From: a virus
Taxonomy: Duplodnaviria; Heunggongvirae; Uroviricota; Caudoviricetes
Strand: one strand, 5' to 3'
IMG/VR virus record: IMGVR_UViG_2744054912_000002
Length of the DNA: 51,139 bases
Shown here: positions 1 through 51,139 of the stretch, one piece after another
How positions within the stretch are numbered: position 1 is the stretch's first letter
How the letters are laid out: the number at the start of each line of letters is the position of its first letter
The notes under the pieces: model-generated
Databases searched by the model: none
What the model was told of the DNA's origin: nothing
Seen by the model: the letters and a program-made list of their open reading frames with translations, nothing else
Position numbers and translations under genes: made by a program

Positions 1-182
1 CATTCGTGGGACAGTATCCCTGACAGCCTACAAAACGCAATTGAAGAACGCGAGGCATCGTCTTAACGAGGCACCGAGGCGTCGCATTCTTCAGATGGTT
101 CAACCCTTAAGTTAGCGCTTATGGGAGAGATCCCCGCCACTCTTCGTGTGTCAGGTATCCTCAATGCACCCTTTCCTCTCCA

Positions 183-208
183 AATAAAAAAGCTCCCGAA
201 GGAGCTTT
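183..208 (-). terminator. Rho-independent terminator-like hairpin downstream of the leftmost structural gene
   Basis: Stem agctcc / ggagct (191-206) with cgaa loop; A-run on + strand gives a T-run after the hairpin on the - strand. Confidence 0.5.
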
Positions 209-227
209 AAAATACAAGGGATGACTC

Positions 228-737
228 TTAATCCCACTCAATCCAGTTGTAGACGATACGAAGTGACGGGCGCACAGCGGCAGTCACATCTTCGGTACTA
301 AAGTCGATTGCATCACTGTAGATTTTGCAGTCCAACATTTCAATTGTTGTAGCAGCTTTTGTCACAGCGTTAACCCCGGAAGATTTGGATTCAGGGGTAG
401 CAGCCATCGTGATATCAACATAGTCCTTCGCCGCAATGCGATCTTTAATGAACTGAAGAATATCGCCTTCGATAGTCTCCACGCACTGGACCTGGATTTC
501 CCCAGAGTTTCGAATTGGACCGTGCTGGTTGAACTTCACACCATTCGGACCATAGTCCTCCACATCCTCGCGGGTCATTTCAGGAATTTGCGACGTGCGA
601 ACCAGTACGCTGATATCTTCATGGCCTGCAAAAGTGAGCTGGAATTCAGAAGATACCAGTCGTTCGCCTTTGGCCGCGTTGGCAGTATAGCGGCCCTTAA
701 TAAATTTACGGTTTCCCTTAGTGTTATTGTGCCCCAT
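228..737 (-). CDS. Phage late structural protein (tail/baseplate-associated; bplB-like by position)
   Basis: 169-aa ORF, AAAGGA RBS before ATG, co-oriented and tightly packed with sheath/head genes; family not recognised with certainty. Confidence 0.5.
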   Translation of the reverse strand: MGHNNTKGNRKFIKGRYTANAAKGERLVSSEFQLTFAGHEDISVLVRTSQIPEMTREDVEDYGPNGVKFNQHGPIRNSGEIQVQCVETIEGDILQFIKDRIAAKDYVDITMAATPESKSSGVNAVTKAATTIEMLDCKIYSDAIDFSTEDVTAAVRPSLRIVYNWIEWD

Positions 738-748
738 ATAAAATCCTT

Positions 749-1330
749 TTACTGGAACGCCCGAACAATATCGGAGCTGTTATATATCGAAGAACCGGTC
801 AACTGGAGGTTGACGGTGTTTTTCAGGAAATGCCCATTGCTGTCCCTGGGCGCATCGAGATCGAAACTTATGTCCTGGATAGCGACATCAATGATGTTGA
901 TCCGGCGACCAATGTTTAGCGTCACACGCTCCGGGATTCGACCACCAATACTGGCATCTTTGAGTTCCGGGCTAATCATCGCTGACAATGCGGCGATAGC
1001 TCCTGAAACCTCCGTGAATGGGTCAAACAAAGCGATGAAAGTTACTGGCAGCGTGAAAGTCGGCGGTGTTCCCCCTTCCCAAACCATTAAGCTGTTCCAA
1101 CGAGCAACAGACGTTGTTTCAGTACCAACCTGCGCAAAACCACTGAAGGCACCAGCAACAGAACCCATGGACATACCAGTAAAAGGTGCTTCCCAATTCT
1201 GGGCCATGTTCATTGCCGCCCCCTGGCTGATATATCCGGTAACCTGGTACTGAGAGTTCGTTAAAGTAACTTTCAGAAATGGCGATACACCGTCAGCCTG
1301 GCTGTAAACCCCATAAGGTATAGGTGCCAT
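749..1330 (-). CDS. Phage late structural protein (pmgG-like by position)
   Basis: 193-aa ORF in the same operon; a hairpin (approx. 1336-1357) lies between it and the upstream gene. Confidence 0.45.
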   Translation of the reverse strand: MAPIPYGVYSQADGVSPFLKVTLTNSQYQVTGYISQGAAMNMAQNWEAPFTGMSMGSVAGAFSGFAQVGTETTSVARWNSLMVWEGGTPPTFTLPVTFIALFDPFTEVSGAIAALSAMISPELKDASIGGRIPERVTLNIGRRINIIDVAIQDISFDLDAPRDSNGHFLKNTVNLQLTGSSIYNSSDIVRAFQ

Positions 1331-1365
1331 TCAAGTTAAAGGCCGGAGTTCTCCGGCCTCCTCCT

Positions 1366-2181
1366 TTAGCCGAGGCGCTTACGGCGCAGTTTCATTGACT
1401 TTTTGCGGGCCAGTTTTGCCGCGCCGGTCTGGGCTTTACGACGCGCTTTTTTCAGCGCCGATTTTTGAGCCGCAGTCAGACGTTTTTTACGCAGGCGTTT
1501 ACGGATGAGTTTGATCTCACCGTTACGAACAACCTTCTTAAATGCTTCAGTCAGCATTTCATCAGAAGTGCCAGCAACAACAAACGCCGCTTCCAGTTCG
1601 TCACGGTCGTCGCTATCTAAACCAGCGATAGAGGCACCAACATCAGCAGCTGCGTCGTCGTCTTCATCGTCAGCCAGTGCTTCGATCAGGTCATCATCTA
1701 CACCGCATGCTGCGAGGAAGTCAGCAACATTTGCCCATGCTTCGTTATAGGCATCGTCCTGTTCTTCTGTAACTTCGGAGTCGTCGTCATCAGAGATACC
1801 AGCGATAGCCTGAACGAAACCATCAAGGGAGTCGAAAGTCAGATCACCGCTATCAGCCCAGGCGAAAACGGCGTCGGCCGCATCACTCAACGCATTCTGC
1901 ATAGCACTTCGATTTGCAGCTTCCAGAATCATCTGGTGCGCCTGTTCGACGGTCCATTCTTTACCGTCTTTCCCTTCCAGGATTTGCTCAGGAGCCGTGG
2001 CAGATGGAACGTTATCGTTAGTCTGTGCCGCCGGTTCCGGATTATTATTAATAACCGGATCTGTTGTCGGTTCGGCGCTTGCTCGGGCAGACTCCATCAA
2101 CTGCACAGGATCAGAGTTCAAAGCGAAACGAGACAGTCCATTCCCCAAAAATGCCCCGGATTGAAAAAAGTTTTTGCTCAT
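1366..2181 (-). CDS. P1 gene 21-like protein with acidic core (D/E runs) and strongly basic C-terminal tail
   Basis: 271-aa ORF, AAGGAAA RBS directly after the sheath stop codon; unusual bipartite charge distribution. Confidence 0.5.
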   Translation of the reverse strand: MSKNFFQSGAFLGNGLSRFALNSDPVQLMESARASAEPTTDPVINNNPEPAAQTNDNVPSATAPEQILEGKDGKEWTVEQAHQMILEAANRSAMQNALSDAADAVFAWADSGDLTFDSLDGFVQAIAGISDDDDSEVTEEQDDAYNEAWANVADFLAACGVDDDLIEALADDEDDDAAADVGASIAGLDSDDRDELEAAFVVAGTSDEMLTEAFKKVVRNGEIKLIRKRLRKKRLTAAQKSALKKARRKAQTGAAKLARKKSMKLRRKRLG

Positions 2182-2190
2182 TGTATTTCC

Positions 2191-3780
2191 TTACTTAATA
2201 AGCAGCGGTACGCCCTGGATACGACGGGCTACGCCAGTCGGGCAGCAGGCCCAGACTACTTCCCATTTATCGAATTCCGCCTGCGTAACTTTCAGCACAT
2301 ACGGTTCTGTACCGTCAGCATCAGGATCACGAGGAGCCACCAGAGCGCCGGAGGCGACAAAGCGATCTAAAAGTTTGGTCATCCCTTTAGTCAGGCCAGC
2401 CGCAGTAATACCGTCCGGGCTATGCTTCATCTGTCGGGCTAACTGGACAAAGAAACGGCTGATTGCATTCATCAGGGATGGGACGTGCTGGAAGTGCAGA
2501 TAGTTATCCTGCGTGCAGCAAGTTAAAGCATCGTCGATGATCATCTGGCCAGAGGTGCCAACAGATACTTTATTGAGACGGCCCTTGACCATTGCTTCTT
2601 CGTCCGGGGTATCTTCCGGATACAGCGGTTGAATTGACGCACGAGCAATGACGGCACGTTCTTCACCAGCCGGTGAGTAATGCCAACCGCCGACATCAGA
2701 GTTTTTCTTGACGCCACGAGCTTTCGCCGCATACGCCGCGCCAGACAGACCGAAGACCACACGGGATTGGGTCCATTTGTCTTTGCAGGAGAACGGGAAG
2801 TGATAGACAGCACAGCTTACATAATCGGTACCAAGTAAACCGGTATCTTCAACAGCAGAGAGCGCTTCCGTATACGTCAATGTCGGTTTGACATCAAAGA
2901 AGCCATCAATCAGGCGATCAGAACAGATATTACCTAACGCGGTGATCGCCGCATTGTCATAGCAACCCAGGCCGAGAACAGCGGTGTACATGTACGGCGC
3001 ATTGTTCAGCACCTTAACCGCACGCAGGTAGGCTTCGGTGGAGATTTTCGACTGATCGCCGTTGGTACCGCCAGTGAACGCCAGTGATTTTTTATTTGTT
3101 ACTTTCGCGGTCGAAATCAGCTCTTCATTAACAACCGCGCACAGATATTTAGAACGGGCTTCCAGAGCCGTAGGCAGATAACACAAGCGGCCCATGTCAT
3201 CTTTCGCTTCTTCCGCCAAAGACACAGTGTGTGTCTCCAGGGTCGTTACCACACCGAGCGAAGTCGTCTGGGTCAGTTTTAAGAGGAAGCGTTCATTACC
3301 TGCGCTGTCCGCTGTTGCCGTTTCGATGGTTAACTCACGGGTAGGTGAAATACACGGATCACCATCATCAACGTAGATAGCAAAGGCTTCGCCGCTATCA
3401 AGTTCAATTTCAGAACCGTATGGCAACGCACTGTAAGCTGGTTCGCCTGATTCATCGAACATAATAATCGGGAACTTCGCATCATCCGGAACAGCACGAA
3501 CAACATAACCAGACGTTTGCTGAATAGCTTCGTACACATGACGAATTGGTTCGAACTGTGAGCCGGAAGACGGCTTCAGCGGTTCGCCGAGAACATCTTC
3601 GTAATTGGACTCAGTAACCGCCAGAACAGTAAACGGCTTGCCACGCGCAAATACGCCAATACCAGCCCACAAGCTGCTATTTAATGCAACACCGGTAGAT
3701 AACGTCGCATCGGCATTGATCGGGCTAACCGCGACGCCGGATGCATTACCTAATGACTGTTGAATTGAATATTGAGACAT
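2191..3780 (-). CDS. Contractile tail sheath protein (P1 gp22-like)
   Basis: 529 aa, AGGGAAAG RBS, sheath-like composition and C-terminal region; position between head gene and downstream tail genes. Confidence 0.65.
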   Translation of the reverse strand: MSQYSIQQSLGNASGVAVSPINADATLSTGVALNSSLWAGIGVFARGKPFTVLAVTESNYEDVLGEPLKPSSGSQFEPIRHVYEAIQQTSGYVVRAVPDDAKFPIIMFDESGEPAYSALPYGSEIELDSGEAFAIYVDDGDPCISPTRELTIETATADSAGNERFLLKLTQTTSLGVVTTLETHTVSLAEEAKDDMGRLCYLPTALEARSKYLCAVVNEELISTAKVTNKKSLAFTGGTNGDQSKISTEAYLRAVKVLNNAPYMYTAVLGLGCYDNAAITALGNICSDRLIDGFFDVKPTLTYTEALSAVEDTGLLGTDYVSCAVYHFPFSCKDKWTQSRVVFGLSGAAYAAKARGVKKNSDVGGWHYSPAGEERAVIARASIQPLYPEDTPDEEAMVKGRLNKVSVGTSGQMIIDDALTCCTQDNYLHFQHVPSLMNAISRFFVQLARQMKHSPDGITAAGLTKGMTKLLDRFVASGALVAPRDPDADGTEPYVLKVTQAEFDKWEVVWACCPTGVARRIQGVPLLIK

Positions 3781-3840
3781 AACTTTCCCTGTTATGCGCC
3801 CCGCACGGGGGCGCTATGTTAAACGGAGAACTTCCCCTGA

Positions 3841-5568
3841 TTACTCAGAGTCACCGGCATCAATCGTGTCGCCGCTTATGAAGTTAAGCCCGCCTTTTTT
3901 GGCCATTGTCAGCGTTACACGAGTGAAGTAATCAGCGCCGTTGCGTGGGTGCATATCGTTGATAGCCGAACCCCACAGCGTGGTACGGTTGACCAGCGCC
4001 GGAGTGGTCGGATGCTGGAACGGGATGGCCGGGACAGCATCACCAGTCACGAAGCCTGCTTTACCCGGATTTTCATCACGGACGTAGCACAGCACATCCA
4101 TCGAGCTGAACTGAATGTTCTCTGTCGTTAAGTTCTTACAAATACCAGCAGGTACTTCGTACACTTTCACGTTACCGAACAGGGTACCGATGTAGTGAAC
4201 ATACGGAGTCTGGATATAGTCTTCGGCTGGCTGGAAGAAATCCTTCGGCAACTGTTTGAAGAAAGATGCTGCATCAGCACCAGCAAACATCCCCATCGCA
4301 CCAGAAGATTTAACGCGCTCAATAATGTCGCGATATACAGTCTGGAATTTGCCACGAATGATGGTTGCCCATACATCAAAGGACTGGTTAACCGGCAGAG
4401 CGATGTCAAAGGTGTCGTTCGCAAGAGTACGCCAGATCATGATGCGAAGACGCAGCATATCCTGTTCATGAGACAGGTATTCCTTCAGGGTGCGGAACTG
4501 TAGGGAACCCAGGTCCAGACCAAATTCACGCTGTGCTTCATACGCCGCCTGTACCGTGTGCTCAGCCGCGATAACGAACTGGCTTGGGAACAGGGTGTAT
4601 TTCTTCATTTCGTGGTTGATCAGCGGGATCAGCTCAGGAGCGGCTTCAATATTGATTTCCGTCTCAATTGCGATCTCAGTGCCTTTATCCGGCGCTTTGG
4701 AGAACGACAGGGCAATCTGACCAATGTTGTAGTTCAGAGAGCAGGTAACAGTGATTTGCTCACCAGCAGCATTAGTAAACGAGTGAAGTAGGCTGCCGGA
4801 ACCGTTATCAACAACAGACTTAATACGGTTAACGTAGATATTAGTGCGACCTTTTCGGATTGGTACATTCTGGCCTTCGAAGTCTTCCATCTTGAAGGTT
4901 GCGGTTTTGCTGGTGCCATCGGAGCTTGCCACCAGCACATAGCGGCGGCGTAACTGGCTGTACACACCGACGGATTGCATGTCCAGAACATCACCAGCAG
5001 CATAAGAACCAAAAGAGGAACCTGCCACGTTAAAGACTTCATAGATGTCGGACTGGTCACGCGTAACCGGAATGAAGGTACACGCATCAGCGGTAGCTGC
5101 CCCCAACTGAACAGGCAGGATCATCGCGAGGAATAAAGGCAGACGCATAACACCGTCAGAAACGCTCATCATCTCTGCTGCGACGGATTCCAGCATCGCT
5201 TTATTAGTGGCATCCATGCTATTGCGGGTGGACTCAATCAGGCAGTTTTCCAGCGTCTGGTGGCAGGAGGCCAGAATTTCCGGACGCGGCATAGATTTAT
5301 GTGCTGCGGCGTAGTCAGCCAGTGCACTTGCCCACGCTGTAGCGATTTGAGCGGTGGCATTATCAGAGATACCCGCAAAAACCGGGTCTTTACGTGCAGC
5401 TTCAAGGATAGATGCGGCACGCGCGGCATCATCTTTAATAAATTGGTTATCAGTACCGAACTGCGCAGTGCTTGCCCAGCCAAGCACAGCTTTAGAGCGT
5501 TTTGCGATATCTGCAATACGATTCTGGTATTCGCGTAAGTTACTCAATTTACTCTTCCTTAAACACAA
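3841..5568 (-). CDS. Major head (capsid) protein, P1 gp23-like; 5' end uncertain (TTG start in ORF track, alternative TTG about 20 nt downstream after AAGGAAG)
   Basis: 575-aa ORF immediately adjacent to the partition site, as for gene 23 in P1-family genomes. Confidence 0.6.
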   Translation of the reverse strand: MCLRKSKLSNLREYQNRIADIAKRSKAVLGWASTAQFGTDNQFIKDDAARAASILEAARKDPVFAGISDNATAQIATAWASALADYAAAHKSMPRPEILASCHQTLENCLIESTRNSMDATNKAMLESVAAEMMSVSDGVMRLPLFLAMILPVQLGAATADACTFIPVTRDQSDIYEVFNVAGSSFGSYAAGDVLDMQSVGVYSQLRRRYVLVASSDGTSKTATFKMEDFEGQNVPIRKGRTNIYVNRIKSVVDNGSGSLLHSFTNAAGEQITVTCSLNYNIGQIALSFSKAPDKGTEIAIETEINIEAAPELIPLINHEMKKYTLFPSQFVIAAEHTVQAAYEAQREFGLDLGSLQFRTLKEYLSHEQDMLRLRIMIWRTLANDTFDIALPVNQSFDVWATIIRGKFQTVYRDIIERVKSSGAMGMFAGADAASFFKQLPKDFFQPAEDYIQTPYVHYIGTLFGNVKVYEVPAGICKNLTTENIQFSSMDVLCYVRDENPGKAGFVTGDAVPAIPFQHPTTPALVNRTTLWGSAINDMHPRNGADYFTRVTLTMAKKGGLNFISGDTIDAGDSE

Positions 5569-5589
5569 GGCACTTGTGTGAATCCCTTT

Positions 5590-5810
5590 TCGGAAGAGAT
5601 TTTATTGAAAGTCACTTGTTGACTTTCTCGCTAAAAGTAATTTTTTAAATTTTTTGTGCGGGGGAGGGGGGCAAGTAAAACAGGCGTGAAACCGTGGGAA
5701 TTTCAGTCTGAAATTTTTCATGAATATCTATATATATCATATATTTATACATGAAATAGACGCGGGACATTTTAGACAGGGGAGGGGGCTAAAGCCGCCT
5801 CCCACCAGCG
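5590..5810. other. parS: parS-like partition centromere region downstream of parB
   Basis: Non-coding; perfect inverted repeat gaaagtca-cttgt-tgactttc (5598-5618), AT-rich core resembling an IHF site (5720-5750), two GGGGAGGGGG blocks (about 5663 and 5780), ATTTCA-type heptamers. Confidence 0.5.
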
Positions 5811-5813
5811 GGA

Positions 5814-6779
5814 TTATTCCCCAGCAGACATTTTCCCAATGATTTTTTTTATTGCTTCGTCAATTTCAGTTTGCACTTCAGACGGGAGTCTGGAGAACTC
5901 GTAGGCGACAACCCGTTTTTTCGGATCGGACTTCTTTCGGGCATATTGGCGACGGTCAGAGAAGTCTCGCAGCTTCTCAACCACCACAGATTTAACCGGC
6001 GCGGGCTTCAGGCTTTTGCTTTCCGCTTTGAAGATAGCCAGTATCTTCGCTTTATCCTCTTTCGCGCCCTCAGTCTCTGCAATTCGTTCGCGCACCGTAT
6101 CAACCAGCTCTTCAATCGGCACGCTTTTAGCGTTAGCATCCTCGGCGATCTGGAGCAGTAACTGGTAATCTGGAAGGGCGAGATCGCTGGCTACGGGGAA
6201 GACAGCAATCATCTCATCCGGCACCGCGGCAGCCTGGAAAGCTCGCGTCACTTTAGCCTTTGAGATGTTCTCAGCTCGGGCGATCTCTTCTTTGGTCATA
6301 TTCTTACCGTACATAACCTCGAAGCGTTTACCCAGCTCGCGCAGAGTGTGTTCGCGGGCTGTCTGGATATCAATGGCCAGCTGGCGGGCATCCGCCAGGC
6401 TGATCTCATCTTTCGTCACCAGAATCTCAAATTTCGTTTCATTGAAGATACACGCAGCACGGCGACGCGATCCGTCCAATACCTCAATGCGCTCCCCAAC
6501 CATACGACCGATAGCCGGGAAGAACTGTTGCAATTTAATGGTGCGGGAAATATCGCTTACCGACTCAGGGGTGAGCAGAGACTGATCGCGGCCGTTAACT
6601 GCCGGGTCAACGAACGTGCGCGACTCAATCTCACCACTCAGCACGACGGTAAGCAAGAATTTAGCCTGGCGGCCAGATTTTAGGGTAAAGGTTTTGGTGC
6701 CTTCACTGCCTTCAAGCATGCGAGCAAACTCGGAGCTATTCTTGCCCAGCACTCGTCCACGGGAAACTATTTTTTTCAT
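5814..6779 (-). CDS. parB: Partition protein ParB (centromere-binding)
   Basis: 321 aa; ParB/Spo0J-type motif EVLDGSRRRAA; immediately downstream of the Walker-type ATPase. Confidence 0.9.
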   Translation of the reverse strand: MKKIVSRGRVLGKNSSEFARMLEGSEGTKTFTLKSGRQAKFLLTVVLSGEIESRTFVDPAVNGRDQSLLTPESVSDISRTIKLQQFFPAIGRMVGERIEVLDGSRRRAACIFNETKFEILVTKDEISLADARQLAIDIQTAREHTLRELGKRFEVMYGKNMTKEEIARAENISKAKVTRAFQAAAVPDEMIAVFPVASDLALPDYQLLLQIAEDANAKSVPIEELVDTVRERIAETEGAKEDKAKILAIFKAESKSLKPAPVKSVVVEKLRDFSDRRQYARKKSDPKKRVVAYEFSRLPSEVQTEIDEAIKKIIGKMSAGE

Positions 6780-7987
6780 GCCGCCTCACCCCTAACAAAC
6801 TCAATTCGATCAAACACAGCCTTAGTGAAACGCTCGGCCTCGGTTCGTGCCTTCTTCAGCGCCTCTGCACTGCCTGGATACGATTGCGGGTTGGCACTGA
6901 TTACGGTGTCGAAAGACTCGCCGCATCGCTCAAAGCCATCCAGACGAGGCAGAGAAGAGTCCAGAATGTTGCTGGCGTAAACCTCACGCGCAAGGCTGTG
7001 TGATGTCTCGTGATCGCGCTTGCCGGTCATCTTCGACATAAAACCAATGCTGGCGCTCAAACGCGGTTCTACGCCTTCCTCCTCCAGTTGCTCCAGCATT
7101 TCTGGCAGACGGGTGAGATATTTCAGTGTTGAGTGGAAGTCAACCTGGGCTGGTGGGGTAGGGGTAAGCAGCAAATCGCTGGCCGCCAGACCGTTGAGCA
7201 GGAACGGATCCAGGTGTGGACCGGTATCAATAAAGATAAAGTCATAATCATCCGCAACACGATCAATGATATTGCGTCGAAGGATTTCGTACTGATTTTG
7301 TCCGGGAAGATGCTCTTCAACCAGCTCTTTCCATTGGCTGGCAACAAAGCCATCGTCGATAGAGGCTGGAATCACGTCTACGCCAGGAACGATGGTCGGA
7401 CGAATCACCTCTTTGCGTAGCGTCTCCGCGTCCAGGTCGTTCAGCATCGCCTGCGCGGCGGTTTCCAGGATGGAACCAATACTGTGAGTATGGTCGAGGA
7501 ACATTGTGCTGGATGCCTGAGGGTCAAGGTCAATTACCAGAATGCGCAGATCGTGACGCAGTAAATCCTGATGCACACGCAGAGCGTGCGCCAACGTGAC
7601 TGTGGAAACCGTTTTGGATACGCCACCCTTCAGGTTTACGACAAAAATAACGTAAGGCGATTTGTGAATGTCGCGATATTTGGGGATCTTACGGTGGGCA
7701 TAGATATCAATGACGTTCTGGATGGTCAGCGCGTACTGTTCAACGTTACCGACCTGTTTCTTGTTGAACTGGTACCCATCATCTTCCATCTCTTTGATGG
7801 CCTGCTCCACAATGCGGCGGCTCAGCTTCGGCAACTTTGCCACAGCGTTACGAGTGAACGTCTGATAATACTCGGTCTGATTGAACTCTTTGCGCTGATC
7901 TTCAATATCCTGACTCATGGCCTTAAGTAATGCGCTTGCACGAAGAGCTATGGTGCCGACACCGCCGTAATCGCGTTTCATCATCAT
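6776..7987 (-). CDS. parA: Partition ATPase ParA (type Ia, with N-terminal regulatory extension)
   Basis: 403 aa; deviant Walker A NLKGGVSKT; overlaps the parB start. Confidence 0.9.
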   Translation of the reverse strand: MMMKRDYGGVGTIALRASALLKAMSQDIEDQRKEFNQTEYYQTFTRNAVAKLPKLSRRIVEQAIKEMEDDGYQFNKKQVGNVEQYALTIQNVIDIYAHRKIPKYRDIHKSPYVIFVVNLKGGVSKTVSTVTLAHALRVHQDLLRHDLRILVIDLDPQASSTMFLDHTHSIGSILETAAQAMLNDLDAETLRKEVIRPTIVPGVDVIPASIDDGFVASQWKELVEEHLPGQNQYEILRRNIIDRVADDYDFIFIDTGPHLDPFLLNGLAASDLLLTPTPPAQVDFHSTLKYLTRLPEMLEQLEEEGVEPRLSASIGFMSKMTGKRDHETSHSLAREVYASNILDSSLPRLDGFERCGESFDTVISANPQSYPGSAEALKKARTEAERFTKAVFDRIEFVRGEAA

Positions 7988-8094
7988 CTCCTTATCATTT
8001 CGTATGAGTGAATTGTACGTTTGATTCTGCTACGTGCAACTTTTTTTGATTCGTGCGTCAATTATTGCATGTAAAGAAATGGCGATGAGGCTAT

Positions 8095-8382
8095 TAGATG
8101 TGTGCTGGAGGGATGATGCAGGACCAGAATGTGCGATAGAGGGAAGTCGCATTGAATTATGTGCTGTGGAGGGATCGCTGGTATCAAATATGTGTGCTGG
8201 AGGGAAAGGCAGAGAATTACATGTGCACTGGAGGGAAAAACGGATGGACAGATGTGTGCTGGAGGGAAAGTCTGGGCAAACTGCGGGGCGTCCCCCTCCA
8301 GCGCACATCAAAAACAGGAAATTGGACAAGCCTTCCCGGCAGCACACATTTTTTTAATGCAGCTTCCCTCCAGCACACACTT
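8095..8382. repeat. incA: incA iteron array (nine 19-bp RepA-binding repeats, mixed orientation)
   Basis: GATGTGTGCTGGAGGGAAA-like copies at about 8097, 8139, 8158, 8189, 8219, 8250 (one orientation) and 8292, 8330, 8364 (opposite orientation). Confidence 0.85.
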
Positions 8383-9241
8383 ATTCTGGGAGTTTCAGCT
8401 TTGGATTGCGAGAATGGACGATTACAAAACTTTCCCGGCCTTTCTTCTCAATTGAACAGTCGAGATAGCCGATTGTTTTAAGCTGTTCTATCGCTTTCTT
8501 AATGATACGGTTTTGCTCGCCAACAGCTGACTGCAAAGCCAGGCGCTCACGGATTCGGGCGAAAGATAGCGGCAACGGATTCTGCGGAAGGCTTTCGATG
8601 AAAGTGTAAATGGCTTGTGCAGCTTCTTTCTTCGGAAGGGCACGCAAGGCGTGGTGTTGCAACAGAACGCGATAATCAAGCTGGAACAGCTCCCAGAGCT
8701 TCGAATCGGCCTCCAGCTCTATCAGATCAAGGTCAGCATCAAAACGCCCGACCTTCAGCAGACCAGTCTGATAGCCGCCTTTAGCATCTTTTCCGCGCTT
8801 AAAAGCGATACCCTTGTTACGCAAGCGTCCAAGTGATTCATGAATGGTTAAACGCAGTTTCGCATCCAGACGTTTTGAGGGGAAACCACAGGCTTTAGCG
8901 AACTCCTGAAACGATAACTGGATGGTGTTTGAAGACAAGCCGTATTTGCTGAACGCGTAGATGACACCGATCCACGTTTTGAAATCAGTATCCATATCGA
9001 GTCGAGGACCGGTGATTTTAATATCATCGTAACCCTCGGCTTTAGCTATCTCCAGCTGGGAAAACGCTTTGGTGGCATCAATCTCTTTACTTTCTCCTTT
9101 GCTCTTTGATGGCTTCGGCACGAATACCCCCAAGCGCATCAACGCTACAGGCTGCACAGTGTTGTTTGAATTAACTGTTAGTTCTTTTGCCTTACTTTCA
9201 ATGTCTGCGTAAAGAATATCGGAGATAAAGGATTGATTCAT
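8381..9241 (-). CDS. repA: Plasmid replication initiator RepA (R replicon)
   Basis: 286-aa ORF flanked by iteron arrays on both sides; N-terminus MNQSFISDILYADIESKAKELTV matches my recollection of P1 RepA. Confidence 0.9.
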   Translation of the reverse strand: MNQSFISDILYADIESKAKELTVNSNNTVQPVALMRLGVFVPKPSKSKGESKEIDATKAFSQLEIAKAEGYDDIKITGPRLDMDTDFKTWIGVIYAFSKYGLSSNTIQLSFQEFAKACGFPSKRLDAKLRLTIHESLGRLRNKGIAFKRGKDAKGGYQTGLLKVGRFDADLDLIELEADSKLWELFQLDYRVLLQHHALRALPKKEAAQAIYTFIESLPQNPLPLSFARIRERLALQSAVGEQNRIIKKAIEQLKTIGYLDCSIEKKGRESFVIVHSRNPKLKLPE

Positions 9242-9294
9242 ATTACTTTTTCCGAATTATGTGGATAGTTTTTATAAGCGGTGATAACTACCCA

Positions 9295-9401
9295 GGCTTT
9301 CCCGTCAGCACACATCCTATATCCCGCCAGCACACATTAGCAACCCGTCAGCACACATTTTTATCCCTCCAGCACACATCGGTTTCCCTCCAGCACACAT
9401 C
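9295..9401. repeat. incC: incC iterons (five direct 19-bp repeats) within oriR / repA promoter
   Basis: Five cagcacacat-containing repeats spaced about 21 bp apart immediately upstream of repA. Confidence 0.85.
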
Positions 9402-9419
9402 GCGATACACTTCTAAGCC

Positions 9420-9525
9420 AGACGTGGCGCGGCCTGCAACGATCAGGGATCTATATGGATCTAATTGGGATCTGTATGGACCTAATTATTGGATCTATCC
9501 AGTGGATAATGTGGATAAGTGAAAA
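9420..9525. other. oriR: oriR core: GATC-containing heptamer repeats and tandem DnaA boxes
   Basis: Five GGATCT repeats (9425-9495) and tgtggataa x2 (about 9500-9520); another DnaA-box-like tgtggatag at about 9262. Confidence 0.7.
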
Positions 9526-9558
9526 CCGGCCAACAAAGCCGGTTGGAAGGAAGCTGTA

Positions 9559-9951
9559 TTATTCTATGCTTTCGATGAGAAGACCATGTTCATAACATTT
9601 AAGCTCATCGCCTTCGTACAGGAATTGGTATCCAACACCACCACCTTCCGGAACATTAGGGAATAAATCATCACTTACCGAAGAACAAATCACACCAATG
9701 CAGCGATCAACGCCTTCTCGTTCTTCAGTGCTGAAAAAATCCTCTTCGGTAAGAACATGAGTACATTGCTCATCAGCATAGGTCGGAAATACATGCTCGA
9801 TGCAATCCGGGTGTTTTAAACCAAGCTGATCGGCAAGCTCGAAAGCATGACGGTATTGTTCAGATCCTGGCTTGCCAACAGTGATGTGCTCAATTTTGTA
9901 GATTGAAGTCGCTTTGTTGATAGTTTGCTTTACTGTTACTTTATCAGACAT
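9559..9951 (-). CDS. Hypothetical protein (upfA-like by position)
   Basis: 130-aa ORF directly adjacent to oriR. Confidence 0.55.
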   Translation of the reverse strand: MSDKVTVKQTINKATSIYKIEHITVGKPGSEQYRHAFELADQLGLKHPDCIEHVFPTYADEQCTHVLTEEDFFSTEEREGVDRCIGVICSSVSDDLFPNVPEGGGVGYQFLYEGDELKCYEHGLLIESIE

Positions 9952-9962
9952 AAAAATCCCTT

Positions 9963-10214
9963 TTAGTTACCGCTGATAGCGCGGTTGTAATCATTAACGT
10001 TGCGATTCTTCCTGTTAATCCCCATCAGCATCGTTTCTGTATCGAGGATATACGCTGGCAGATCATCAAAATATTCACTGCTAAACTCTGGCATTCTGCA
10101 CATAAATGCACTTTTGGGGGCAGGGTGGTTAACCTTTGTCGGCGTCGGCGTTAAATTCGCTGATCGACTCCCGGAGCAACCGCTGAGTGTCAGCAGGAAT
10201 GCGCTGGCGAACAT
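9963..10214 (-). CDS. Small lipoprotein (Mlp-like); start placed at internal Met preceding the lipobox
   Basis: Signal peptide plus lipobox LTLSGC in MFASAFLLTLSGCSGS; the longer ORF 9963-10295 overlaps the upstream gene. Confidence 0.55.
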   Translation of the reverse strand: MFASAFLLTLSGCSGSRSANLTPTPTKVNHPAPKSAFMCRMPEFSSEYFDDLPAYILDTETMLMGINRKNRNVNDYNRAISGN

Positions 10215-10551
10215 TACCCGCCGCAACCAGTTGTTTCTGAACTTCAGCTTTTCGTTCCATTTGCCTGTCAGCATATTTGGCTTGTTCTGATTCATTTTTC
10301 ACTTCCTGGCTGTGAAAATGTTGCTCTGCTTTGTTCATCGTCTCAATGGTCTGGTTAAGATCCATTATTGACTTATCACGTTCCTTAACAGCCTGATCAA
10401 GACTGCCAATTTTCTCGATGGCTTGCTTTAGCTGATGACGTTCCCATGCAAACCCAGCACCAACAAGTGCGCAAATCAGAACAAGAACACCAGTAGCAGC
10501 AAGTTTCTCCTTCAAAGACAAAGCTGTTTTTAACGTAGAAAAGAATGACAT
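10129..10551 (-). CDS. Membrane-anchored coiled-coil protein (PpfA-like)
   Basis: Start chosen at second ATG preceded by CAGGAGGAAG; TM segment TGVLVLICALVGAGFAW. Confidence 0.5.
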   Translation of the reverse strand: MSFFSTLKTALSLKEKLAATGVLVLICALVGAGFAWERHQLKQAIEKIGSLDQAVKERDKSIMDLNQTIETMNKAEQHFHSQEVKNESEQAKYADRQMERKAEVQKQLVAAGNVRQRIPADTQRLLRESISEFNADADKG

Positions 10552-10590
10552 GTCTTCCTCCTGAAGAAAAATTATCAATGAAGTCCTTTG

Positions 10591-11379
10591 TTACTGTGCC
10601 GCTTTGTTTAATTCATCAAGAACAGAATCAGGAACCAAAGCGGCAACTGCGCTGGCTGTGCTGACCTTATTTGCTGATGCTTCCGCAAGCGCGGTACCGA
10701 TAGCATGGTTATAAGCAGTTATGGCTACGTTGGCGCTTTCATTCGCTCGTTCATACTGCTGTTGTAACGCAGTTGTGGGCGCTGTTGTCTGGTTGAAAAC
10801 AACCCCAAACTGTTCAGTTGCTACTTTCAGAGATTCAATTTGCTCTTCTGTTAGTGCTGGTGGGGGAGTGGCAGTGCCGCCGCCTGAACCAGAGCTTGAC
10901 GAGCTTCCTGAGCCAGTGTTAAGGGTCTGGTTAATCTCCCCCATAGCAGCGACTAAACTTGATGTATTAAGCGCGTTAACAGCGTCCTCAAGCGATTTAG
11001 TAATATTCACATCACCAATGGCAATAGAGATCGGCAGTTCTGAAACTTCTCGCTCATTAGCACGGCAGTAAACATCCCAACCAATATCGAGTTGAAGCAG
11101 CATTGACTGATCTGCATAACCAGCCAACAGGTCCGCGTGCTTAGTTGCCAGTTCTCCAATGTTCGTTAAGCCGGTTGTGGTTGTTCTGATCGTTGAAACA
11201 TAGCTGGTAATAGTGTCGGGATAGACAATTGTATCCAGAATTAATCCGGTCAATTCTTCTGCAAGCAGTTTTGCTGTGTTAGCACTGTTTCGTGCCGATG
11301 TTATGGCACCAGGTGTTTTCATCCCACCGGCGGCGGCCAATTTTTTATATGCGGATAACTGGTAGTCTTTTTCCAGCAT
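10591..11379 (-). CDS. Hypothetical protein with Ser/Gly-rich linker (upfB-like)
   Basis: Start at internal ATG preceded by TAGGAG; GSGSSSSSGSGGG low-complexity region. Confidence 0.5.
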   Translation of the reverse strand: MLEKDYQLSAYKKLAAAGGMKTPGAITSARNSANTAKLLAEELTGLILDTIVYPDTITSYVSTIRTTTTGLTNIGELATKHADLLAGYADQSMLLQLDIGWDVYCRANEREVSELPISIAIGDVNITKSLEDAVNALNTSSLVAAMGEINQTLNTGSGSSSSSGSGGGTATPPPALTEEQIESLKVATEQFGVVFNQTTAPTTALQQQYERANESANVAITAYNHAIGTALAEASANKVSTASAVAALVPDSVLDELNKAAQ

Positions 11380-11387
11380 GATATCTC

Positions 11388-11672
11388 CTAACTTACCTGA
11401 ACCAGGCCGTCTCCGGACGCTACGGTAGATCCGCATGAAACAGGGTCACCAACGCATACGATCCCTTTACCATTGACGGTAAACCATGCCCTGGTTGATA
11501 TAGCTTGCCCACCGTGCGTACTGTTTCCATCGGTATGCTGTGCATATTGCTTACCATCAACTAACACTTCGACTCCGTTGACTTTAAGTAGTGGTTCACT
11601 CTCTACAGGAGGCCTGGATGGGAATCCTCCGTGCCCCGAACAAATGCTGTCTTTTGTTGCAATACTTGCCAC
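11388..11672 (-). CDS. Small Cys/Gly/His-rich protein (upfC-like)
   Basis: 94-aa ORF, stop overlaps the RBS of the downstream gene. Confidence 0.45.
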   Translation of the reverse strand: MASIATKDSICSGHGGFPSRPPVESEPLLKVNGVEVLVDGKQYAQHTDGNSTHGGQAISTRAWFTVNGKGIVCVGDPVSCGSTVASGDGLVQVS

Positions 11673-11752
11673 GTCATCACCAATTATTTGCTCTGGTTTT
11701 CGTTATTTTAACTTAGGTTACTTGTGGTCTACATGGTGTTAACCATTACATT

Positions 11753-11769
11753 ATTGCTCTAATAAATAT
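11753..11769 (+). promoter_or_regulatory. C1 repressor operator-like site upstream of uhr-hrdC-dmt
   Basis: ATTGCTCTAATAAATAT matches the asymmetric 17-bp P1 C1 operator consensus ATTGCTCTAATAAATTT. Confidence 0.7.
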
Positions 11770-11840
11770 TGTTTTTTATGTCGTGTTTTCGGTACCATTC
11801 AGCCATCGCCCTTCAATGGGTATTTGTTTGGAGTCGTCAG

Positions 11841-12125
11841 ATGCAGATGGAGCTAATAAGCCGCAAAGAGTTCGATAGCCGTGTAACCAGCGGTGAACTC
11901 GACAACTTGCAGGCTATCAAGGTGAAAGAAGGCTTTTGCCTCATTGGGAATCAGAGCGGAACAAATCGCGTTTTTATGCTTCGCCGTACGGATTTGAAGC
12001 CATTTGTCTGGAAGAACGAAATTGGTCCCAGCTCATACGCTCAAACTAGGGGGTGCCTCAACCTGGCCTTTTTCTACAAAAACGAGCTTTCTGTGGTTGA
12101 TATTCAAGGGTTACAACATGTTTAA
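11841..12125 (+). CDS. Hypothetical protein upstream of hrdC (uhr-like)
   Basis: Start at ATG preceded by GGAG (longer ORF in track starts at 11769); overlaps hrdC start by 8 nt. Confidence 0.5.
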
Positions 12126-13023
12126 GCACTGGAAAAACATTACTATTTATAAACTTTCTCGTGAGGCGGATCTGACCGACTTAGAAGATAAAAAGAAAAT
12201 GATCCTTTTCACGCCATGCGGTAGTCAGGATATGGCCAAGTTCGGTTTTGTATCTCCATTTGGTGATAATTCCGAAGTTATCGCTATGCATGGAAATGGT
12301 TTTATCCTTGTTGAGGCAAAGCGCGAAACAAAAATTCTTCCCCCGCCGGTTATCCAGCGAGCTATTCAAGAAAAAATTGAAAAACTCGAGCAAGAACAAG
12401 CGCGTAAACTGAAGAAAACAGCGAAGGACTCCCTGAAAGACGAAGTTCTGCATTCTCTTCTGCCACGGGCTTTTTCAAAGTTTTCTGTTATCCAGGCGAT
12501 CTACGACGGTTCAACTAAACGTATCTATATCAATGCCAGCGCGCGGCAGGCAGAGGATATGCTCGCGCTTATGCGTAAATCTCTGGGTTCTCTTCCTGTT
12601 GTTCCCCTAAGTGTTGAAAATCCCATTGAATTAACGCTGACCGACTGGGTACGTGATGGTAGTGCTCCACAGGGATTTCAAATGGGGGATGCGGCAGAAC
12701 TTAAGGCAGTGCTTGAGGATGGCGGTATTGCCCGAGTGAAAAAGCAGGACTTGGGAAGTGATGAAATATCCACACACCTGGAAGCTGGCAAGCTCGTCAC
12801 TAAGTTGGCACTCGACTGGCAGAACCGCATTAAATTTACACTGGACCATAACTTCAGCCTTACCAGCGTCAAATTTGCGGATGAATTGCTTGAGCAGAAC
12901 TCTGATATTGATAGTGAAGATGTTGCGCAGCGACTGGACGCAGATTTCTTCCTGTTGACCAGTGAAATTTCGTGCCTGGTTGATGCTCTGGTAAATGCCC
13001 TTGGTGGAGAGGCTAAGCAGTGA
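12118..13023 (+). CDS. hrdC: RdgC-homologous recombination-associated protein
   Basis: From [16 protein letters not shown]...[17 protein letters not shown], strongly RdgC-like N-terminus; 302 aa. Confidence 0.85.
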
Positions 13024-16000
13024 AAGAGCTGTGCTATGGATCTGTTTGCAGTGGAATTGAAGCCGCGAGTATTGCCTGGGAACCGTTGGGTATGCGTCCG
13101 GTGTGGTTTGCTGAAATCGAGCCTTTTCCATCGGCCGTTCTTGCGCTCCGCTGGCCCCATGTCGCCAACCTTGGCGACATGACAAAACTTGCCAAAAAAG
13201 TCTTGGCTGGGGAAATCGAATCCCCTGACGTGCTCGTCGGGGGAACACCATGTTTTACCGCGGGGCATATGGTTCTTTGTAAAAATGGTTATAAACCAAT
13301 AGAAGATGTTTGCCCTGGCGATTACGTAGTCAGTCATCTCGGGCGGTTACAACAAGTAAAAAGAGTTGGTTCAAAAATAGCTAATACGGGGTTACTTAAT
13401 GCCGTTGGGCAGCCTTTAGGTATAAGAACAACCAATGACCATCTCTTCCTGGCTGTTCGGTGGAAAGCCCAAAACACCCGGAAAAATGGCACATATTTTA
13501 AGAGAGAGTTGTTGTCTGAACCGGAATGGCGAGCAGCATGTGATATGCCGGGATATCAATGGTGCGCTCTAACTAATTTCAATATTGCATCTCCAGATAT
13601 TTGTTCTCGGTTCTTGACTGAAGAACAGGCTATGTATCTTGCGGGCGCTTATGTTGGCGATGGATATATTAGGAGATGGAGAGGTAAATCTAAGAAGGCG
13701 GTTGTTTTTGGCATAAATTGCCAGAAATTGAGAAAGTTTCATTGCCGCATACCAGAAAACATATTTTCCGTGGCAAGCGAAATCCGAGGGAGCATCAAAG
13801 TAACCTTGAATGATACGTGTTATGCCAATTGGCTTAATGAACATTTTGGCGAGTTAAGCCATGCTAAGCGTATCCCTGCATGGGTGATGTCGCATCCATT
13901 GCGTCATGTGTTTTTACAAGGCTATCTTGATACTGATGGGACACCAAGTGGTAAAGCGGGATTTAGAATTAATAGTGTTAGTCCTGCGCTTGCTTGGGGC
14001 GTTGCGGGGTTGTCACAGACTTGTGGTTATGTTTCTTCGGTCAGCTTTATTGAAGTTGAGCCCAAAAAAGTGATCGAGGATCGCGTGGTAAATCAACGGA
14101 ATTATTATCAGGTAACAATCTGCCCGCAGAAATTGTCACGTAAATCAAGATTGGCTCATGGAATGCTTTTACGAACAGTCAAAGAGTTTAAATCGGTAGG
14201 CCTAGATACTGTATACAACATAGAAGTCGAAGGTGATCATTCCTATATCCTCAATGGTGCGGTGGTCCATAACTGTCAGGCATTCAGTATCGCGGGATTA
14301 CGTGGTGGGCTTGATGATGAGCGTGGCGCGCTAACTTTAAAGTATGTGGAGCTTGCAAATGCAATTGACGACAAACGGGCTGAGTCATTTCTCAAACCGA
14401 CAGTTATCGTCTGGGAAAATGTCCCAGGAGTCCTGTCATCGGCAGATAACGCCTTCGGATGTTTCCTTGCCGGATTGGCTGGAGAAGATGCGCCATTTGA
14501 ACCAGGTGATCGACCTGAATCAGGAAAAAGTAACGCGTTCTGGCGGTGGGATGGCAAAACCGGTTGCCATGCTCCAAAGTGGCCGCAGTGTGGTTGTATT
14601 TATGGACCGCAGCGAAAGGTGGCCTGGAGAATCCTTGATGCCCAATACTTCGGAGTGGCACAACGACGCCGACGCGTGTTTGTTGTCGCAAGTGCTCGAA
14701 CAGACCTCGATCCCGCAACGGTACTTTTTGAGTTCGAAGGCGTGCGCCGGAATATTGCGCCGAGCCGAAAAAAGAAGGAAATCGCTTCCGCCATTATTGC
14801 AAATGGCGCTGCAATCAGTGGCGAAAGCCTAAATCCATGCCTACACGCTGACATGCCACCCGGTATGAAATCGACGAAAGCCGTAAACGCTTTCAGGATG
14901 GCAGCATTTGGGGAATATATTGACGATGAAACCGCATCGACAGTAAAGGCAAGAGATTTTAAAGATGCCACTGACCTTGCCGTTTTTAGCAGCACAGGAG
15001 CAGGTTTTTGGTCAGAAGGGCATGGTACATTGCGGGCACGTGAGCAAGAAAGCCATGAGCATCTTGTTACATTGGCTTTTCCTGAGCGTATGAGCGGTAC
15101 ACAACATGCTGCAACTAAGAATACTTCACCATCTCTAATGGCTAAAAATCCAACAGCTGTTTGCTATGAAGTAAGAAACGCAGAAGTAGCTGTCCGCCGT
15201 CTTACCCCTGTCGAATGTGAAAGGCTGCAAGGTTTTCCTGATGGGAATACGTTGATCCCGACGGAAAAGCGTAAAAAAGTTAATTCAGATGAACTGGCAT
15301 ATCTTCGCAATCACTATCCAGATTTAAGCGAAGAAGAGGCCGCGATGCTTGCAGCTGACGGACCGCGTTACAAAGCGATCGGCAATAGTATGGCAATACC
15401 AGTAATGCGCTGGATTGGCGATCGGATTACTAAGGCCGTATGTCGGCAGAAAGAAGGAAGTGAAACAAAAGAGCGAAAAGTTAAACCAGCGGCAGAATTC
15501 GAACGGTCCATATTCAAATGGGCTGGTGGAAAATTTGGTGTTCTGGAACAAATCTTTCGCTATTTGCCAGAAGGGAAGCGCCTGATTGAACCTTTCGTTG
15601 GTGGCGGAGCTGTCTTCATGAATGCCGGATACCAGGAAAATCTGCTAAATGATGTGAATGCTGACCTGATTAACTTTTACAAGACTCTGCAACGCGAGGC
15701 GCATTCACTTATCACTCTGGCACATCGTTTCTTCCAGGACTACAACACACAGGAAGGATACCTGGCAGTACGGAATGCGTTTAACAAACAAGTCTATGAT
15801 GATTTACATCGCGCAGCGGCGTTTTTGTTCCTGAACCGACATTGTTTTAACGGATTGACGCGTTACAACCAGGCCGGTGAGTTCAATGTCGGTTATGGGA
15901 AGTATAAAACTCCGTATTTCCCATTACAGGAGATGGAAGCCTTCCTCGGTGCGGAAGGGCGGTCTGAGTTTGTATGCGGTGATTTTGCAGCGGTGATTGA

Positions 16001-16307
16001 AGCTGCCGGAGAAGGAGATGTCATCTTTTGCGATCCGCCGTATGAACCGCTTCCAAATACAGAGGGATTCACGAACTATTCCGGTCATGACTTTAAGTTT
16101 GAAGAGCAAAAACGCCTGGTGTCTCTGTTGACGGATGCTCATCGTCGAGGTGCAAAGGTTCTCATTACTAACAGTGGCGCGCCAAACATCAGAGAGCTTT
16201 ATCATGACAGTGGCTTCAGAGTGGAACCTCTTTTTGCCAGACGTTCTGTGTCTTGTAAGGGGGACACTCGAGGTGTAGCTCATGACGTTTTGGGTGTATT
16301 GCTCTAA
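13020..16307 (+). CDS. dmt: DNA methyltransferase Dmt (N-terminal C5-cytosine MTase domain fused to C-terminal Dam-like N6-adenine MTase), interrupted in frame by an intein
   Basis: C5-MTase motifs: motif [10 protein letters not shown], motif IV GGTP|...|CQAFS, ENV (WENVPGVLS), motif [11 protein letters not shown]; Dam motifs [20 protein letters not shown]; 1095 aa, 754 aa after intein removal. Confidence 0.9.
13251..14273 (+). other. Intein (341 aa) with LAGLIDADG homing-endonuclease domain inserted at the catalytic Pro-Cys of the C5-MTase
   Basis: Starts Cys ([13 protein letters not shown], block A), block [21 protein letters not shown] motifs [11 protein letters not shown] and [12 protein letters not shown], terminal blocks [21 protein letters not shown] followed by +1 Cys of CQAFS. 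Confidence 0.85.
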
Positions 16308-16314
16308 TAAATTT
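16298..16314 (+). promoter_or_regulatory. C1 operator-like site overlapping the dmt stop codon
   Basis: ATTGCTCTAATAAATTT, perfect consensus; dmt TAA lies inside it. Confidence 0.7.
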
Positions 16315-16488
16315 ATTAGTGTAATATCGCCTCAATGAATCGTGATTTATAGAGCGATTTAGCTGTTAGCCGCGACAGGCGCGGCGGTAAGCATGGCTGG
16401 GCCTAGTCCTCCCAGACAAACCACCGAGTTGCCAGGTTGACCATGCGCCTAAGTGGCAACGCCGAAGTGCGTTACGAGCTTCCAGTTT

Positions 16489-16514
16489 GCCCATCTTCGG
16501 GTGGGCGTTTTTTT
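16489..16514 (+). terminator. Rho-independent terminator-like hairpin
   Basis: gcccatc-ttcg-ggtgggc followed by T7. Confidence 0.5.
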
Positions 16515-16980
16515 CAGGGTTTTCGTCATGGTTAGCGACTTTGCGGCGGTTTAGAAACTGACCATTAAAGTAAATGCAAACGATGATCTGATGATGGTAG
16601 CGGCCTAAGAAACCAGATGCCACGGGGTATGAGTCGTCCCCCGTCAAAAAAATCGACCGCAGAGTGTCCCCGTCTGTGTATTAGGGAACGGGGAGGCACA
16701 ACAGGTAAGGGCGCTGGTGTGATTAACCAGATGAACGAGAAGGGGCCATCTGTTGGTCAGCGTCCTTTCCTGTTGCGTTTTCTTTTCAGCGTAACAGCGG
16801 TGCTTAACAGCACTTTGGGTACAGTTCCACGAATTTACGGGTATATCCCGTCATGCTGAAGGCGCTAATCACGCTGGAAGCCAGGGTTGTGCATCCCCTG
16901 TTACCGAATTGCAGCCAGGGCGCGGTGCGCCGAAAAGCATACGGAGGTGGAAGCCCTCGCCGGAGACGTACCCGGCAGGT

Positions 16981-17055
16981 GATGGTGTAGCTCAGCGGTT
17001 AGAGCGGTTGACTGTTAATCAACGGGTCGATGGTTAAATCCATCCACCATCGCCA
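16981..17055 (+). tRNA. tRNA-Asn (anticodon GUU), CCA encoded
   Basis: Hand-folded cloverleaf: acceptor GATGGTG/CACCATC, D-arm GCTC-AGCGGTTA-GAGC, anticodon loop CTGTTAA; T-loop appears to be 6 nt (TTAAAT) in my fold, so boundaries are approximate. Confidence 0.75.
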
Positions 17056-17057
17056 AT

Positions 17058-17133
17058 GCCGGTTTAGCTCAGTTGGTAGAGCGCCTGCCTTGTAAGCAGG
17101 ATGTCAGCGGTTCGAGTCCGTTAATCGGCACCA
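17058..17133 (+). tRNA. tRNA-Thr (anticodon UGU), CCA encoded
   Basis: Acceptor GCCGGTT/AATCGGC, D-arm GCTC-AGTTGGTA-GAGC, anticodon loop CTTGTAA, T-arm AGCGG-TTCGAGT-CCGTT; 2 nt after tRNA-Asn. Confidence 0.85.
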
Positions 17134-17864
17134 GCACAACAGGTAAGGGTATTTTGCGACGTCGGAGATCGCCGAGCTTGGCAGAGGGTTCGAATCCCTA
17201 CGAAGTACCCTTACCGTTGTGATGAAGTGCAGCTCTTTGAAGCAACCAGAAGATAAGCATCTGGCTTCACAACATAAACCGCAGGAACGACCAATAAACG
17301 GTAGTCCGTATGGAGAACACCCCGTTGAGGAAGAGGCCTGGCCGGAACCGTAACCGGCACTACAACGTTGAGAACACTGGCGTAACGGGGTCATATCCCA
17401 ATCTACGAATAAATGTTGCGTTGCAGCGTGACAACCAGTGTTCTCAACATTGTGGTGAATGCACAGGCTGATGTGCCGCAACTACAGTAGTGCGCGCTTT
17501 GCGGGGCTTGCTACAACCCTGTGTCGGAGTTCAGCACCGACCATCACAGTTTGATTCTCTGGCATGAGCATAACGCTGAAATAAGTCCAGTCTGGTGCGG
17601 CCCGATCACCCGCCGTTAGCTCCACGAAACGGAGCACGTAACAGGTAAGAGCATTCTCCTGTAACGGGTTCATATCCCAATCTACAGGTCCACCAAGAAT
17701 GCTCTTTCCGTTGCGGTGAATGCGGCTAAGCGCACGCGGGGAAATGGTTATATCTGTCCATTATTTCTCCTTGTTTCCACGTCCACGGTGGATAACCAGC
17801 CAAAGGACACCGGGAGGCACCCGGCACCGCAACCTTATTTCCCAACCAGTAATGAGGTTAATAA

Positions 17865-18290
17865 ATGCTCGGCATTCTCAAAAAGAAATTCCGCAAAGCG
17901 GCTGGCGGAGTCAAGAAGATGGAAAACCGTGATGCGGTGGAAGCGACTGTCTGGGGCGCATATTCCATTGCATACTCTGACGGCACCTGCGATGCGAAAG
18001 AAATTGCAGTATTGGAAAAAACCATTGCAGCACTTCCTGCCTTTGCGCCGTTCTCCGGTGAAATTGCCCAGATGAGCGCCAATATTCGCGCTCAATATGA
18101 AGCCTCGCCGCGCCGAGCGAATGCCCAGGCTTTACGTGAACTGGCTGACGTGTCTGGAACTAATGATGCGGTAGATGTTCTGTGCCTATGCATTGATATT
18201 GCTGACCAGGATGGCATTGGGGCAGAAGAGCAGGAGCAATTGAAGAAAATTGCCCAGGCTCTTCAATTGCCACTGGAACAGTATATCTGA
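17865..18290 (+). CDS. tciA: TerB-like tellurite-resistance/stress protein TciA
   Basis: 141 aa; RBS GAGG; synteny between tRNAs and ban. Confidence 0.7.
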   Translation: MLGILKKKFRKAAGGVKKMENRDAVEATVWGAYSIAYSDGTCDAKEIAVLEKTIAALPAFAPFSGEIAQMSANIRAQYEASPRRANAQALRELADVSGTNDAVDVLCLCIDIADQDGIGAEEQEQLKKIAQALQLPLEQYI

Positions 18291-18454
18291 TGGTTATAAA
18301 AGCACGTCTAATTCTGGCTTTGGTTTTTCTCGTGCTATCTGTGCTGGTGGATTTCACCAGCACAATCCTGTCGGTTTTATCCGACGGGGCGTTGGTAGCA
18401 GTAGCTGTAACATTGGTATGGCCGATATTTAAACCAGCCTCGAAGGATCAGTGA
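18290..18454 (+). CDS. Small hydrophobic membrane protein (tciB-like, 54 aa)
   Basis: ATGA start/stop overlap with tciA; MVIKARLILALVFLVLSVLVDFTSTILSVL...; not in ORF track (below 60 aa); hand-translated. Confidence 0.45.
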   Translation: MVIKARLILALVFLVLSVLVDFTSTILSVLSDGALVAVAVTLVWPIFKPASKDQ

Positions 18455-18561
18455 TGAGCTTCTGGGATTTTGCAGATAAGTATCCAATTGTTCTCATTAT
18501 CATTGTTGCCATAGTTGTAGGCGGTATTGTTAGCGCCATTGAAGCACTTAGGAAACAGTAA
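18454..18561 (+). CDS. Small hydrophobic membrane protein (tciC-like, 35 aa)
   Basis: ATGA overlap with preceding ORF; MSFWDFADKYPIVLIIIVAIVVGGIVSAIEALRKQ; hand-translated. Confidence 0.4.
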   Translation: MSFWDFADKYPIVLIIIVAIVVGGIVSAIEALRKQ

Positions 18562-18564
18562 TCC

Positions 18565-18640
18565 GGCCCTTTAGCTCAGTGGTTAGAGCTGGCGACTCAT
18601 AATCGCACGGTCACCGGTTCAAGTCCGGTAGGGGCCACCA
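18565..18640 (+). tRNA. tRNA with CAU anticodon (Ile2/lysidine-type or Met), CCA encoded
   Basis: Acceptor GGCCCTT/AGGGGCC, D-arm GCTC-AGTGGTTA-GAGC, anticodon loop CTCATAA, T-arm ACCGG-TTCAAGT-CCGGT. Confidence 0.8.
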
Positions 18641-18921
18641 TATTTGGTTGTAACACGGCGTCTGGCACATGCGTCGTTAGCGGTCTGGTGACGTTAAAGG
18701 GGTTACCTTTTCCCCTAGCTCAGGCAACAAACCAGGTAGCCGGAATGTGCAAGCCCCGTTCATAGCGTCGGACTGCGGATTCACCATCTTGGCGATTCGG
18801 TGTGACAGCCGGGAAGAGTCCGGCGAATTAATCCTGATTTTCTGGTGATGACTCATATCGTTAGGAGTGATTTGAGTATGCCGATTATATCTGACATTCA
18901 GCACGCCTGGGTGGAGTGCTA

Positions 18922-31994: not shown

Positions 31995-32187
31995 ATCCAA
32001 TCAATCACAGGAGCTGAAGATATGAACACGGCATTCTAAATCATTATGACCGCGATCTATTTCTGGCTGTTCTCTATCACTTTTGGCAGCATTGTCGCGC
32101 ATAGGTAAGGGGAGTATATTAGCCATTTGGAACCCCACGGTCTCTTGCGGGTTTAATTAAGAACCCGCAAGAAAAACACGAATTGGG

Positions 32188-35100
32188 CTATATTTTTCCG
32201 CCTACGCCTTTAAACTTCTCAATAAACGAGACGATTTTCTGGAAAACTGCCTGTTTTTTCGTTTTATATTGCGGATTTAACGGACTAAGTTTTGGTAATG
32301 TTTCGTTTAATTCTGTGCCATTTTCGGTGGCATATTCGCGTTTTAAAGACGTGCGAATATAGCGTTTTGCTGCATCTTCATTGAGATTTTCTTCTTTTAT
32401 CAATGCTTCTGCTTCACGTTGCTGTTCGCGTTGAGCAAACGTAAAGAATGCGTCAATGATGCTGGCTTTGTCCGGTAAATCATCCAGGTTCGTTTGCTGA
32501 ATAAAATCGACCACCAGGCCTTCTTTAGCACGGTTCCCCAGGCTTGAACGAATTAAGCGTTTGACCTCTTCGATCATTTCGCCCTTGCCTTTATTTTGTC
32601 TGTTGTGTTCGAAAATCAGTCCAAGGATATAATCCAGGTTTATTTCCTGAGACTTCAGCAAATCGACCTCAAAAACTACGTCATCCCAGTCAGTGGTTGA
32701 TTTCTCTTTTTTCTCAGCTTCTTTCTCACGGCGCTGCCAGTCGCGAATATCGTTATAGGCAGAACGATAATCCTGAATCTTGCGTTCAGCAGGGAGACGA
32801 ATTGTTTGCAATTCAGCGAACTTTTCATCATCCACATAATGTTCTGCTTTGAATTTTTCTACCGCAACAGGATCGCTAAGATCGATTTGTTGCAGGGCTT
32901 TTAGCGTGGCAAATTCATCATAGTTTTGCAGGATGTTCTCGGCACGCAGGTATTCGCCAAACAGTTTAACGAAGTCTTTCTTCTCTTTTTCACTTTCAAT
33001 ACTGGCAGGGTCAGGGAACCGTTGTTCCAGTTCTGAAACTACTGTCATGAAGCCGCGTTTAGCTTCACCAGTGGTAGCATCAGTAAAGCCTTCCATATAC
33101 TCTGCATAACTCTTTTCTAAAACCACATTTTTGGTATTTTTGTCACCAAACAGCGTTATGGCATCAATAGTTGAGCGTTCCAGATCCCGGAAAGTGACGA
33201 TATTACCGAAGGTTTTAGTTGCATCATAAATACGGTTGGTGCGGGAAAATGCCTGCATCAAGCCGTGAAAACGCAGGTTTTTATCGACGAATAGCGTGTT
33301 CAATGTTGGAGCATCGAAGCCGGTTAAAAACATCCCCACGACAATTAACAGATCGATATCCTGATTTTTAACCCGTTGGGCTAAATCACGATAGTAGTTC
33401 TGAAAACCGTTACTGTCGGTGCTGAAGTTAGTTTTAAAATAGCTGTTATACTCACGAATTGCAGCGTCAAGAAACTCTTTAGCACTGCTGTCCATTGCGC
33501 TGGTATCAAAAGTTTCATCGGAAATTTCACCAATGGCATTTTGTTCTTCATTGGCGGCAAAGGAGAAGATTGTCGCAACACGCAGCGATTTATAGGTGGC
33601 CGATTTATTAGCTGCTTCCTCTTGTAACCGTTTAAACGTCGCGTAATAGGCTTTCGCGGCATCCACGCTACTCACTGCCAGCATGGCATTAAAGCCTTTG
33701 GAACCTGGGAAAGTACGGTGGGTCTTCTGGCGGAAGTTATTCAGAATATATTGCGTAATTTCCTGTATACGCATGGGATGAAGAAACGCCTGCTGATTTT
33801 CAGCCGCACTCAGTTTTTTCTCGTCGGTTTCTGTCTCTAAAGACTTAAACTGTGGCCGCACATCGTTATAGTCCACCTTGAATTTGAGCACTTTTTCATC
33901 ACGAATCGCATCGGTAATAACATATGAATGCAATTCACGACCAAATACGCTGGCGGTCGTTTCTGAGCCTAAAGCGTTTTCCGGGAAAATAGGGGTGCCG
34001 GTAAAACCAAACTGATAATAGCGTTTGAATTTCTTCTTCAGGTTTTTCTGCGCTTCTCCAAACTGGCTGCGGTGGCATTCATCAAATATAAACACCACTT
34101 GCTGATTATATACAGGCAGGTCGCTTTCTGCTTTCATCAGGTTATTGAGTTTCTGAATAGTAGTGACGATAATTTTGTTATCGTCCTTATCCAGATTTCG
34201 TTTAAGGCCTGCGGTATTTTCCGAGCCGTTGACGCTGTCTGGCGAAAAACGCTGATATTCCTTCATGGTCTGGTAATCGAGGTCTTTCCTGTCGACCACA
34301 AAGAAGACTTTATCAATAAAGTCCAGCTCTGTTGCCAGACGCGCGGCTTTAAAGCTGGTGAGGGTTTTACCAGAACCGGTAGTATGCCAGATATACCCAC
34401 CGCTTTCCGGTTTTGACCAGTTCTTCGCTGTAAAGGAACTCTTAATTTTCCACAGAATGCGCTCGGTGGCGGCAATCTGGTACGGTCGCATCACCAGTAG
34501 CGTCTGACTACTGTCAAAAACGCTGTAGTTCACCAGAACATTCAGCAGAGTATGTTTCTGGAAAAAGGTAGCGGTAAAGTCTTTGAGGTCTTTAATCAGC
34601 GTGTTGTCTGATTTCGCCCAATTCATGGTGAAGTCAAAACTGTTTTTATCGCGCTTTGTCGTGTTGGCAAAATAACGGGTATCGGTGCCGTTAGAAATGA
34701 CAAACAGTTGCAGATACTTAAACAGGGAATTTTCGCTGTTAAAACTCTCTTTACTGTAACGATGTATCTGGTTGAAAGCCTCACGAATCGCCACCCCGCG
34801 TTTTTTTAGTTCGATTTGCACCAGCGGTAAACCATTAACCAGGATCGTGACGTCATAACGGTTAGCATGAGAACCCGTCTGTTCAAACTGCTGGATAATC
34901 TGCACCTTATTGCGCATGAGATTCTTTTTATCTATCAAATAGATGTTCTCAAGTCGCCCGTCGTCAAAAATAAAGTCGCAGATATAGTCGATATGGATTT
35001 TACGGGTTTTATCCAGAATACCATCGCTGGGGTTGTCCAGATACTGCTCCGTGAAGCGCCGCCACTCGCTGTCATTAAACATCACACCATTGAGGCTCTG

Positions 35101-35304
35101 AAGCTGTTCCCGAACATTAGACAGCATTGCCGACTGTGATTTTACGGAAATAAATTCATAACCCTGATTCCGCAGGTCCTGAATCAGTTCACGTTCCAGG
35201 TCCGATTCGCTCTGGTAGCTGTCGCTTGTTTGCTCAGCTTTGATGTACTTATCAAGGACGATAAAGTTATTGGATTCAGCAATGGTGTGTGTTTGATGAG
35301 TCAT
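32188..35304 (-). CDS. hsdR: Type I restriction enzyme R subunit HsdR (type IC, EcoR124-family)
   Basis: 1038 aa; SF2 helicase motifs (TGSGKT Walker A, DECH box); length equals EcoR124 HsdR as I recall. Confidence 0.95.
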
Positions 35305-35425
35305 AGCGCATCCTTTGTGCCGCCTGGCAAGAGCCGGAAGGGCGTTAAGAGTGACTTCCGGCGCGTAAAAAATAGTCTATATACTGACCGGGTGTTAAGG
35401 TGGCCCGATCGGTAGCAATGGTCAA

Positions 35426-36648
<1,223 letters not shown>

Positions 36649-36652
<4 letters not shown>

Positions 36653-38211
36653 TTTTGCACCTCGCAGCCTTCAATTTCAGCCACAATCGCATCAATATCT
36701 TTACGCAACTGGTCGATTTTGCTAACCGTAGTTTTAAGCTCTGCATTTAGCTCAGCAATATTGATAATTTCGCGGTTATCTTTCGCTTCTACATAGCAGC
36801 TCACCGACAGGTTATAGTCATTAGCGACAACGGTCTCAAACGCGACAGATTTCGCCAGATGAGCAACATCTTCCTTGCTGGCAAATACCTGCATAATCTG
36901 TTCGATATGGGCATCGGTCAGGATATTGTTGTTAGTCTCTTTTTTGAACAGTTCGCTGGCGTCAATAAACTGAACTTTGGTATCCGTTTTATGTTTAGAC
37001 AGCACCAGAATATTTACGGCAATGGTGGTGCCAAAGAACAGGTTCGGTGCCAGTGAAATCACGGTTTCGACATAGTTATTGTCAACCAGATACTGACGGA
37101 TTTTCTGCTCCGCGCCGCCACGGTAAAAAATGCCCGGGAAGCAGACAATCGCAGCACGACCTTTGGCAGAAAGATAGTTCAGCGCATGTAATACAAACGC
37201 AAAGTCAGCTTTGGATTTGGGGGCCAGAACGCCAGCCGGGGCAAAACGTTCATCGTTAATCAGCGTCGGGTCATCGCTGCCAATCCATTTCACCGAATAC
37301 GGCGGGTTAGAAACGATGGCATCAAACGGTTTTTCATCTCTGAAGTGCGGCTCAGTCAGCGTATTGCCCAGCTTGATATCAAACTTGTCGTAGTTGATGT
37401 TGTGCAAAAACATGTTCATACGCGCCAGGTTATAGGTCGTATGGTTGATTTCCTGACCAAAAAAACCTTCTTCGATGATATGGTCATCAAACTGTTTTTT
37501 AGCCTGCAACAACAGCGAACCAGAACCTGCTGCCGGGTCGTAGATTTTGTTAACATGGGTCTGCCCGTGCATAGCCAGTTGTGCAATCAGCTTAGAGACG
37601 TGCTGCGGTGTAAAGAACTCGCCGCCTGACTTACCAGCATTCGCCGCATAGTTAGAAATCAGGAACTCATAGGCATCGCCGAACAGGTCAATCTGATGTT
37701 CGTTAAAGTCGCCAAGCTTTAACCCTTCAACCCCTTTCAGAACCGCAGCCAGGCGGGCATTTTTATCCTTAACGGTGTTACCCAGGCGGTTACTGGTGGT
37801 ATCGAAATCAGCAAACAAACCTTTGATGTCAGCTTCTGAAGGGTAACCGTAAGCAGAACTTTCGATAGCAACGAAGATGCTGTTTAAATCTGCATTTAGT
37901 CTGTCATTGGTATTTGCTTTCGCCGCTACGTTGCAGAAAAGCTGACTGGGGTAGATGAAGTAACCTTTGGTTTTGATGGCATCGTCTTTAATGTCATCAG
38001 TAATTACGCTGTCATCCAGTTTCGCATAACAGATACTGTCATCACCGGCTTCAATATAGCTGGAAAAATTTTCGCTGATAAAACGGTAGAAAAGTGCGCC
38101 CAGAACGTATTGCTTAAAATCCCATCCATCGACCGAACCCCTGACATCGTTAGCAATTTGCCAGATTTGACGATGAAGCTCTGCACGTTGTTGAATACTT
38201 GTCATTTTCAT
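36649..38211 (-). CDS. hsdM: Type I N6-adenine DNA methyltransferase HsdM
   Basis: 520 aa; NPPY motif, AdoMet-binding region; 4-nt overlap with hsdS. Confidence 0.95.
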
Positions 38212-38350
38212 CCACTTATTTCAGGCTTATGTAATTGGATGTGATTCTACAGCAAATTGGATGCTTTAGCAGTTCGGACATTAGGCTACGAATGACCTGC
38301 CTAGAGGTTTGTTAAGCCGCAAAGTGCTGGTGCTTTATGCCTGTGAAGTT

Positions 38351-38379
38351 TATAATTGTGTACACATAACGAGTACACG
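38351..38379 (+). promoter_or_regulatory. phd-doc promoter with palindromic Phd/Doc operator sites
   Basis: TATAAT at 38351-38356 followed by palindromes tgtgtacaca and gagtacac. Confidence 0.65.
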
Positions 38380-38387
38380 AGGTGTTT

Positions 38388-38609
38388 ATGCAATCCATTA
38401 ACTTCCGTACCGCGCGCGGCAACCTTTCTGAAGTGCTCAACAATGTTGAGGCCGGGGAAGAGGTTGAAATCACCCGCAGAGGCCGTGAGCCAGCAGTAAT
38501 TGTCAGCAAGGCTACTTTCGAAGCCTACAAAAAAGCGGCGCTGGATGCTGAATTTGCATCCCTGTTTGACACCCTGGACTCCACCAACAAGGAACTGGTT
38601 AACCGATAA
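38388..38609 (+). CDS. phd: Antitoxin Phd (prevents host death)
   Basis: 73 aa from [39 protein letters not shown], as I recall P1 Phd. Confidence 0.9.
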
Positions 38610-38989
38610 TGAGGCATATATCACCGGAAGAACTTATTGCGCTTCATGATGCGAATATAAGCCGCTACGGCGGCCTGCCGGGAATGTCAGATCCGGGTAG
38701 GGCAGAGGCCATTATCGGGAGAGTTCAGGCCAGAGTTGTCTACGAAGAGATCACCGACCTTTTCGAAGTCTCCGCCACCTACCTGGTGGCTACAGCGAGA
38801 GGGCATATATTCAATGATGCCAATAAGCGTACCGCGCTAAACAGTGCGCTGTTATTTCTACGCCGTAACGGGGTGCAGGTATTTGATTCACCTGAACTGG
38901 CAGACCTTACCGTAGGGGCTGCGACCGGAGAGATATCTGTATCTTCTGTCGCCGACACGTTACGTAGATTGTATGGTTCTGCGGAGTAG
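38609..38989 (+). CDS. doc: Toxin Doc (Fic-fold kinase, death on curing)
   Basis: 126 aa; Fic-like motif [11 protein letters not shown]; start overlaps phd stop. Confidence 0.9.
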
Positions 38990-38993
38990 ATTA

Positions 38994-39173
38994 ATGGCAC
39001 GCAAATACAACAAATTGTCCCGTGAAGCGTTAAAGATGCTTCTTGATGGCGTGAGTCGCCGCAAGGTAAAGCAATACCTGGTTGGTAAGCAAATTGGAGT
39101 CAGGACCGCTATTGCTGTGTTATGCCGTCAGGAAATGGCTGTGCTTAAACAGAGAATGCCGGGCAGCAGATAA
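38994..39173 (+). CDS. Small basic protein downstream of doc (pdcA-like)
   Basis: Start at ATG preceded by GGAG; 59 aa. Confidence 0.45.
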   Translation: MARKYNKLSREALKMLLDGVSRRKVKQYLVGKQIGVRTAIAVLCRQEMAVLKQRMPGSR

Positions 39174-39200
39174 AGCCCAATCAGTGATTAAAGGTGTGAT

Positions 39201-40244
39201 GTGAAAGCCGTAATTACTCCCTTTGTACAGAAAGAGCTTGGCCTCGCCACGTTCAAAGTGGATCAGGAGGTCAGAAAGCTGGTGGAGGCTGGCCGTAAAT
39301 TTATTATGGAGCCGGTGCCGCGTGAGTTAATCGAGCACATGGAAGACGGCCTCGTTGTTACCGAGCAAACCATGGCAACAAATGAGGCGTTGCAGCCGTT
39401 TTTTAACAGCGATGAACTGTTTCGCCGTATTGGTGGAATTGACGCGCTGGTGGCGTGGTTGCGCAGGAAAGAGGGGCAATGCCAGGCCGCAGATCGTAGC
39501 TGGTGTGACAACCATATTGTCCACGCAGAACGAGACAATAGCGCGGTGTTGTTGTGCTGGCATCACGATAACCATTACCGGATGCGTGGTTTTAATGAGC
39601 TGAAAGAAACGCTGCATAATAATCGCGTTAACTGGATACTGGATGTCGCCCGTCAGGAAATGGGGCTTTCAGATGGCCATGATCTAAGTATTCAGGAACT
39701 GTGCTGGTGGGCTTTCATGCGCAACATGATGCACCTGATGCCGGAAGAAGTTTGCCGTATATCAATAAATAAGATGAAAGCCGCAACGCAGGATAGCGGA
39801 CCTCTGAAAGAGGCGGATATTCGCCCGTATGACGATCGCGCTACAGCATATGTTCAGATGATGGAAGAACGCGCCGCGCCGATGCGTGCAAAAGTATGCC
39901 CTGTGGATGTTGACTCCGACCCTGGCATGGCGCATTTCAAAATACCAAAACTGCAATCGCTAAAATTACCTGAGTACATGGACTTTGTTGCTTCCCGTCC
40001 ATGCTGTGGGTGTGGAGCGGCGGGAGCTGGCGCTCACATTACGCCTTATATCGTTCGTCATAGTCGATTATGCGCGCATGACATTTACGCAATTCCTCTG
40101 TGCCAGTCATGCCAGCGTGATATTGAGCGTGACCGCGATAATTGGGAGAAGACGCACGGTAGGCTGGCGATGCATCAACGATTGTTCTTTGATTACGCGC
40201 TTGGAGTCGGCGCTATCACAAGTCACTCGTCGAGCGTTATATAA
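39201..40244 (+). CDS. Cys-rich hypothetical protein (pdcB-like)
   Basis: 347 aa, GTG start; multiple Cys/His clusters. Confidence 0.55.
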
Positions 40245-40245
40245 A

Positions 40246-40262
40246 ATTGCTCTAATGTATTG
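40246..40262 (+). promoter_or_regulatory. C1 operator-like site upstream of lpa
   Basis: ATTGCTCTAATGTATTG. Confidence 0.6.
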
Positions 40263-40332
40263 CTATTTCTTTAATCGATGGTATTATATTCCACGTTGAT
40301 TAGTTGACATGGGCTAATCAGTAGGTGACAGG

Positions 40333-40785
40333 ATGTTACTTAACTGGCAGGGACGCCACTTCATGGAAATAAATCACTCACGAATAACATCGTACGAGAT
40401 TGCGGATTACATGATCCGCACTAAATCTCTTCTATCAGCGAAAGAACTCGCAGCAATTCTTGAAAAGGAATACCCGCATCTGGATGTCGATAAGCGCGAT
40501 GTTTATCTGCGCTTAAAGGCTATCGCTGTGTCTAAGTATTCGTCTGTTTTGATTGATGACAGTACACGCCCACGTAGATTTCAGATCCACTCTCTGAATC
40601 CTGAATTCTTTCGCCGTAGCCGCGCTCCGCGCCGGTTTGATGAAAAACTCCAGAACGAACTCTATATGACGCAGGACGAAAAGGAACGCCGGGAGCACCA
40701 GCCTTGGGTAATGGCGCGTCAACTTTTCAATAAGGTGGCCCGTCAGCACCGTCATTACGGTAATGCCACATCCGCACGTATCTGA
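40333..40785 (+). CDS. lpa: Late promoter activator Lpa-like protein
   Basis: 150-aa basic protein directly upstream of pacA with C1 operator in its promoter; AGGTGA RBS. Confidence 0.6.
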   Translation: MLLNWQGRHFMEINHSRITSYEIADYMIRTKSLLSAKELAAILEKEYPHLDVDKRDVYLRLKAIAVSKYSSVLIDDSTRPRRFQIHSLNPEFFRRSRAPRRFDEKLQNELYMTQDEKERREHQPWVMARQLFNKVARQHRHYGNATSARI

Positions 40786-40870
40786 TTGATTGCTTGCCCG
40801 TTCCGGGCCTTTTGACATGTGACTTTCGTTACCCTCGCGTCAAAAAGAGTTTTTACGAAAGGAAGCATAA

Positions 40871-42064
40871 GTGACCTGGGACGATCACAAGAAGAATTTT
40901 GCTCGCCTGGCGCGAGATGGTGGTTACACCATCGCACAGTATGCCGCCGAGTTTAATCTTAACCCTAATACCGCACGTCGTTATCTCCGTGCCTTCAAAG
41001 AAGACACCAGGACTGCGGACAGCCGCAAGCCAAATAAGCCAGTCAGGAAGCCACTAAAAAGCATGATCATTGATCACTCTAATGATCAACATGCAGGTGA
41101 TCATATTGCGGCTGAAATAGCGGAAAAACAGAGAGTTAATGCCGTTGTCAGTGCTGCAGTCGAGAATGCGAAGCGCCAAAATAAGCGCATAAATGATCGT
41201 TCAGATGATCATGACGTGATCACCCGCGCCCACCGGACCTTACGTGATCGCCTGGAACGCGACACCCTGGATGATGATGGTGAACGCTTTGAATTCGAAG
41301 CTGGCGATTACCTGATAGATAACGTTGAAGCGCGGAAGGCCGCGCGCGCTATGTTGCGTCGGTCCGGGGCCGATGTTCTGGAAACCACTCTTCTTGAAAA
41401 GTCTCTTTCTCACCTCCTTATGCTGGAGAACGCCAGGGATACGTGTATTCGCCTGGTGCAGGAAATGCGCGATCAGCAAAAAGGCGATGATGAAGGTACT
41501 CCGCCTGAATACCGTATCGCGAGCATGCTAAACAGCTGTTCCGCGCAGATAAGCAGCCTGATCAACACCATTTACAGCATCCGGAATAACTATCGAAAAG
41601 AAAGCCGGGAGGCGGAAAAGCACGCTTTGTCTATGGGGCAAGCTGGCATTGTTAAGCTGGCATACGAACGAAAGCGTGAAAATAACTGGTCAGTGCTGGA
41701 AGCTGCTGAATTCATCGAGGCGCATGGCGGGAAAGTGCCGCCCCTGATGCTGGAGCAAATCAAAGCCGATCTGCGTGCTCCTAAGACCAATACCGATGAT
41801 GAGGAAAGGCAAACAGCCGTCGGTGGCCCTTCTCTTGAAGATCTGGACAAAGTTGCGCGAGAACGGGCCGCCAACCGCCGCGCCGATGCCGCATTGTGGA
41901 TTGAGCAGCGTAGGGAAGAAATCGCCGATATCGTTGATACAGGCGGTTATGGAGATGTTGATACTGAAGGTGTATCAAACGACCCATGGCTGGAACAAGA
42001 CCTGGACGAAGACGAGGAGGAAGACGAAGAAGTTACCCGCAAGCTATACGGGGATGATGATTAA
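40871..42064 (+). CDS. pacA: Packaging endonuclease small subunit PacA
   Basis: 397 aa; contains the pac hexamer clusters within its 5' coding region. Confidence 0.85.
41062..41224. other. pac: pac packaging site: two clusters of TGATCA/GATC hexamers (4 + 3)
   Basis: GATC hexamers at about 41064, 41071, 41083, 41098 and 41193, 41205, 41217. Confidence 0.75.
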
Positions 42065-43548
42065 TGGCCAGAAGTTGCGTAACGGATCCACGTTGGCGCG
42101 AGCTGGTGGCGCTATATCGTTATGACTGGATTGCGGCCGCTGATGTTTTGTTCGGCAAAACACCTACCTGGCAGCAGGATCTGATTATTGAGTCTGTGCA
42201 GGAACAGGGTAGCAAGACATCTGTTTCGTCTGGTCACGGTACCGGGAAATCAGACATGACTTCTATCATGATCATGTTGTTCATAATCATGTATCCCGGT
42301 GCCCGCGCCATTATCGTTGCGAACAAAATTCAGCAGGTAATGACCGGTATATTCAAGTACATCAAGATAAACTGGGCTACTGCCACCAGCCGTTTTCCAT
42401 GGCTTGCTGATTATTTTGTTCTGACAGAAACCGCTTTCTATGAGGTTACTGGTAAAGGTGTATGGACTGTAGTACCGAAGGGCTTTCGTCTGGGAAGTGA
42501 AGAAGCTCTCGCCGGTGAACACGCAGACCATCTTCTGTATATTATCGATGAAGCCTCCGGTGTCAGTGATAGAGCTTTCGGTATCATCACCGGTGCTCTT
42601 ACCGGACAGGATAACCGCATCTTATTGCTGTCACAGCCTACACGCCCAAGCGGCTATTTCTACGATACACACCATAAACTGGCCAAGCGTCCTGGTAACC
42701 CAGATGGCGTTTATACGGCGATCACGCTTAACAGTGAGGAATCACCGCTGGTAACGCCAGAATTTATCAAAATGAAGCTGGCGGAGTACGGCGGGCGTGA
42801 TAACCCTATGTACATGATTAAGGTACGCGGCCTATTCCCTAAATCACAGGACGGCTTCCTTCTTGGACGTGATGAGGTTGAACGTGCGACGCGGCGGAAA
42901 GTCAAGATTGCCAAAGGATGGGGCTGGCTTGCATGTGTGGACGTTGCTGGTGGTACAGGACGGGATAAGTCCGTTATCAATATCATGATGGTGTCCGGCC
43001 AGCGAAATAAACGCCGTGTAATCAACTATCGAATGCTGGAATACACAGACGTTACAGAAACGCAGCTTGCCGCCAAAATTTTCGCAGAATGTAATCCTGA
43101 GCGATTCCCAAACATCACCATAGCGATAGACGGCGATGGGCTGGGTAAAGCAACGGCGGATCTGATGTACGAGTATTATGGTATTACCGTACAGCGCATA
43201 CGCTGGGGTAAAAAGATGCATAGCCGTGAAGATAAGAGCCTGTACTTTGATAAACGTGCTTATGCCAACGTTCAAGCCGCAGAGGCCGTAAAATCTGGTC
43301 GTATGAGACTGGATAAGGGTAATGAAACTATTGAGGAAGCGTCGAAAATCCCTGTAGGGATTAACTCCGCGGGTCAATGGAAAGTGATGAGTAAGGAGGA
43401 TATGAAGAAAAAACTCAACCTGCACTCACCAGACCATTGGGATACATATTGTTTCGCTATGCTGGCGGATTATGTTCCCCAGGATGAAGTGCTTAGCGTC
43501 GAAGACGAAGCGCAGGTTGATGAAGCTCTGGCATGGCTTAATGAATGA
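42064..43548 (+). CDS. pacB: Terminase large subunit PacB
   Basis: 494 aa; ATPase/nuclease terminase-like; ATGA overlap with pacA. Confidence 0.85.
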
Positions 43549-43550
43549 AT

Positions 43551-43567
43551 ACTTGCTCTAATAAATT
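43551..43567 (+). promoter_or_regulatory. C1 operator-like site after pacB
   Basis: ACTTGCTCTAATAAATT (one mismatch to consensus). Confidence 0.55.
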
Positions 43568-43700
43568 GTGTTTTTTAACTGCCGATGTTACATTGAGCCT
43601 GACCTCTTGCGCCTTGAGGCATTTTCGGTTTATGCTTATCAGGCACCTCAGTAAAACGGGTGCCGGGATTGAGACCCCGGATAATGCAAAAGGCGACACA

Positions 43701-43722
43701 GACGCCAAAAGCGTCTTTTTTT
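43701..43722 (+). terminator. Rho-independent terminator
   Basis: gacgc-caaaa-gcgtc followed by T7. Confidence 0.6.
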
Positions 43723-43744
43723 GTGTCATGCCATCGCACAGCCA

Positions 43745-43880
43745 TACGTAGCGTTTAGCTCAGAGATCAATGGTAGTGCTGGCTGGGCTGCCGAAAGGCA
43801 GGCCGGTTCCCTTTTGCGCCGGTAGTCTCAACCCAGTCAGTGCTACCGCCATTGAGATTGAGACCTCACGCGGTAGCTCC
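43745..43880 (+). ncRNA. Structured leader / candidate c4-like antisense regulatory RNA
   Basis: Long imperfect closing stem (43765-43782 with 43823-43844), GAAA-tetraloop hairpin (43788-43801), second hairpin (43803-43822) whose loop is complementary to the downstream RBS. Confidence 0.4.
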
Positions 43881-43907
43881 TTAAATTAGCAAAAGGAGGC
43901 TGCCATT

Positions 43908-44129
43908 GTGGCTACTATCCCTACCCCTGCTCATCCTGAATTTATCTGGCGCTTTTACTCCTGCCAAAAACGTCACTATCACTTCGTTATTGCACCGACA
44001 GAAGATGAGGCACGTTCTCAGCTTCCGGATGCTCCCTGTATTTTCTCTGCCCGCTTTTCTACCGATTCGCGCAATTCTCTCAGTTACTGGTGCCTCCCTG
44101 TTAACGCTTCTGCTCAGGAGGGACTATGA
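43908..44129 (+). CDS. Small protein translationally coupled to the antirepressor (icd-like, 73 aa)
   Basis: AAAGGAGG RBS; stop TGA overlaps the ATG of the next gene (ATGA); my hand count of the start codon was off by 1 nt, so I follow the ORF track. Confidence 0.5.
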   Translation: MATIPTPAHPEFIWRFYSCQKRHYHFVIAPTEDEARSQLPDAPCIFSARFSTDSRNSLSYWCLPVNASAQEGL

Positions 44130-45238
44130 GAACGTCATTAGTCACCCGTGAAGAGATGATCGAGGCAATTGAACAGCACACTGCCTGTATCAGTACCAGG
44201 GATATACCGGGCGTTATTGCCAACTACTTCATGATCACCAAACAACTTTACCGGAGAAAGGACAAACACGCGGTTCACCGCATTCTGCTAACCGATATCC
44301 GTGAATACCTGCTCGAACAGGGTCATCTGAATTACGCAACCGTCGCAGCCGAAGCACGCAAGGAGGCACACAGAATGAAAGCAACTAACGTTAAATCAGA
44401 AAAAATTTATGCACCTTCAGTTCAGGAATCGGAACTGGTGGTTGTTCAGAATCAGCCGGATGAAATTCCCGTTCTGGAATGGCAGGGAGTACGTGTCGTG
44501 ACAACCGAAACTCTTGCTAGAGGGTATGGTGTCGATGAAGCCAATATTCGCAACAATTTGTCTCGCAACCTTGACCGCTTTGAAGAAGGTAAGCATTACT
44601 TTCTTCTAACTGGTTTAAAATTAAGAGAATTTAAGAACAGAGTAACCGGAAGTTACTCTGTTGGTAAGAACGCCAGAAGCCTTACACTCTGGACAGAGCG
44701 CGGCGCTGCACGCATGTCTAAGATCGTGGACACAAATGAAGCATGGGCATTCTTTGAAAAACTGGAAGACAGCTACTTCCGGCAAAAAGAACAGCAACCG
44801 GTTGCAATCCCCCAGACGCTTCCAGAAGCTCTGCGCCTGGCTGCCGAACTGGCTGAACAAAAGCAGCTTCTGGAACAGAAAGCCCACCAGCTAAATCAGC
44901 AGCTGGTGGCCGCCGCTCCTAAAGTCGATTTTGCCGACCGGGTATCAGTAGCTAAAGGGATCCTGATTGGGAATTTTGCAAAGGTTGTTGGACTTAAGCA
45001 AAACGCGCTGTTTGCCTGGTTACGGGAGAACGGCATCCTGATAGCGTCCGGTGGACGTAAAAATGTGCCGTTCCAGCAGTACATCAATGCGGGGTATTTC
45101 ACGGTGAAAGAAGTGGTGCTGGATGATGAAGATGGCTACCAGATACGGTTGACGCCTCAATTAACGGGTAAAGGCCAGCAGTGGTTGACGCGTAAACTGC
45201 TCGATGCTGGCTTGTTAAAACCGGTGGCGGCTGAATAA
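44126..45238 (+). CDS. Antirepressor-like protein (ORF6N-like N-terminal domain plus KilA-C/AntA-like C-terminal domain)
   Basis: 370 aa; ...VRVVTTETLARGYGVDEANIRNNLSRNLDRFEEGKHYFLL... and C-terminal ...PFQQYINAGYFTVKEV... Confidence 0.7.
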   Translation: MRTSLVTREEMIEAIEQHTACISTRDIPGVIANYFMITKQLYRRKDKHAVHRILLTDIREYLLEQGHLNYATVAAEARKEAHRMKATNVKSEKIYAPSVQESELVVVQNQPDEIPVLEWQGVRVVTTETLARGYGVDEANIRNNLSRNLDRFEEGKHYFLLTGLKLREFKNRVTGSYSVGKNARSLTLWTERGAARMSKIVDTNEAWAFFEKLEDSYFRQKEQQPVAIPQTLPEALRLAAELAEQKQLLEQKAHQLNQQLVAAAPKVDFADRVSVAKGILIGNFAKVVGLKQNALFAWLRENGILIASGGRKNVPFQQYINAGYFTVKEVVLDDEDGYQIRLTPQLTGKGQQWLTRKLLDAGLLKPVAAE

Positions 45239-45270
45239 TGGAAGAATGCCCGGTTGATGCCGGGCATAAT

Positions 45271-46122
45271 TTATTGCGCGCTTTCGGGGTTGTCGTTTAC
45301 TGGCTGCCCCTTCTTGGTTTTACGGCTGCGCGTAACTGATGCGCCTGACTTAACCTTTTTCTCTTCGCGAGTGATGGCAATTTGTTTTTTTACATTTTCA
45401 ATATCTGCCAGGCGATATATTTTTGCTTGCGGCCAGCGGTCGCAGATGATCGGTTCTATGGAGTCATAAAGGCTAAATTTTGCTTTTTCGAATTCACCGT
45501 TGATGATAATTCCATCACGGAGAGTTTCATCGCAGATAAACACGCCACACAGTGGCACATGGTAACTAACTGATTTACCATCATTGTAGTTAGGGCTACT
45601 GGAAATGTAGTGGACGCGCAGCATTGTTTCGCTAAAGCCGTGTACGCGCATACGGAATTTTTCATCCTCCGGGTACTGCCTCATTAGCTCTTTTGTTGCT
45701 TCCAGGTTCTCTATGTATTTCGCACTGTGCTCATTGAGCCCCGCGCTTTTTTGGATGCGAATGTCCTTATCAATCAGATGAATAATGCGGCCAGCGGTCA
45801 TGTTGACGCTGTTCACAGCTTCTGTCTGATAAGTTGTAACCTTACGTACACCGCGAAGGATGTTAGGCACTGGATATAAAATAGTCTTTGGGATATTGAG
45901 GTCTGGGTACTGTTCCAGTTCCCGCGCCATTAAAGTCCATTTATCAATTTCAGCCTGAATGCTGTCAGTTTCTTTGAACGGTAGAACGACAACCGGGCGT
46001 ACAGGACGACCGTCGCTGGCTGTATCAACGTGTTGGGCGCGTGCAACAGCTTTTTTTAGAAAGAGATCCCTGAAGCTGACGAACTCCTGGTACAGTTGTT
46101 CGCCGTAGACATAATTTATCAT
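45271..46122 (-). CDS. c1: Primary lysogeny repressor C1
   Basis: 283 aa, matching P1 C1 length; preceded by coi, with operator-like sites upstream. Confidence 0.9.
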   Translation of the reverse strand: MINYVYGEQLYQEFVSFRDLFLKKAVARAQHVDTASDGRPVRPVVVLPFKETDSIQAEIDKWTLMARELEQYPDLNIPKTILYPVPNILRGVRKVTTYQTEAVNSVNMTAGRIIHLIDKDIRIQKSAGLNEHSAKYIENLEATKELMRQYPEDEKFRMRVHGFSETMLRVHYISSSPNYNDGKSVSYHVPLCGVFICDETLRDGIIINGEFEKAKFSLYDSIEPIICDRWPQAKIYRLADIENVKKQIAITREEKKVKSGASVTRSRKTKKGQPVNDNPESAQ

Positions 46123-46232
46123 TGATCCTCCTCCAGAATTGACATGGTCAATAACGCCCGGCTGAGAAAACCGGTCATTACTGACCTATATTATAGAGGG
46201 ATCAAACAAAAATAATAGATTTATTAGTGCAT

Positions 46233-46442
46233 TTATTGTGAGTCTAACTGGTTAGTTGCCATGAGATATTCGATTGTGTCAGTGAGGTCATCCAGGTCGT
46301 CTTGGGTGATGCGGTACTCCTGATTGGATATCTTTGAGTAGTGTTCAGCAATGGCGCGGGCAGCGTCGGTTTCGGCAGGGTCTACAGATAAAGCGTTAGA
46401 GCAATGTCTAACGTCGTCGATGGTTGGTTGAATGAAAGCCAT
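46233..46442 (-). CDS. coi: C1 inactivator Coi
   Basis: 69-aa ORF immediately upstream of c1 in the same orientation. Confidence 0.7.
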   Translation of the reverse strand: MAFIQPTIDDVRHCSNALSVDPAETDAARAIAEHYSKISNQEYRITQDDLDDLTDTIEYLMATNQLDSQ

Positions 46443-46681
46443 AATTATGCCTCACTGTATTGACAACACAGAGCCTGAAGCTCTGACCTACTGTTTCACC
46501 CATGATCCATGCTGGGGTAATCTAACAACATTGCGCTGTGTGTAAGATGAGCAATGCATAGCTGTAATGCCGTTGTATAAGGTTTCCCTGTTTGCCCATT
46601 TCCTTCTGAGCCGCTCTACAACGCTGAAGACACATTAAATAGTGAATCCAAAGTCGTATTACGTAACGGCGGCAAAACTAT

Positions 46682-46698
46682 AATTTATTAGAGCAATT
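46682..46698 (-). promoter_or_regulatory. C1 operator-like site (immC region)
   Basis: Reverse complement of aatttattagagcaat is ATTGCTCTAATAAATT. Confidence 0.65.
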
Positions 46699-46763
46699 GT
46701 CAAACAACTATGAAAAACAATCCAGTTTTTGGCTGGTGGAGTGGGATTTTTCTCTCAAAATTT

Positions 46764-46780
46764 ATTGCTCTAATAATTCT
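46764..46780 (+). promoter_or_regulatory. C1 operator-like site (immC region)
   Basis: ATTGCTCTAATAATTCT. Confidence 0.65.
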
Positions 46781-46823
46781 TGATTTTTATGCGCAACTGG
46801 ACGTAAACTCCTCTTCAGACCTA

Positions 46824-46857
46824 ATAACTTCGTATAGCATACATTATACGAAGTTAT
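46824..46857 (+). other. loxP: loxP site-specific recombination site
   Basis: Exact 34-bp ATAACTTCGTATA-GCATACAT-TATACGAAGTTAT. Confidence 0.97.
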
Positions 46858-47046
46858 CTTAAGGGTTATTGAACATGATCAATTTACCTGTAAATCCATA
46901 CAGTTCAATACCTTATCAGGTCAAATAGTGATCACTTGATCATTTGATCAAGGTTGCGCTACGTAAAATCTGCGAAATGTTGGCAGTGTTAGTGCTCCAG
47001 ATTTCGCGTAGCGCACTTAGCACCACCAATCAATCAGAGGTGAAAA

Positions 47047-47268
47047 ATGGGATATTCAGCTGCTAAAGTGTCCACTCATATTGAGCTTGAGAAAAACCGT
47101 GGTTACTGGCGGGCAAAAGGGTTTGATCGTGATAGTTGTCAACTGTCATTATCGCGCGGTGAAGAGAAAATAGAACGCACGCGCGGTCGCTGGCGTTTCT
47201 ATGACGAGAACCATAAACAGGTAAAGGCAGAGCCGATCCTGTACACTTTACTTAAAACCATTATCTGA
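47047..47268 (+). CDS. Small basic hypothetical ORF in the cre leader
   Basis: 73 aa; strong SD AGAGGTG 5 nt before ATG; stop 8 nt before cre start; could also be non-coding leader. Confidence 0.35.
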   Translation: MGYSAAKVSTHIELEKNRGYWRAKGFDRDSCQLSLSRGEEKIERTRGRWRFYDENHKQVKAEPILYTLLKTII

Positions 47269-47275
47269 GTGTTAA

Positions 47276-48307
47276 ATGTCCAATTTACTGACCGTACACC
47301 AAAATTTGCCTGCATTACCGGTCGATGCAACGAGTGATGAGGTTCGCAAGAACCTGATGGACATGTTCAGGGATCGCCAGGCGTTTTCTGAGCATACCTG
47401 GAAAATGCTTCTGTCCGTTTGCCGGTCGTGGGCGGCATGGTGCAAGTTGAATAACCGGAAATGGTTTCCCGCAGAACCTGAAGATGTTCGCGATTATCTT
47501 CTATATCTTCAGGCGCGCGGTCTGGCAGTAAAAACTATCCAGCAACATTTGGGCCAGCTAAACATGCTTCATCGTCGGTCCGGGCTGCCACGACCAAGTG
47601 ACAGCAATGCTGTTTCACTGGTTATGCGGCGGATCCGAAAAGAAAACGTTGATGCCGGTGAACGTGCAAAACAGGCTCTAGCGTTCGAACGCACTGATTT
47701 CGACCAGGTTCGTTCACTCATGGAAAATAGCGATCGCTGCCAGGATATACGTAATCTGGCATTTCTGGGGATTGCTTATAACACCCTGTTACGTATAGCC
47801 GAAATTTCCAGGATCAGGGTTAAAGATATCTCACGTACTGACGGTGGGAGAATGTTAATCCATATTGGCAGGACGAAAACGCTGGTTAGCACCGCTGGTG
47901 TAGAGAAGGCACTTAGCCTGGGGGTAACTAAACTGGTTGAGCGATGGATTTCTGTCTCTGGTGTAGCTGATGATCCGAATAACTACCTGTTTTGCCGCGT
48001 CAGAAAAAATGGTGTTGCCGCGCCATCATCCACCAGCCAGCTATCAACTCGCGCCCTGGAAGGGATTTTTGAAGCAACTCACCGATTGATTTACGGGGCA
48101 AAAGATGACTCTGGTCAGCGATACCTGGCCTGGTCTGGACATAGTGCCCGTGTCGGTGCTGCGCGAGATATGGCCCGCGCCGGAGTTTCTATACCGGAGA
48201 TCATGCAAGCTGGCGGCTGGACCAACGTAAATATTGTCATGAACTACATTCGTAACCTGGATAGTGAAACGGGGGCAATGGTGCGCCTGCTGGAAGATGG
48301 CGATTAG
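47276..48307 (+). CDS. cre: Cre tyrosine recombinase
   Basis: 343 aa, MSNLLTVHQNLPALPVDATSDEVRKNLMDMFRDRQAFSEHTWKMLL...; catalytic tyrosine region at C-terminus; 436 nt from loxP centre. Confidence 0.98.
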   Translation: MSNLLTVHQNLPALPVDATSDEVRKNLMDMFRDRQAFSEHTWKMLLSVCRSWAAWCKLNNRKWFPAEPEDVRDYLLYLQARGLAVKTIQQHLGQLNMLHRRSGLPRPSDSNAVSLVMRRIRKENVDAGERAKQALAFERTDFDQVRSLMENSDRCQDIRNLAFLGIAYNTLLRIAEISRIRVKDISRTDGGRMLIHIGRTKTLVSTAGVEKALSLGVTKLVERWISVSGVADDPNNYLFCRVRKNGVAAPSSTSQLSTRALEGIFEATHRLIYGAKDDSGQRYLAWSGHSARVGAARDMARAGVSIPEIMQAGGWTNVNIVMNYIRNLDSETGAMVRLLEDGD

Positions 48308-48324
48308 CCGTTCATTTGCTCTTG

Positions 48325-48341
48325 ATTGCTCTAATTATTTA
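48325..48341 (+). promoter_or_regulatory. C1 operator-like site downstream of cre
   Basis: ATTGCTCTAATTATTTA. Confidence 0.6.
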
Positions 48342-48357
48342 ATATTTATGGTGACAC

Positions 48358-48669
48358 ATGCGGAAGGATTTCAAAATAGACGGAAAATATGTGGTGCTGT
48401 CTGTAAGCTCTCAAATTCAGTCACCATCTGTCATTGTCACCGTAAAGTTGAGCGATAGGATGCCTGATATCGACTCGATATCTGTTGCGTTCCCCGTTAA
48501 AAGCATGCGGAGTGCTGAACATTTTGTGATGAATGCAACGGAGGAGGAAGCGCGGCGCGGGCTTACTAGAGTGATGGGGGAATTTGGCGAACTCCTGGGT
48601 AAGGTAAACAATGCCCTTTCAATCAGTTCAGCAAGGTCCAAAGCGTTAACAGCTTCCATGATGAAATAA
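48358..48669 (+). CDS. Hypothetical protein (cra-like by position)
   Basis: 103-aa ORF between cre and ref. Confidence 0.5.
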   Translation: MRKDFKIDGKYVVLSVSSQIQSPSVIVTVKLSDRMPDIDSISVAFPVKSMRSAEHFVMNATEEEARRGLTRVMGEFGELLGKVNNALSISSARSKALTASMMK

Positions 48670-48802
48670 AAAAAAGCCTGGCAAGGAGCCAGGCTGCACA
48701 AAAGAGCGGGTTTGTATTCCGCATCCAATCAATCAAGAAGGAGTATAGCACACAGGTACTGAAGTGAAAAAATGTGATTCGCGATAAACAAAATATCTAC
48801 CA

Positions 48803-48819
48803 TTGCTCTAATTGATTGC
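48803..48819 (+). promoter_or_regulatory. C1 operator-like site(s) overlapping the ref promoter
   Basis: ATTGCTCTAATTGATTG with overlapping second half-site and TATAAT at 48821-48826. Confidence 0.6.
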
Positions 48820-48885
48820 TATAATTTAGCCGCAGTTTTTGTCAACTACGAAGACGTTGCCATTACTTCACTCCTTGACATCATT

Positions 48886-48911
48886 GGCGGCCATTAGGCC
48901 GCCTTTTTTTT
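48886..48911 (+). terminator. Hairpin plus T8 immediately upstream of the ref start codon
   Basis: ggcggcc-atta-ggccgcc followed by tttttttt, 5 nt before ATG. Confidence 0.55.
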
Positions 48912-48916
48912 GCCAT

Positions 48917-49366
48917 ATGAAAACAATCGAACAAAAACTTGAACAGCGCCGCGAGTGGCAGAAGGCAGCCAGAGAACGAGCGATCGCTCGGCAACAGGAA
49001 AAGTTGGCTGACCCCGCCTGGCGAGAATCGCAATATCAGAAAATGCGGGATTCTATCGACCGCCGTATCGCTAAACAGAAAGAGCGCCCACCAGCCAGCA
49101 AAACGCGGAAAAGTGCGGTAAAGATAAAATCTCGTGGCTTGAAGGGGCGAACACCGACAGCGGAGGAACGGAGCATCGCCAATGCTCTTGGCGCTCTCCC
49201 CTGCATTGCCTGCTACATGCATGGAGTAATATCAGAAGAGGTATCTCTGCACCATATCTCCGGTCGTACCGCGCCGGGTTGTCACAAAAAGCAATTGCCC
49301 CTTTGTAGATGGGGGAACCGCAGAATTCGGAAAAAATCGTACGCTAAGCTAACGGTGTTCTCGTGA
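48917..49366 (+). CDS. ref: Recombination enhancement function Ref (HNH-family), apparently 3'-altered/truncated
   Basis: MKTIEQKLEQRREWQKAARERAIARQ...CIACYMHGVI...HKKQLPLCRW then unrelated tail; about 149 aa versus about 186 aa recalled for P1 Ref. Confidence 0.7.
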   Translation: MKTIEQKLEQRREWQKAARERAIARQQEKLADPAWRESQYQKMRDSIDRRIAKQKERPPASKTRKSAVKIKSRGLKGRTPTAEERSIANALGALPCIACYMHGVISEEVSLHHISGRTAPGCHKKQLPLCRWGNRRIRKKSYAKLTVFS

Positions 49367-49444
49367 CAGCTCTTTGACTAGGCTTTCTAAGGCCATTCTG
49401 ATAGCCCTGACTTCCTGAAAAGCCATGGCTAAAATTTGTGCGGC

Positions 49445-49480
49445 TAAAAGGGATAACCGATGGTAAAGTAAGTTATCCCT
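49445..49480 (-). terminator. Terminator-like hairpin downstream of the Aer-like gene
   Basis: agggataac / gttatccct 9-bp inverted repeat with T-rich tract on the - strand. Confidence 0.45.
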
Positions 49481-49499
49481 GTCGAGATACTGAAAAGCG

Positions 49500-51012
49500 T
49501 TATCCTCGTTTTTCCCAAAACTGTTTTGCCAGTTCGCTCAGAGCGCTAGTTAACTGAGCGACAGATTTCGCACTTTGCAAATTATTCTGCCCGGTCTGTA
49601 CATTGGTATCAGCAGCATCGCGTATATTGATAATACTGCGGTTTATGTCTTCACTTACTGCTCCCTGCTGCTCGACCGCAGTCGCTATTTGCGCGTTCAT
49701 GTCGGTAATTTCGTTAACGCGTTGGCCAATTCCATCAAGAGCTGTAGCTGCTTCCTCTGCGTGAGCTACACTCGTGTGCGCTTGCCGACTACTTTGCTCC
49801 ATGACTGTAACAGCGGATTGCGCTCGCTCTTGTAGAGCGCTGATCATGCTTTGAATATCCGTTGTCGATTGCTGTGTGCGAGCAGCAAGACTGCGAACCT
49901 CATCGGCGACAACAGCAAAACCACGCCCCTGCTCACCAGCACGCGCGGCCTCAATTGCTGCGTTGAGTGCCAACAAATTCGTTTGCTCGGCGATCCCTCG
50001 TATAACGTCAAGAACTTTTGATATCTCGTTACTTTGACCTTCAAGCTCATGAATAACCTGAGTGGCTTGCCTAATTTCACCTTCAAGGGCAGTGATTGAC
50101 TGGCTTGTGTGGGCTACCAGACGCTGGCCAGATGCCGTCTCAGTGTCTGCTCTTCCGGCCGCATCTGCAGCATGCTGTGCATTGCTCGCAACCTCTTGAA
50201 TGCTTGCCACCATTTGGTTTACTGCCGTTGCTATTTGATCTGTCTCTGCCTGCTGCTCAACTGTAAGTACATTGCTTGACTCAATATCCTTTAGTAGGCC
50301 TCGGGTGTGTTCGCTAAGCCGATTTGATGCATCACCTATGCGACCTACTATGGCGCCTGTTTCAGCTTGCATCATTCGTAAAGCAAACTCTATTTGGCCA
50401 AACTCATCGGTGCGCCCAGTGTAGAGGGATTGACTTAATGGGTTATTGGAAATATTCCTGGCTCTTTCAACCAGTCTTCCAAGAGGAGAGAGAATAGCCA
50501 AAACACTAACAGAGCTTAAGCTTCCTGACATTAAAGTGGCTAACAATAAGCTGCTTATTGATGTATCAGTAAGCATGCCGGCAGCCATTGCGCTTGATAT
50601 AATACTACCCCATATGAGCAAGAGTATTTTCACGGAAAAGCTAGCAGCCAATTTCGGCCTCGCGGCCTTCCCGCTTCTCAATTGAGCATATAATTTTTCC
50701 GCAGCCAAAACCTGCTCAGGTTCAGGCTTGGTCCTTACAGACTGGTATTCAACAATCGAACCATTCTTAGCTATTGGCGTTACATAAGCACTTACCCAAT
50801 AGTGGTCGCCATTTTTACAGCGATTTTTTACTAGCCCCATCCATGAGCGGCCAGATTTTAATGTACTCCACATATGCTCAAATGCAGCAGGCGGCATATC
50901 TGGGTGTCTTACGATGTTGTGAGGCTGGCCTAATAGTTCTTCCTCAGTGAAACCACTGATTTTAATGAAGTCAGGATTAACGTACGTGATATGGCTTTGA
51001 GGGGAGGTAGTC
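49500..51012 (-). CDS. PAS-domain methyl-accepting chemotaxis protein (Aer-like aerotaxis receptor), 5'-truncated by IS26
   Basis: PAS region [21 protein letters not shown]...NGDHYWV; MCP signalling domain [30 protein letters not shown]; the track start codon (GTG) lies inside the IS26 inverted repeat. Confidence 0.75.
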
Positions 51013-51139
51013 GGCACTGTTGCAAATAGTCGGTGGTGATAAACTTATCATCCCCTTTTGCTGATGGAGCTGCACATGAACCCATTCAAAGGCCGGCATT
51101 TTCAGCGTGACATCATTCTGTGGGCCGTACGCTGGTACT
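51013..51139 (+). mobile_element. IS26 (IS6 family) left end: terminal inverted repeat and start of transposase gene; element continues beyond the window
   Basis: GGCACTGTTGCAAA terminal repeat at 51013-51026; downstream sequence matches my memory of IS26. Confidence 0.9.
51077..51139 (+). CDS. tnpA: IS26 transposase Tnp26, N-terminal 21 codons (partial)
   Basis: MNPFKGRHFQRDIILWAVRWY. Confidence 0.9.

What the first reader, a model, noticed from the sequence alone, without database searches (positions are those of the whole stretch)
13251..14273. Intein with LAGLIDADG homing endonuclease inside the phage methyltransferase Dmt, at the catalytic Pro-Cys
The dmt reading frame is continuous for 1095 aa. 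Between GGTP and CQAFS, which together form canonical C5-MTase motif IV GGTPCQAFS, lies a 341-aa insert with every intein hallmark: N-terminal Cys (CFTAGHMVL...), block B TNDHLFL, two LAGLIDADG motifs ([21 protein letters not shown]) with acidic residues intact, and C-terminal [21 protein letters not shown] followed by +1 Cys. Removing it restores a 754-aa Dcm-Dam fusion. The +1 Cys is both the splicing nucleophile and the methyltransferase catalytic Cys, so methylation by the N-terminal domain depends on splicing. I am not aware of a described intein in a P1-family dmt or in a C5-MTase motif IV.
Basis: partly seen in the sequence, partly recalled or inferred. Interest (0 to 1): 0.9.

Follow-up and report, generated by a model that had tools for sequence, protein, structure and literature searches.

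The report
Homing intein splitting P1-family Dmt methyltransferase
The DNA methyltransferase gene of this P1-like phage-plasmid is interrupted, exactly at its catalytic cysteine, by a textbook self-splicing intein that carries its own homing endonuclease; the element is real, is found in about 3% of complete E. coli genomes, and I found no paper describing it, but it is a new example of a well-known kind of element.

Summary
ORF 13020-16307 (+) encodes a 1095-aa Dmt. Codons 78-418 (nt 13251-14273) form a 341-aa in-frame insert that is cleanly absent from reference P1 Dmt (754 aa), lying between GGTP and CQAFS.

The insert is a canonical class-1 intein with a nested double-motif LAGLIDADG endonuclease. 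The evidence is profile hits, conserved splicing and nuclease residues, and a confident AlphaFold model (pLDDT 93.8) whose best PDB matches are PI-SceI, VMA inteins and PI-PfuI. The +1 Cys aligns with the catalytic Cys of M.HhaI.

It is not rare. The same intein (>=99% identity) is in 152 of 5,426 complete E. coli genomes, about 31% of P1-like dmt alleles. It is also in phages RCS47 and Ro157c2YLVW and a laboratory P1 derivative, never annotated as an intein.

It belongs to a large site-specific lineage: about 90% of its 138 closest full-length relatives sit at the same Pro|Cys position of C5-methyltransferases, in several phyla and many viral contigs.

Flank haplotypes and a divergence break at the N-junction point to horizontal spread. 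Splicing and cleavage remain untested.

I found no paper on it; inteins in C-5 methylases are only listed for actinophages. Verdict: a new member of a known kind, of moderate interest.

The parts
11753..11798 (+). C1-repressor operator Odmt and sigma-70 promoter Pdmt of the uhr-hrdC-dmt operon
   Evidence: 46/46 bases identical to the annotated Odmt/Pdmt of P1 AF234172. The function is taken from that record's annotation.
11841..13023 (+). Upstream operon genes uhr (11841-12125) and hrdC/rdgC (12118-13023); the hrdC stop overlaps the dmt start
   Evidence: Start positions located by matching the P1 genes; annotations of RCS47, P1 and pCombat11I9-3.
13020..16307 (+). dmt precursor ORF, 1095 aa (121.7 kDa): N-extein + intein + C-extein
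   Evidence: 99.6% identical over its full length to the RCS47 dmt CDS.
13020..13250 (+). N-extein, 77 aa: C5-methyltransferase motif I region ([10 protein letters not shown]) up to ...LVGGTP of motif IV. The last codon is CCA in every intein-bearing allele.
13251..14273 (+). Class-1 intein, 341 aa (38.3 kDa), running from Cys1 to Asn341
   Evidence: Clean indel against P1 Dmt; Hint_2, LAGLIDADG_3 and TIGR01443 profile hits; AlphaFold2 model pLDDT 93.8 with best PDB matches PI-SceI, TliVMA and PI-PfuI.
13251..13253 (+). Intein Cys1 (precursor C78), nucleophile for the N-S acyl shift (block A, CFTAGH)
   Evidence: Invariant in 13/13 aligned relatives and in 138/138 full-length relatives.
13431..13445 (+). 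Block B T61-N-D-H64 plus residue 65, which is Leu here (a P65L change private to this lineage)
   Evidence: T61 and H64 are invariant. Residue 65 is Pro in the 28 other P1-like copies examined and in 117/135 family representatives, and Leu in 2/135.
13608..14126 (+). Nested LAGLIDADG homing-endonuclease domain (about intein residues 120-292). Motif 1 is [11 protein letters not shown] (nt 13638-13670, D137); the conserved Lys is K206; motif 2 is [10 protein letters not shown] (nt 13914-13943, D229).
   Evidence: Pfam LAGLIDADG_3; alpha/beta pattern of the model and matches to I-DmoI and I-SceI; D137, K206 and D229 conserved in the relatives.
14211..14273 (+). Blocks F and G: [21 protein letters not shown], with D329, H340 and the terminal Asn341 (precursor N418)
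   Evidence: TIGR01443 intein C-terminal region; alignment to the Spl DnaX mini-intein C-terminus; V321, N323, V326, D329, V339 and N341 invariant.
14274..14288 (+). +1 Cys (precursor C419) and the rest of motif IV (CQAFS). This Cys is both the splicing nucleophile and the predicted catalytic Cys of the C5-methyltransferase.
   Evidence: The spliced protein aligns GGTPCQAFS to GFPCQAFS of M.HhaI. In 9 of 10 sampled relatives the best-scoring PF00145 stretch resumes at profile position 71 directly after the intein.
14274..15506 (+). C-extein, remainder of the C5-methyltransferase domain (ENV, QRRRR, the P1-type target-recognition region, GNS motif)
   Evidence: PF00145 hits; alignment with P1 and P7-type alleles shows a swapped variable region at precursor residues ~583-725.
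15507..16307 (+). C-extein, Dam-type N6-adenine methyltransferase domain (precursor residues ~830-1091) and stop codon
   Evidence: PF02086, E 2e-56; TIGR00571 dam, 248.7 bits.

Best explanation
Nucleotides 13251-14273 encode a canonical class-1 intein with a nested double-motif LAGLIDADG homing endonuclease. It is inserted in the dmt gene of a P1-family (IncY) phage-plasmid, between Pro77 and the catalytic Cys of C5-methyltransferase motif IV.

Shown here:
- The element is a precise in-frame insertion that is absent from many orthologues.
- It has the Hint plus LAGLIDADG fold and all the expected key residues.
- It belongs to a large intein lineage that is specific for this one position of C5-methyltransferases.
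- It occurs, nearly identical, in dmt alleles of different backgrounds.

Inferred mechanism:
- dmt is transcribed from the C1-repressed Pdmt promoter when repression is lifted, giving a 121.7-kDa precursor.
- Cys1 forms a thioester. The +1 Cys attacks it. Asn341 cyclises and releases the 38.3-kDa intein. An S-N shift then joins the exteins into the 83.4-kDa Dmt with an intact GGTPCQAFS motif.
- Until splicing occurs, the C5 domain cannot work, because its AdoMet-binding N-terminal 77 residues are separated from the catalytic loop and the catalytic thiol is the splice junction. The separate C-terminal Dam domain is probably not dependent on splicing.
- The free intein acts as a homing endonuclease. 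It would cut the uninterrupted GGxACxCCT|TGTCAGGCATTC site of an intein-free dmt when two P1-like elements meet in one cell. Repair from the intein-bearing copy would then copy the intein plus a short flank.
For: Identity as an intein:
- Clean 341-aa gap against P1 Dmt.
- Hint_2, LAGLIDADG_3 and TIGR01443 hits above their cut-offs.
- Model with pLDDT 93.8 and pTM 0.90, with top Foldseek hits PI-SceI (E 1.5e-16), the TliVMA and PhoVMA inteins, PI-PfuI and PI-TkoII, followed by I-DmoI and I-SceI.
- C1, T61, H64, D329 and N341 invariant in 13 relatives. D137, K206 and D229 are conserved in 11 of 12 full-length sequences, the exception being P0009 with D229N.

Host site:
- The spliced protein gives a contiguous PF00145 match of 128 bits, against 108 bits unspliced.
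- It aligns to the catalytic PC motif of M.HhaI.

Site-specific lineage:
- 160 representatives at E<=1e-30. Of 138 full-length ones, 120 have CQ at +1/+2 and about 125 have x-Pro at -2/-1.
- 10 of 10 sampled carry PF00145 (one marginal); in 9 the best-scoring stretch resumes at profile position 71.
- The same junction is seen in Metarhizobium, Mesorhizobium, Arthrobacter, Clostridia and rumen genomes.
- It is seen in 54-59 of 61 non-P1 viral contigs.

Constraint on the endonuclease:
- The endonuclease domain is 44-49% identical in the closest relatives, against 49-54% for the N-terminal splicing domain.
- pN/pS is about 0.38 within P1-like copies.

Mobility:
- Sporadic distribution: 152 intein-bearing against 339 empty genomes.
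- All four combinations of intein presence/absence and P1-type/P7-type recognition region exist.
- Intein divergence is at most 0.8% while N-exteins differ by up to 9.1%, with the break 4-10 bp upstream of the insertion in E. coli SCPM-O-B-8794.
- The -1 base is A in 29/29 intein-bearing alleles and T in 9/9 empty alleles.
- GC dips to 43-44% inside the intein, against 49-53% in the flanking extein.

Regulation: exact Odmt/Pdmt sequence upstream.
Against: - No experiment: neither splicing nor DNA cleavage has been shown for this or any related intein.
- The copies in E. coli are nearly clonal (>=99% identity). The 31% frequency could therefore owe much to vertical spread of successful plasmids plus ordinary homologous recombination among mosaic P1-like genomes.
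- A third of sampled empty alleles (3/9) already carry the intein-type flank. The shared flank is therefore partly an allele lineage, not only a co-conversion tract.
- pN/pS of 0.38 rests on only 21 variable sites.
- This window's copy has Leu instead of the conserved Pro next to the block B His.
- C5-methyltransferase activity of P1 Dmt itself is only described as 'perhaps' in the P1 annotation.
Confidence: 0.85

Rival explanations
1. It is a genuine, splicing-competent intein, but its endonuclease no longer homes. Its present distribution would reflect clonal spread of P1-like phage-plasmids plus general homologous recombination, and the intein persists only because imprecise loss would destroy dmt.
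For: - All E. coli copies are >=99% identical.
- P1-like genomes are visibly mosaic, for example in swapped recognition regions.
- The intein-type flank also exists without the intein.
- pN/pS of 0.38 indicates only moderate constraint.
- Decayed contexts exist elsewhere: the Mannheimia copy retains the intein but has lost the C-extein.
Against: - The catalytic D137, K206 and D229 are intact in all 29 P1-like copies examined and in nearly all distant relatives.
- The endonuclease domain is conserved about as well as the splicing domain over about 50% sequence divergence.
- There is a sharp divergence break right at the N-junction in SCPM-O-B-8794.
- Mini-inteins, the usual end state after endonuclease loss, are rare among the relatives; only P0023 was seen.
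Confidence: 0.3
2. In this particular window (the AP027478-type lineage) the intein is splicing-impaired because of the private P65L change next to the block B histidine. Dmt would stay as a precursor with a dead C5 domain, while the Dam domain still works.
For: - Residue 65 is Pro in the 28 other P1-like copies examined and in 117/135 family representatives.
- The position is adjacent to H64, a residue that assists N-terminal scission in class-1 inteins (established intein chemistry).
Against: - Lys, Arg and even Leu occur at this position in other family members: 8, 7 and 2 of 135.
- From my own knowledge, well-studied inteins have K or R there.
- The ORF is otherwise intact and all catalytic residues are present.
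Confidence: 0.12
3. The insert is not a protein-splicing element but a permanent domain insertion, with a nuclease or DNA-binding module recruited by the methyltransferase, or a bacterial intein-like or class-3 type autoprocessing domain.
For: - Dmt is already a multi-domain fusion.
- LAGLIDADG domains fused to methylases outside inteins have been reported in actinophages (PMC9957025).
Against: - The insert interrupts the invariant Pro-Cys dipeptide of the catalytic loop, which no functional C5-methyltransferase could tolerate unspliced.
- It has Cys1, TxxH, a terminal HN and a +1 Cys.
- Two thirds of orthologues lack it precisely.
- It lacks the class-3 pattern: an N-terminal nucleophile is present, and no Cys is seen in the block F sequence as read.
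Confidence: 0.02

Closest known systems
PI-SceI (Saccharomyces VMA1 intein) and the archaeal VMA / PI-PfuI / PI-TkoII inteins
   Same: Same architecture: a class-1 Hint splicing domain with a nested two-motif LAGLIDADG endonuclease, Cys1, a terminal His-Asn and a +1 Cys. These are the best structural matches.
   Different: - Only 11-17% sequence identity.
- Different host proteins (V-ATPase, RNR, DNA polymerase).
- This intein is smaller (341 aa against 454 aa for PI-SceI), so it probably has a reduced DNA-recognition region.
- Activity is untested here.
Inteins in actinobacteriophage DNA methylases (DNMT-1/2 of mycobacteriophages, PMC5050341; the Dorothy_75 family, PMC9957025; 'DNA methylase ... 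C-5 (IPR001525)' listed in bioRxiv 10.1101/2025.01.02.630785)
   Same: - Phage-borne orphan methyltransferases invaded by LAGLIDADG inteins.
- Patchy distribution and evidence of transfer between divergent host genes.
- The actinobacterial members of the present lineage (ASPE|C...N|CTNHS) are probably the C-5 cases listed in the preprint.
   Different: - The detailed studies concern N6/N4 (PF01555-type) methylases and other insertion sites.
- In the passages I read, the preprint names the C-5 family but gives no insertion site.
- None deals with enterobacterial P1-family Dmt or with the catalytic Pro|Cys position.
The same allele in deposited genomes: Escherichia phage RCS47 dmt (CDN90818.1), vB_EcoM-Ro157c2YLVW dmt, P1 'del res del mod' OP279344 dmt, and about 150 E. 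coli, Salmonella and Shigella P1-like plasmids
   Same: Identical element at 99-100% nucleotide identity, at the same site and in the same operon.
   Different: They are annotated only as 'DNA methyltransferase', 'Dmt' or 'Dam family ... methyltransferase'. No record marks an intein. One disrupted copy is called 'LAGLIDADG family homing endonuclease'.
Reference P1 / P7 Dmt (Dam), the intein-free bifunctional Dcm-Dam methyltransferase
   Same: The extein is the same protein, about 99% identical to P1 Dmt after removal of the insert. It has the same operon, C1 operator and downstream ban operator.
   Different: P1 c1-100 and P7 lack the 1023-bp insert. Around the insertion point they read GGT ACG CCT | TGT, against GGA ACA CCA | intein | TGT here.

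Membership tests
Class-1 intein (Hint-fold protein-splicing element) | Precise in-frame insertion in a conserved site of a host protein, absent from orthologues | tested here: met
   Single 341-column gap against P1 Dmt between GTP and CQAFS. 339 E. coli genomes have the uninterrupted junction.
Class-1 intein (Hint-fold protein-splicing element) | N-terminal nucleophile (Cys/Ser) at intein position 1 and block B T-x-x-H | tested here: met
   C1, T61 and H64 are present and invariant in the relatives.
Class-1 intein (Hint-fold protein-splicing element) | C-terminal blocks F/G ending in (His)-Asn, followed by a +1 Cys/Ser/Thr | tested here: met
   ...VVHN|C. TIGR01443 scores 29 bits against a cut-off of 15.6. 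123/138 relatives end in HN, and about 133/138 have Cys at +1 by my tally of the +1/+2 table.
Class-1 intein (Hint-fold protein-splicing element) | Hint fold | tested here: met
   Pfam Hint_2 is just above its gathering score (28.8 against 28.4). The AlphaFold2 model (pLDDT 93.8) matches PI-SceI, VMA inteins and mini-inteins.
Class-1 intein (Hint-fold protein-splicing element) | Autocatalytic excision and extein ligation | not testable with these tools
   Needs expression and western blot or mass spectrometry. Expected sizes are 121.7 kDa splitting into 83.4 + 38.3 kDa.
LAGLIDADG (dodecapeptide) homing endonuclease, monomeric two-motif type | Two LAGLIDADG motifs, each with a conserved acidic residue, in a duplicated alpha-beta-beta-alpha-beta-beta-alpha fold | tested here: met
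   Motifs at residues 130-140 (D137) and 222-231 (D229). LAGLIDADG_3 hit at E 1.7e-8. The model's secondary structure and its matches to I-DmoI, I-SceI and PI-SceI agree.
LAGLIDADG (dodecapeptide) homing endonuclease, monomeric two-motif type | Site-specific double-strand cleavage of the intein-free allele | not testable with these tools
   The candidate target is the junction ...GTCGGGGG(T/A)AC(G/A)CCT|TGTCAGGCATTCAGTATCGC.... It needs an in vitro cleavage assay.
LAGLIDADG (dodecapeptide) homing endonuclease, monomeric two-motif type | Population signature of homing (sporadic distribution, intein/extein incongruence, co-converted flanks) | tested here: inconclusive
   Supporting:
- 31% occupancy.
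- All four combinations with recognition-region type.
- Intein at most 0.8% divergent against an N-extein up to 9.1% divergent.
- -1 A in 29/29 intein-bearing alleles against T in 9/9 empty alleles.

Not decisive: the sample is 38 alleles, general recombination could give similar mosaics, and 3/9 empty alleles share the flank haplotype.
C5 cytosine DNA methyltransferase (PF00145) as host protein | Motif IV Pro-Cys catalytic dipeptide restored by splicing, with other conserved motifs present | tested here: met
   The spliced protein scores 128 bits on PF00145, contiguous over residues 8-135, and aligns GGTPCQAFS/ENV/QRRRR with M.HhaI.
C5 cytosine DNA methyltransferase (PF00145) as host protein | m5C methyltransferase activity of Dmt | not testable with these tools
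   The P1 annotation says only 'perhaps at C5 cytosine'. I found no paper establishing it.
Class-3 intein / bacterial intein-like (BIL) domain (considered) | No N-terminal nucleophile with a Trp-Cys-Thr triad (class 3); or no +1 nucleophile and no ligation (BIL) | tested here: not met
   Cys1 and a +1 Cys are present. Block F reads EVEGDHSY with no Cys. I therefore do not file it there.

The most novel reading that the evidence does not exclude
The intein may be more than a passive parasite. Its +1 nucleophile is the methyltransferase's catalytic thiol, and the gene is expressed only after C1 derepression. Splicing could therefore act as a conditional (for example redox- or DNA-sensitive) post-translational switch that times cytosine methylation of P1 DNA separately from the Dam activity needed for packaging. 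In addition or instead, the endonuclease could act as a weapon between competing P1-like phage-plasmids, cutting the intein-free dmt of a resident or co-infecting rival (marker exclusion). The two empty-site sequence types (GGT ACG CCT against GGA ACA CCT) would then represent sensitive and resistant targets.
Probability: 0.12. Interest if true: 0.65.

Novelty: new member of a known kind. Interest (0 to 1): 0.45.

Why it matters
- From my own knowledge, E. coli is routinely treated as an intein-free host. Yet about 3% of complete E. coli genomes (152 of 5,426), together with Salmonella and Shigella plasmids, carry this intein on P1-like phage-plasmids.
- The element sits in the family of a classical model phage, and one laboratory P1 derivative (OP279344) already carries it, while the reference P1 c1-100 does not. 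Splicing, homing and co-conversion could therefore be tested with standard P1 genetics.
- This is a rare chance to study intein homing in a tractable enterobacterial system.
- It also reveals a large, barely described intein lineage dedicated to the catalytic Pro|Cys site of C5-methyltransferases, across Proteobacteria, Actinobacteria, Firmicutes and many viral contigs.
- It gives annotators a concrete correction. These 1013-1095-aa 'Dam family methyltransferases' are intein-containing precursors.
- In kind, however, the element is textbook.

Tried and rejected
- No paper links an intein to P1, RCS47 or dmt.
- Hits in papers on Thermus phages, SPbeta, Halobacteria, Klebsiella CG147 and plasmid mobility were coincidental: RNR inteins, reference lists or engineered toxin-inteins.
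- Novikova et al. 2016 (PMC4760082) does not mention methylases in its main text, and its supplements are not held.

Other checks that led nowhere or were set aside:
- Sequence-only PDB search of the intein was weak (Spl DnaX mini-intein at E 0.0013, PI-PkoII at E 0.02). Structure prediction was needed for a firm match.
- Pfam Intein_splicing and Hom_end were below threshold, so I do not rely on them.
- Archaeal and other 20-27% identity hits from the genome scan sit in RNR, DNA polymerase III alpha, IMPDH and similar proteins. They show only general intein homology and are not part of the methyltransferase lineage.
- I looked for the internal late promoter LPdam2 predicted in P7 dam as a route to intein-independent Dam expression. 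The region is present at window 15267 with 2 mismatches inside the predicted element. It is only a prediction in the P7 record, so I draw no conclusion.
- Rfam and tRNA scans found nothing inside dmt.
- Short antisense ORFs inside the intein (for example 13569-13844, minus strand, 91 aa) were not pursued, as nothing supports them.
- I considered whether SCPM-O-B-8794's divergent N-extein matched a sampled empty allele, as a direct recipient. None was close, with 18 or more differences out of 231.
Full report
**1. The observation**

The window has a continuous ORF at 13020-16307 (+) of 1095 aa. Nucleotides 13251-14273 translate to 341 aa, [14 protein letters not shown]...[13 protein letters not shown], followed directly by CQAFS.

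I aligned this protein with Dmt of phage RCS47, of a laboratory P1 derivative (OP279344) and of reference P1 (AF234172, 754 aa). Reference P1 lacks exactly these 341 residues, between ...VLVWGTP and CQAFSIAG..., and is otherwise about 99% identical. Calculated masses are 121.7 kDa for the precursor, 83.4 kDa for the spliced protein and 38.3 kDa for the intein.

**2. What the insert is**

Profile searches on the insert give:
- LAGLIDADG_3, E 1.7e-8, above the Pfam cut-off.
- Hint_2, just above its cut-off (28.6-28.8 bits against 28.4).
- NCBIfam intein C-terminal region TIGR01443, 29 bits against a cut-off of 15.6.
- Weak matches to several intein-containing equivalogs.

A sequence-only PDB search was weak. 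I therefore built an alignment of 13 relatives and predicted the structure. The model has mean pLDDT 93.8 and pTM 0.90, with beta-rich ends and a central alpha/beta domain.

Foldseek against the PDB ranks PI-SceI first (E 1.5e-16). Next come the TliVMA and PhoVMA inteins, PI-PfuI and PI-TkoII. Free-standing LAGLIDADG enzymes (I-DmoI, I-SceI) and mini-inteins follow.

In the alignment, C1, T61, H64, D329 and N341 are invariant. D137, K206 and D229, the residues expected for a two-motif LAGLIDADG active site, are kept in all full-length relatives but one. This is a class-1 intein with a nested homing endonuclease. It does not fit class-3 or BIL domains.

**3. The host site**

After in-silico splicing, the PF00145 match rises from 108 bits in three pieces to 128 bits, with a contiguous stretch over residues 8-135. 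The protein aligns with M.HhaI, so that GGTPCQAFS pairs with GFPCQAFS. The +1 Cys is therefore the predicted catalytic nucleophile of the C5 domain.

The C-terminal 265 residues are a separate Dam-type domain (PF02086 E 2e-56; TIGR00571 248.7 bits). It follows by inference that the C5 domain cannot work before splicing, whereas the Dam domain may. C5 activity of P1 Dmt itself is only 'perhaps' in the P1 record, and I found no paper settling it.

**4. Context**

The first 25 kb of the window are 100% identical to E. coli plasmid AP027478.1, and 98-99% identical to IncY P1-like plasmids. The second half matches P1-like phages, with pac, cre, pmgS and an hsd-type restriction-modification module.

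The exact P1 operator/promoter Odmt/Pdmt lies at 11753-11798. It is followed by uhr, hrdC and dmt, and the ban operator follows at 16298. By the P1 annotation the precursor is thus made only when C1 repression is lifted.

**5. Distribution**

- The same 3288-nt dmt is present in phage RCS47 (99.6%) and vB_EcoM-Ro157c2YLVW (99.2%).
- The intein is also in P1 'del res del mod' OP279344, combined with a P7-type recognition region.
- The intein DNA is found in 133 PLSDB plasmids: 118 Escherichia, 14 Salmonella and 1 Shigella, of which 129 are non-mobilizable.
- It is found in 152 of 5,426 complete E. coli genomes, always at >=99% identity.
- A 200-nt probe spanning the empty junction hits 492 genomes, and 339 of them have the uninterrupted site. 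About 31% of dmt alleles are therefore occupied.

No record annotates an intein. PGAP calls the ORF 'Dam family site-specific DNA-(adenine-N6)-methyltransferase'. One disrupted copy is named 'LAGLIDADG family homing endonuclease'.

**6. A site-specific intein lineage**

The word-index protein search found relatives at 47-52% and about 30% identity. All sit at ...P|C...N|C(Q/T), and they include a mini-intein and a Mannheimia copy.

The exhaustive search of 1.84 billion representatives gave 3,966 hits at E<=1e-3 and 160 at E<=1e-30. Among the top 148, 138 are full-length. Of these, 120 have CQ at +1/+2, and about 125 have an N-extein ending in x-Pro. Ten evenly sampled members all carry PF00145 (one marginal). 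In nine of them the best-scoring stretch resumes at profile position 71 immediately after the intein.

Genome and viral-contig scans place the same junction in:
- Metarhizobium, Mesorhizobium (GGFP|C...|CQPFS), Arthrobacter, a rumen bacterium and a Clostridia MAG.
- 54-59 of 61 non-P1 viral contigs.

More distant archaeal hits lie in other host proteins. The catalytic Pro|Cys of C5-methyltransferases is thus a well-populated intein site.

**7. Evidence on mobility**

I compared 11 intein-bearing and 9 empty alleles, plus 18 further intein-bearing viral-contig copies.
- The intein differs by at most 8/1023 bases among copies.
- N-exteins differ by up to 21/231. In E. coli SCPM-O-B-8794 the divergence drops from 9.1% (N-extein) to 0.8% (intein), with the switch 4-10 bp upstream of the insertion.
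- All four combinations of intein presence/absence with P1-type/P7-type recognition region exist.
- The base at -1 is A (CCA) in 29/29 occupied alleles and T (CCT) in 9/9 empty alleles.
- Occupied alleles share a flank haplotype from about -7 to +117. Six of nine empty alleles differ from it (the P1 reference type). Three of nine (MH422554, SA186, 702/18) share it except at -1.
- The intein has lower GC (43-44%) than the flanking extein (49-53%).
- pN/pS is about 0.38 for the intein (12 nonsynonymous, 9 synonymous sites) against 0.26 for the extein flanks.
- The endonuclease domain is conserved almost as well as the splicing domain over long distances.

Together these favour an endonuclease that is or recently was active, and spread by homing. 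General recombination among mosaic P1-like plasmids, plus clonal spread, cannot be excluded.

**8. Peculiarities of this copy**

The window (and AP027478) has two private amino-acid changes, P65L and S123T. Residue 65 follows the block B His. It is Pro in all 28 other P1-like copies and in 117/135 family representatives; K, R, L and D also occur. The effect on splicing is unknown, and I give a small probability that it impairs splicing.

**9. Comparison with what is known**

The kind of element is textbook, with PI-SceI-type bifunctional inteins as the model. Inteins in phage DNA methylases are known for mycobacteriophage N6/N4 enzymes (PMC5050341) and an actinophage methylase family (PMC9957025). 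A 2025 preprint lists C-5 methylases (IPR001525) among actinophage intein hosts (bioRxiv 10.1101/2025.01.02.630785).

Ten full-text searches found no paper describing an intein in P1-family Dmt, in RCS47 or in E. coli phage-plasmids. This literature check covers only the held library.

**10. Verdict**

The element is a new, undescribed member of a known kind, sitting in a large under-reported site-specific lineage.

Its appeal is practical:
- It is a natural intein in E. coli mobile elements.
- It lies in the family of a classical model phage.
- Both occupied and empty laboratory strains are at hand.

Splicing, cleavage and any regulatory role remain to be shown. Interest is 0.45.

Noticed in passing
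window 14770-15200 (precursor residues ~583-725); loci L003, L052, L053, L057, L060: The C5 domain of Dmt has interchangeable variable (target-recognition-like) regions. Dmt lengths without the intein are 754 aa (P1 type, this window), 672 aa (P7 type, also OP279344), 807 aa (SJ46), 862 aa (pSA186_4) and 762 aa (p702_18_3). This suggests different cytosine-methylation specificities among P1-like elements.
   Followed up: partly
L002 (AF234172) dmt codon 74, 12 nt upstream of the insertion site: Reference P1 c1-100 reads VWGTPCQAFS (TGG), where all 19 other sampled alleles read VGGTPCQAFS. This is a private Gly-to-Trp change inside motif IV of the laboratory reference strain, and it might affect its C5 activity.
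   Followed up: no
window 13443-13445 and 13617-13619 (intein residues 65 and 123): P65L and S123T are private to this window and AP027478 among the 29 P1-like intein copies examined. P65 lies next to the block B histidine and is Pro in 87% of family representatives.
   Followed up: partly
L062 (E. coli ES6 plasmid), N-extein codon 62; viral contigs L065, L066, L076: Some intein-bearing dmt copies are disrupted. ES6 has a nonsense codon in the N-extein and is annotated by PGAP as a pseudogene fragment plus a shorter 'Dam family' ORF. Three of 18 viral-contig copies show stop codons in the ~1.5 kb examined.
   Followed up: partly
P0011 (Mannheimia haemolytica, seen on 578 contigs); L088, L089: A 47%-identical intein sits in a C5-methyltransferase remnant whose C-extein ends about 20 residues after the +1 Cys (…VVHN|CQSDKGGTVK…). 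This is an apparently intact intein ORF in a decayed host gene, widespread in Mannheimia.
   Followed up: no
P0026 (1148 aa), P0027 (1015 aa), P0030 (1223 aa): Relatives at 52-56% identity lie in long proteins of Dmt-like size. P0026 was scanned and has the same Dcm + intein + Dam (PF02086) architecture, so intein-bearing Dmt-like fusions exist outside the P1 group proper.
   Followed up: partly
P0057, P0080, P0111, P0127, P0152 (1485-1861 aa): A few strong relatives of this intein lie in very long proteins with 3-6 intein-like stretches and different junctions (…GVKG|C…HN|QHP…). These are multi-intein proteins of unknown identity.
   Followed up: no
window 43643-43721 and 43766-43853 (+): Rfam isrK (58 bits) and C4 antisense RNA (75 bits) lie side by side, as expected for the P1 immI immunity region.
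   Followed up: no
window 16981-17133 and 18565-18640 (+): tRNA-Asn(GTT), tRNA-Thr(TGT) and a tRNA-Met(CAT) lie downstream of dmt. Phage Ro157c2YLVW has an extra tRNA-Tyr between Asn and Thr.
   Followed up: no
window 15267-15300: This sequence corresponds to the late promoter LPdam2 predicted inside P7 dam, with 2 mismatches within the predicted element (identical to P1 here). If functional, it could give a Dam-only product independent of the intein.
   Followed up: partly
window 26140-51139: The best phage match (vB_EcoM-673R5) carries HsdR and restriction subunit S genes in this region. This P1-like element therefore seems to have a type I restriction-modification module where P1 has res/mod. 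AP027478 is 140 kb, much larger than P1.
   Followed up: no

Follow-up and report, generated by a model that had tools for sequence, protein, structure and literature searches.

The interval between pacB and the c1 repressor gene of this virus very probably holds an intact second immI-type immunity/anti-immunity operon that is paralogous to the c4-icd-ant1/2 operon of phage P1. In the window, that is, the entire 51,139-nt stretch of DNA that was analysed (IMG/VR record IMGVR_UViG_2744054912_000002), the gap between pacB (42064..43548, + strand; identified in the ORF list and annotated from JL22, RCS47 and P1) and c1 (45271..46122, - strand; 98% identical to P1 C1) spans 1722 bp (43549-45270) and is filled by a full operon of this type. 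In the reference P1 genome (AF234172), pacB ends at 93206 and c1 at 93231, leaving a gap of 24 bp, and immI is located at 48.1-49.7 kb. The elements of the module are arranged in the order operator and promoters, IsrK-like leader with the a1/b1 sites and a terminator, C4, a2/b2, icd and ant1 with a nested ant2. The right neighbour, c1, is convergent with ant and encodes the presumed Ant target; between these two genes, a terminator scan detected a GC-rich, terminator-like hairpin, ATGCCCGGTTGATGCCGGGCAT (45246..45267, no strand assigned), with weak T-runs. The preliminary description of this DNA proposed a structured RNA, a small ORF and an antirepressor in this interval and likened them to the P1 c4-icd-ant operon. 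All these elements are present, and the likeness extends, feature for feature, to that of a true paralogue. The P1 map assumed in that description, with a distant immI and c1 directly following pacB, is borne out by the 24-bp gap in AF234172, and the comparison with P1 and P7 shows that the interval is absent from both.

The module does not occupy the sim-kilA-repL position, which is typical of P1 and P7 and is not mechanistically defining. The 24-bp spacer of P1 appears to have been replaced outright, the 7-mer ATGCCGG being the sole string in common. A transposon-like insertion was considered and rejected: flanking direct and inverted repeats were sought, and none were found.

The operon starts with a C1-operator-like site, CTTGCTCTAATAAATTG (43552..43568, +), 4 bp past the pacB stop. 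This site, the equivalent of Oc4/Op51, matches the consensus ATTGCTCTAATAAATTT at 15 of 17 positions (2 mismatches), aligns with P1 Oc4 and is kept in all variants of the module. There are 14 such sites in the window against 0.25 expected by chance, and the one at 43552-43568 is likely to be bound by C1. Accordingly, the start of the module lies about 190 bp upstream of position 43745, where it had been placed originally. Two putative promoters follow. One overlaps the operator and, by positional homology with P1 alone, corresponds to P2c4/P51a (43566..43594, +; -35 TTGTGT, -10 TACATT). The other is a putative constitutive promoter equivalent to P1c4/P51b (43607..43636, +; -35 TTGCGC, 18-nt spacer, -10 TATGCT) that aligns with TTGACC...TATAGT of P1 and has weak hexamers; its predicted start, near 43643, coincides with position 1 of the IsrK model. 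A consensus promoter scan near the operator returned none, both candidates being weak in their hexamers and missed by the scan, with the operator-overlapping one scoring below its threshold, so that their prediction derives solely from the alignment with the annotated P1 promoters.

The leader RNA (43643..43721, +) belongs to the IsrK-like family (Rfam RF01394, 58.2 bits against a gathering score of 50). The c4-a1b1 leader model RF03163, which matches P1-type leaders, has no match in the window at its gathering threshold. In the predicted fold, a1 (TTGAGAC, 43669-43675) is exposed in a hairpin loop and b1 (GCAAAAGG, 43686-43693) is single-stranded. Both are perfect complements of the a' and b' segments of C4 and thus represent a second copy of the C4 target located upstream of c4. 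The leader RNA is closed by an intrinsic terminator-like hairpin, AGACGCCAAAAGCGTCT, followed by TTTTTTT (43700..43723, +; terminator scan); P1 likewise has a hairpin and a T-run after b1. This hairpin had been taken for the pacB terminator; the structure is real, but it closes the IsrK-like leader RNA and not pacB. The terminator must be partly read through for transcription to reach c4-icd-ant. The fold of the 273-nt leader has a z-score of -5.5 relative to shuffled sequences. Three small ORFs overlapping the leader (43545-43751 on the + strand, 43538-43729 and 43575-43745 on the - strand) gave no credible family matches and are treated here as non-coding.

The C4 antisense RNA gene (43766..43853, +) is readily identifiable (Rfam RF01695, 75 bits against a gathering score of 45, E-value 6.6e-13) and has the shape that the family requires, a long closing stem and two internal hairpins, with the b' loop CCTTTTGC at 43810-43817 and a' (GTCTCAA) at 43825-43831. 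Among 8 homologues, 14 of the 25 predicted pairs show compensatory changes, and none of the pairs of the closing stem is broken. The closing stem is tRNA-like and is followed by a GCCA-containing 3' tail (ACCGCCA); by analogy with P1, C4 is probably excised by RNase P. An ORF that NCBI labels 'ash family protein' sits on the C4 gene.

The target of C4 in the icd-ant mRNA (43858..43896, +) was identified through exact complements of a' and b': a2 (TTGAGAC) at 43858-43864 and b2 (GCAAAAGG) at 43889-43896, the latter overlapping the icd Shine-Dalgarno sequence AGGAGG (43894-43899). Complementarity is exact over 7 nt (a) and 8 nt (b) for both the upstream and the downstream pair of targets. The cognate C4 duplex has a predicted energy of -24.0 kcal/mol compared to -12 to -19 kcal/mol for non-cognate targets, and in a 7x7 matrix of duplex energies, cognate pairing is the best in every case. 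The C4 recognition loops of this module are distinct from their P1 and P7 counterparts and fit no targets but their own. At the pacB-c1 locus, three specificity variants are found, one shared by the window and JL22, one in RCS47 and one of the 673R5 type, across which C4 and both target sets have changed together; for example, b' changes from CCTTTTGC to CCTTTGAC and b1/b2 change from GCAAAAGG to GTCAAAGG. Such joint change of C4 and four target sites in three variants requires selection on the pairing. This covariation, the intact state of all ORFs here and in hundreds of records, and the preservation of the Ant2 start and of the ATGA coupling make it extremely improbable that the module is a recombination remnant, a duplicate that has lost its function and is decaying, despite the weak promoter hexamers and the condition of the locus in 673R5, where the antirepressor gene is annotated as 774 bp, against 1113 bp here, and c1 is annotated in fragments.

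Downstream of the target region, the icd-like gene (43908..44129, +) encodes a 73-aa protein and starts with GTG, where the relatives have ATG. The product matches the NCBIfam Icd-like family (NF033153, 49.8 bits, cut-off 25) and is 81% identical to P1 Icd, with equal length. Its predicted role is inhibition of cell division, and the gene would also serve as a leader ORF needed for ant translation. The icd stop overlaps the start of the ant1-like antirepressor gene (44126..45238, +; 370 aa) in an ATGA (44126-44129), as the preliminary description noted, and the arrangement, which is the same in P1, suggests that ant translation is coupled to that of icd. The domains claimed for the 370-aa protein were recovered in the profile search, with strong antirepressor-family matches: Pfam ORF6N at aa 116-200 (2.5e-18, 66.6 bits, cut-off 27.8), the C-terminal ANT/KilAC domain (PF03374) at aa 258-359 (1.5e-31, 109.3 bits, cut-off 25.3) and PHROG 63, 'anti-repressor Ant' (1.3e-135). 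Full-length comparison of this Ant1 with P1 Ant1 gives 57% identity, which is unevenly distributed: the first ~95 and the last ~140 aa are conserved, with ~93% amino acid identity in the KilAC C-terminus, and the middle ~130 aa are replaced. A nested ant2-like frame (44375..45238, +; 287 aa) begins at the in-frame ATG of codon 84, after AAGGAGG. The offset of 83 codons is the same in P1, and M84 is invariant in the 5 aligned sequences, so the nested start may be used.

Ant probably binds C1, as in P1. Because the middle third of the protein is unrelated to that of P1 Ant, this Ant might act on another target instead of C1 or in addition to it. A possibility to be considered, albeit an unlikely one, is that the module is aimed at other elements and is not an additional control on the C1 of the phage itself. 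In this case, C4 would shut off the icd-ant operons of phages that share its C4 type, D6 for example, whether these are already resident or just entering the cell; the ORF6N-type Ant would inactivate repressors encoded by unrelated prophages, and Icd would arrest growth. Indeed, C4, the a/b sites and the leader are 93-95% identical to those in an immI locus of the unrelated plasmid-prophage D6; the ORF6N domain that has been swapped into the center of Ant shows ~50% identity to antirepressors of Stx and lambdoid phages, and this central domain is the most variable part of the protein among the module variants. Nevertheless, conservation with P1 Ant extends over both the Ant1-specific N-terminus and the KilAC C-terminus, the operon contains a P1 C1 operator, and the locus adjoins c1. 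Moreover, action on other elements is compatible with a role as a second immI operon and does not exclude it.

For such a second immI operon, the following mode of action can be proposed, largely by analogy with P1. Transcription would proceed from the C1-repressible, operator-overlapping promoter and from the weaker constitutive one. A fraction of the transcripts would end at the leader terminator, yielding a short IsrK-like RNA that displays a1/b1, whereas the read-through transcripts would give rise to C4 RNA, probably excised by RNase P. The b' loop and the a' segment of C4 would pair with a2/b2 of the same mRNA and occlude the ribosome-binding site of icd; with ant translation apparently coupled to that of icd, neither Icd nor Ant1/Ant2 would be made in the lysogen. 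Lack of C4, or its titration, would allow production of Icd and Ant, and the inactivation of C1 by Ant would lift immunity; the likely triggers are entry into a cell with a prophage of a different C4 specificity or an excess of the a1/b1 decoy RNA. Because its a'/b' code differs from those of P1, P7 and the canonical immI in the same genomes, the module could function as an independent lock and key. A lysogen would gain a second C4 type and hence broader immunity, and an infecting phage would gain a second Ant that only a resident with the matching C4 can silence.

The preliminary description left open whether the immunity determinant was rearranged or additional. The latter is better supported: the close relatives JL22, RCS47 and 673R5 each carry both the canonical immI and the pacB-c1 module, so that in this genome, too, judging from its closest sequenced relatives, the module appears to be an extra determinant and not a moved one. 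In all 5 two-module genomes examined, b' differs between the two modules. The window begins at bplB/pmgG, ~4.5 kb downstream of the expected site of the canonical immI, and some carriers have a single ant-like match per record; both facts would fit a relocated sole immI, the canonical sim-c4-icd-ant having disappeared and the site beside c1 having taken over its function. This scenario is very unlikely given that the canonical immI is retained in the nearest carriers (JL22, which is 99% identical, RCS47 and 673R5), that the best plasmid matches contain 2-3 ant-like places per record, and that the single-copy record inspected has lost most of the phage genes. The latter, NZ_CP145673.1, considered as a case of the module replacing immI, is a degraded, IS-rich plasmid and was set aside as uninformative. 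In carriers of this degraded, IS-ridden kind, the module cannot serve the phage life cycle.

An additional operon at this position is common. Intact copies in the same arrangement are present in 270 PLSDB plasmids and 251 complete Escherichia coli genomes, and about a third of the sequenced records matching this region, which include ~800 plasmid records, contain the second operon. The identical position between pacB and c1 and the identical gene set are found in RCS47 (FO818745/NC_042128), JL22, vB_EcoM-673R5 and pTZ20_1P, and nucleotide identity of the module among the carriers ranges from 87 to 99.9%. Thus, the novelty implied by the preliminary description does not hold: the pacB-c1 module itself is already known, the insertion in RCS47 having been mentioned in print (Venturini et al., 2019; PMC6906374), and NCBI annotates its genes as Icd-like and antirepressor. 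Phage-plasmid surveys and a 2026 preprint contain nothing on the pacB-c1 module, and in the four phage and RefSeq plasmid records inspected at this locus, no C4, IsrK RNA or operator is annotated. No description of the RNA layer, namely the orthogonal C4 specificities, the swappable specificity cassettes and the link to IsrK, was found in the literature. The practical gain is one of annotation: at the pacB-c1 locus, the two RNAs (C4 and the IsrK-like leader) can now be assigned, as can the operator and the a/b sites.

P1 is a standard tool of bacterial genetics, and antibiotic-resistance genes are disseminated by related phage-plasmids, whose coexistence, exclusion and mutual induction depend on immunity circuits. 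A second operon that is common in natural isolates and absent from P1 and P7 implies that immunity rules derived from these two phages only are incomplete for such isolates. A tentative but plausible generalization is that plasmid prophages of the P1 and D6 types routinely carry at least two orthogonal C4/Ant circuits, with the hypervariable b' loops constituting a combinatorial immunity code; among the 13 modules examined, there are at least 8 specificities. If so, each extra module would add both a lock, in the form of a C4 directed against incoming phages of its type, and a key, an Ant that is silenced only by a resident with the matching C4. C4 would then be titrated by a decoy, the terminated IsrK-like a1/b1 leader; this would provide a function, and a testable one, for the long-unexplained a1/b1 sites of P1, and the 'IsrK-orf45' mechanism of Gifsy-1 would amount to an anti-antisense switch acting on a C4 homolog.

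Among the known systems, immI of P1 and P7 is the closest in architecture. It shares with the module the order and spacing of all elements, from the C1 operator to the KilAC C-terminus, including b2 over the icd ribosome-binding site, the 73-aa Icd, the ATGA overlap and the Ant2 start at codon 84. The differences are in location, the P1/P7 operon being found between sim and kilA whereas the present one lies between pacB and c1 without sim genes; in the a'/b' code, which is GTCTCAA/CCTTTTGC in the module, CTGTCAA/TCACTAAC in P1 and CTGCTAA/TCACAATC in P7; in the middle domain of Ant, where ORF6N takes the place of that of P1 Ant; and in the leader, which scores above the IsrK gathering score in the module and only 35 bits in P1. 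RCS47 and the 673R5 group possess, at the same pacB-c1 position, other C4 specificity cassettes. In phage D6, one of the two immI loci, at 74-75.5 kb (orf83, icd; orf82, antirepressor), has an IsrK-like leader, C4, a/b sites and icd 5' end with 93-95% nucleotide identity to those of the module, and identical a'/b'. However, its antirepressor is of the Rha type, with no detectable similarity to this Ant, there is no P1 C1 operator upstream, and D6 is not a Punavirus.

The isrK-orf45-anrP locus of Gifsy-1 is a more distant counterpart. Here too, a terminator-bearing IsrK leader precedes a C4-family RNA (69 bits), and translation of its antirepressor is likewise ATGA-coupled to an upstream ORF; in Gifsy-1, however, the coupled ORF, orf45, overlaps the C4 homolog itself, there is no separate icd, and the antirepressor is of another type, with a downstream effect on AntQ. 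In this system, G28/G31 of IsrK pair with C162/C159, and provision of IsrK in trans raises the translation of anrP more than 100-fold (Hershko-Shalev et al., 2016; PMC4825925). The Gifsy-1 IsrK is also the only one shown to bind Hfq and to activate translation of an antirepressor in trans, and that study draws no connection between the locus and P1 c4 (PMC4825925). The pairing positions of the Gifsy-1 IsrK map onto a1 and onto a' of a C4 homolog, which provides an experimental precedent for the pairing proposed here. On this mapping, Gifsy-1 IsrK/orf45 and the leader-C4 segment of the pacB-c1 module appear to be the same a1b1/C4 device, an observation that links two literatures.

The stretch under study is a P1-like (Punavirus) phage-plasmid in which, according to ORF calls and the annotation of relatives, pacA (40871-42064) and pacB (42064-43548) are followed by c1 (45271-46122, minus strand), coi (46233-46442) and cre (47276-48307). 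The gap between pacB and c1 spans 1722 bp (43549-45270) compared with 24 bp in reference P1 (AF234172), where pacB ends at 93206 and c1 at 93231; therefore, the interval is real extra DNA. The immI region of P1 (c4, icd and ant1/2) is located far from these genes, at 48.1-49.7 kb, so that the P1 map given in the preliminary description, with a distant immI and with c1 straight after pacB, is correct. The P1 spacer (CTCATTAACCATGCCGGATGGAAA; 3708-3731 of the P1 extract L003), when compared with window positions 43549-43560 and 45239-45270, has only ATGCCGG in common with the ant/c1 terminator hairpin, in its right arm; pacB and c1 end in TGA and TAA in the window versus TAA and TAG in P1. The module may have been lost by P1 or gained by the other lineage. 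As expected of a P1-type genome, the window also contains 14 C1-operator-like 17-mers (within 11753-48818; chance expectation 0.25) and three tRNA genes (16981-17130 and 18565-18637).

The module starts with a C1-operator-like site (CTTGCTCTAATAAATTG, 43552-43568), four bases past the pacB stop codon, which aligns to Oc4, the operator of P1 immI, and is one of the 14 such sites in the window. An IsrK RNA (Rfam RF01394, 43643-43721; 58 bits, gathering score 50) is found just 5' of a C4 antisense RNA (RF01695, 43766-43853; 75 bits, gathering score 45). Between 43643 and the start of icd, the leader folds much more strongly than shuffled sequence (z = -5.5), and compensatory changes in 14 of the 25 C4 base pairs among eight homologues support the helices. 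The terminator detected by the terminator scan at 43700-43723, previously assigned to pacB, instead closes the IsrK-like leader at its 3' end; the P1 immI leader has an equivalent hairpin and T-run in the same place. A 39-aa ORF (43770-43889, plus strand) overlies the C4 RNA gene; it is labeled 'ash family protein' by NCBI in relatives and scores 29.1 bits against Pfam Phage_ASH (cut-off 26). This family may largely consist of conceptual translations of C4-type RNA genes, although orf45, the Gifsy-1 counterpart of this ORF, has been reported as translated.

The 73-codon ORF with a GTG start (43908-44129) matches the NCBIfam Icd-like model, and its product shares 81% identity with P1 Icd, a protein of the same length (73 aa). 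Its stop codon and the start codon of the next gene overlap as ATGA; the product of that gene, 370 aa long, contains ORF6N and KilAC/ANT domains (Pfam), matches PHROG 63 'anti-repressor Ant' (1e-135) and shares 57% identity with P1 Ant1 across its whole length. The gene contains an in-frame ATG at codon 84 with a strong Shine-Dalgarno sequence, the same codon at which P1 ant2 starts. Thus, the structured RNA, the ATGA-linked ORFs and the antirepressor profiles anticipated from the sequence are all borne out, and the likeness to the P1 c4-icd-ant operon extends to the operator and the a/b sites.

Alignment with the canonical Ant1 of P1 and JL22 divides the window protein into three parts, namely a conserved Ant1-specific N-terminus (about 95 aa), a replaced middle of about 130 aa and a nearly identical C-terminal KilAC region (about 140 aa). 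The middle part is ORF6N in the window and has no Pfam match in P1 Ant1; ORF6N domains at about 50% identity are present in antirepressors of Stx and lambdoid phages and in Gram-positive phages. The window C1 is 98% identical to that of P1, and C1 is likely to be still the target of the window Ant. The ORF6N swap leaves room for the main alternative, that the domain-swapped Ant has a different or broader target than C1.

In P1, loop b' and segment a' of C4 pair with a2/b2 of the icd-ant mRNA, and the upstream a1/b1 are a putative second target pair (P1 annotation). The layout in the window is the same but the letters differ. The C4 contains a' GTCTCAA (43825-43831) and b' CCTTTTGC (43810-43817); TTGAGAC is found as a1 (43669-43675), in a hairpin loop of the predicted fold of the IsrK-like RNA, and as a2 (43858-43864), and GCAAAAGG as b1 (43686-43693) and b2 (43889-43896), the latter overlapping the icd Shine-Dalgarno sequence. 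The a'/b' of P1 (CTGTCAA/TCACTAAC) and P7 (CTGCTAA/TCACAATC) are unlike those of the window. Three specificity cassettes were found at the pacB-c1 locus: type A in the window, JL22 and pGF31-A; type B in RCS47 (b' CCTTTGAC, b1/b2 GTCAAAGG); and type C in 673R5 and five plasmids (a' AGGCCAA, b' CCTTGGAC), with targets that match its C4 if G-U pairs are allowed. The swap begins at a1, the operator and promoter part being nearly constant among the three types, and C4 and all four target sites vary jointly. Such joint change would be hard to explain without selection on pairing. In a matrix of duplex energies for seven C4s and seven target regions, the cognate pairing is always the most stable (-21 to -27 kcal/mol, compared with -10 to -21.5 kcal/mol for non-cognate pairs).

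The window begins at bplB/pmgG; canonical immI would be expected about 4.5 kb upstream of this point, and therefore a canonical copy of its own would be outside view. Relatives that share the module also keep the canonical sim-side c4-icd-ant1 (JL22, 99% identical; RCS47, 95%; 673R5, 87.5%), so that, of the two options considered initially, an additional determinant is better supported than a rearranged one. In all five genomes typed with two modules (JL22, RCS47, 673R5, the unrelated plasmid-prophage D6 and phage vB_EcoM-Ro157c2YLVW, or Ro157c2), these differ in b', and at least eight b' sequences occur among the 13 modules examined. The extra module of Ro157c2 is located elsewhere than pacB-c1. 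One of the two loci in D6 shares 93-95% identity with the type A cassette, yet the D6 antirepressor is Rha-type and unrelated to the window Ant; therefore, RNA cassette and antirepressor exchange independently. The two D6 modules (74-75.5 kb and 20-21 kb) have different b' loops. A weak C4-like match in D6 (2074-2153 of extract L007; 40 bits, under the gathering score of 45), about 350 bp 5' of the IsrK-like leader of the type A module (2502-2580), could be a third C4, degenerate or divergent. Extra icd-ant homologues have also been reported in the res-mod region of pSvP1 (Venturini et al., PMC6906374). Plasmid prophages of this kind seem generally to carry more than one immI module, at sites that vary.

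The pacB-module-c1 arrangement is not new but an already catalogued, common variant of the classical system, present in full in 270 of the 796 matching PLSDB records and 251 of the 766 matching complete E. coli genomes. The genes carry the NCBI pipeline labels 'host cell division inhibitor Icd-like protein' and 'phage antirepressor', the RCS47 record annotates 'ant' at this locus, and the insertion, with RCS47, was mentioned by Venturini et al. (PMC6906374). One carrier, the 85 kb plasmid NZ_CP145673.1, is a heavily degraded, P1-derived and IS-rich replicon that has lost most phage genes and carries polysaccharide-synthesis genes and a second replicon (IncX1), while retaining a single block of phd/doc, lpa, pacA, pacB, the extra icd-ant module, c1 and coi. 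In the literature outside that on D6, no description was found of the RNA features of this locus, namely a full C4 with a code of its own, a1/b1 and a2/b2, the operator, the three interchangeable cassettes and the orthogonality to the canonical immI of the same genomes; this gap may be narrower than it seems. The module is a well-formed and probably functional second immI operon.

In a working model based on P1 genetics and Gifsy-1 experiments, C1 would close the operator-overlapping promoter in the lysogen, and a weak, constitutive homologue of the P1 immI promoter P51b, whose predicted transcription start coincides with base 1 of the IsrK model, would maintain the C4 supply. C4 would block translation of icd and, because ant is coupled to icd, of ant as well. 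A genome entering a cell without matching C4 would make Icd and Ant1/Ant2, and Ant would relieve repression by C1. The short leader RNA that ends at the terminator, displaying a1/b1, would compete for C4, a step that has experimental backing by analogy with the Gifsy-1 homologue.

Gifsy-1 (NC_010392, extract L018 34076-34316, minus strand) encodes a C4 homologue between isrK and anrP (Rfam 69 bits, 34131-34214), and this RNA gene overlaps the ORF published as 'orf45'. When positions are counted from the IsrK start (+1), the numbering of the paper fits exactly: the IsrK mutations G28 and G31 fall within TTGGCGT, that is, a1, and their compensating orf45 partners C162 and C159 within ACGCCAA, that is, a'; an a2 copy is found downstream. 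IsrK supplied in trans increases anrP translation more than 100-fold (PMC4825925). The original IsrK paper (PMC4825925) makes no mention of P1, c4 or RNase P, and a 2025 review enters IsrK and c4 separately and draws no relation between them. Altogether, the IsrK system looks like the P1-type a1b1/C4 device, with IsrK as a decoy for C4, and it is in this idea, along with the combinatorial C4 code, that the remaining interest of the module lies.

What the first reader, a model, noticed from the sequence alone, without database searches (positions are those of the whole stretch)
43797..43903. Leader hairpin loop is complementary to the Shine-Dalgarno region of the small ORF
Nucleotides 43804-43817 (ggttcccttttgc, 3' side and loop of the second leader hairpin) can pair antiparallel with 43888-43901 (gcaaaaggaggctg), which contains the AAAGGAGG RBS of the 73-codon ORF. 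By my hand pairing, 12 of 14 positions are Watson-Crick or G-U with a single mismatch. A second block, ggcag 43797-43801, matches ctgcc 43899-43903. This is the architecture expected for a c4-type antisense RNA or a cis-acting RBS-sequestering structure.
Basis: seen in the sequence. Interest (0 to 1): 0.6.

Follow-up and report, generated by a model that had tools for sequence, protein, structure and literature searches.

The report
C4 antisense RNA immunity switch

Summary
It is the b'/b2 contact of a C4 antisense RNA (Rfam RF01695, 75 bits against a gathering score of 45, 43766-43853). It sits in an immI-type module of a P1-like phage-plasmid, inserted between pacB and c1.

The module runs in this order:
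- a C1 operator-like site
- an a1b1/IsrK-like element with a terminator (43643-43723)
- the C4 RNA, with b' CCTTTTGC in the hairpin-2 loop and a' GTCTCAA single-stranded
- a2 (43858) and b2 (43889, overlapping the SD AAGGAGG)
- icd (73 aa, 81% identical to P1 Icd)
- ant1/ant2

Its second block (GGCAG/CTGCC) is not supported.

On a single sequence the duplex energy is unremarkable (z = -2). The evidence that it is not chance:
- The composite a-b motif occurs three times here, against 0.01 expected.
- In 9 specificity types every cognate a'/a2 and b'/b2 pair is fully complementary. Only 1 of 362,880 permutations reaches that total.
- Six of the 12 differences from phage RCS47 are coordinated changes in b1, b' and b2.

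Verdict: already known, low interest.

By-products:
- Relatives carry two C4 modules with different a/b alleles.
- The Gifsy-1 IsrK/orf45 system maps onto the same a1/a' pairing.

The parts
43552..43568 (+). C1 repressor operator-like site (counterpart of P1 Oc4/Op51), 4 nt after the pacB stop codon
   Evidence: CTTGCTCTAATAAATTG has 2 mismatches to the 17-bp operator sequence ATTGCTCTAATAAATTT used as the search consensus. The annotated P1 Oc4 itself reads AATGCTCTAATAAATTT. The site sits where the annotated Oc4 sits in P1.
43607..43636 (+). Putative sigma-70 promoter (-35 TTGCGC, 18-nt spacer, -10 TATGCT), counterpart of P1 P1c4/P51b. Inferred only.
   Evidence: The -10 hexamer lies 6 nt before the first base of the a1b1/IsrK-like element, as TATAGT does in P1. 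The same spacing is seen in phiP27, the Stx2 phage and D6. The consensus scan did not call it.
43643..43723 (+). a1b1 / IsrK-like RNA element: a 5' hairpin, a hairpin presenting a1 in its loop, single-stranded b1, and a terminator-like hairpin followed by a U run
   Evidence: Rfam isrK RF01394, 58.2 bits against a gathering score of 50. It also gives a weak c4-a1b1 RF03163 match. The same three-hairpin fold appears in 11 relatives with differing stems. The P1 and P7 a1b1 regions match both Rfam models.
43669..43675 (+). a1 (TTGAGAC), upstream copy of the a target
   Evidence: Exact complement of a'
43686..43693 (+). b1 (GCAAAAGG), upstream copy of the b target
   Evidence: Exact complement of b'
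43700..43723 (+). Intrinsic-terminator-like hairpin AGACGC-CAAAA-GCGTCT plus a T run, between a1b1 and the C4 RNA
   Evidence: Terminator scan hit. It is the 3' hairpin of the isrK model. It is conserved through changed stems in relatives.
43766..43853 (+). C4 antisense RNA gene (Rfam match). The predicted mature RNA is about 43772-43849 (78 nt), by alignment to the annotated 77-nt P1 C4.
   Evidence: RF01695, 75 bits, E = 1.4e-14, full-length model match. The fold is a 17-bp closing stem plus two hairpins, -46.6 kcal/mol. In 11 homologues, 27 consensus pairs are predicted and 13 of them have compensatory double changes. The ends come from the P1 annotation and the alignment.
43810..43817 (+). 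b' (CCTTTTGC) in the 12-nt loop of hairpin 2.
   Evidence: The cost of keeping it unpaired is 0.97 kcal/mol. It is complementary to b1 and b2.
43825..43831 (+). a' (GTCTCAA) in the single-stranded joint between hairpin 2 and the closing stem
   Evidence: The cost of keeping it unpaired is 0.01 kcal/mol. It is complementary to a1 and a2.
43858..43864 (+). a2 (TTGAGAC), downstream target, presented between the short arms GAG and CTC
   Evidence: Opening cost 1.33 kcal/mol.
43870..43877 (+). GCGGTAGC, complementary to the 3' strand of the C4 closing stem (43842-43849). In the MFE fold it instead forms the 5' arm of a local hairpin that covers the SD. Its role is unexplained.
43889..43896 (+). b2 (GCAAAAGG), downstream target overlapping the SD
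   Evidence: The SD AAGGAGG is 43893-43899. Opening cost 6.35 kcal/mol.
43908..44129 (+). icd (73 aa, GTG start), host cell-division inhibitor and first cistron of the operon
   Evidence: 52 of 64 residues (81%) identical to P1 Icd. NCBIfam NF033153 phage_ICD_like, 49.8 bits. tblastn hits to icd of P1, P7, D6 and RCS47.
44126..45238 (+). ant1 antirepressor (370 aa). Its ATG overlaps the icd stop codon (ATGA). An in-frame Ant2-like start lies at ATG 44376, behind AAGGAGG.
   Evidence: 57% identical to P1 Ant1, and about 90% over the C-terminal 140 aa. Pfam ORF6N and KilAC/ANT domains. The internal start is read from the sequence and matches the P1 ant2 annotation.

Best explanation
Positions 43552-45238 are an immI-type immunity module of a P1-like phage-plasmid.

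Proposed mechanism:
1. A transcript that starts upstream of a1b1 and reads through the a1b1 terminator contains the C4 RNA, then its own targets, then icd and ant.
2. The C4 RNA folds into a tRNA-like shape: a 17-bp closing stem and two hairpins. RNase P and a 3' trimming step cut it out as a stable RNA of about 78 nt.
3. Two pre-exposed segments pair with the icd-ant mRNA. The single-stranded a' (GUCUCAA) pairs with a2, and b' (CCUUUUGC), in the hairpin-2 loop, pairs with b2.
4. The b'/b2 duplex covers half of the SD of icd (AAGG of AAGGAGG), so icd is not translated.
5. ant1 starts inside the icd stop codon (ATGA) and depends on icd translation. The untranslated RNA is also open to premature termination. 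The Ant1/Ant2 antirepressor is therefore not made, and the C1 repressor stays active.
6. Because the RNA diffuses, it also silences ant on an incoming phage that carries the same a/b alleles. The a/b sequences thus set immunity specificity.

Shown here: the RNA family membership, the fold, the exposure of a' and b', the four complementary sites, their co-variation, and the icd-ant context.

Inferred from P1/P7 work: processing, action in trans, polarity on ant, and the immunity phenotype.
For: - Family match: Rfam C4 hit at 75 bits against a gathering score of 45.
- Fold: the structure is kept in 11 homologues. Of 27 pairs, 13 have compensatory double changes.
- Exposure: a' and b' cost 0.01 and 0.97 kcal/mol to keep unpaired.
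- Target sites: a1, b1, a2 and b2 are exact complements. The composite motif occurs 3 times against 0.01 expected.
- P1 layout: the P1 GenBank record annotates the same arrangement, namely Oc4, two promoters, a1, b1, the 77-nt C4, a2, b2 ('repression of icd ant translation'), icd, ant1 and ant2.
- Co-variation across types: nine specificity types were compared (window/D6, RCS47, P1, P7, APSE-7, an Stx2 phage, phiP27, Kp4865-1, 673R5). Each has 7/7 a'-a2 and 8/8 b'-b2 pairs with its own target and fewer with any other. Only the identity permutation of 362,880 reaches the cognate total.
- Co-variation against RCS47: the window differs from RCS47 at 12 of 291 positions. Six of these are the matched two-base change in b1, b' and b2 (P = 1e-4).
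- Allele reassortment: among modules at least 92% identical, two a alleles and two b alleles occur in all four combinations, always with matching targets.
- Gene context: icd and ant homology.
- Literature: c4 RNA acts in trans to block Ant synthesis (PMC8546580). It binds around the RBS of the target (PMC12197685). It is an RNase P substrate (PMC2190699).
Against: - Nothing here was measured. No transcript ends, processing or repression data exist for this element.
- The predicted duplexes are short and A/U-rich. The values are b -9.5 and a -7.6 kcal/mol, with b2 costing 6.35 kcal/mol to open. The single-sequence energy is not significant.
- A terminator-like hairpin lies between the promoter region and the C4 RNA. 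C4 expression therefore depends on read-through or on an unrecognised promoter.
- The promoters are weak matches that the scan did not call.
- The relative contributions of cis pairing in the precursor and trans pairing by the mature RNA cannot be told from sequence.
Confidence: 0.9

Rival explanations
1. A purely cis-acting leader. The region is never released as an RNA. The loop, or the local hairpin 43871-43904, sequesters the SD of icd only within the same transcript, like an attenuator or thermosensor.
For: - The C4 RNA and its target lie on one transcript.
- The MFE fold of 43740-43920 pairs GGUAGCUCCUU (43871-43881) with AAGGAGGCUGCC (43893-43904), which covers the SD. Its z-score is -5.7, most of which comes from the C4 fold itself.
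- In Gifsy-1 an inactive cis conformation of the homologous transcript was shown with compensatory mutations (PMC4825925; mapping).
Against: - The local SD hairpin is not conserved in P1, phiP27, the Stx2 phage or Kp4865-1.
- The element has every mark of the trans-acting, RNase P-processed P1/P7 C4 RNA.
- Duplicate targets upstream, reassorting a/b alleles and two modules with different alleles in one plasmid make sense for a diffusible specificity determinant. They make no sense for a cis hairpin.
- c4 is reported to act in trans (PMC8546580).
Confidence: 0.07
2. The functional product is a small protein. The 39-codon ORF 43770-43889 (the 'ash family protein' or orf45-like ORF) overlies the hairpins, and the complementarity is incidental.
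For: - The ORF matches Pfam PF10554 Phage_ASH at 29.1 bits against a cut-off of 26.
- PGAP annotates the ORF in relatives.
- A tagged ORF45 was detected in Gifsy-1 (PMC4825925).
Against: - Substitutions follow base-pairing rules: 13 pairs have double compensatory changes.
- The corresponding frame in P1 contains a stop codon.
- The Gifsy-1 orf45 product gets no Pfam or NCBIfam hit.
- A review notes that the orf45 nucleotide sequence is conserved while its amino-acid sequence varies (PMC12197685).
- A small protein would not explain a1/b1/a2/b2 co-variation.
Confidence: 0.02
3. Chance complementarity between a G+C-rich hairpin loop and a purine-rich SD.
For: The energy of this one duplex is matched by 81 of 2000 shuffles. 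Any CCUU-containing loop will match an AAGG SD.
Against: The composite motif occurs 3 times against 0.01 expected. The variable half of b' and all of a' co-vary perfectly in 9 types.
Confidence: 0.01

Closest known systems
immI operon of phages P1 and P7 (Oc4, P51a/b, a1 b1, c4 RNA, a2 b2, icd, ant1/ant2)
   Same: - The order of all parts is the same.
- The RNA has the same fold.
- a' is single-stranded and b' lies in the hairpin-2 loop.
- b2 lies at the icd RBS.
- Icd is 81% identical and Ant1 57% identical.
- A C1 operator-like site lies upstream.

   Different: - Different a/b alleles: GTCTCAA/CCTTTTGC here, CTGTCAA/TCACTAAC in P1 and CTGCTAA/TCACAATC in P7.
- Here b2 covers AAGG of a strong AAGGAGG SD.
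- The module sits between pacB and c1 rather than next to sim/kilA-repL.
- The closest relative carries it as a second copy alongside a canonical immI that has yet another b allele.
- The middle domain of Ant is replaced by an ORF6N domain.
- icd starts with GTG.
IsrK - orf45/STnc1160 - anrP locus of Salmonella prophage Gifsy-1
   Same: - The upstream element here scores above threshold on the isrK model.
- Gifsy-1 has a C4 homologue (69 bits) directly after isrK and before an antirepressor-like gene.
- The helix proven there by compensatory mutations, G28-C162 and G31-C159, is a1 pairing with a'.
   Different: - The Gifsy-1 paper describes the RNA as an Hfq-binding activator of an ORF and does not mention c4.
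- Gifsy-1 has no icd, and its b2 lies at the anrP SD.
- Whether the a1b1 element here is made as a separate short RNA is unknown.
C4/IsrK pairs annotated in Stx2 phages, phiP27 and APSE phages
   Same: They share the same two-RNA unit in front of an antirepressor- or BRO-type gene, with their own matching a and b sequences. This has already been noted for APSE (bioRxiv 10.1101/2020.03.17.996009).
   Different: The downstream genes differ (Rha/BRO/KilA-type, no icd). These are lambdoid or podovirus backgrounds without C1.
sar antisense RNA of phage P22 and the CI RNA of satellite P4 (from my own knowledge, and PMC12197685 for sar)
   Same: These are small phage RNAs that keep an antirepressor or lytic operon silent. 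The P4 CI RNA is also cut out of the leader of the operon it controls and has targets on both sides.
   Different: sar is a true cis-encoded overlapping antisense transcript. P4 CI acts through transcription termination. Neither was compared here by sequence.

Membership tests
C4 antisense RNA (Rfam RF01695; P1/P7 c4) | Sequence-plus-structure match to the family covariance model above its gathering score | tested here: met
   75 bits against 45, E = 1.4e-14, model positions 1-87 of 87, at 43766-43853 on the + strand
C4 antisense RNA (Rfam RF01695; P1/P7 c4) | A long closing stem that encloses two hairpins, kept by compensatory changes | tested here: met
   The MFE fold shows it. RNAalifold on 11 homologues gives 27 pairs, 13 with changes on both sides, and no broken pairs apart from gap columns.
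C4 antisense RNA (Rfam RF01695; P1/P7 c4) | Exposed a' (single-stranded) and b' (hairpin-2 loop) complementary to a2 and b2 downstream on the same strand, with b2 at the RBS of the first ORF | tested here: met
   7/7 and 8/8 Watson-Crick pairs. b2 43889-43896 overlaps the SD 43893-43899. Opening costs are 0.01 and 0.97 kcal/mol. The contacts co-vary in 9 types.
C4 antisense RNA (Rfam RF01695; P1/P7 c4) | A second copy of the targets (a1, b1) upstream of the RNA gene | tested here: met
   a1 at 43669 and b1 at 43686. Weak RF03163 match and an above-threshold isrK match.
C4 antisense RNA (Rfam RF01695; P1/P7 c4) | Controls an antirepressor operon (icd-ant in P1-like phages) and lies behind a C1 operator | tested here: met
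   icd and ant homologues follow directly. An operator-like site lies at 43552-43568.
C4 antisense RNA (Rfam RF01695; P1/P7 c4) | Matured from the operon transcript by RNase P to about 77 nt | not testable with these tools
   Only the tRNA-like closing stem and the CCA after it (43849-43851) can be seen. Processing is known for P1/P7 (PMC2190699).
C4 antisense RNA (Rfam RF01695; P1/P7 c4) | Represses icd/ant in trans and sets immunity specificity | not testable with these tools
   Inferred from P1/P7 (PMC8546580, PMC12197685). Allele reassortment and a second module with different a/b alleles in one plasmid are consistent with it.
isrK Hfq-binding RNA (Rfam RF01394) / c4-a1b1 (RF03163) | Match above the gathering score: two 5' hairpins plus a terminator hairpin and a U run | tested here: met
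   isrK scores 58.2 against 50 at 43643-43721. The terminator scan gives a hit. c4-a1b1 scores only 22.3 against 46.7. The P1 and P7 a1b1 regions hit both models.
isrK Hfq-binding RNA (Rfam RF01394) / c4-a1b1 (RF03163) | Made as a separate short RNA that binds Hfq and activates the downstream antirepressor-like gene | not testable with these tools
   Shown only for Gifsy-1 (PMC4825925)
cis-acting RBS-sequestering leader | A conserved intramolecular helix that covers the SD | tested here: inconclusive
   A local hairpin 43871-43904 is predicted. Its sequence is not kept in P1, phiP27, the Stx2 phage or Kp4865-1.

The most novel reading that the evidence does not exclude
The upstream a1b1 element (43643-43723) may not be a passive duplicate. 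It could be a separately terminated IsrK-type small RNA that binds a' and b' of the C4 RNA, acting as an anti-antisense decoy or folding partner. The module would then be a three-RNA switch: decoy, antisense RNA and target.

On this reading the Gifsy-1 IsrK/orf45(STnc1160)/anrP system, published without reference to c4, is the same machine. The a and b alleles would form a reassorting two-part immunity code that lets one phage-plasmid carry two C4 modules with different alleles.
Probability: 0.35. Interest if true: 0.55.

Novelty: already known. Interest (0 to 1): 0.18.

Why it matters
The finding is ordinary. The c4 antisense RNA of P1/P7 has been understood since about 1990, has an Rfam family, and is annotated in P1. 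This copy is identical or nearly identical in hundreds of sequenced plasmids.

It has three practical uses:
- The a/b alleles could serve as a simple sequence-based immunity type for P1-like phage-plasmids, many of which carry resistance genes.
- Annotation pipelines call a doubtful 'ash family protein' over this RNA gene.
- The mapping of the IsrK mutations onto a1/a' suggests that two bodies of literature describe one system. It also gives a testable role for the a1/b1 sites, which the P1 record still labels only as 'putative' targets.

Tried and rejected
- **Single-sequence thermodynamics as a significance test.** The loop/target duplex energy is only z = -2.0. The cofold of the mature RNA with its target gains nothing over the two monomers (-66.2 against -65.7 kcal/mol), and it picks a different helix. 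I therefore rested the case on motif statistics and co-variation.
Both cost about as much to open as they return.
- **A formal pair count on one MAFFT alignment of the whole a1-to-b2 region (A1).** The a and b sites were put out of register for P1 and P7. I replaced it with in-register extraction and a permutation test.
- **A third conserved complementarity.** The 3' strand of the C4 stem is complementary to 43870-43877. It is conserved but barely specific: a permutation reached the cognate total in 1033 of 20,000 trials. It is left unexplained.
- **Minus-strand ORFs over the region, and the D6 orf84 product.** They gave no NCBIfam hits.
- **The 39-aa and 45-aa ORFs against NCBIfam.** No hits.
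- **The original P1 papers** (PMC41593, PMC523184, PMC312442, PMC196329). They are not held. Statements about RNase P processing, Rho-dependent polarity and translational coupling in P1 therefore rest on secondary citations and on my own knowledge.
- **A simple sponge model for a1b1.** It does not explain why a1 mutations in cis raise anrP expression in Gifsy-1 (PMC4825925, Table 1). I offer it only as the novel case.

Full report
**What the region is.** The window is a P1-like phage-plasmid. pacA (40871-42064) and pacB (42064-43548) precede the finding, and c1 (45271-46122, minus strand) follows it. The closest records are phages JL22 (98.8%) and RCS47 (95%), and E. coli H8 plasmid A, which is 100% identical over 291 nt.

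An Rfam scan places a C4 antisense RNA (RF01695) at 43766-43853 on the plus strand. It scores 75 bits against a gathering score of 45 and matches the whole model. An isrK match (RF01394, 58.2 bits against 50) lies at 43643-43721.

The 73-codon ORF is icd. It is 81% identical to P1 Icd and matches NF033153. The next ORF (44126-45238) is an Ant1 homologue: 57% identical overall, with ORF6N and KilAC domains. Its ATG overlaps the icd stop codon, and it has an internal Ant2-like start at 44376.

**Check of the observation.**
- The pairing is as described. There are 8 Watson-Crick pairs between 43810-43817 (CCTTTTGC) and 43889-43896 (GCAAAAGG). A C/A mismatch follows, then four more pairs, three of which are G.U.
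- The target overlaps the SD AAGGAGG (43893-43899), which lies 8 nt before the GTG at 43908.
- Only the 8-nt core is in the loop. Keeping it unpaired costs 0.97 kcal/mol. The extension costs 8.15 kcal/mol to open and adds only about 4 kcal/mol of duplex energy.
- The second block fails. ctgcc is at 43900-43904 and re-uses bases of block 1. GGCAG is the 3' arm of hairpin 1, with an opening cost of 7.95 against a duplex of -6.8 kcal/mol.

**Is it more than chance?** Energy alone does not show it: z = -2.0, and 81 of 2000 shuffles do as well. The architecture does.
- The RNA has a second exposed segment, a' GTCTCAA (43825-43831, opening cost 0.01 kcal/mol).
- Exact complements of a' and b' occur in the same order twice. 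Upstream are a1 (43669) and b1 (43686). Downstream are a2 (43858) and b2 (43889).
- The pattern TTGAGAC-N(5-35)-GCAAAAGG occurs three times in the 51 kb, only at these places and on the complement of the RNA. The expected number is 0.01.

**Comparison with P1 and relatives.** The P1 record annotates exactly this layout: Oc4, P2c4 and P1c4, a1, b1, the 77-nt C4, a2, b2 ('repression of icd ant translation'), icd, ant1 and ant2. P1 uses TTGACAG/GTTAGTGA and P7 uses TTAGCAG/GATTGTGA, each with a matching a' and b'.

I extracted the six sites in register from nine specificity types: window/D6, RCS47, P1, P7, APSE-7, Stx2 phage F039, phiP27, Klebsiella phage Kp4865-1 and 673R5.
- Every RNA pairs 7/7 and 8/8 with its own a2 and b2, and less well with every other target.
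- Of all 362,880 reassignments, only the true one reaches the cognate total.
- RCS47 is the sharpest case. It differs from the window at 12 of 291 positions. Six of these are the same two-base change made in b1, b' and b2 (P = 1e-4).
- Among modules at least 92% identical in other plasmids, two a alleles and two b alleles occur in all four combinations, always with matching targets.
- The RNA fold itself is kept. There are 27 consensus pairs, and 13 of them have changes on both sides.

**How it most likely works.** By homology with P1/P7, the RNA is cut out of the operon transcript by RNase P (PMC2190699). It then acts in trans to block Ant synthesis (PMC8546580) by pairing around the ribosome-binding site (PMC12197685).

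Here b'/b2 covers the AAGG of the icd SD. ant1 is coupled to icd through the ATGA overlap. With the antirepressor silent, C1 stays active. The a/b alleles then decide which incoming phages are also silenced.

A C1 operator-like site (43552-43568, 2 mismatches to the operator sequence used as the search consensus) and weak promoter candidates lie where P1 has Oc4 and P51a/b. The promoter candidates are inferred, not called by the scan. Processing, trans action and polarity are inferences for this element.

**The upstream element.** The a1b1 region folds as a 5' hairpin, a hairpin with a1 in its loop, single-stranded b1, and a terminator-like hairpin with a U run. All eleven relatives examined share this shape with different stem sequences. 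The P1 and P7 a1b1 regions match both the c4-a1b1 and the isrK models, so the two Rfam families describe one element. The C4 RNA lies downstream of this terminator, so its expression needs read-through.

**Context.** The pacB-c1 position of an ant gene has been noted before (PMC6906374). C4 and icd homologues, in two copies, have been noted in D6-like plasmids (PMC6799933).

In E. coli H8 plasmid A the module co-exists with a canonical immI next to kilA. That copy has a' CTGCTAA and b' TCGTAAGT, with b2 ACTTACGA. One plasmid therefore carries two C4 systems with different a/b alleles. The canonical site lies just outside this window.

**Rivals.**
- A purely cis-acting leader is possible for the unprocessed transcript, and a local SD hairpin is predicted. 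That hairpin is not conserved, and the family is known to act in trans.
- A small-protein reading exists: a 39-codon ORF with a Pfam Phage_ASH hit at 29.1 bits, annotated as 'ash family protein' in relatives. It does not fit the RNA-type substitution pattern or the stop codon in the P1 frame.
- Chance is excluded.

**Verdict.** The system is already known, this copy is common in databases (424 plasmid records), and it scores low.

The one lead worth keeping concerns Gifsy-1. There isrK is followed by a C4 homologue (69 bits). The compensatory mutant pairs of the IsrK paper (G28-C162 and G31-C159) fall exactly on a1 and a' (PMC4825925). This gives the so far only 'putative' a1/b1 sites an experimentally supported partner.

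Noticed in passing
L013 (Gifsy-1, NC_010392) 34040-34316, minus strand; counterpart of window 43643-43905: In Gifsy-1, isrK is followed directly by a C4 RNA homologue (RF01695, 69 bits) and then by anrP.
- With IsrK +1 set at 34316, all 12 numbered bases in PMC4825925 fit the sequence.
- G28 and G31 lie in a1, and C159 and C162 lie in a'. The proven helix b-I is therefore a1 pairing with a'.
- The 'orf45' AUG107 is the conserved AUGG at the 5' end of the C4 RNA.
- STnc1160 matches the C4 homologue in position and approximate size.
The paper does not mention P1 or c4, and I found no held paper that makes the link.
   Followed up: partly
window 43770-43889 (+): A 39-codon ORF laid over the C4 RNA gene matches Pfam PF10554 Phage_ASH (29.1 bits, cut-off 26). 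Related plasmids annotate it as 'ash family protein'. This is probably a protein model built partly on translations of an RNA gene.
   Followed up: partly
L011 (E. coli H8 plasmid A, NZ_CP010173) 4372-4625; L012 3001-3291: The closest relative carries two C4-icd-ant modules. One is the copy seen here, between pacB and c1. The other is a canonical copy next to kilA, with a' CTGCTAA (the P7 allele) and a b allele not seen in P1 or P7 (b' TCGTAAGT, b2 ACTTACGA, b1 ACTTACGC).
   Followed up: partly
L014-L020, L001, L002 (plasmid and phage copies of the same module): Two a alleles (GTCTCAA, GTTCCAA) and two b alleles (CCTTTTGC, CCTTTGAC) occur in all four combinations among modules at least 92% identical. 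a1/a2 and b1/b2 always match the RNA. This suggests reassortment of a two-part specificity code.
   Followed up: partly
window 43842-43849 versus 43870-43877: The 3' strand of the C4 closing stem (GCTACCGC) is complementary to GCGGTAGC, which lies between a2 and b2. A similar match exists in most relatives examined (7-9 nt in APSE-7, the Stx2 phage, phiP27, Kp4865-1, 673R5 and Gifsy-1; absent or displaced in P1, P7 and the H8 canonical copy), but it is barely specific (permutation about 0.05). In the MFE fold the same segment instead closes a hairpin over the icd SD. It may be an alternative structure of the unprocessed transcript.
   Followed up: partly
window 43908: icd starts with GTG here, but with ATG in RCS47 and D6. 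This is one of the 12 differences from RCS47.
   Followed up: no
window 16981-17130 and 18565-18637 (+): Three tRNA genes, as in the tRNA region of P1-like phages.
   Followed up: no
window 11753, 16298, 16309(-), 26155(-), 29780, 29829(-), 31921, 40246, 46217(-), 46681(-), 46764, 48325, 48802: There are further matches (0-3 mismatches) to the 17-bp C1 operator consensus across the window. They include a facing pair at 16298/16309 and sites around c1/coi.
   Followed up: no
L010 (phage GER2) 2223-2306: An sRNA-Xcc1 (RF02221) match of 79.6 bits lies about 0.8 kb downstream of the C4 RNA in an Stx-type phage.
   Followed up: no

Follow-up and report, generated by a model that had tools for sequence, protein, structure and literature searches.

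Organization of the interrupted ref locus

Near its right end, the window (the whole stretch of 51,139 nucleotides analysed here) carries the regulatory region and 5' part of a P1-like ref gene, a 38-bp terminal inverted repeat (IR) of the Tn1721/Tn1722 type, a chemoreceptor-like mcp gene on the opposite strand and the left end of IS26. The coordinates of these features are collected in Table 1. From position 46841 on, the window and the beginning of the P1 genome (lox, cra, cre, c8 and ref) are collinear at ~95% nucleotide identity, and the segment 47000–49312 corresponds to P1 160–2472 with 95.5% nucleotide identity. The match to P1 ceases at 49312, and more than 100 P1-like plasmids align with the window only up to this base. 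A sequence shared with thousands of unrelated plasmids starts at 49311. The true junction is 49310|49311; the GG at 49311–49312 belongs to the transposon IR, and its match to P1 is coincidental.

Table 1. Features at the ref locus of the window. The position of the junction, the IR, and the identities of mcp and IS26 were read directly from the window.
Feature	Position	Strand	Remark
ref regulatory region: P2ref, C1 operator Oref (48802–48818), P1ref	48797–48884	+	alignment to P1 annotation
5' ref, codons 1–131 and first base of codon 132	48917–49310	+	N-terminal DNA-binding region and first half of HNH nuclease domain
Hybrid ORF, Ref'(1–132) plus 17 residues GNRRIRKKSYAKLTVFS	48917–49366	+	149 aa
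TAGAT, left copy of 5-bp target site (P1 nt 2466–2470; ref codons 130–132)	49306–49310	.	right copy read in two sibling plasmids
38-bp terminal IR of Tn1721/Tn1722 (TnAs1-type, Tn3-family), mcp-proximal end, GGGGGAACCGCAGAATTCGGAAAAAATCGTACGCTAAG	49311–49348	+	
Noncoding transposon interior, IR to mcp stop codon	49349–49499	.	100% identical in Tn1721-bearing plasmids
Tn1721 orfI/mcp, chemoreceptor-like passenger, without first 22 codons and promoter	49500–51012	−	reads toward IR and ref
IS26 left end: 14-bp IR GGCACTGTTGCAAA (51013–51026), tnp26 start ATG at 51076 (MNPFKGRHFQRDIILWAVRWY...)	51013–51139	+	exact IR match

The hybrid ref ORF is terminated by a TGA codon at 49364–49366. Residues 1–132 align without gaps to residues 1–132 of P1 Ref with 92% identity and end in ...HKKQLPLCRW. 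P1 Ref is 186 aa in length, and the identity to the P1 family breaks at codon 132 of 186. The 17 foreign codons that follow are read from the transposon end. A preliminary description of this DNA had followed the ORF through the same motif to a stop at about 149 aa, gave a length of about 186 aa for P1 Ref and placed a breakpoint near 49310 that removed the Ref C-terminus. All of this was borne out when the window Ref was aligned with P1 Ref and the loss of P1 identity was mapped. The window Ref is not full length, departs at residue 132 and lacks residues 133–186, and the loss of identity, apparent at 49312 and true at 49310, is followed by sequence that is not P1 backbone. The tail, given as 18 residues in that description, is indeed unrelated to Ref and comprises 17.

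The Pfam profile PF16786 is matched by the window Ref over positions 1–57 of 103, versus 1–102 for P1 Ref, and the nuclease domain is incomplete. The active-site, Zn-coordinating residues His134 and His153 (numbered from the P1/3PLW sequence) are missing since the ORF departs after residue 132. Previously, the active site of Ref was described as three Zn-coordinating histidines, and the His153Ala and His134/153Ala variants were found to have no nuclease activity (PMC4713147). Because both His134 and His153 are missing, the Ref remnant should have no RecA-dependent nuclease activity. The basic, unstructured N-terminal 76 residues are present and conserved in the alignment to P1 Ref; this segment is needed for DNA binding and, when expressed alone, still induces SOS (PMC4330346, PMC4713147).

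The regulatory region upstream of ref was located with the P1 annotation (P2ref 1957–1985, Oref 1962–1978 and P1ref 2017–2044; window position = P1 position + 46840). Window 48760–48930 is 99% identical to P1 1920–2090, with 2 mismatches in 171, and a scan of the window gave a promoter-like match at 48857–48884. Judged from these alignments, Ref' keeps its C1-controlled promoter and its N-terminal DNA-binding segment. Once C1 repression is lifted, the prophage would be expected to produce a Ref' without nuclease activity, possibly still able to bind DNA. Thermal-induction lysis profiles are identical for ref+ and ref-deletion phage, which makes ref dispensable for lytic growth (PMC4713147), and an insertion in ref should therefore be tolerated.

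The IR in the window reads GGGG...TAAG (GGGG...ACGCTAAG) and is identical at 35 of 38 positions to the opposite IR, GGGGAGCCCGCAG... (GGGGAGCCCGCAGAATTCGGAAAAAATCGTACGCTAAG). The opposite IR, GGGGAGCCCGCAGAATTCGGAAAAAATCGTACGCTAAG, was published as the Tn1721 IR (PMC7864471). For the 30-nt core of the IR, 0 chance matches are expected from shuffled sequences. The sequence from 49311 on is present at 99–100% identity in more than 5000 plasmid records from many genera; among the matches listed, the alignments start at 49301–49311, mostly exactly at 49311. An 8-bp inverted repeat, GGGATAAC (49450–49457) and GTTATCCC (49472–49479), lies in the noncoding interior with a TTTT stretch after it on the minus strand. 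This hairpin could serve as the terminator of mcp; its 14-nt loop kept it from being called by the consensus terminator scan.

The 505-aa ORF at 49500–51017 on the minus strand contains the Pfam domains PAS_3, HAMP and MCPsignal. The GTG start of this ORF is fortuitous and falls within the IR of IS26. The P1-like element SJ46 shows the native N-terminus, MRQNLPVTGRNLELPKDANILS..., and comparison with it indicates that the first 22 mcp codons have been removed at IS26 in the window. The gene was named mcp of Tn1721 in the description of SJ46 (PMC5241659). A convergent chemoreceptor gene had been noted downstream of ref in place of the expected mat-res-mod genes; the gene and its position are correct, and it is the mcp gene of Tn1721 rather than a substitute for the backbone.

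The IS26 portion of the window is 100% identical to the annotated IS26 copies of the plasmids pDETEC37 and pCRST032_1, and the window stops inside the element. The window is bounded by repeats on either side, with an IS421/IS186-type end at 1–~123 and IS26 from 51013 on. The 38-bp IR is present as a single copy: a second IR was searched for in the window and was not found. The remaining 3' end of ref and mat were likewise found nowhere in the window, and tnpA, tnpR and res are not present within it.

Complete plasmids with the same junction

Two closed Escherichia coli plasmids, pDETEC37 (NZ_CP116153.1) and pCRST032_1 (NZ_AP045803.1), carry an identical ref|IR junction. The two siblings are independent of each other and come from China and Ecuador. 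pDETEC37 is 100% identical to the window over 47000–51139 and 99.9% identical over 46557–51139, and the IS26|mcp junction is also identical; it differs from the window in being heavily IS1-riddled and in extra cargo between coi and cra. pCRST032_1 is 99.2% identical to the window over 38312–50758 and differs from it in an IS26 inserted in mcp at the window-equivalent position 50758, in the opposite orientation. By segment, the backbone is a mosaic relative to the siblings, with identities of 96.7–99.9%. No closed record among complete E. coli genomes matches the whole window. Public assemblies with this junction number at least 23. At least 21 public draft contigs encode the identical 149-aa fusion, and, like the window, nearly all of them end within mcp or IS26.

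The far side of the insertion was read directly in both siblings, where the second IR is followed by TAGAT+GGCACCACC... (TAGATGGCACCACC..., equal to P1 from nt 2466 onward), by the remaining ref codons and by an intact mat. The pentamer TAGAT thus flanks the IR pair on both sides in pDETEC37 and pCRST032_1 as a perfect 5-bp target duplication, in keeping with transposition by a Tn3-family element; of this duplication the window shows the left copy only. The IR-to-IR span, counted inclusively, is 30,615 bp in pDETEC37 and 40,221 bp in pCRST032_1 (30.6 or 40.2 kb). A full-length Tn3-family tnpA of the TnAs1/Tn1721 type adjoins the far IR of pCRST032_1. The DNA between the IRs of the siblings is a typical IS26-structured multiresistance region with mph(A), a class 1 integron with sul1, qnrB6, aac(6')-Ib-cr, oqxAB and strAB, among others. 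In pDETEC37, the quinolone-resistance cargo of this region consists of qnrB6, aac(6')-Ib-cr and oqxAB.

The genes that lie beyond mat in relatives of the window bear on the fate of the type III restriction–modification genes. In pCDF6_3, a full 186-aa ref is followed by mat, a RelA/SpoT-domain gene and lxc-ulx-darB, and no res-mod is present. The arrangement in SJ46 is as in pCDF6_3, with mat followed by the RelA/SpoT gene. A DUF2971 gene occupies the res-mod position of pDETEC37 and pCRST032_1, a GNAT gene is found between mat and lxc in pB27_2, and HTH and EAL genes are found there in pPS2C_136kb. The EcoP1I type III res and mod genes are missing in these relatives whether ref is intact or interrupted, and mat is retained. 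The loss of res-mod is independent of the state of ref, and the mat–lxc interval is therefore an independently variable cargo slot. Since a relative with an intact ref is also without res-mod, the absence of these genes is unrelated to the junction in the window. A type I hsdRSM system is encoded at 32113–38311 of the window, in a region without a P1 match; it was assigned by identity to annotated genes of pDETEC37.

Origin of the junction

The junction is best explained as a Tn1721/Tn1722-type transposon that inserted in ref at TAGAT and was later remodelled by IS26, and not as a replacement of the backbone; we give this reading a probability of about 0.94. Elements of the Tn3 family undergo replicative transposition via TnpA, followed by resolution by TnpR. 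A replicative transposon of the Tn1721/Tn1722 type (TnAs1 family, Tn3 family) would have entered ref of a P1-like phage-plasmid at TAGAT. This event would have set up the order at the left junction, namely 5' ref, TAGAT, the 38-bp IR, a short noncoding stretch and mcp reading back toward ref. We infer that the original event was a TnpA-mediated transposition. With TAGAT on both sides in the siblings and with the 3' end of ref and mat kept, nothing was deleted when the junction was formed, and ~30–40 kb was inserted.

A later copy of IS26 would have landed in mcp, or deleted up to codon 22 of it, as part of the usual IS26-driven build-up of multiresistance inside the transposon. In the draft contig L028, this ref junction stands next to an intact, full-length 525-aa mcp, and IS26 cuts mcp at differing points among the relatives; the truncation by IS26 is therefore later than the insertion of the transposon. 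Beyond the resistance region, the genome from which the window derives probably also keeps the 3' end of ref and mat, as the siblings do. Extrapolation from the siblings places a second transposon end and the right target duplication there, and the far side would read ...CTTAGCGTACGATTTTTTCCGAATTCTGCGGGCTCCCC|TAGATGGCACC... and continue into the 3' part of ref and mat.

Alternatively, homologous recombination between P1-like plasmids in one cell could have brought in the allele already interrupted, with the transposition of Tn1721 itself having occurred elsewhere. The window matches pDETEC37 with an identity of 99.9% near the junction (46557–51139) versus 96.7–97.9% in other shared segments, as such an import would leave it. 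Recombination in the flanks would also give the outcome reported for P1-CTX, a same-site insertion in a second P1 prophage (PMC11117986). We regard this history as possible, at somewhat less than even odds; it is compatible with the identification of the junction as a Tn1721-type insertion.

The preliminary description had proposed that the type III restriction–modification region was replaced, with the junction as the boundary. In such an event a segment of the canonical backbone (the Ref C-terminus, mat, res and mod) would have been deleted, with foreign DNA in its stead from 49310 on. The window indeed lacks the remainder of ref as well as mat, res and mod, it stops inside IS26 and leaves the far side of this genome outside the view, and IS26, a cause of adjacent deletions, is only 1.7 kb away. 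However, the boundary coincides with the exact outer base of a transposon IR, which neither an IS26-mediated nor a recombinational deletion would give, and both complete siblings retain the IR, TAGAT, the 3' end of ref and mat. Moreover, res-mod is also missing in relatives with an intact ref, so the loss of these genes is a separate matter. A replacement is very improbable, and this part of the earlier account is abandoned. An assembly chimera of a P1-like and a Tn1721-bearing contig, which the repeats at both window ends (suggestive of short-read assembly) might invite, can be dismissed almost entirely, given the identical junction in two independent closed plasmids and at least 21 independent draft contigs and the matching target duplication at the other transposon end.

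The insertion at TAGAT followed by IS26 remodelling would represent a route by which a P1-like phage-plasmid acquires a resistance island, with a Tn1721-type transposon as the beachhead. The knock-out of the Ref nuclease would be a side effect of this acquisition. The 149-aa "Ref" should be annotated as a fusion remnant and the "chemoreceptor" as cargo of the transposon, not as a chemotaxis gene of the phage or of the host. The shared junction is useful for tracking a circulating lineage.

Tn1721-type insertions in ref and mat of P1-like plasmids

Tn1721-type IRs were found in other P1-like plasmids at at least 12 distinct positions, in 14 position–orientation combinations, within ~740 bp of ref–mat; the junction searches joined pieces ≤700 bp apart and detected insertions only within ~700 bp of the ref probe. 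With the mcp end toward ref, the last backbone base is P1 2398, 2470, 2616, 2834, 2900, 3012 or 3116. With the tnpA end toward ref, it is P1 2397, 2470, 2502, 2535, 2900, 3032 or 3034. The duplicated pentamers are AT-rich and the flanking positions are G/C-rich. A claim that ref–mat is a hot spot within the P1 genome as a whole was dropped, as the survey reached only ~700 bp around ref.

The pentamers TAGAT (P1 2470) and AATAA (P1 2900) are occupied in both orientations, and in pPS2C_136kb the TAGAT duplication is present with the element flipped. An in-place inversion by recombination within the IRs was considered for the opposite-orientation TAGAT copies (pPS2C_136kb and pB27_2) and was rejected, since the swap extends to the outer IR bases that are specific to each end (GGGGGAACC versus GGGGAGCCC). 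Both orientations at TAGAT are explained by separate insertions into a preferred AT-rich pentamer. The duplicated pentamers fit the target preference of Tn1721 cited in PMC11117986, and independent re-use of a site is therefore unsurprising. Approximately 178 of the 800 regional pentamers contain at least 4 A/T among 5 bases, so two coincidences among 14 events are not remarkable.

Ref increases the killing of P1 lysogens by ciprofloxacin. It is conceivable, although on the whole unlikely, that ref–mat is a preferred landing zone for Tn1721-type elements and that insertions inactivating Ref are positively selected. If this selection were real, ref knock-outs would be favoured in quinolone-exposed hosts, and the siblings carry their quinolone-resistance cargo at the ref site.

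The window Ref was compared with P1 Ref, a RecA-dependent HNH endonuclease (PDB 3PLW). The two are alike in residues 1–132 (92%), in the promoter and in the C1 operator, and they differ in that residues 133–186, including His134 and His153, are gone from the window Ref and 17 unrelated residues stand in their place. The element in the window, read together with its copies in the siblings, shares with Tn1721/Tn1722 (Tn21 subgroup of the Tn3 family; labelled "TnAs1 family" by PGAP) the 38-bp IRs, a 5-bp AT-rich target duplication, and the placement of mcp (orfI) beside one IR and tnpA beside the other. In contrast to Tn1721/Tn1722, only the mcp end is kept in the window, and the element survives as the outer frame of a resistance island remodelled by IS26 rather than as a discrete transposon.

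The closest precedent is Tn1721-blaCTX-M-27 at the ref/mat locus of the P1-like SJ46/P1-CTX, with direct repeats of TATGA or TATGAA (PMC5241659, PMC11117986). In a study of P1-CTX from 2024, transduction was followed by the appearance of this Tn1721-blaCTX-M-27 insertion in another P1 prophage, again at that ref/mat site (PMC11117986). The junction of SJ46 was re-read here at P1 2616, in agreement with the published account and 146 bp downstream of the site in the window. The window and SJ46/P1-CTX share the type of transposon, the sequence of the mcp-end IR, its orientation to ref, the backbone family and a hit in ref, and in both mcp was secondarily disrupted by other mobile elements. SJ46 was hit 21 bp before the ref stop codon (P1 2616; target duplication TATGA/TATGAA) and retains an almost full-length Ref, whereas the hit in the window at P1 2470 (target duplication TAGAT) costs 54 residues, the catalytic histidines among them. 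The cargo of SJ46 is ISEcp1-blaCTX-M-27, versus the IS26-bounded multiresistance arrays of the window's siblings, and SJ46 carries tnpR and tnpA. The structure at the ref locus is ordinary and already precedented and involves no new mechanism; the allele of the window resembles that of SJ46 in kind and is a separate insertion.

Tn1721-Type Insertions in ref and mat

A Tn1721-type element occupies the TAGAT pentamer of ref in plasmid pPS2C_136kb in the orientation opposite to that of the window. The 5' part of ref adjoins the tnpA-end inverted repeat (IR), and the 3' part adjoins the mcp-end IR and a copy of TAGAT. The same left junction is present in plasmid pB27_2. APEC_AN-25 matches 400 nt of the pPS2C-type junction in one piece and probably shares it. 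Inversion of the element in place was considered for pPS2C_136kb and pB27_2 and was rejected because the end-specific bases of the IRs are swapped. The elements of opposite orientation at TAGAT are therefore independent insertions. The coordinates of these and the other features are collected in the table below.

Coordinates of features in the window and in retrieved related sequences (L-numbers)
Feature	Sequence	Coordinates
TAGAT pentamer in ref	window	49306-49310
Opposite-orientation element at TAGAT	L008	9196-9238
	L014 (pPS2C_136kb)	about 31905-31950
Left junction of pB27_2	L009	9196-9238
ref pieces of pB27_2	L013	13540-13934
	L009	8807-9202
mcp and IS26-mcp contact	window	51013
	L007	about 21648
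	L028 (draft contig, intact mcp)	3055-4632
mat-lxc comparison loci	L004	9261-11040
	L010	10519-12268
	L015	8151-10026
	L002	23106-24981
	L013 (pB27_2)	14060-15508
	L014	29205-31550
IS421/IS186-type terminus	window	1-125
Gap at parS-parB-parA position	window	5718-8093
Gap between hrdC and dmt	window	13254-14273
Type I restriction-modification module	window	32113-38311
Stretch of this module not matching pDETEC37	window	about 35582-36598
pacB-c1 module	window	43547-45271
ant1-like part of pacB-c1 module	window	44888-45222

Across the ref-mat region of P1-like plasmids, Tn1721-type IRs were located at 12 distinct positions, in 14 position-orientation combinations, within about 740 bp (P1 coordinates 2397-3116). 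Detection was confined to at most 700 bp from ref, and the count thus carries no information on enrichment relative to the rest of the genome. The mapping drew on the related sequences L002, L016-L021, and L029-L034. The second site occupied in both orientations is the AATAA pentamer at P1 2900. The pentamers duplicated at the insertions are AT-rich, and their flanks are G/C-rich.

Rearrangements after Insertion

Plasmid pB27_2 retains the 5' part of ref up to P1 2470 and a 3' piece beginning at P1 2306, which overlap by 165 bp. The mcp-end IR does not adjoin the 3' piece, and the far side of the insertion has therefore been rearranged. Among carriers of the ref junction found in the window, both the point of contact between IS26 and mcp and the orientation of IS26 vary, and draft contig L028 keeps an intact mcp of 525 amino acids. 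This indicates a single transposon insertion followed by repeated, independent IS26 events.

The window begins inside the terminal region (about 123 bp) of an IS421/IS186-type insertion sequence, a segment with 100% identity to the DNA beside annotated IS421 copies in pDETEC37. Since its opposite end lies in IS26, the window resembles a contig whose two ends were both set by repeats.

Comparison with P1 and Its Relatives

In the P1 family, the cargo carried between mat and lxc varies. P1 itself has the EcoP1I res-mod genes there, whereas SJ46 and pCDF6_3 share a RelA/SpoT-domain gene, and pDETEC37 and pCRST032_1 share a gene of the DUF2971 type. The interval is occupied by a GNAT gene in pB27_2 and by HTH and EAL genes in pPS2C_136kb.

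Apart from the two modules described next, the window has two further gaps in nucleotide similarity to P1. The one at the parS-parB-parA position may perhaps hold a partition system of another type than that of P1; the one between hrdC and dmt spans about 1 kb. The type I restriction-modification module has no nucleotide match to P1 and aligns to the annotated hsdR, hsdS, and hsdM genes of pDETEC37 (97.9% and 96.7%). The nonmatching stretch within it covers the 3' end of hsdR and the hsdR-hsdS junction (pDETEC37 coordinates). This module is flanked by pap and phd-doc, at the position taken up in P1 by the genes from pmgT to humD. An extra module between pacB and c1 is absent from P1 at that position; part of it is 86% identical to P1 ant1. 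The matching genes of pCRST032_1 and draft contigs, an antirepressor set beside c1, carry the annotations ash, icd-like, and ant.

Follow-up and report, generated by a model that had tools for sequence, protein, structure and literature searches.

Positions 49311-51139, at the right end of the window (the whole 51,139-nucleotide stretch of viral DNA analyzed here), belong with high confidence to a resistance island derived from Tn1721/Tn1722, of which they form the left end and which is seated in ref of a P1-like phage-plasmid (Table 1). The chemoreceptor gene at this end, taken in a preliminary description for a chromosomal-type, Aer-like fragment belonging to an IS26-mediated cargo region, is identified by its sequence as the known passenger gene mcp/orfI of Tn1721/Tn1722, and on its left the resistance island in fact begins at the transposon's left inverted repeat (IRL) in ref. 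None of the sequence matches behind the IS26, ORF, truncation and Aer-resemblance findings is attributable to chance.

Table 1. Features at the left end of the resistance island and the adjoining part of ref
Feature	Coordinates	Strand	Remarks
P1 ref, 5' part	48917..49310	+	codons 1-131 plus 1 nt, out of 186
TAGAT, left copy of the 5-bp target-site duplication	49306..49310	.	right copy seen in relatives
Tn1721/Tn1722 IRL, 38 bp, GGGGGAACCGCAGAATTCGGAAAAAATCGTACGCTAAG	49311..49348	+	38/38 identity to IRL of annotated Tn1721 copies
Tn1721 non-coding spacer, IRL to mcp stop	49349..49499	.	within the 100% identical block 49311-51013 of L002 and L003
5'-truncated mcp/orfI of Tn1721/Tn1722 (PAS-HAMP-MCP protein)	49500..51012	-	native codons 23-525 and stop retained
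IS26 left end, cut by the window edge	51013..51139	+	127/127 identity to annotated IS26 copies

Transposon end in the ref gene

The window is a P1-like phage-plasmid, of which positions 186-49312 follow P1 (53412-94800, then 1-2472) collinearly, the main collinear blocks being 93-99% identical and known variable blocks lying between them. This collinear P1 backbone, with cre, c8 and ref, is that of a Punavirus. The best PLSDB match to the whole window reached 95% coverage at 97.5% identity, and zero PLSDB records matched it over its full length.

The 5' part of ref shows 95-99% identity to the ref genes of P1, P7 and RCS47, and in the BLAST comparison with plasmids this homology stops at about 49312. 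The gene is broken after codon 131 of 186, from where a hybrid ORF runs into the transposon as far as a stop at 49366, and Pfam RecA_dep_nuc is accordingly matched at profile positions 1-57 of 103 only. What follows the break is the 38-bp IRL, which went unnoticed in the preliminary description. All 38 positions are the same in the IRL beside mcp in SJ46, MH445380, L002 (an Enterobacter plasmid) and pDETEC37, and 35 of the 38 agree with the inverted IRR located just past tnpA, the 2,967-bp Tn3-family transposase gene. The segment starting at 49311 is present in thousands of enterobacterial plasmids (BLAST), and among the plasmid matches listed, most of those to the transposon begin at about 49311.

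Insertion of a Tn3-family element is expected to leave a 5-bp duplication. Both pDETEC37 and pCRST032_1 carry, past the window edge, the IRR followed by a second TAGAT and then by the in-frame continuation of ref (tagatGGCACCACCAGCATGCAGCACC), with IRL-IRR spans of 30,615 bp and 40,221 bp, respectively. Three characters of Tn1721/Tn1722 were found together, namely the 38-bp inverted repeat, mcp/orfI beside the IRL and reading toward it (the mcp stop codon lying 151 bp away), and the 5-bp duplication in relatives. The res site, tnpR and tnpA are absent within the window, and what is seen is therefore a transposon remnant and not a functional transposon. The core of the transposon (res, tnpR, tnpA) is deleted beside IS26 in pDETEC37, with a tnpA remnant at the IRR, while pCRST032_1 has an intact tnpA at its IRR end.

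The IRL and IRR bounds, together with TAGAT at both ends in the relatives, argue strongly that Tn3-family transposition brought the island into the phage-plasmid, duplicating the 5 bp TAGAT, and that the island would hardly have come via IS26 as had been supposed. As the first step, a Tn1721-family transposon with its own PAS-MCP passenger gene would have jumped into ref, where TAGAT marks the break between codon 131 and codon 132; the anatomy of this step is present in the window, and from it we infer the insertion event itself. Because the window stops within IS26, the far end of its own island is presumed from the relatives to resemble theirs, and to the right of 51139 one would expect the 820-bp IS26, resistance modules and, further on, CTTAGCGTACGATTTTTTCCGAATTCTGCGGGCTCCCC then TAGATGGCACCACCAG (the 3' end of ref).

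The truncated mcp gene and its junction with IS26

The ORF on the minus strand (49500-51017) encodes 505 amino acids with Pfam PAS_3, HAMP and MCPsignal domains, and an identical 1518-bp CDS was called by PGAP in pDETEC37 (WP_063856230.1). The intact protein has 525 residues (L002 6661-8238; L003 8191-9768). Aligned to it with an offset of 20, the window copy is identical at 504 of 506 positions, stop included; residues 1-20 are gone, L21 has become the initiator and S22 is replaced by P, so that the loss of roughly 20 residues suggested at the outset holds, at a cost of 65 bp of 5' coding sequence. At the DNA level, mcp is 100% identical over 1,513 bp to the intact mcp standing beside tnpR and tnpA in L002, L003 and CP057799.1. 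The annotation of the SJ46 record names the element Tn1721 and the gene its mcp, as do papers on SJ46 (PMC5241659). The basic transposon of Tn1721 is Tn1722, which codes for an MCP whose overexpression disturbs chemotaxis (PMC5756416); going by the citation in PMC3817090, the original description of Tn1721/Tn1722 is that of Allmeier et al. (1992, Gene 111:11). The PGAP label "TnAs1 family transposase" reflects the shared tnpA/tnpR half alone.

The resemblance to Aer that had been pointed out stands as to architecture and as to the PAS domain, and it does not extend to orthology. The gene product shares with Escherichia coli Aer the PAS-HAMP-MCP layout, with a membrane anchor between PAS and HAMP, and PAS residues 7-126 align with Aer 1:1 and ungapped at 64 of 120 positions (53%). 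Over 500 aligned residues, however, identity to Aer of E. coli K-12 is 33%, and no NCBIfam equivalog scored above its cut-off for the MCP, the top one being CtpM with 267 bits against a cut-off of 900; an Aer orthologue is ruled out on these two grounds. In sequence terms the MCP is a distant Aer homologue of the same architecture, differing also in being plasmid- and transposon-borne and, here, in being devoid of the N-cap. The lost residues 1-20 align 1:1 to Aer residues 1-19, which make up the PAS N-cap, and to L20; this cap is reported to be essential to the stability of Aer and to its signalling (PMC9668731).

On the other side of the junction (51012/51013), the window holds the first 127 of 820 bp of IS26, identical throughout to the 820-bp copies of pDETEC37, L002 and pCRST032_1. 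The 14-bp terminal repeat GGCACTGTTGCAAA is exact at 51013-51026, as originally reported; the tnp26 ATG, which had been placed one base too far right at 51077, is at 51076, 63 bp inside the end, and opens the coding sequence of MNPFKGRHFQRDIILWAVRWY. Terminal repeat, tnp26 start position and identity are thus all those of IS26 (IS6 family). The truncation of the MCP gene by IS26 and the position of its apparent start inside the repeat were likewise borne out, the GTG being the reverse complement of 51015-51017 (bases 3-5 within the repeat of IS26) and two further IS26 bases entering codon 2 (CCG). Neither a full-length alignment without N-terminal loss nor a mismatch of the repeat to IS26, either of which would have told against the truncation, was encountered.

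For IS26, an 8-bp duplication is expected only after simple insertion. The 8-bp duplication that the preliminary description proposed to look for is absent around the IS26 of pDETEC37 (AGGTAGTC vs GGATTGAA), and in the pDETEC37 record from 18674 to 100000, which covers the whole island, neither a partner flank AGGTAGTC beside any other IS26 nor the lost 65 bp of mcp was found. IS26 makes adjacent deletions, is incorporated in a targeted manner beside an existing IS26 and recombines between copies, often with no 8-bp duplication (PMC4196232). A missing duplication is usual and does not disqualify the IS26 identity.

The junction of the window recurs in 5 PLSDB records, non-P1 Klebsiella plasmids among them, and a second IS26::mcp junction 5 bp away in 327, mostly from Klebsiella; altogether 297 of the 332 records matching IS26::mcp junctions are Klebsiella. 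The second type, as in NZ_CP087149.1, has the same IS26 orientation, affects the same 5' end and also draws its start codon from IS26. It differs in lying 5 bp further upstream with exactly 20 codons lost, and in its other frame relative to IS26, which supplies 13 IS26-encoded residues and an in-frame ATG. The block of IRL, mcp remnant and IS26 (1,829 bp, 100%) is found in L008, a non-P1 plasmid of K. pneumoniae from Laos, and in three further records besides this one and pDETEC37. Break points in mcp made by other IS26 copies and by ISEcp1 also exist.

The junction of IS26 with mcp is directly observed. As a second step, IS26 would have come to adjoin mcp 65 bp into its coding sequence, and the stretch from the 5' end of mcp through res and tnpR (in some descendants also tnpA) would have been deleted or swapped for IS26-associated resistance modules, whether by an IS26 adjacent deletion or, at an IS26 already in place, by recombination or targeted incorporation. 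These IS26 events are probably later than, or independent of, the insertion into ref, because pDETEC37 has no 8-bp duplication and lacks the 65 bp across its whole island, and because mcp is cut differently in pCRST032_1 and in the 327 plasmids. Such patterns agree with what IS26 is known to do (PMC4196232).

Relatives of the island and alternative histories

A probe of 80 bp spanning the ref::IRL junction was searched against 72,556 plasmids and 5,426 complete E. coli genomes, and only two records matched, pDETEC37 (NZ_CP116153.1, E. coli, China) and pCRST032_1 (NZ_AP045803.1, E. coli, Ecuador). With the same ref junction and TAGAT in these relatives, the three molecules therefore stem from one insertion into ref. 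pDETEC37 has the same ref::IRL and IS26::mcp junctions and is 99.9% identical over 46557-51139, but bears extra IS1-flanked cargo upstream on a diverged backbone. pCRST032_1 has the same ref::IRL junction and is 99.2% identical over 38312-50758, but its IS26 is inverted and lies 254 bp deeper in mcp. Neither relative matches the window in full.

In pDETEC37, the IS26 corresponding to that of the window is directly followed by mph(A)-mrx(A)-mphR(A)-IS6100, next by a complex class 1 integron with aac(6')-Ib-cr, arr-3, dfrA27, aadA16, ISCR1-qnrB6 and sul1, and after it by IS26-flanked oqxAB, strAB and the tnpA remnant at the IRR. The island of pCRST032_1 likewise comprises IS26-mph(A)-mrx(A)-mphR(A)-IS6100 and class 1 integron genes. 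The resistance region that had been predicted beyond the window is therefore supported by the mph(A) unit and class 1 integron genes of both ref-junction relatives, and a multiresistance region probably continues past the window edge.

Compared with Tn1721/Tn1722 itself, this island shares the identical 38-bp IRL and spacer, the 1,513 bp of mcp at 100%, the 5-bp duplication in relatives and, at the far end of pCRST032_1, IRR and tnpA. It differs in that the end seen here keeps only the IRL and the 5'-truncated mcp, and in that res, tnpR, most or all of tnpA and the tet(A) module are lost or replaced by IS26-associated resistance modules. The Salmonella phage-plasmid SJ46 / P1-CTX offers a close parallel, with a P1-like backbone, a Tn1721-family element in ref and a disrupted mcp, the element being Tn1721-blaCTX-M-27 in the ref-mat region (PMC5241659, PMC11117986). 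Its insertion site is near the 3' end of ref with the duplication TATGA(A), whereas that of the window is at codon 131 with TAGAT, and its mcp is split by ISEcp1-blaCTX-M-27-IS903D, whereas that of the window is truncated by IS26. As a carrier of the same ref junction SJ46 was rejected for its IRL near the ref 3' end and its TATGA(A) duplication, which mark an independent insertion (PMC11117986). MH445380, recorded as "phage P1" and with mcp-tnpR-tnpA intact, is not the same event either, since its ref is intact, with the IRR roughly 270 bp upstream, and its IRL adjoins non-P1 DNA. CP057799.1, whose match reached the IS26 boundary, was considered as the state before IS26 and discarded, its Tn1722 being elsewhere in the backbone and its ref intact.

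Three other accounts of this end deserve to be weighed against insertion of Tn1721 followed by IS26 remodelling. That IS26 captured a chromosomal Aer-type fragment and carried it onto the phage-plasmid in an IS26-bounded cargo segment could be read from the IS26 that immediately adjoins the gene, the IS26-rich resistance regions that follow in relatives and a PAS domain 53% identical to that of E. coli Aer. On the other flank of the gene, however, 151 bp beyond its stop, stands the Tn1721 IRL, and the gene matches mcp of intact Tn1721/Tn1722 with tnpR and tnpA at 100% identity, chromosomal Aer at 33% overall; moreover, the bounds of the island are IRL and IRR, with a duplication of 5 bp, instead of IS26 with one of 8 bp. 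The gene is not a chromosomal-type IS26 capture because of its identity to Tn1721 mcp, the IRL alongside and its merely distant homology to Aer, and the probability left to this account is negligible, IRL and target duplication having refuted it in practice. A reversed order with the same identity of the parts carries more weight, though it remains the less favored sequence of events: IS26 would have cut mcp first, and a pre-assembled IRL...IRR resistance transposon would then have entered ref whole. The identical 1,829-bp block in L008 and other records fits such an order, as does the intact tnpA by the IRR of pCRST032_1, with which the ancestor could have been transposition-competent, and the deeper, inverted cut of pCRST032_1 could stem from a junction of the window type through a further IS26 event. 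Yet the three ref-junction plasmids differ in IS26 position, orientation and internal content, which remodelling after insertion explains equally well, and the junction could have been brought in through homologous recombination inside mcp or IS26. With the same block in non-P1 Klebsiella plasmids, truncation before or after entry into ref therefore fits.

A third account concerns the product and not the history, and holds that the IS26-mcp fusion is expressed through read-out from IS26 and the GTG of the repeat, so that a PAS-MCP devoid of its N-cap perturbs chemotaxis or energy taxis of the host. The uninterrupted frame of 505 codons and its CDS call in pDETEC37 speak for it, as do the independent junction 5 bp away, also in-frame with an ATG inside IS26 and present in 327 plasmids, and the reported disturbance of chemotaxis by full-length Tn1722 MCP if overexpressed (PMC5756416). 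It is nevertheless very improbable, since neither a promoter-like site nor a ribosome-binding site was found and the N-cap, essential in Aer, is missing (PMC9668731); the open frame is uninformative in a remnant too young to decay, the count of 327 probably reflects the spread of related Klebsiella plasmids and not selection, and further IS26 and ISEcp1 break points in mcp are known.

Coding potential of the remnant and loss of Ref

A scan of the minus strand over 49250-51139 gave no sigma-70-like site, and no Shine-Dalgarno sequence precedes the GTG (upstream sequence ...CCGACTATTTGCAACA). Upstream of the GTG, the outward -35 box of IS26 (TTGCAA) can be read, and a usable -10 to go with it is lacking. 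A hybrid promoter joining this box to a -10 in mcp was considered and rejected, the candidates at a spacing of 16-18 bp being CCCTCA, CCTCAA and CTCAAA, the GTG lying upstream of any resulting transcription start and the minus-strand scan being empty. As a third step, mcp has lost, together with its promoter and ribosome-binding site, both its native start codon (ATG) and the PAS N-cap. The GTG in the repeat is merely the first in-frame start-type codon following an upstream stop, and the 505-residue ORF is most likely an unexpressed, recently formed pseudogene, still open because, at 100% identity to its parent gene, it has lacked the time to decay. The newer PGAP flags the equivalent remnant of pCRST032_1 as a pseudogene, while an earlier run made the call of a 505-residue CDS in pDETEC37.

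The active-site residues of Ref are H134 and H153 (PMC4713147), and both fall past the break point. The cut in ref removes these histidines of the nuclease and leaves Ref inactive. P1 Ref makes lysogens more sensitive to ciprofloxacin (PMC4713147), and the quinolone-resistance genes in the island of pDETEC37 are qnrB6, aac(6')-Ib-cr and oqxAB. Tn1721-family insertions in or beside ref are also found in SJ46 and MH445380 as independent events. From the cut ahead of the histidines, the quinolone-resistance cargo and these independent insertions, it follows that selection could act on ref loss. That the knock-out of ref, rather than the scar in mcp, is the biologically meaningful event, and that recurrent ref disruption in resistance-bearing P1-like plasmids is positively selected under fluoroquinolone, is a speculative proposal and on balance an unlikely one; target preference, or simply a permissive site, is the other account of this recurrence. 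Weaker still is the alternative in which the IS26-mcp fusion ORFs are expressed and the receptors, devoid of their N-cap, change motility.

Tn1721/Tn1722 remnants beside IS26 are already known, as are resistance regions that Tn1721 has carried into the ref-mat area in P1-like phage-plasmids (PMC5241659, PMC11117986, PMC9603915), and what the present analysis chiefly offers is a correct annotation. On an enterobacterial plasmid or phage-plasmid, a PAS-MCP or "Aer" gene by IS26 marks a Tn1721/Tn1722 remnant and is no evidence for chromosomal gene capture or a chemotaxis function, and a 505-residue CDS starting inside IS26 should be treated as a pseudogene. Overall, we present the window as an additional member of a small lineage with a unique ref::Tn1721 junction and two known relatives, from China and Ecuador, shaped by Tn3-family transposition and then IS26 remodelling, a pathway already documented in the P1-like SJ46 and P1-CTX.

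Divergence of the backbone and its cargo from P1

Features of the window and of related plasmids are compiled in the table below. In the partition region, parA retains about 65% identity with its P1 counterpart while no homology between the window and P1 was detectable for parB/parS, and a divergence of this extent suggests that the par/incompatibility type of the window differs from that of P1. The type I restriction-modification block takes the place of P1 segment 84482-87970, and its hsdS region shows the greatest divergence from the window's closest relative, the E. coli plasmid pDETEC37. The tRNA gene with the CAT anticodon was called as Met by ARAGORN, whereas its counterpart trnI is annotated as tRNA-Ile2 in P1.

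The additional icd-like and antirepressor module contains a 370-aa ORF with ORF6N and KilAC/ANT domains and shares 70-81% DNA identity with P1 icd/ant1. Unlike the window, P1 has no icd/antirepressor genes between pacB and c1; the E. coli plasmid pCRST032_1 carries the same module at the same position, and CP057799.1 has an antirepressor gene only. The reductase operon of pDETEC37, whose genes cover the three subunits A, B and C as well as a chaperone and a ferredoxin, is placed between c1/coi and the lox-cre region, and chromosomal-type cargo (bcs cellulose synthase genes and an autotransporter) is found further along that plasmid; the window lacks all of these.

Features of the window and its relatives
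Feature	Location	Strand	Remarks
Partition region	window 5718-8093		strongly diverged from P1
In-frame insertion in P1 dmt homologue	window 13254-14273	+	within ORF 13020-16307
tRNA Asn-GTT	window 16981-17055	+	P1 trnA
tRNA Thr-TGT	window 17058-17133	+	P1 trnT
tRNA, CAT anticodon	window 18565-18640	+	P1 trnI
Type I restriction-modification block	window about 32113-38311		hsdR, hsdS, hsdM, assigned via matching pDETEC37 annotation
Additional icd-like + antirepressor module	window 43547-45238	+	between pacB and c1
Tn1721-family insertion in ref	window 48917-49366		TAGAT, codon 131
Tn1721-family insertion	SJ46 12758-21390		TATGA(A), close to ref 3' end
Tn1721-family insertion	MH445380 8002-13641		IRR ~270 bp upstream of ref
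DMSO/selenate-reductase-family operon, IS1-flanked	pDETEC37 10265-16273		point equivalent to window 46557
IS26-mcp hybrid ORF	NZ_CP087149.1 4528-6084		same junction in 327 PLSDB records

An intein in the Dmt methyltransferase

The dmt homologue encodes 1095 aa in the window against 754 aa in P1, owing to an in-frame insertion of 340 aa with Hint and LAGLIDADG domains. With junctions GGTP|CFTAGH...VVHN|CQAFS, and Cys1, the terminal His-Asn and the +1 Cys all present, the insertion is a canonical intein, located at the catalytic P-C-Q motif in the C5-cytosine methyltransferase half of Dmt. In PLSDB it is present in ~126 plasmids of E. coli, Salmonella and Shigella, and the matches listed give its host protein no label other than "Dam family methyltransferase" or "hypothetical protein". 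A search of the open-access literature turned up no paper on this intein.

Recurrent insertions at mcp and ref

A second IS26 junction within the chemoreceptor gene mcp, very common among Klebsiella plasmids and typified by NZ_CP087149.1, lies 5 bp upstream of the break point in the window and is a separate, independent insertion event. Exactly 20 codons of mcp are lost there, and the resulting hybrid ORF is in-frame, its ATG and first 13 codons being supplied by IS26.

Within or beside ref of P1-like elements, at least three independent Tn1721-family insertions were recognized (the window, the Salmonella phage-plasmid SJ46 and MH445380), and a fourth copy, in CP057799.1, is located elsewhere. 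Since Ref makes lysogens more sensitive to ciprofloxacin (PMC4713147), loss of ref might be advantageous.
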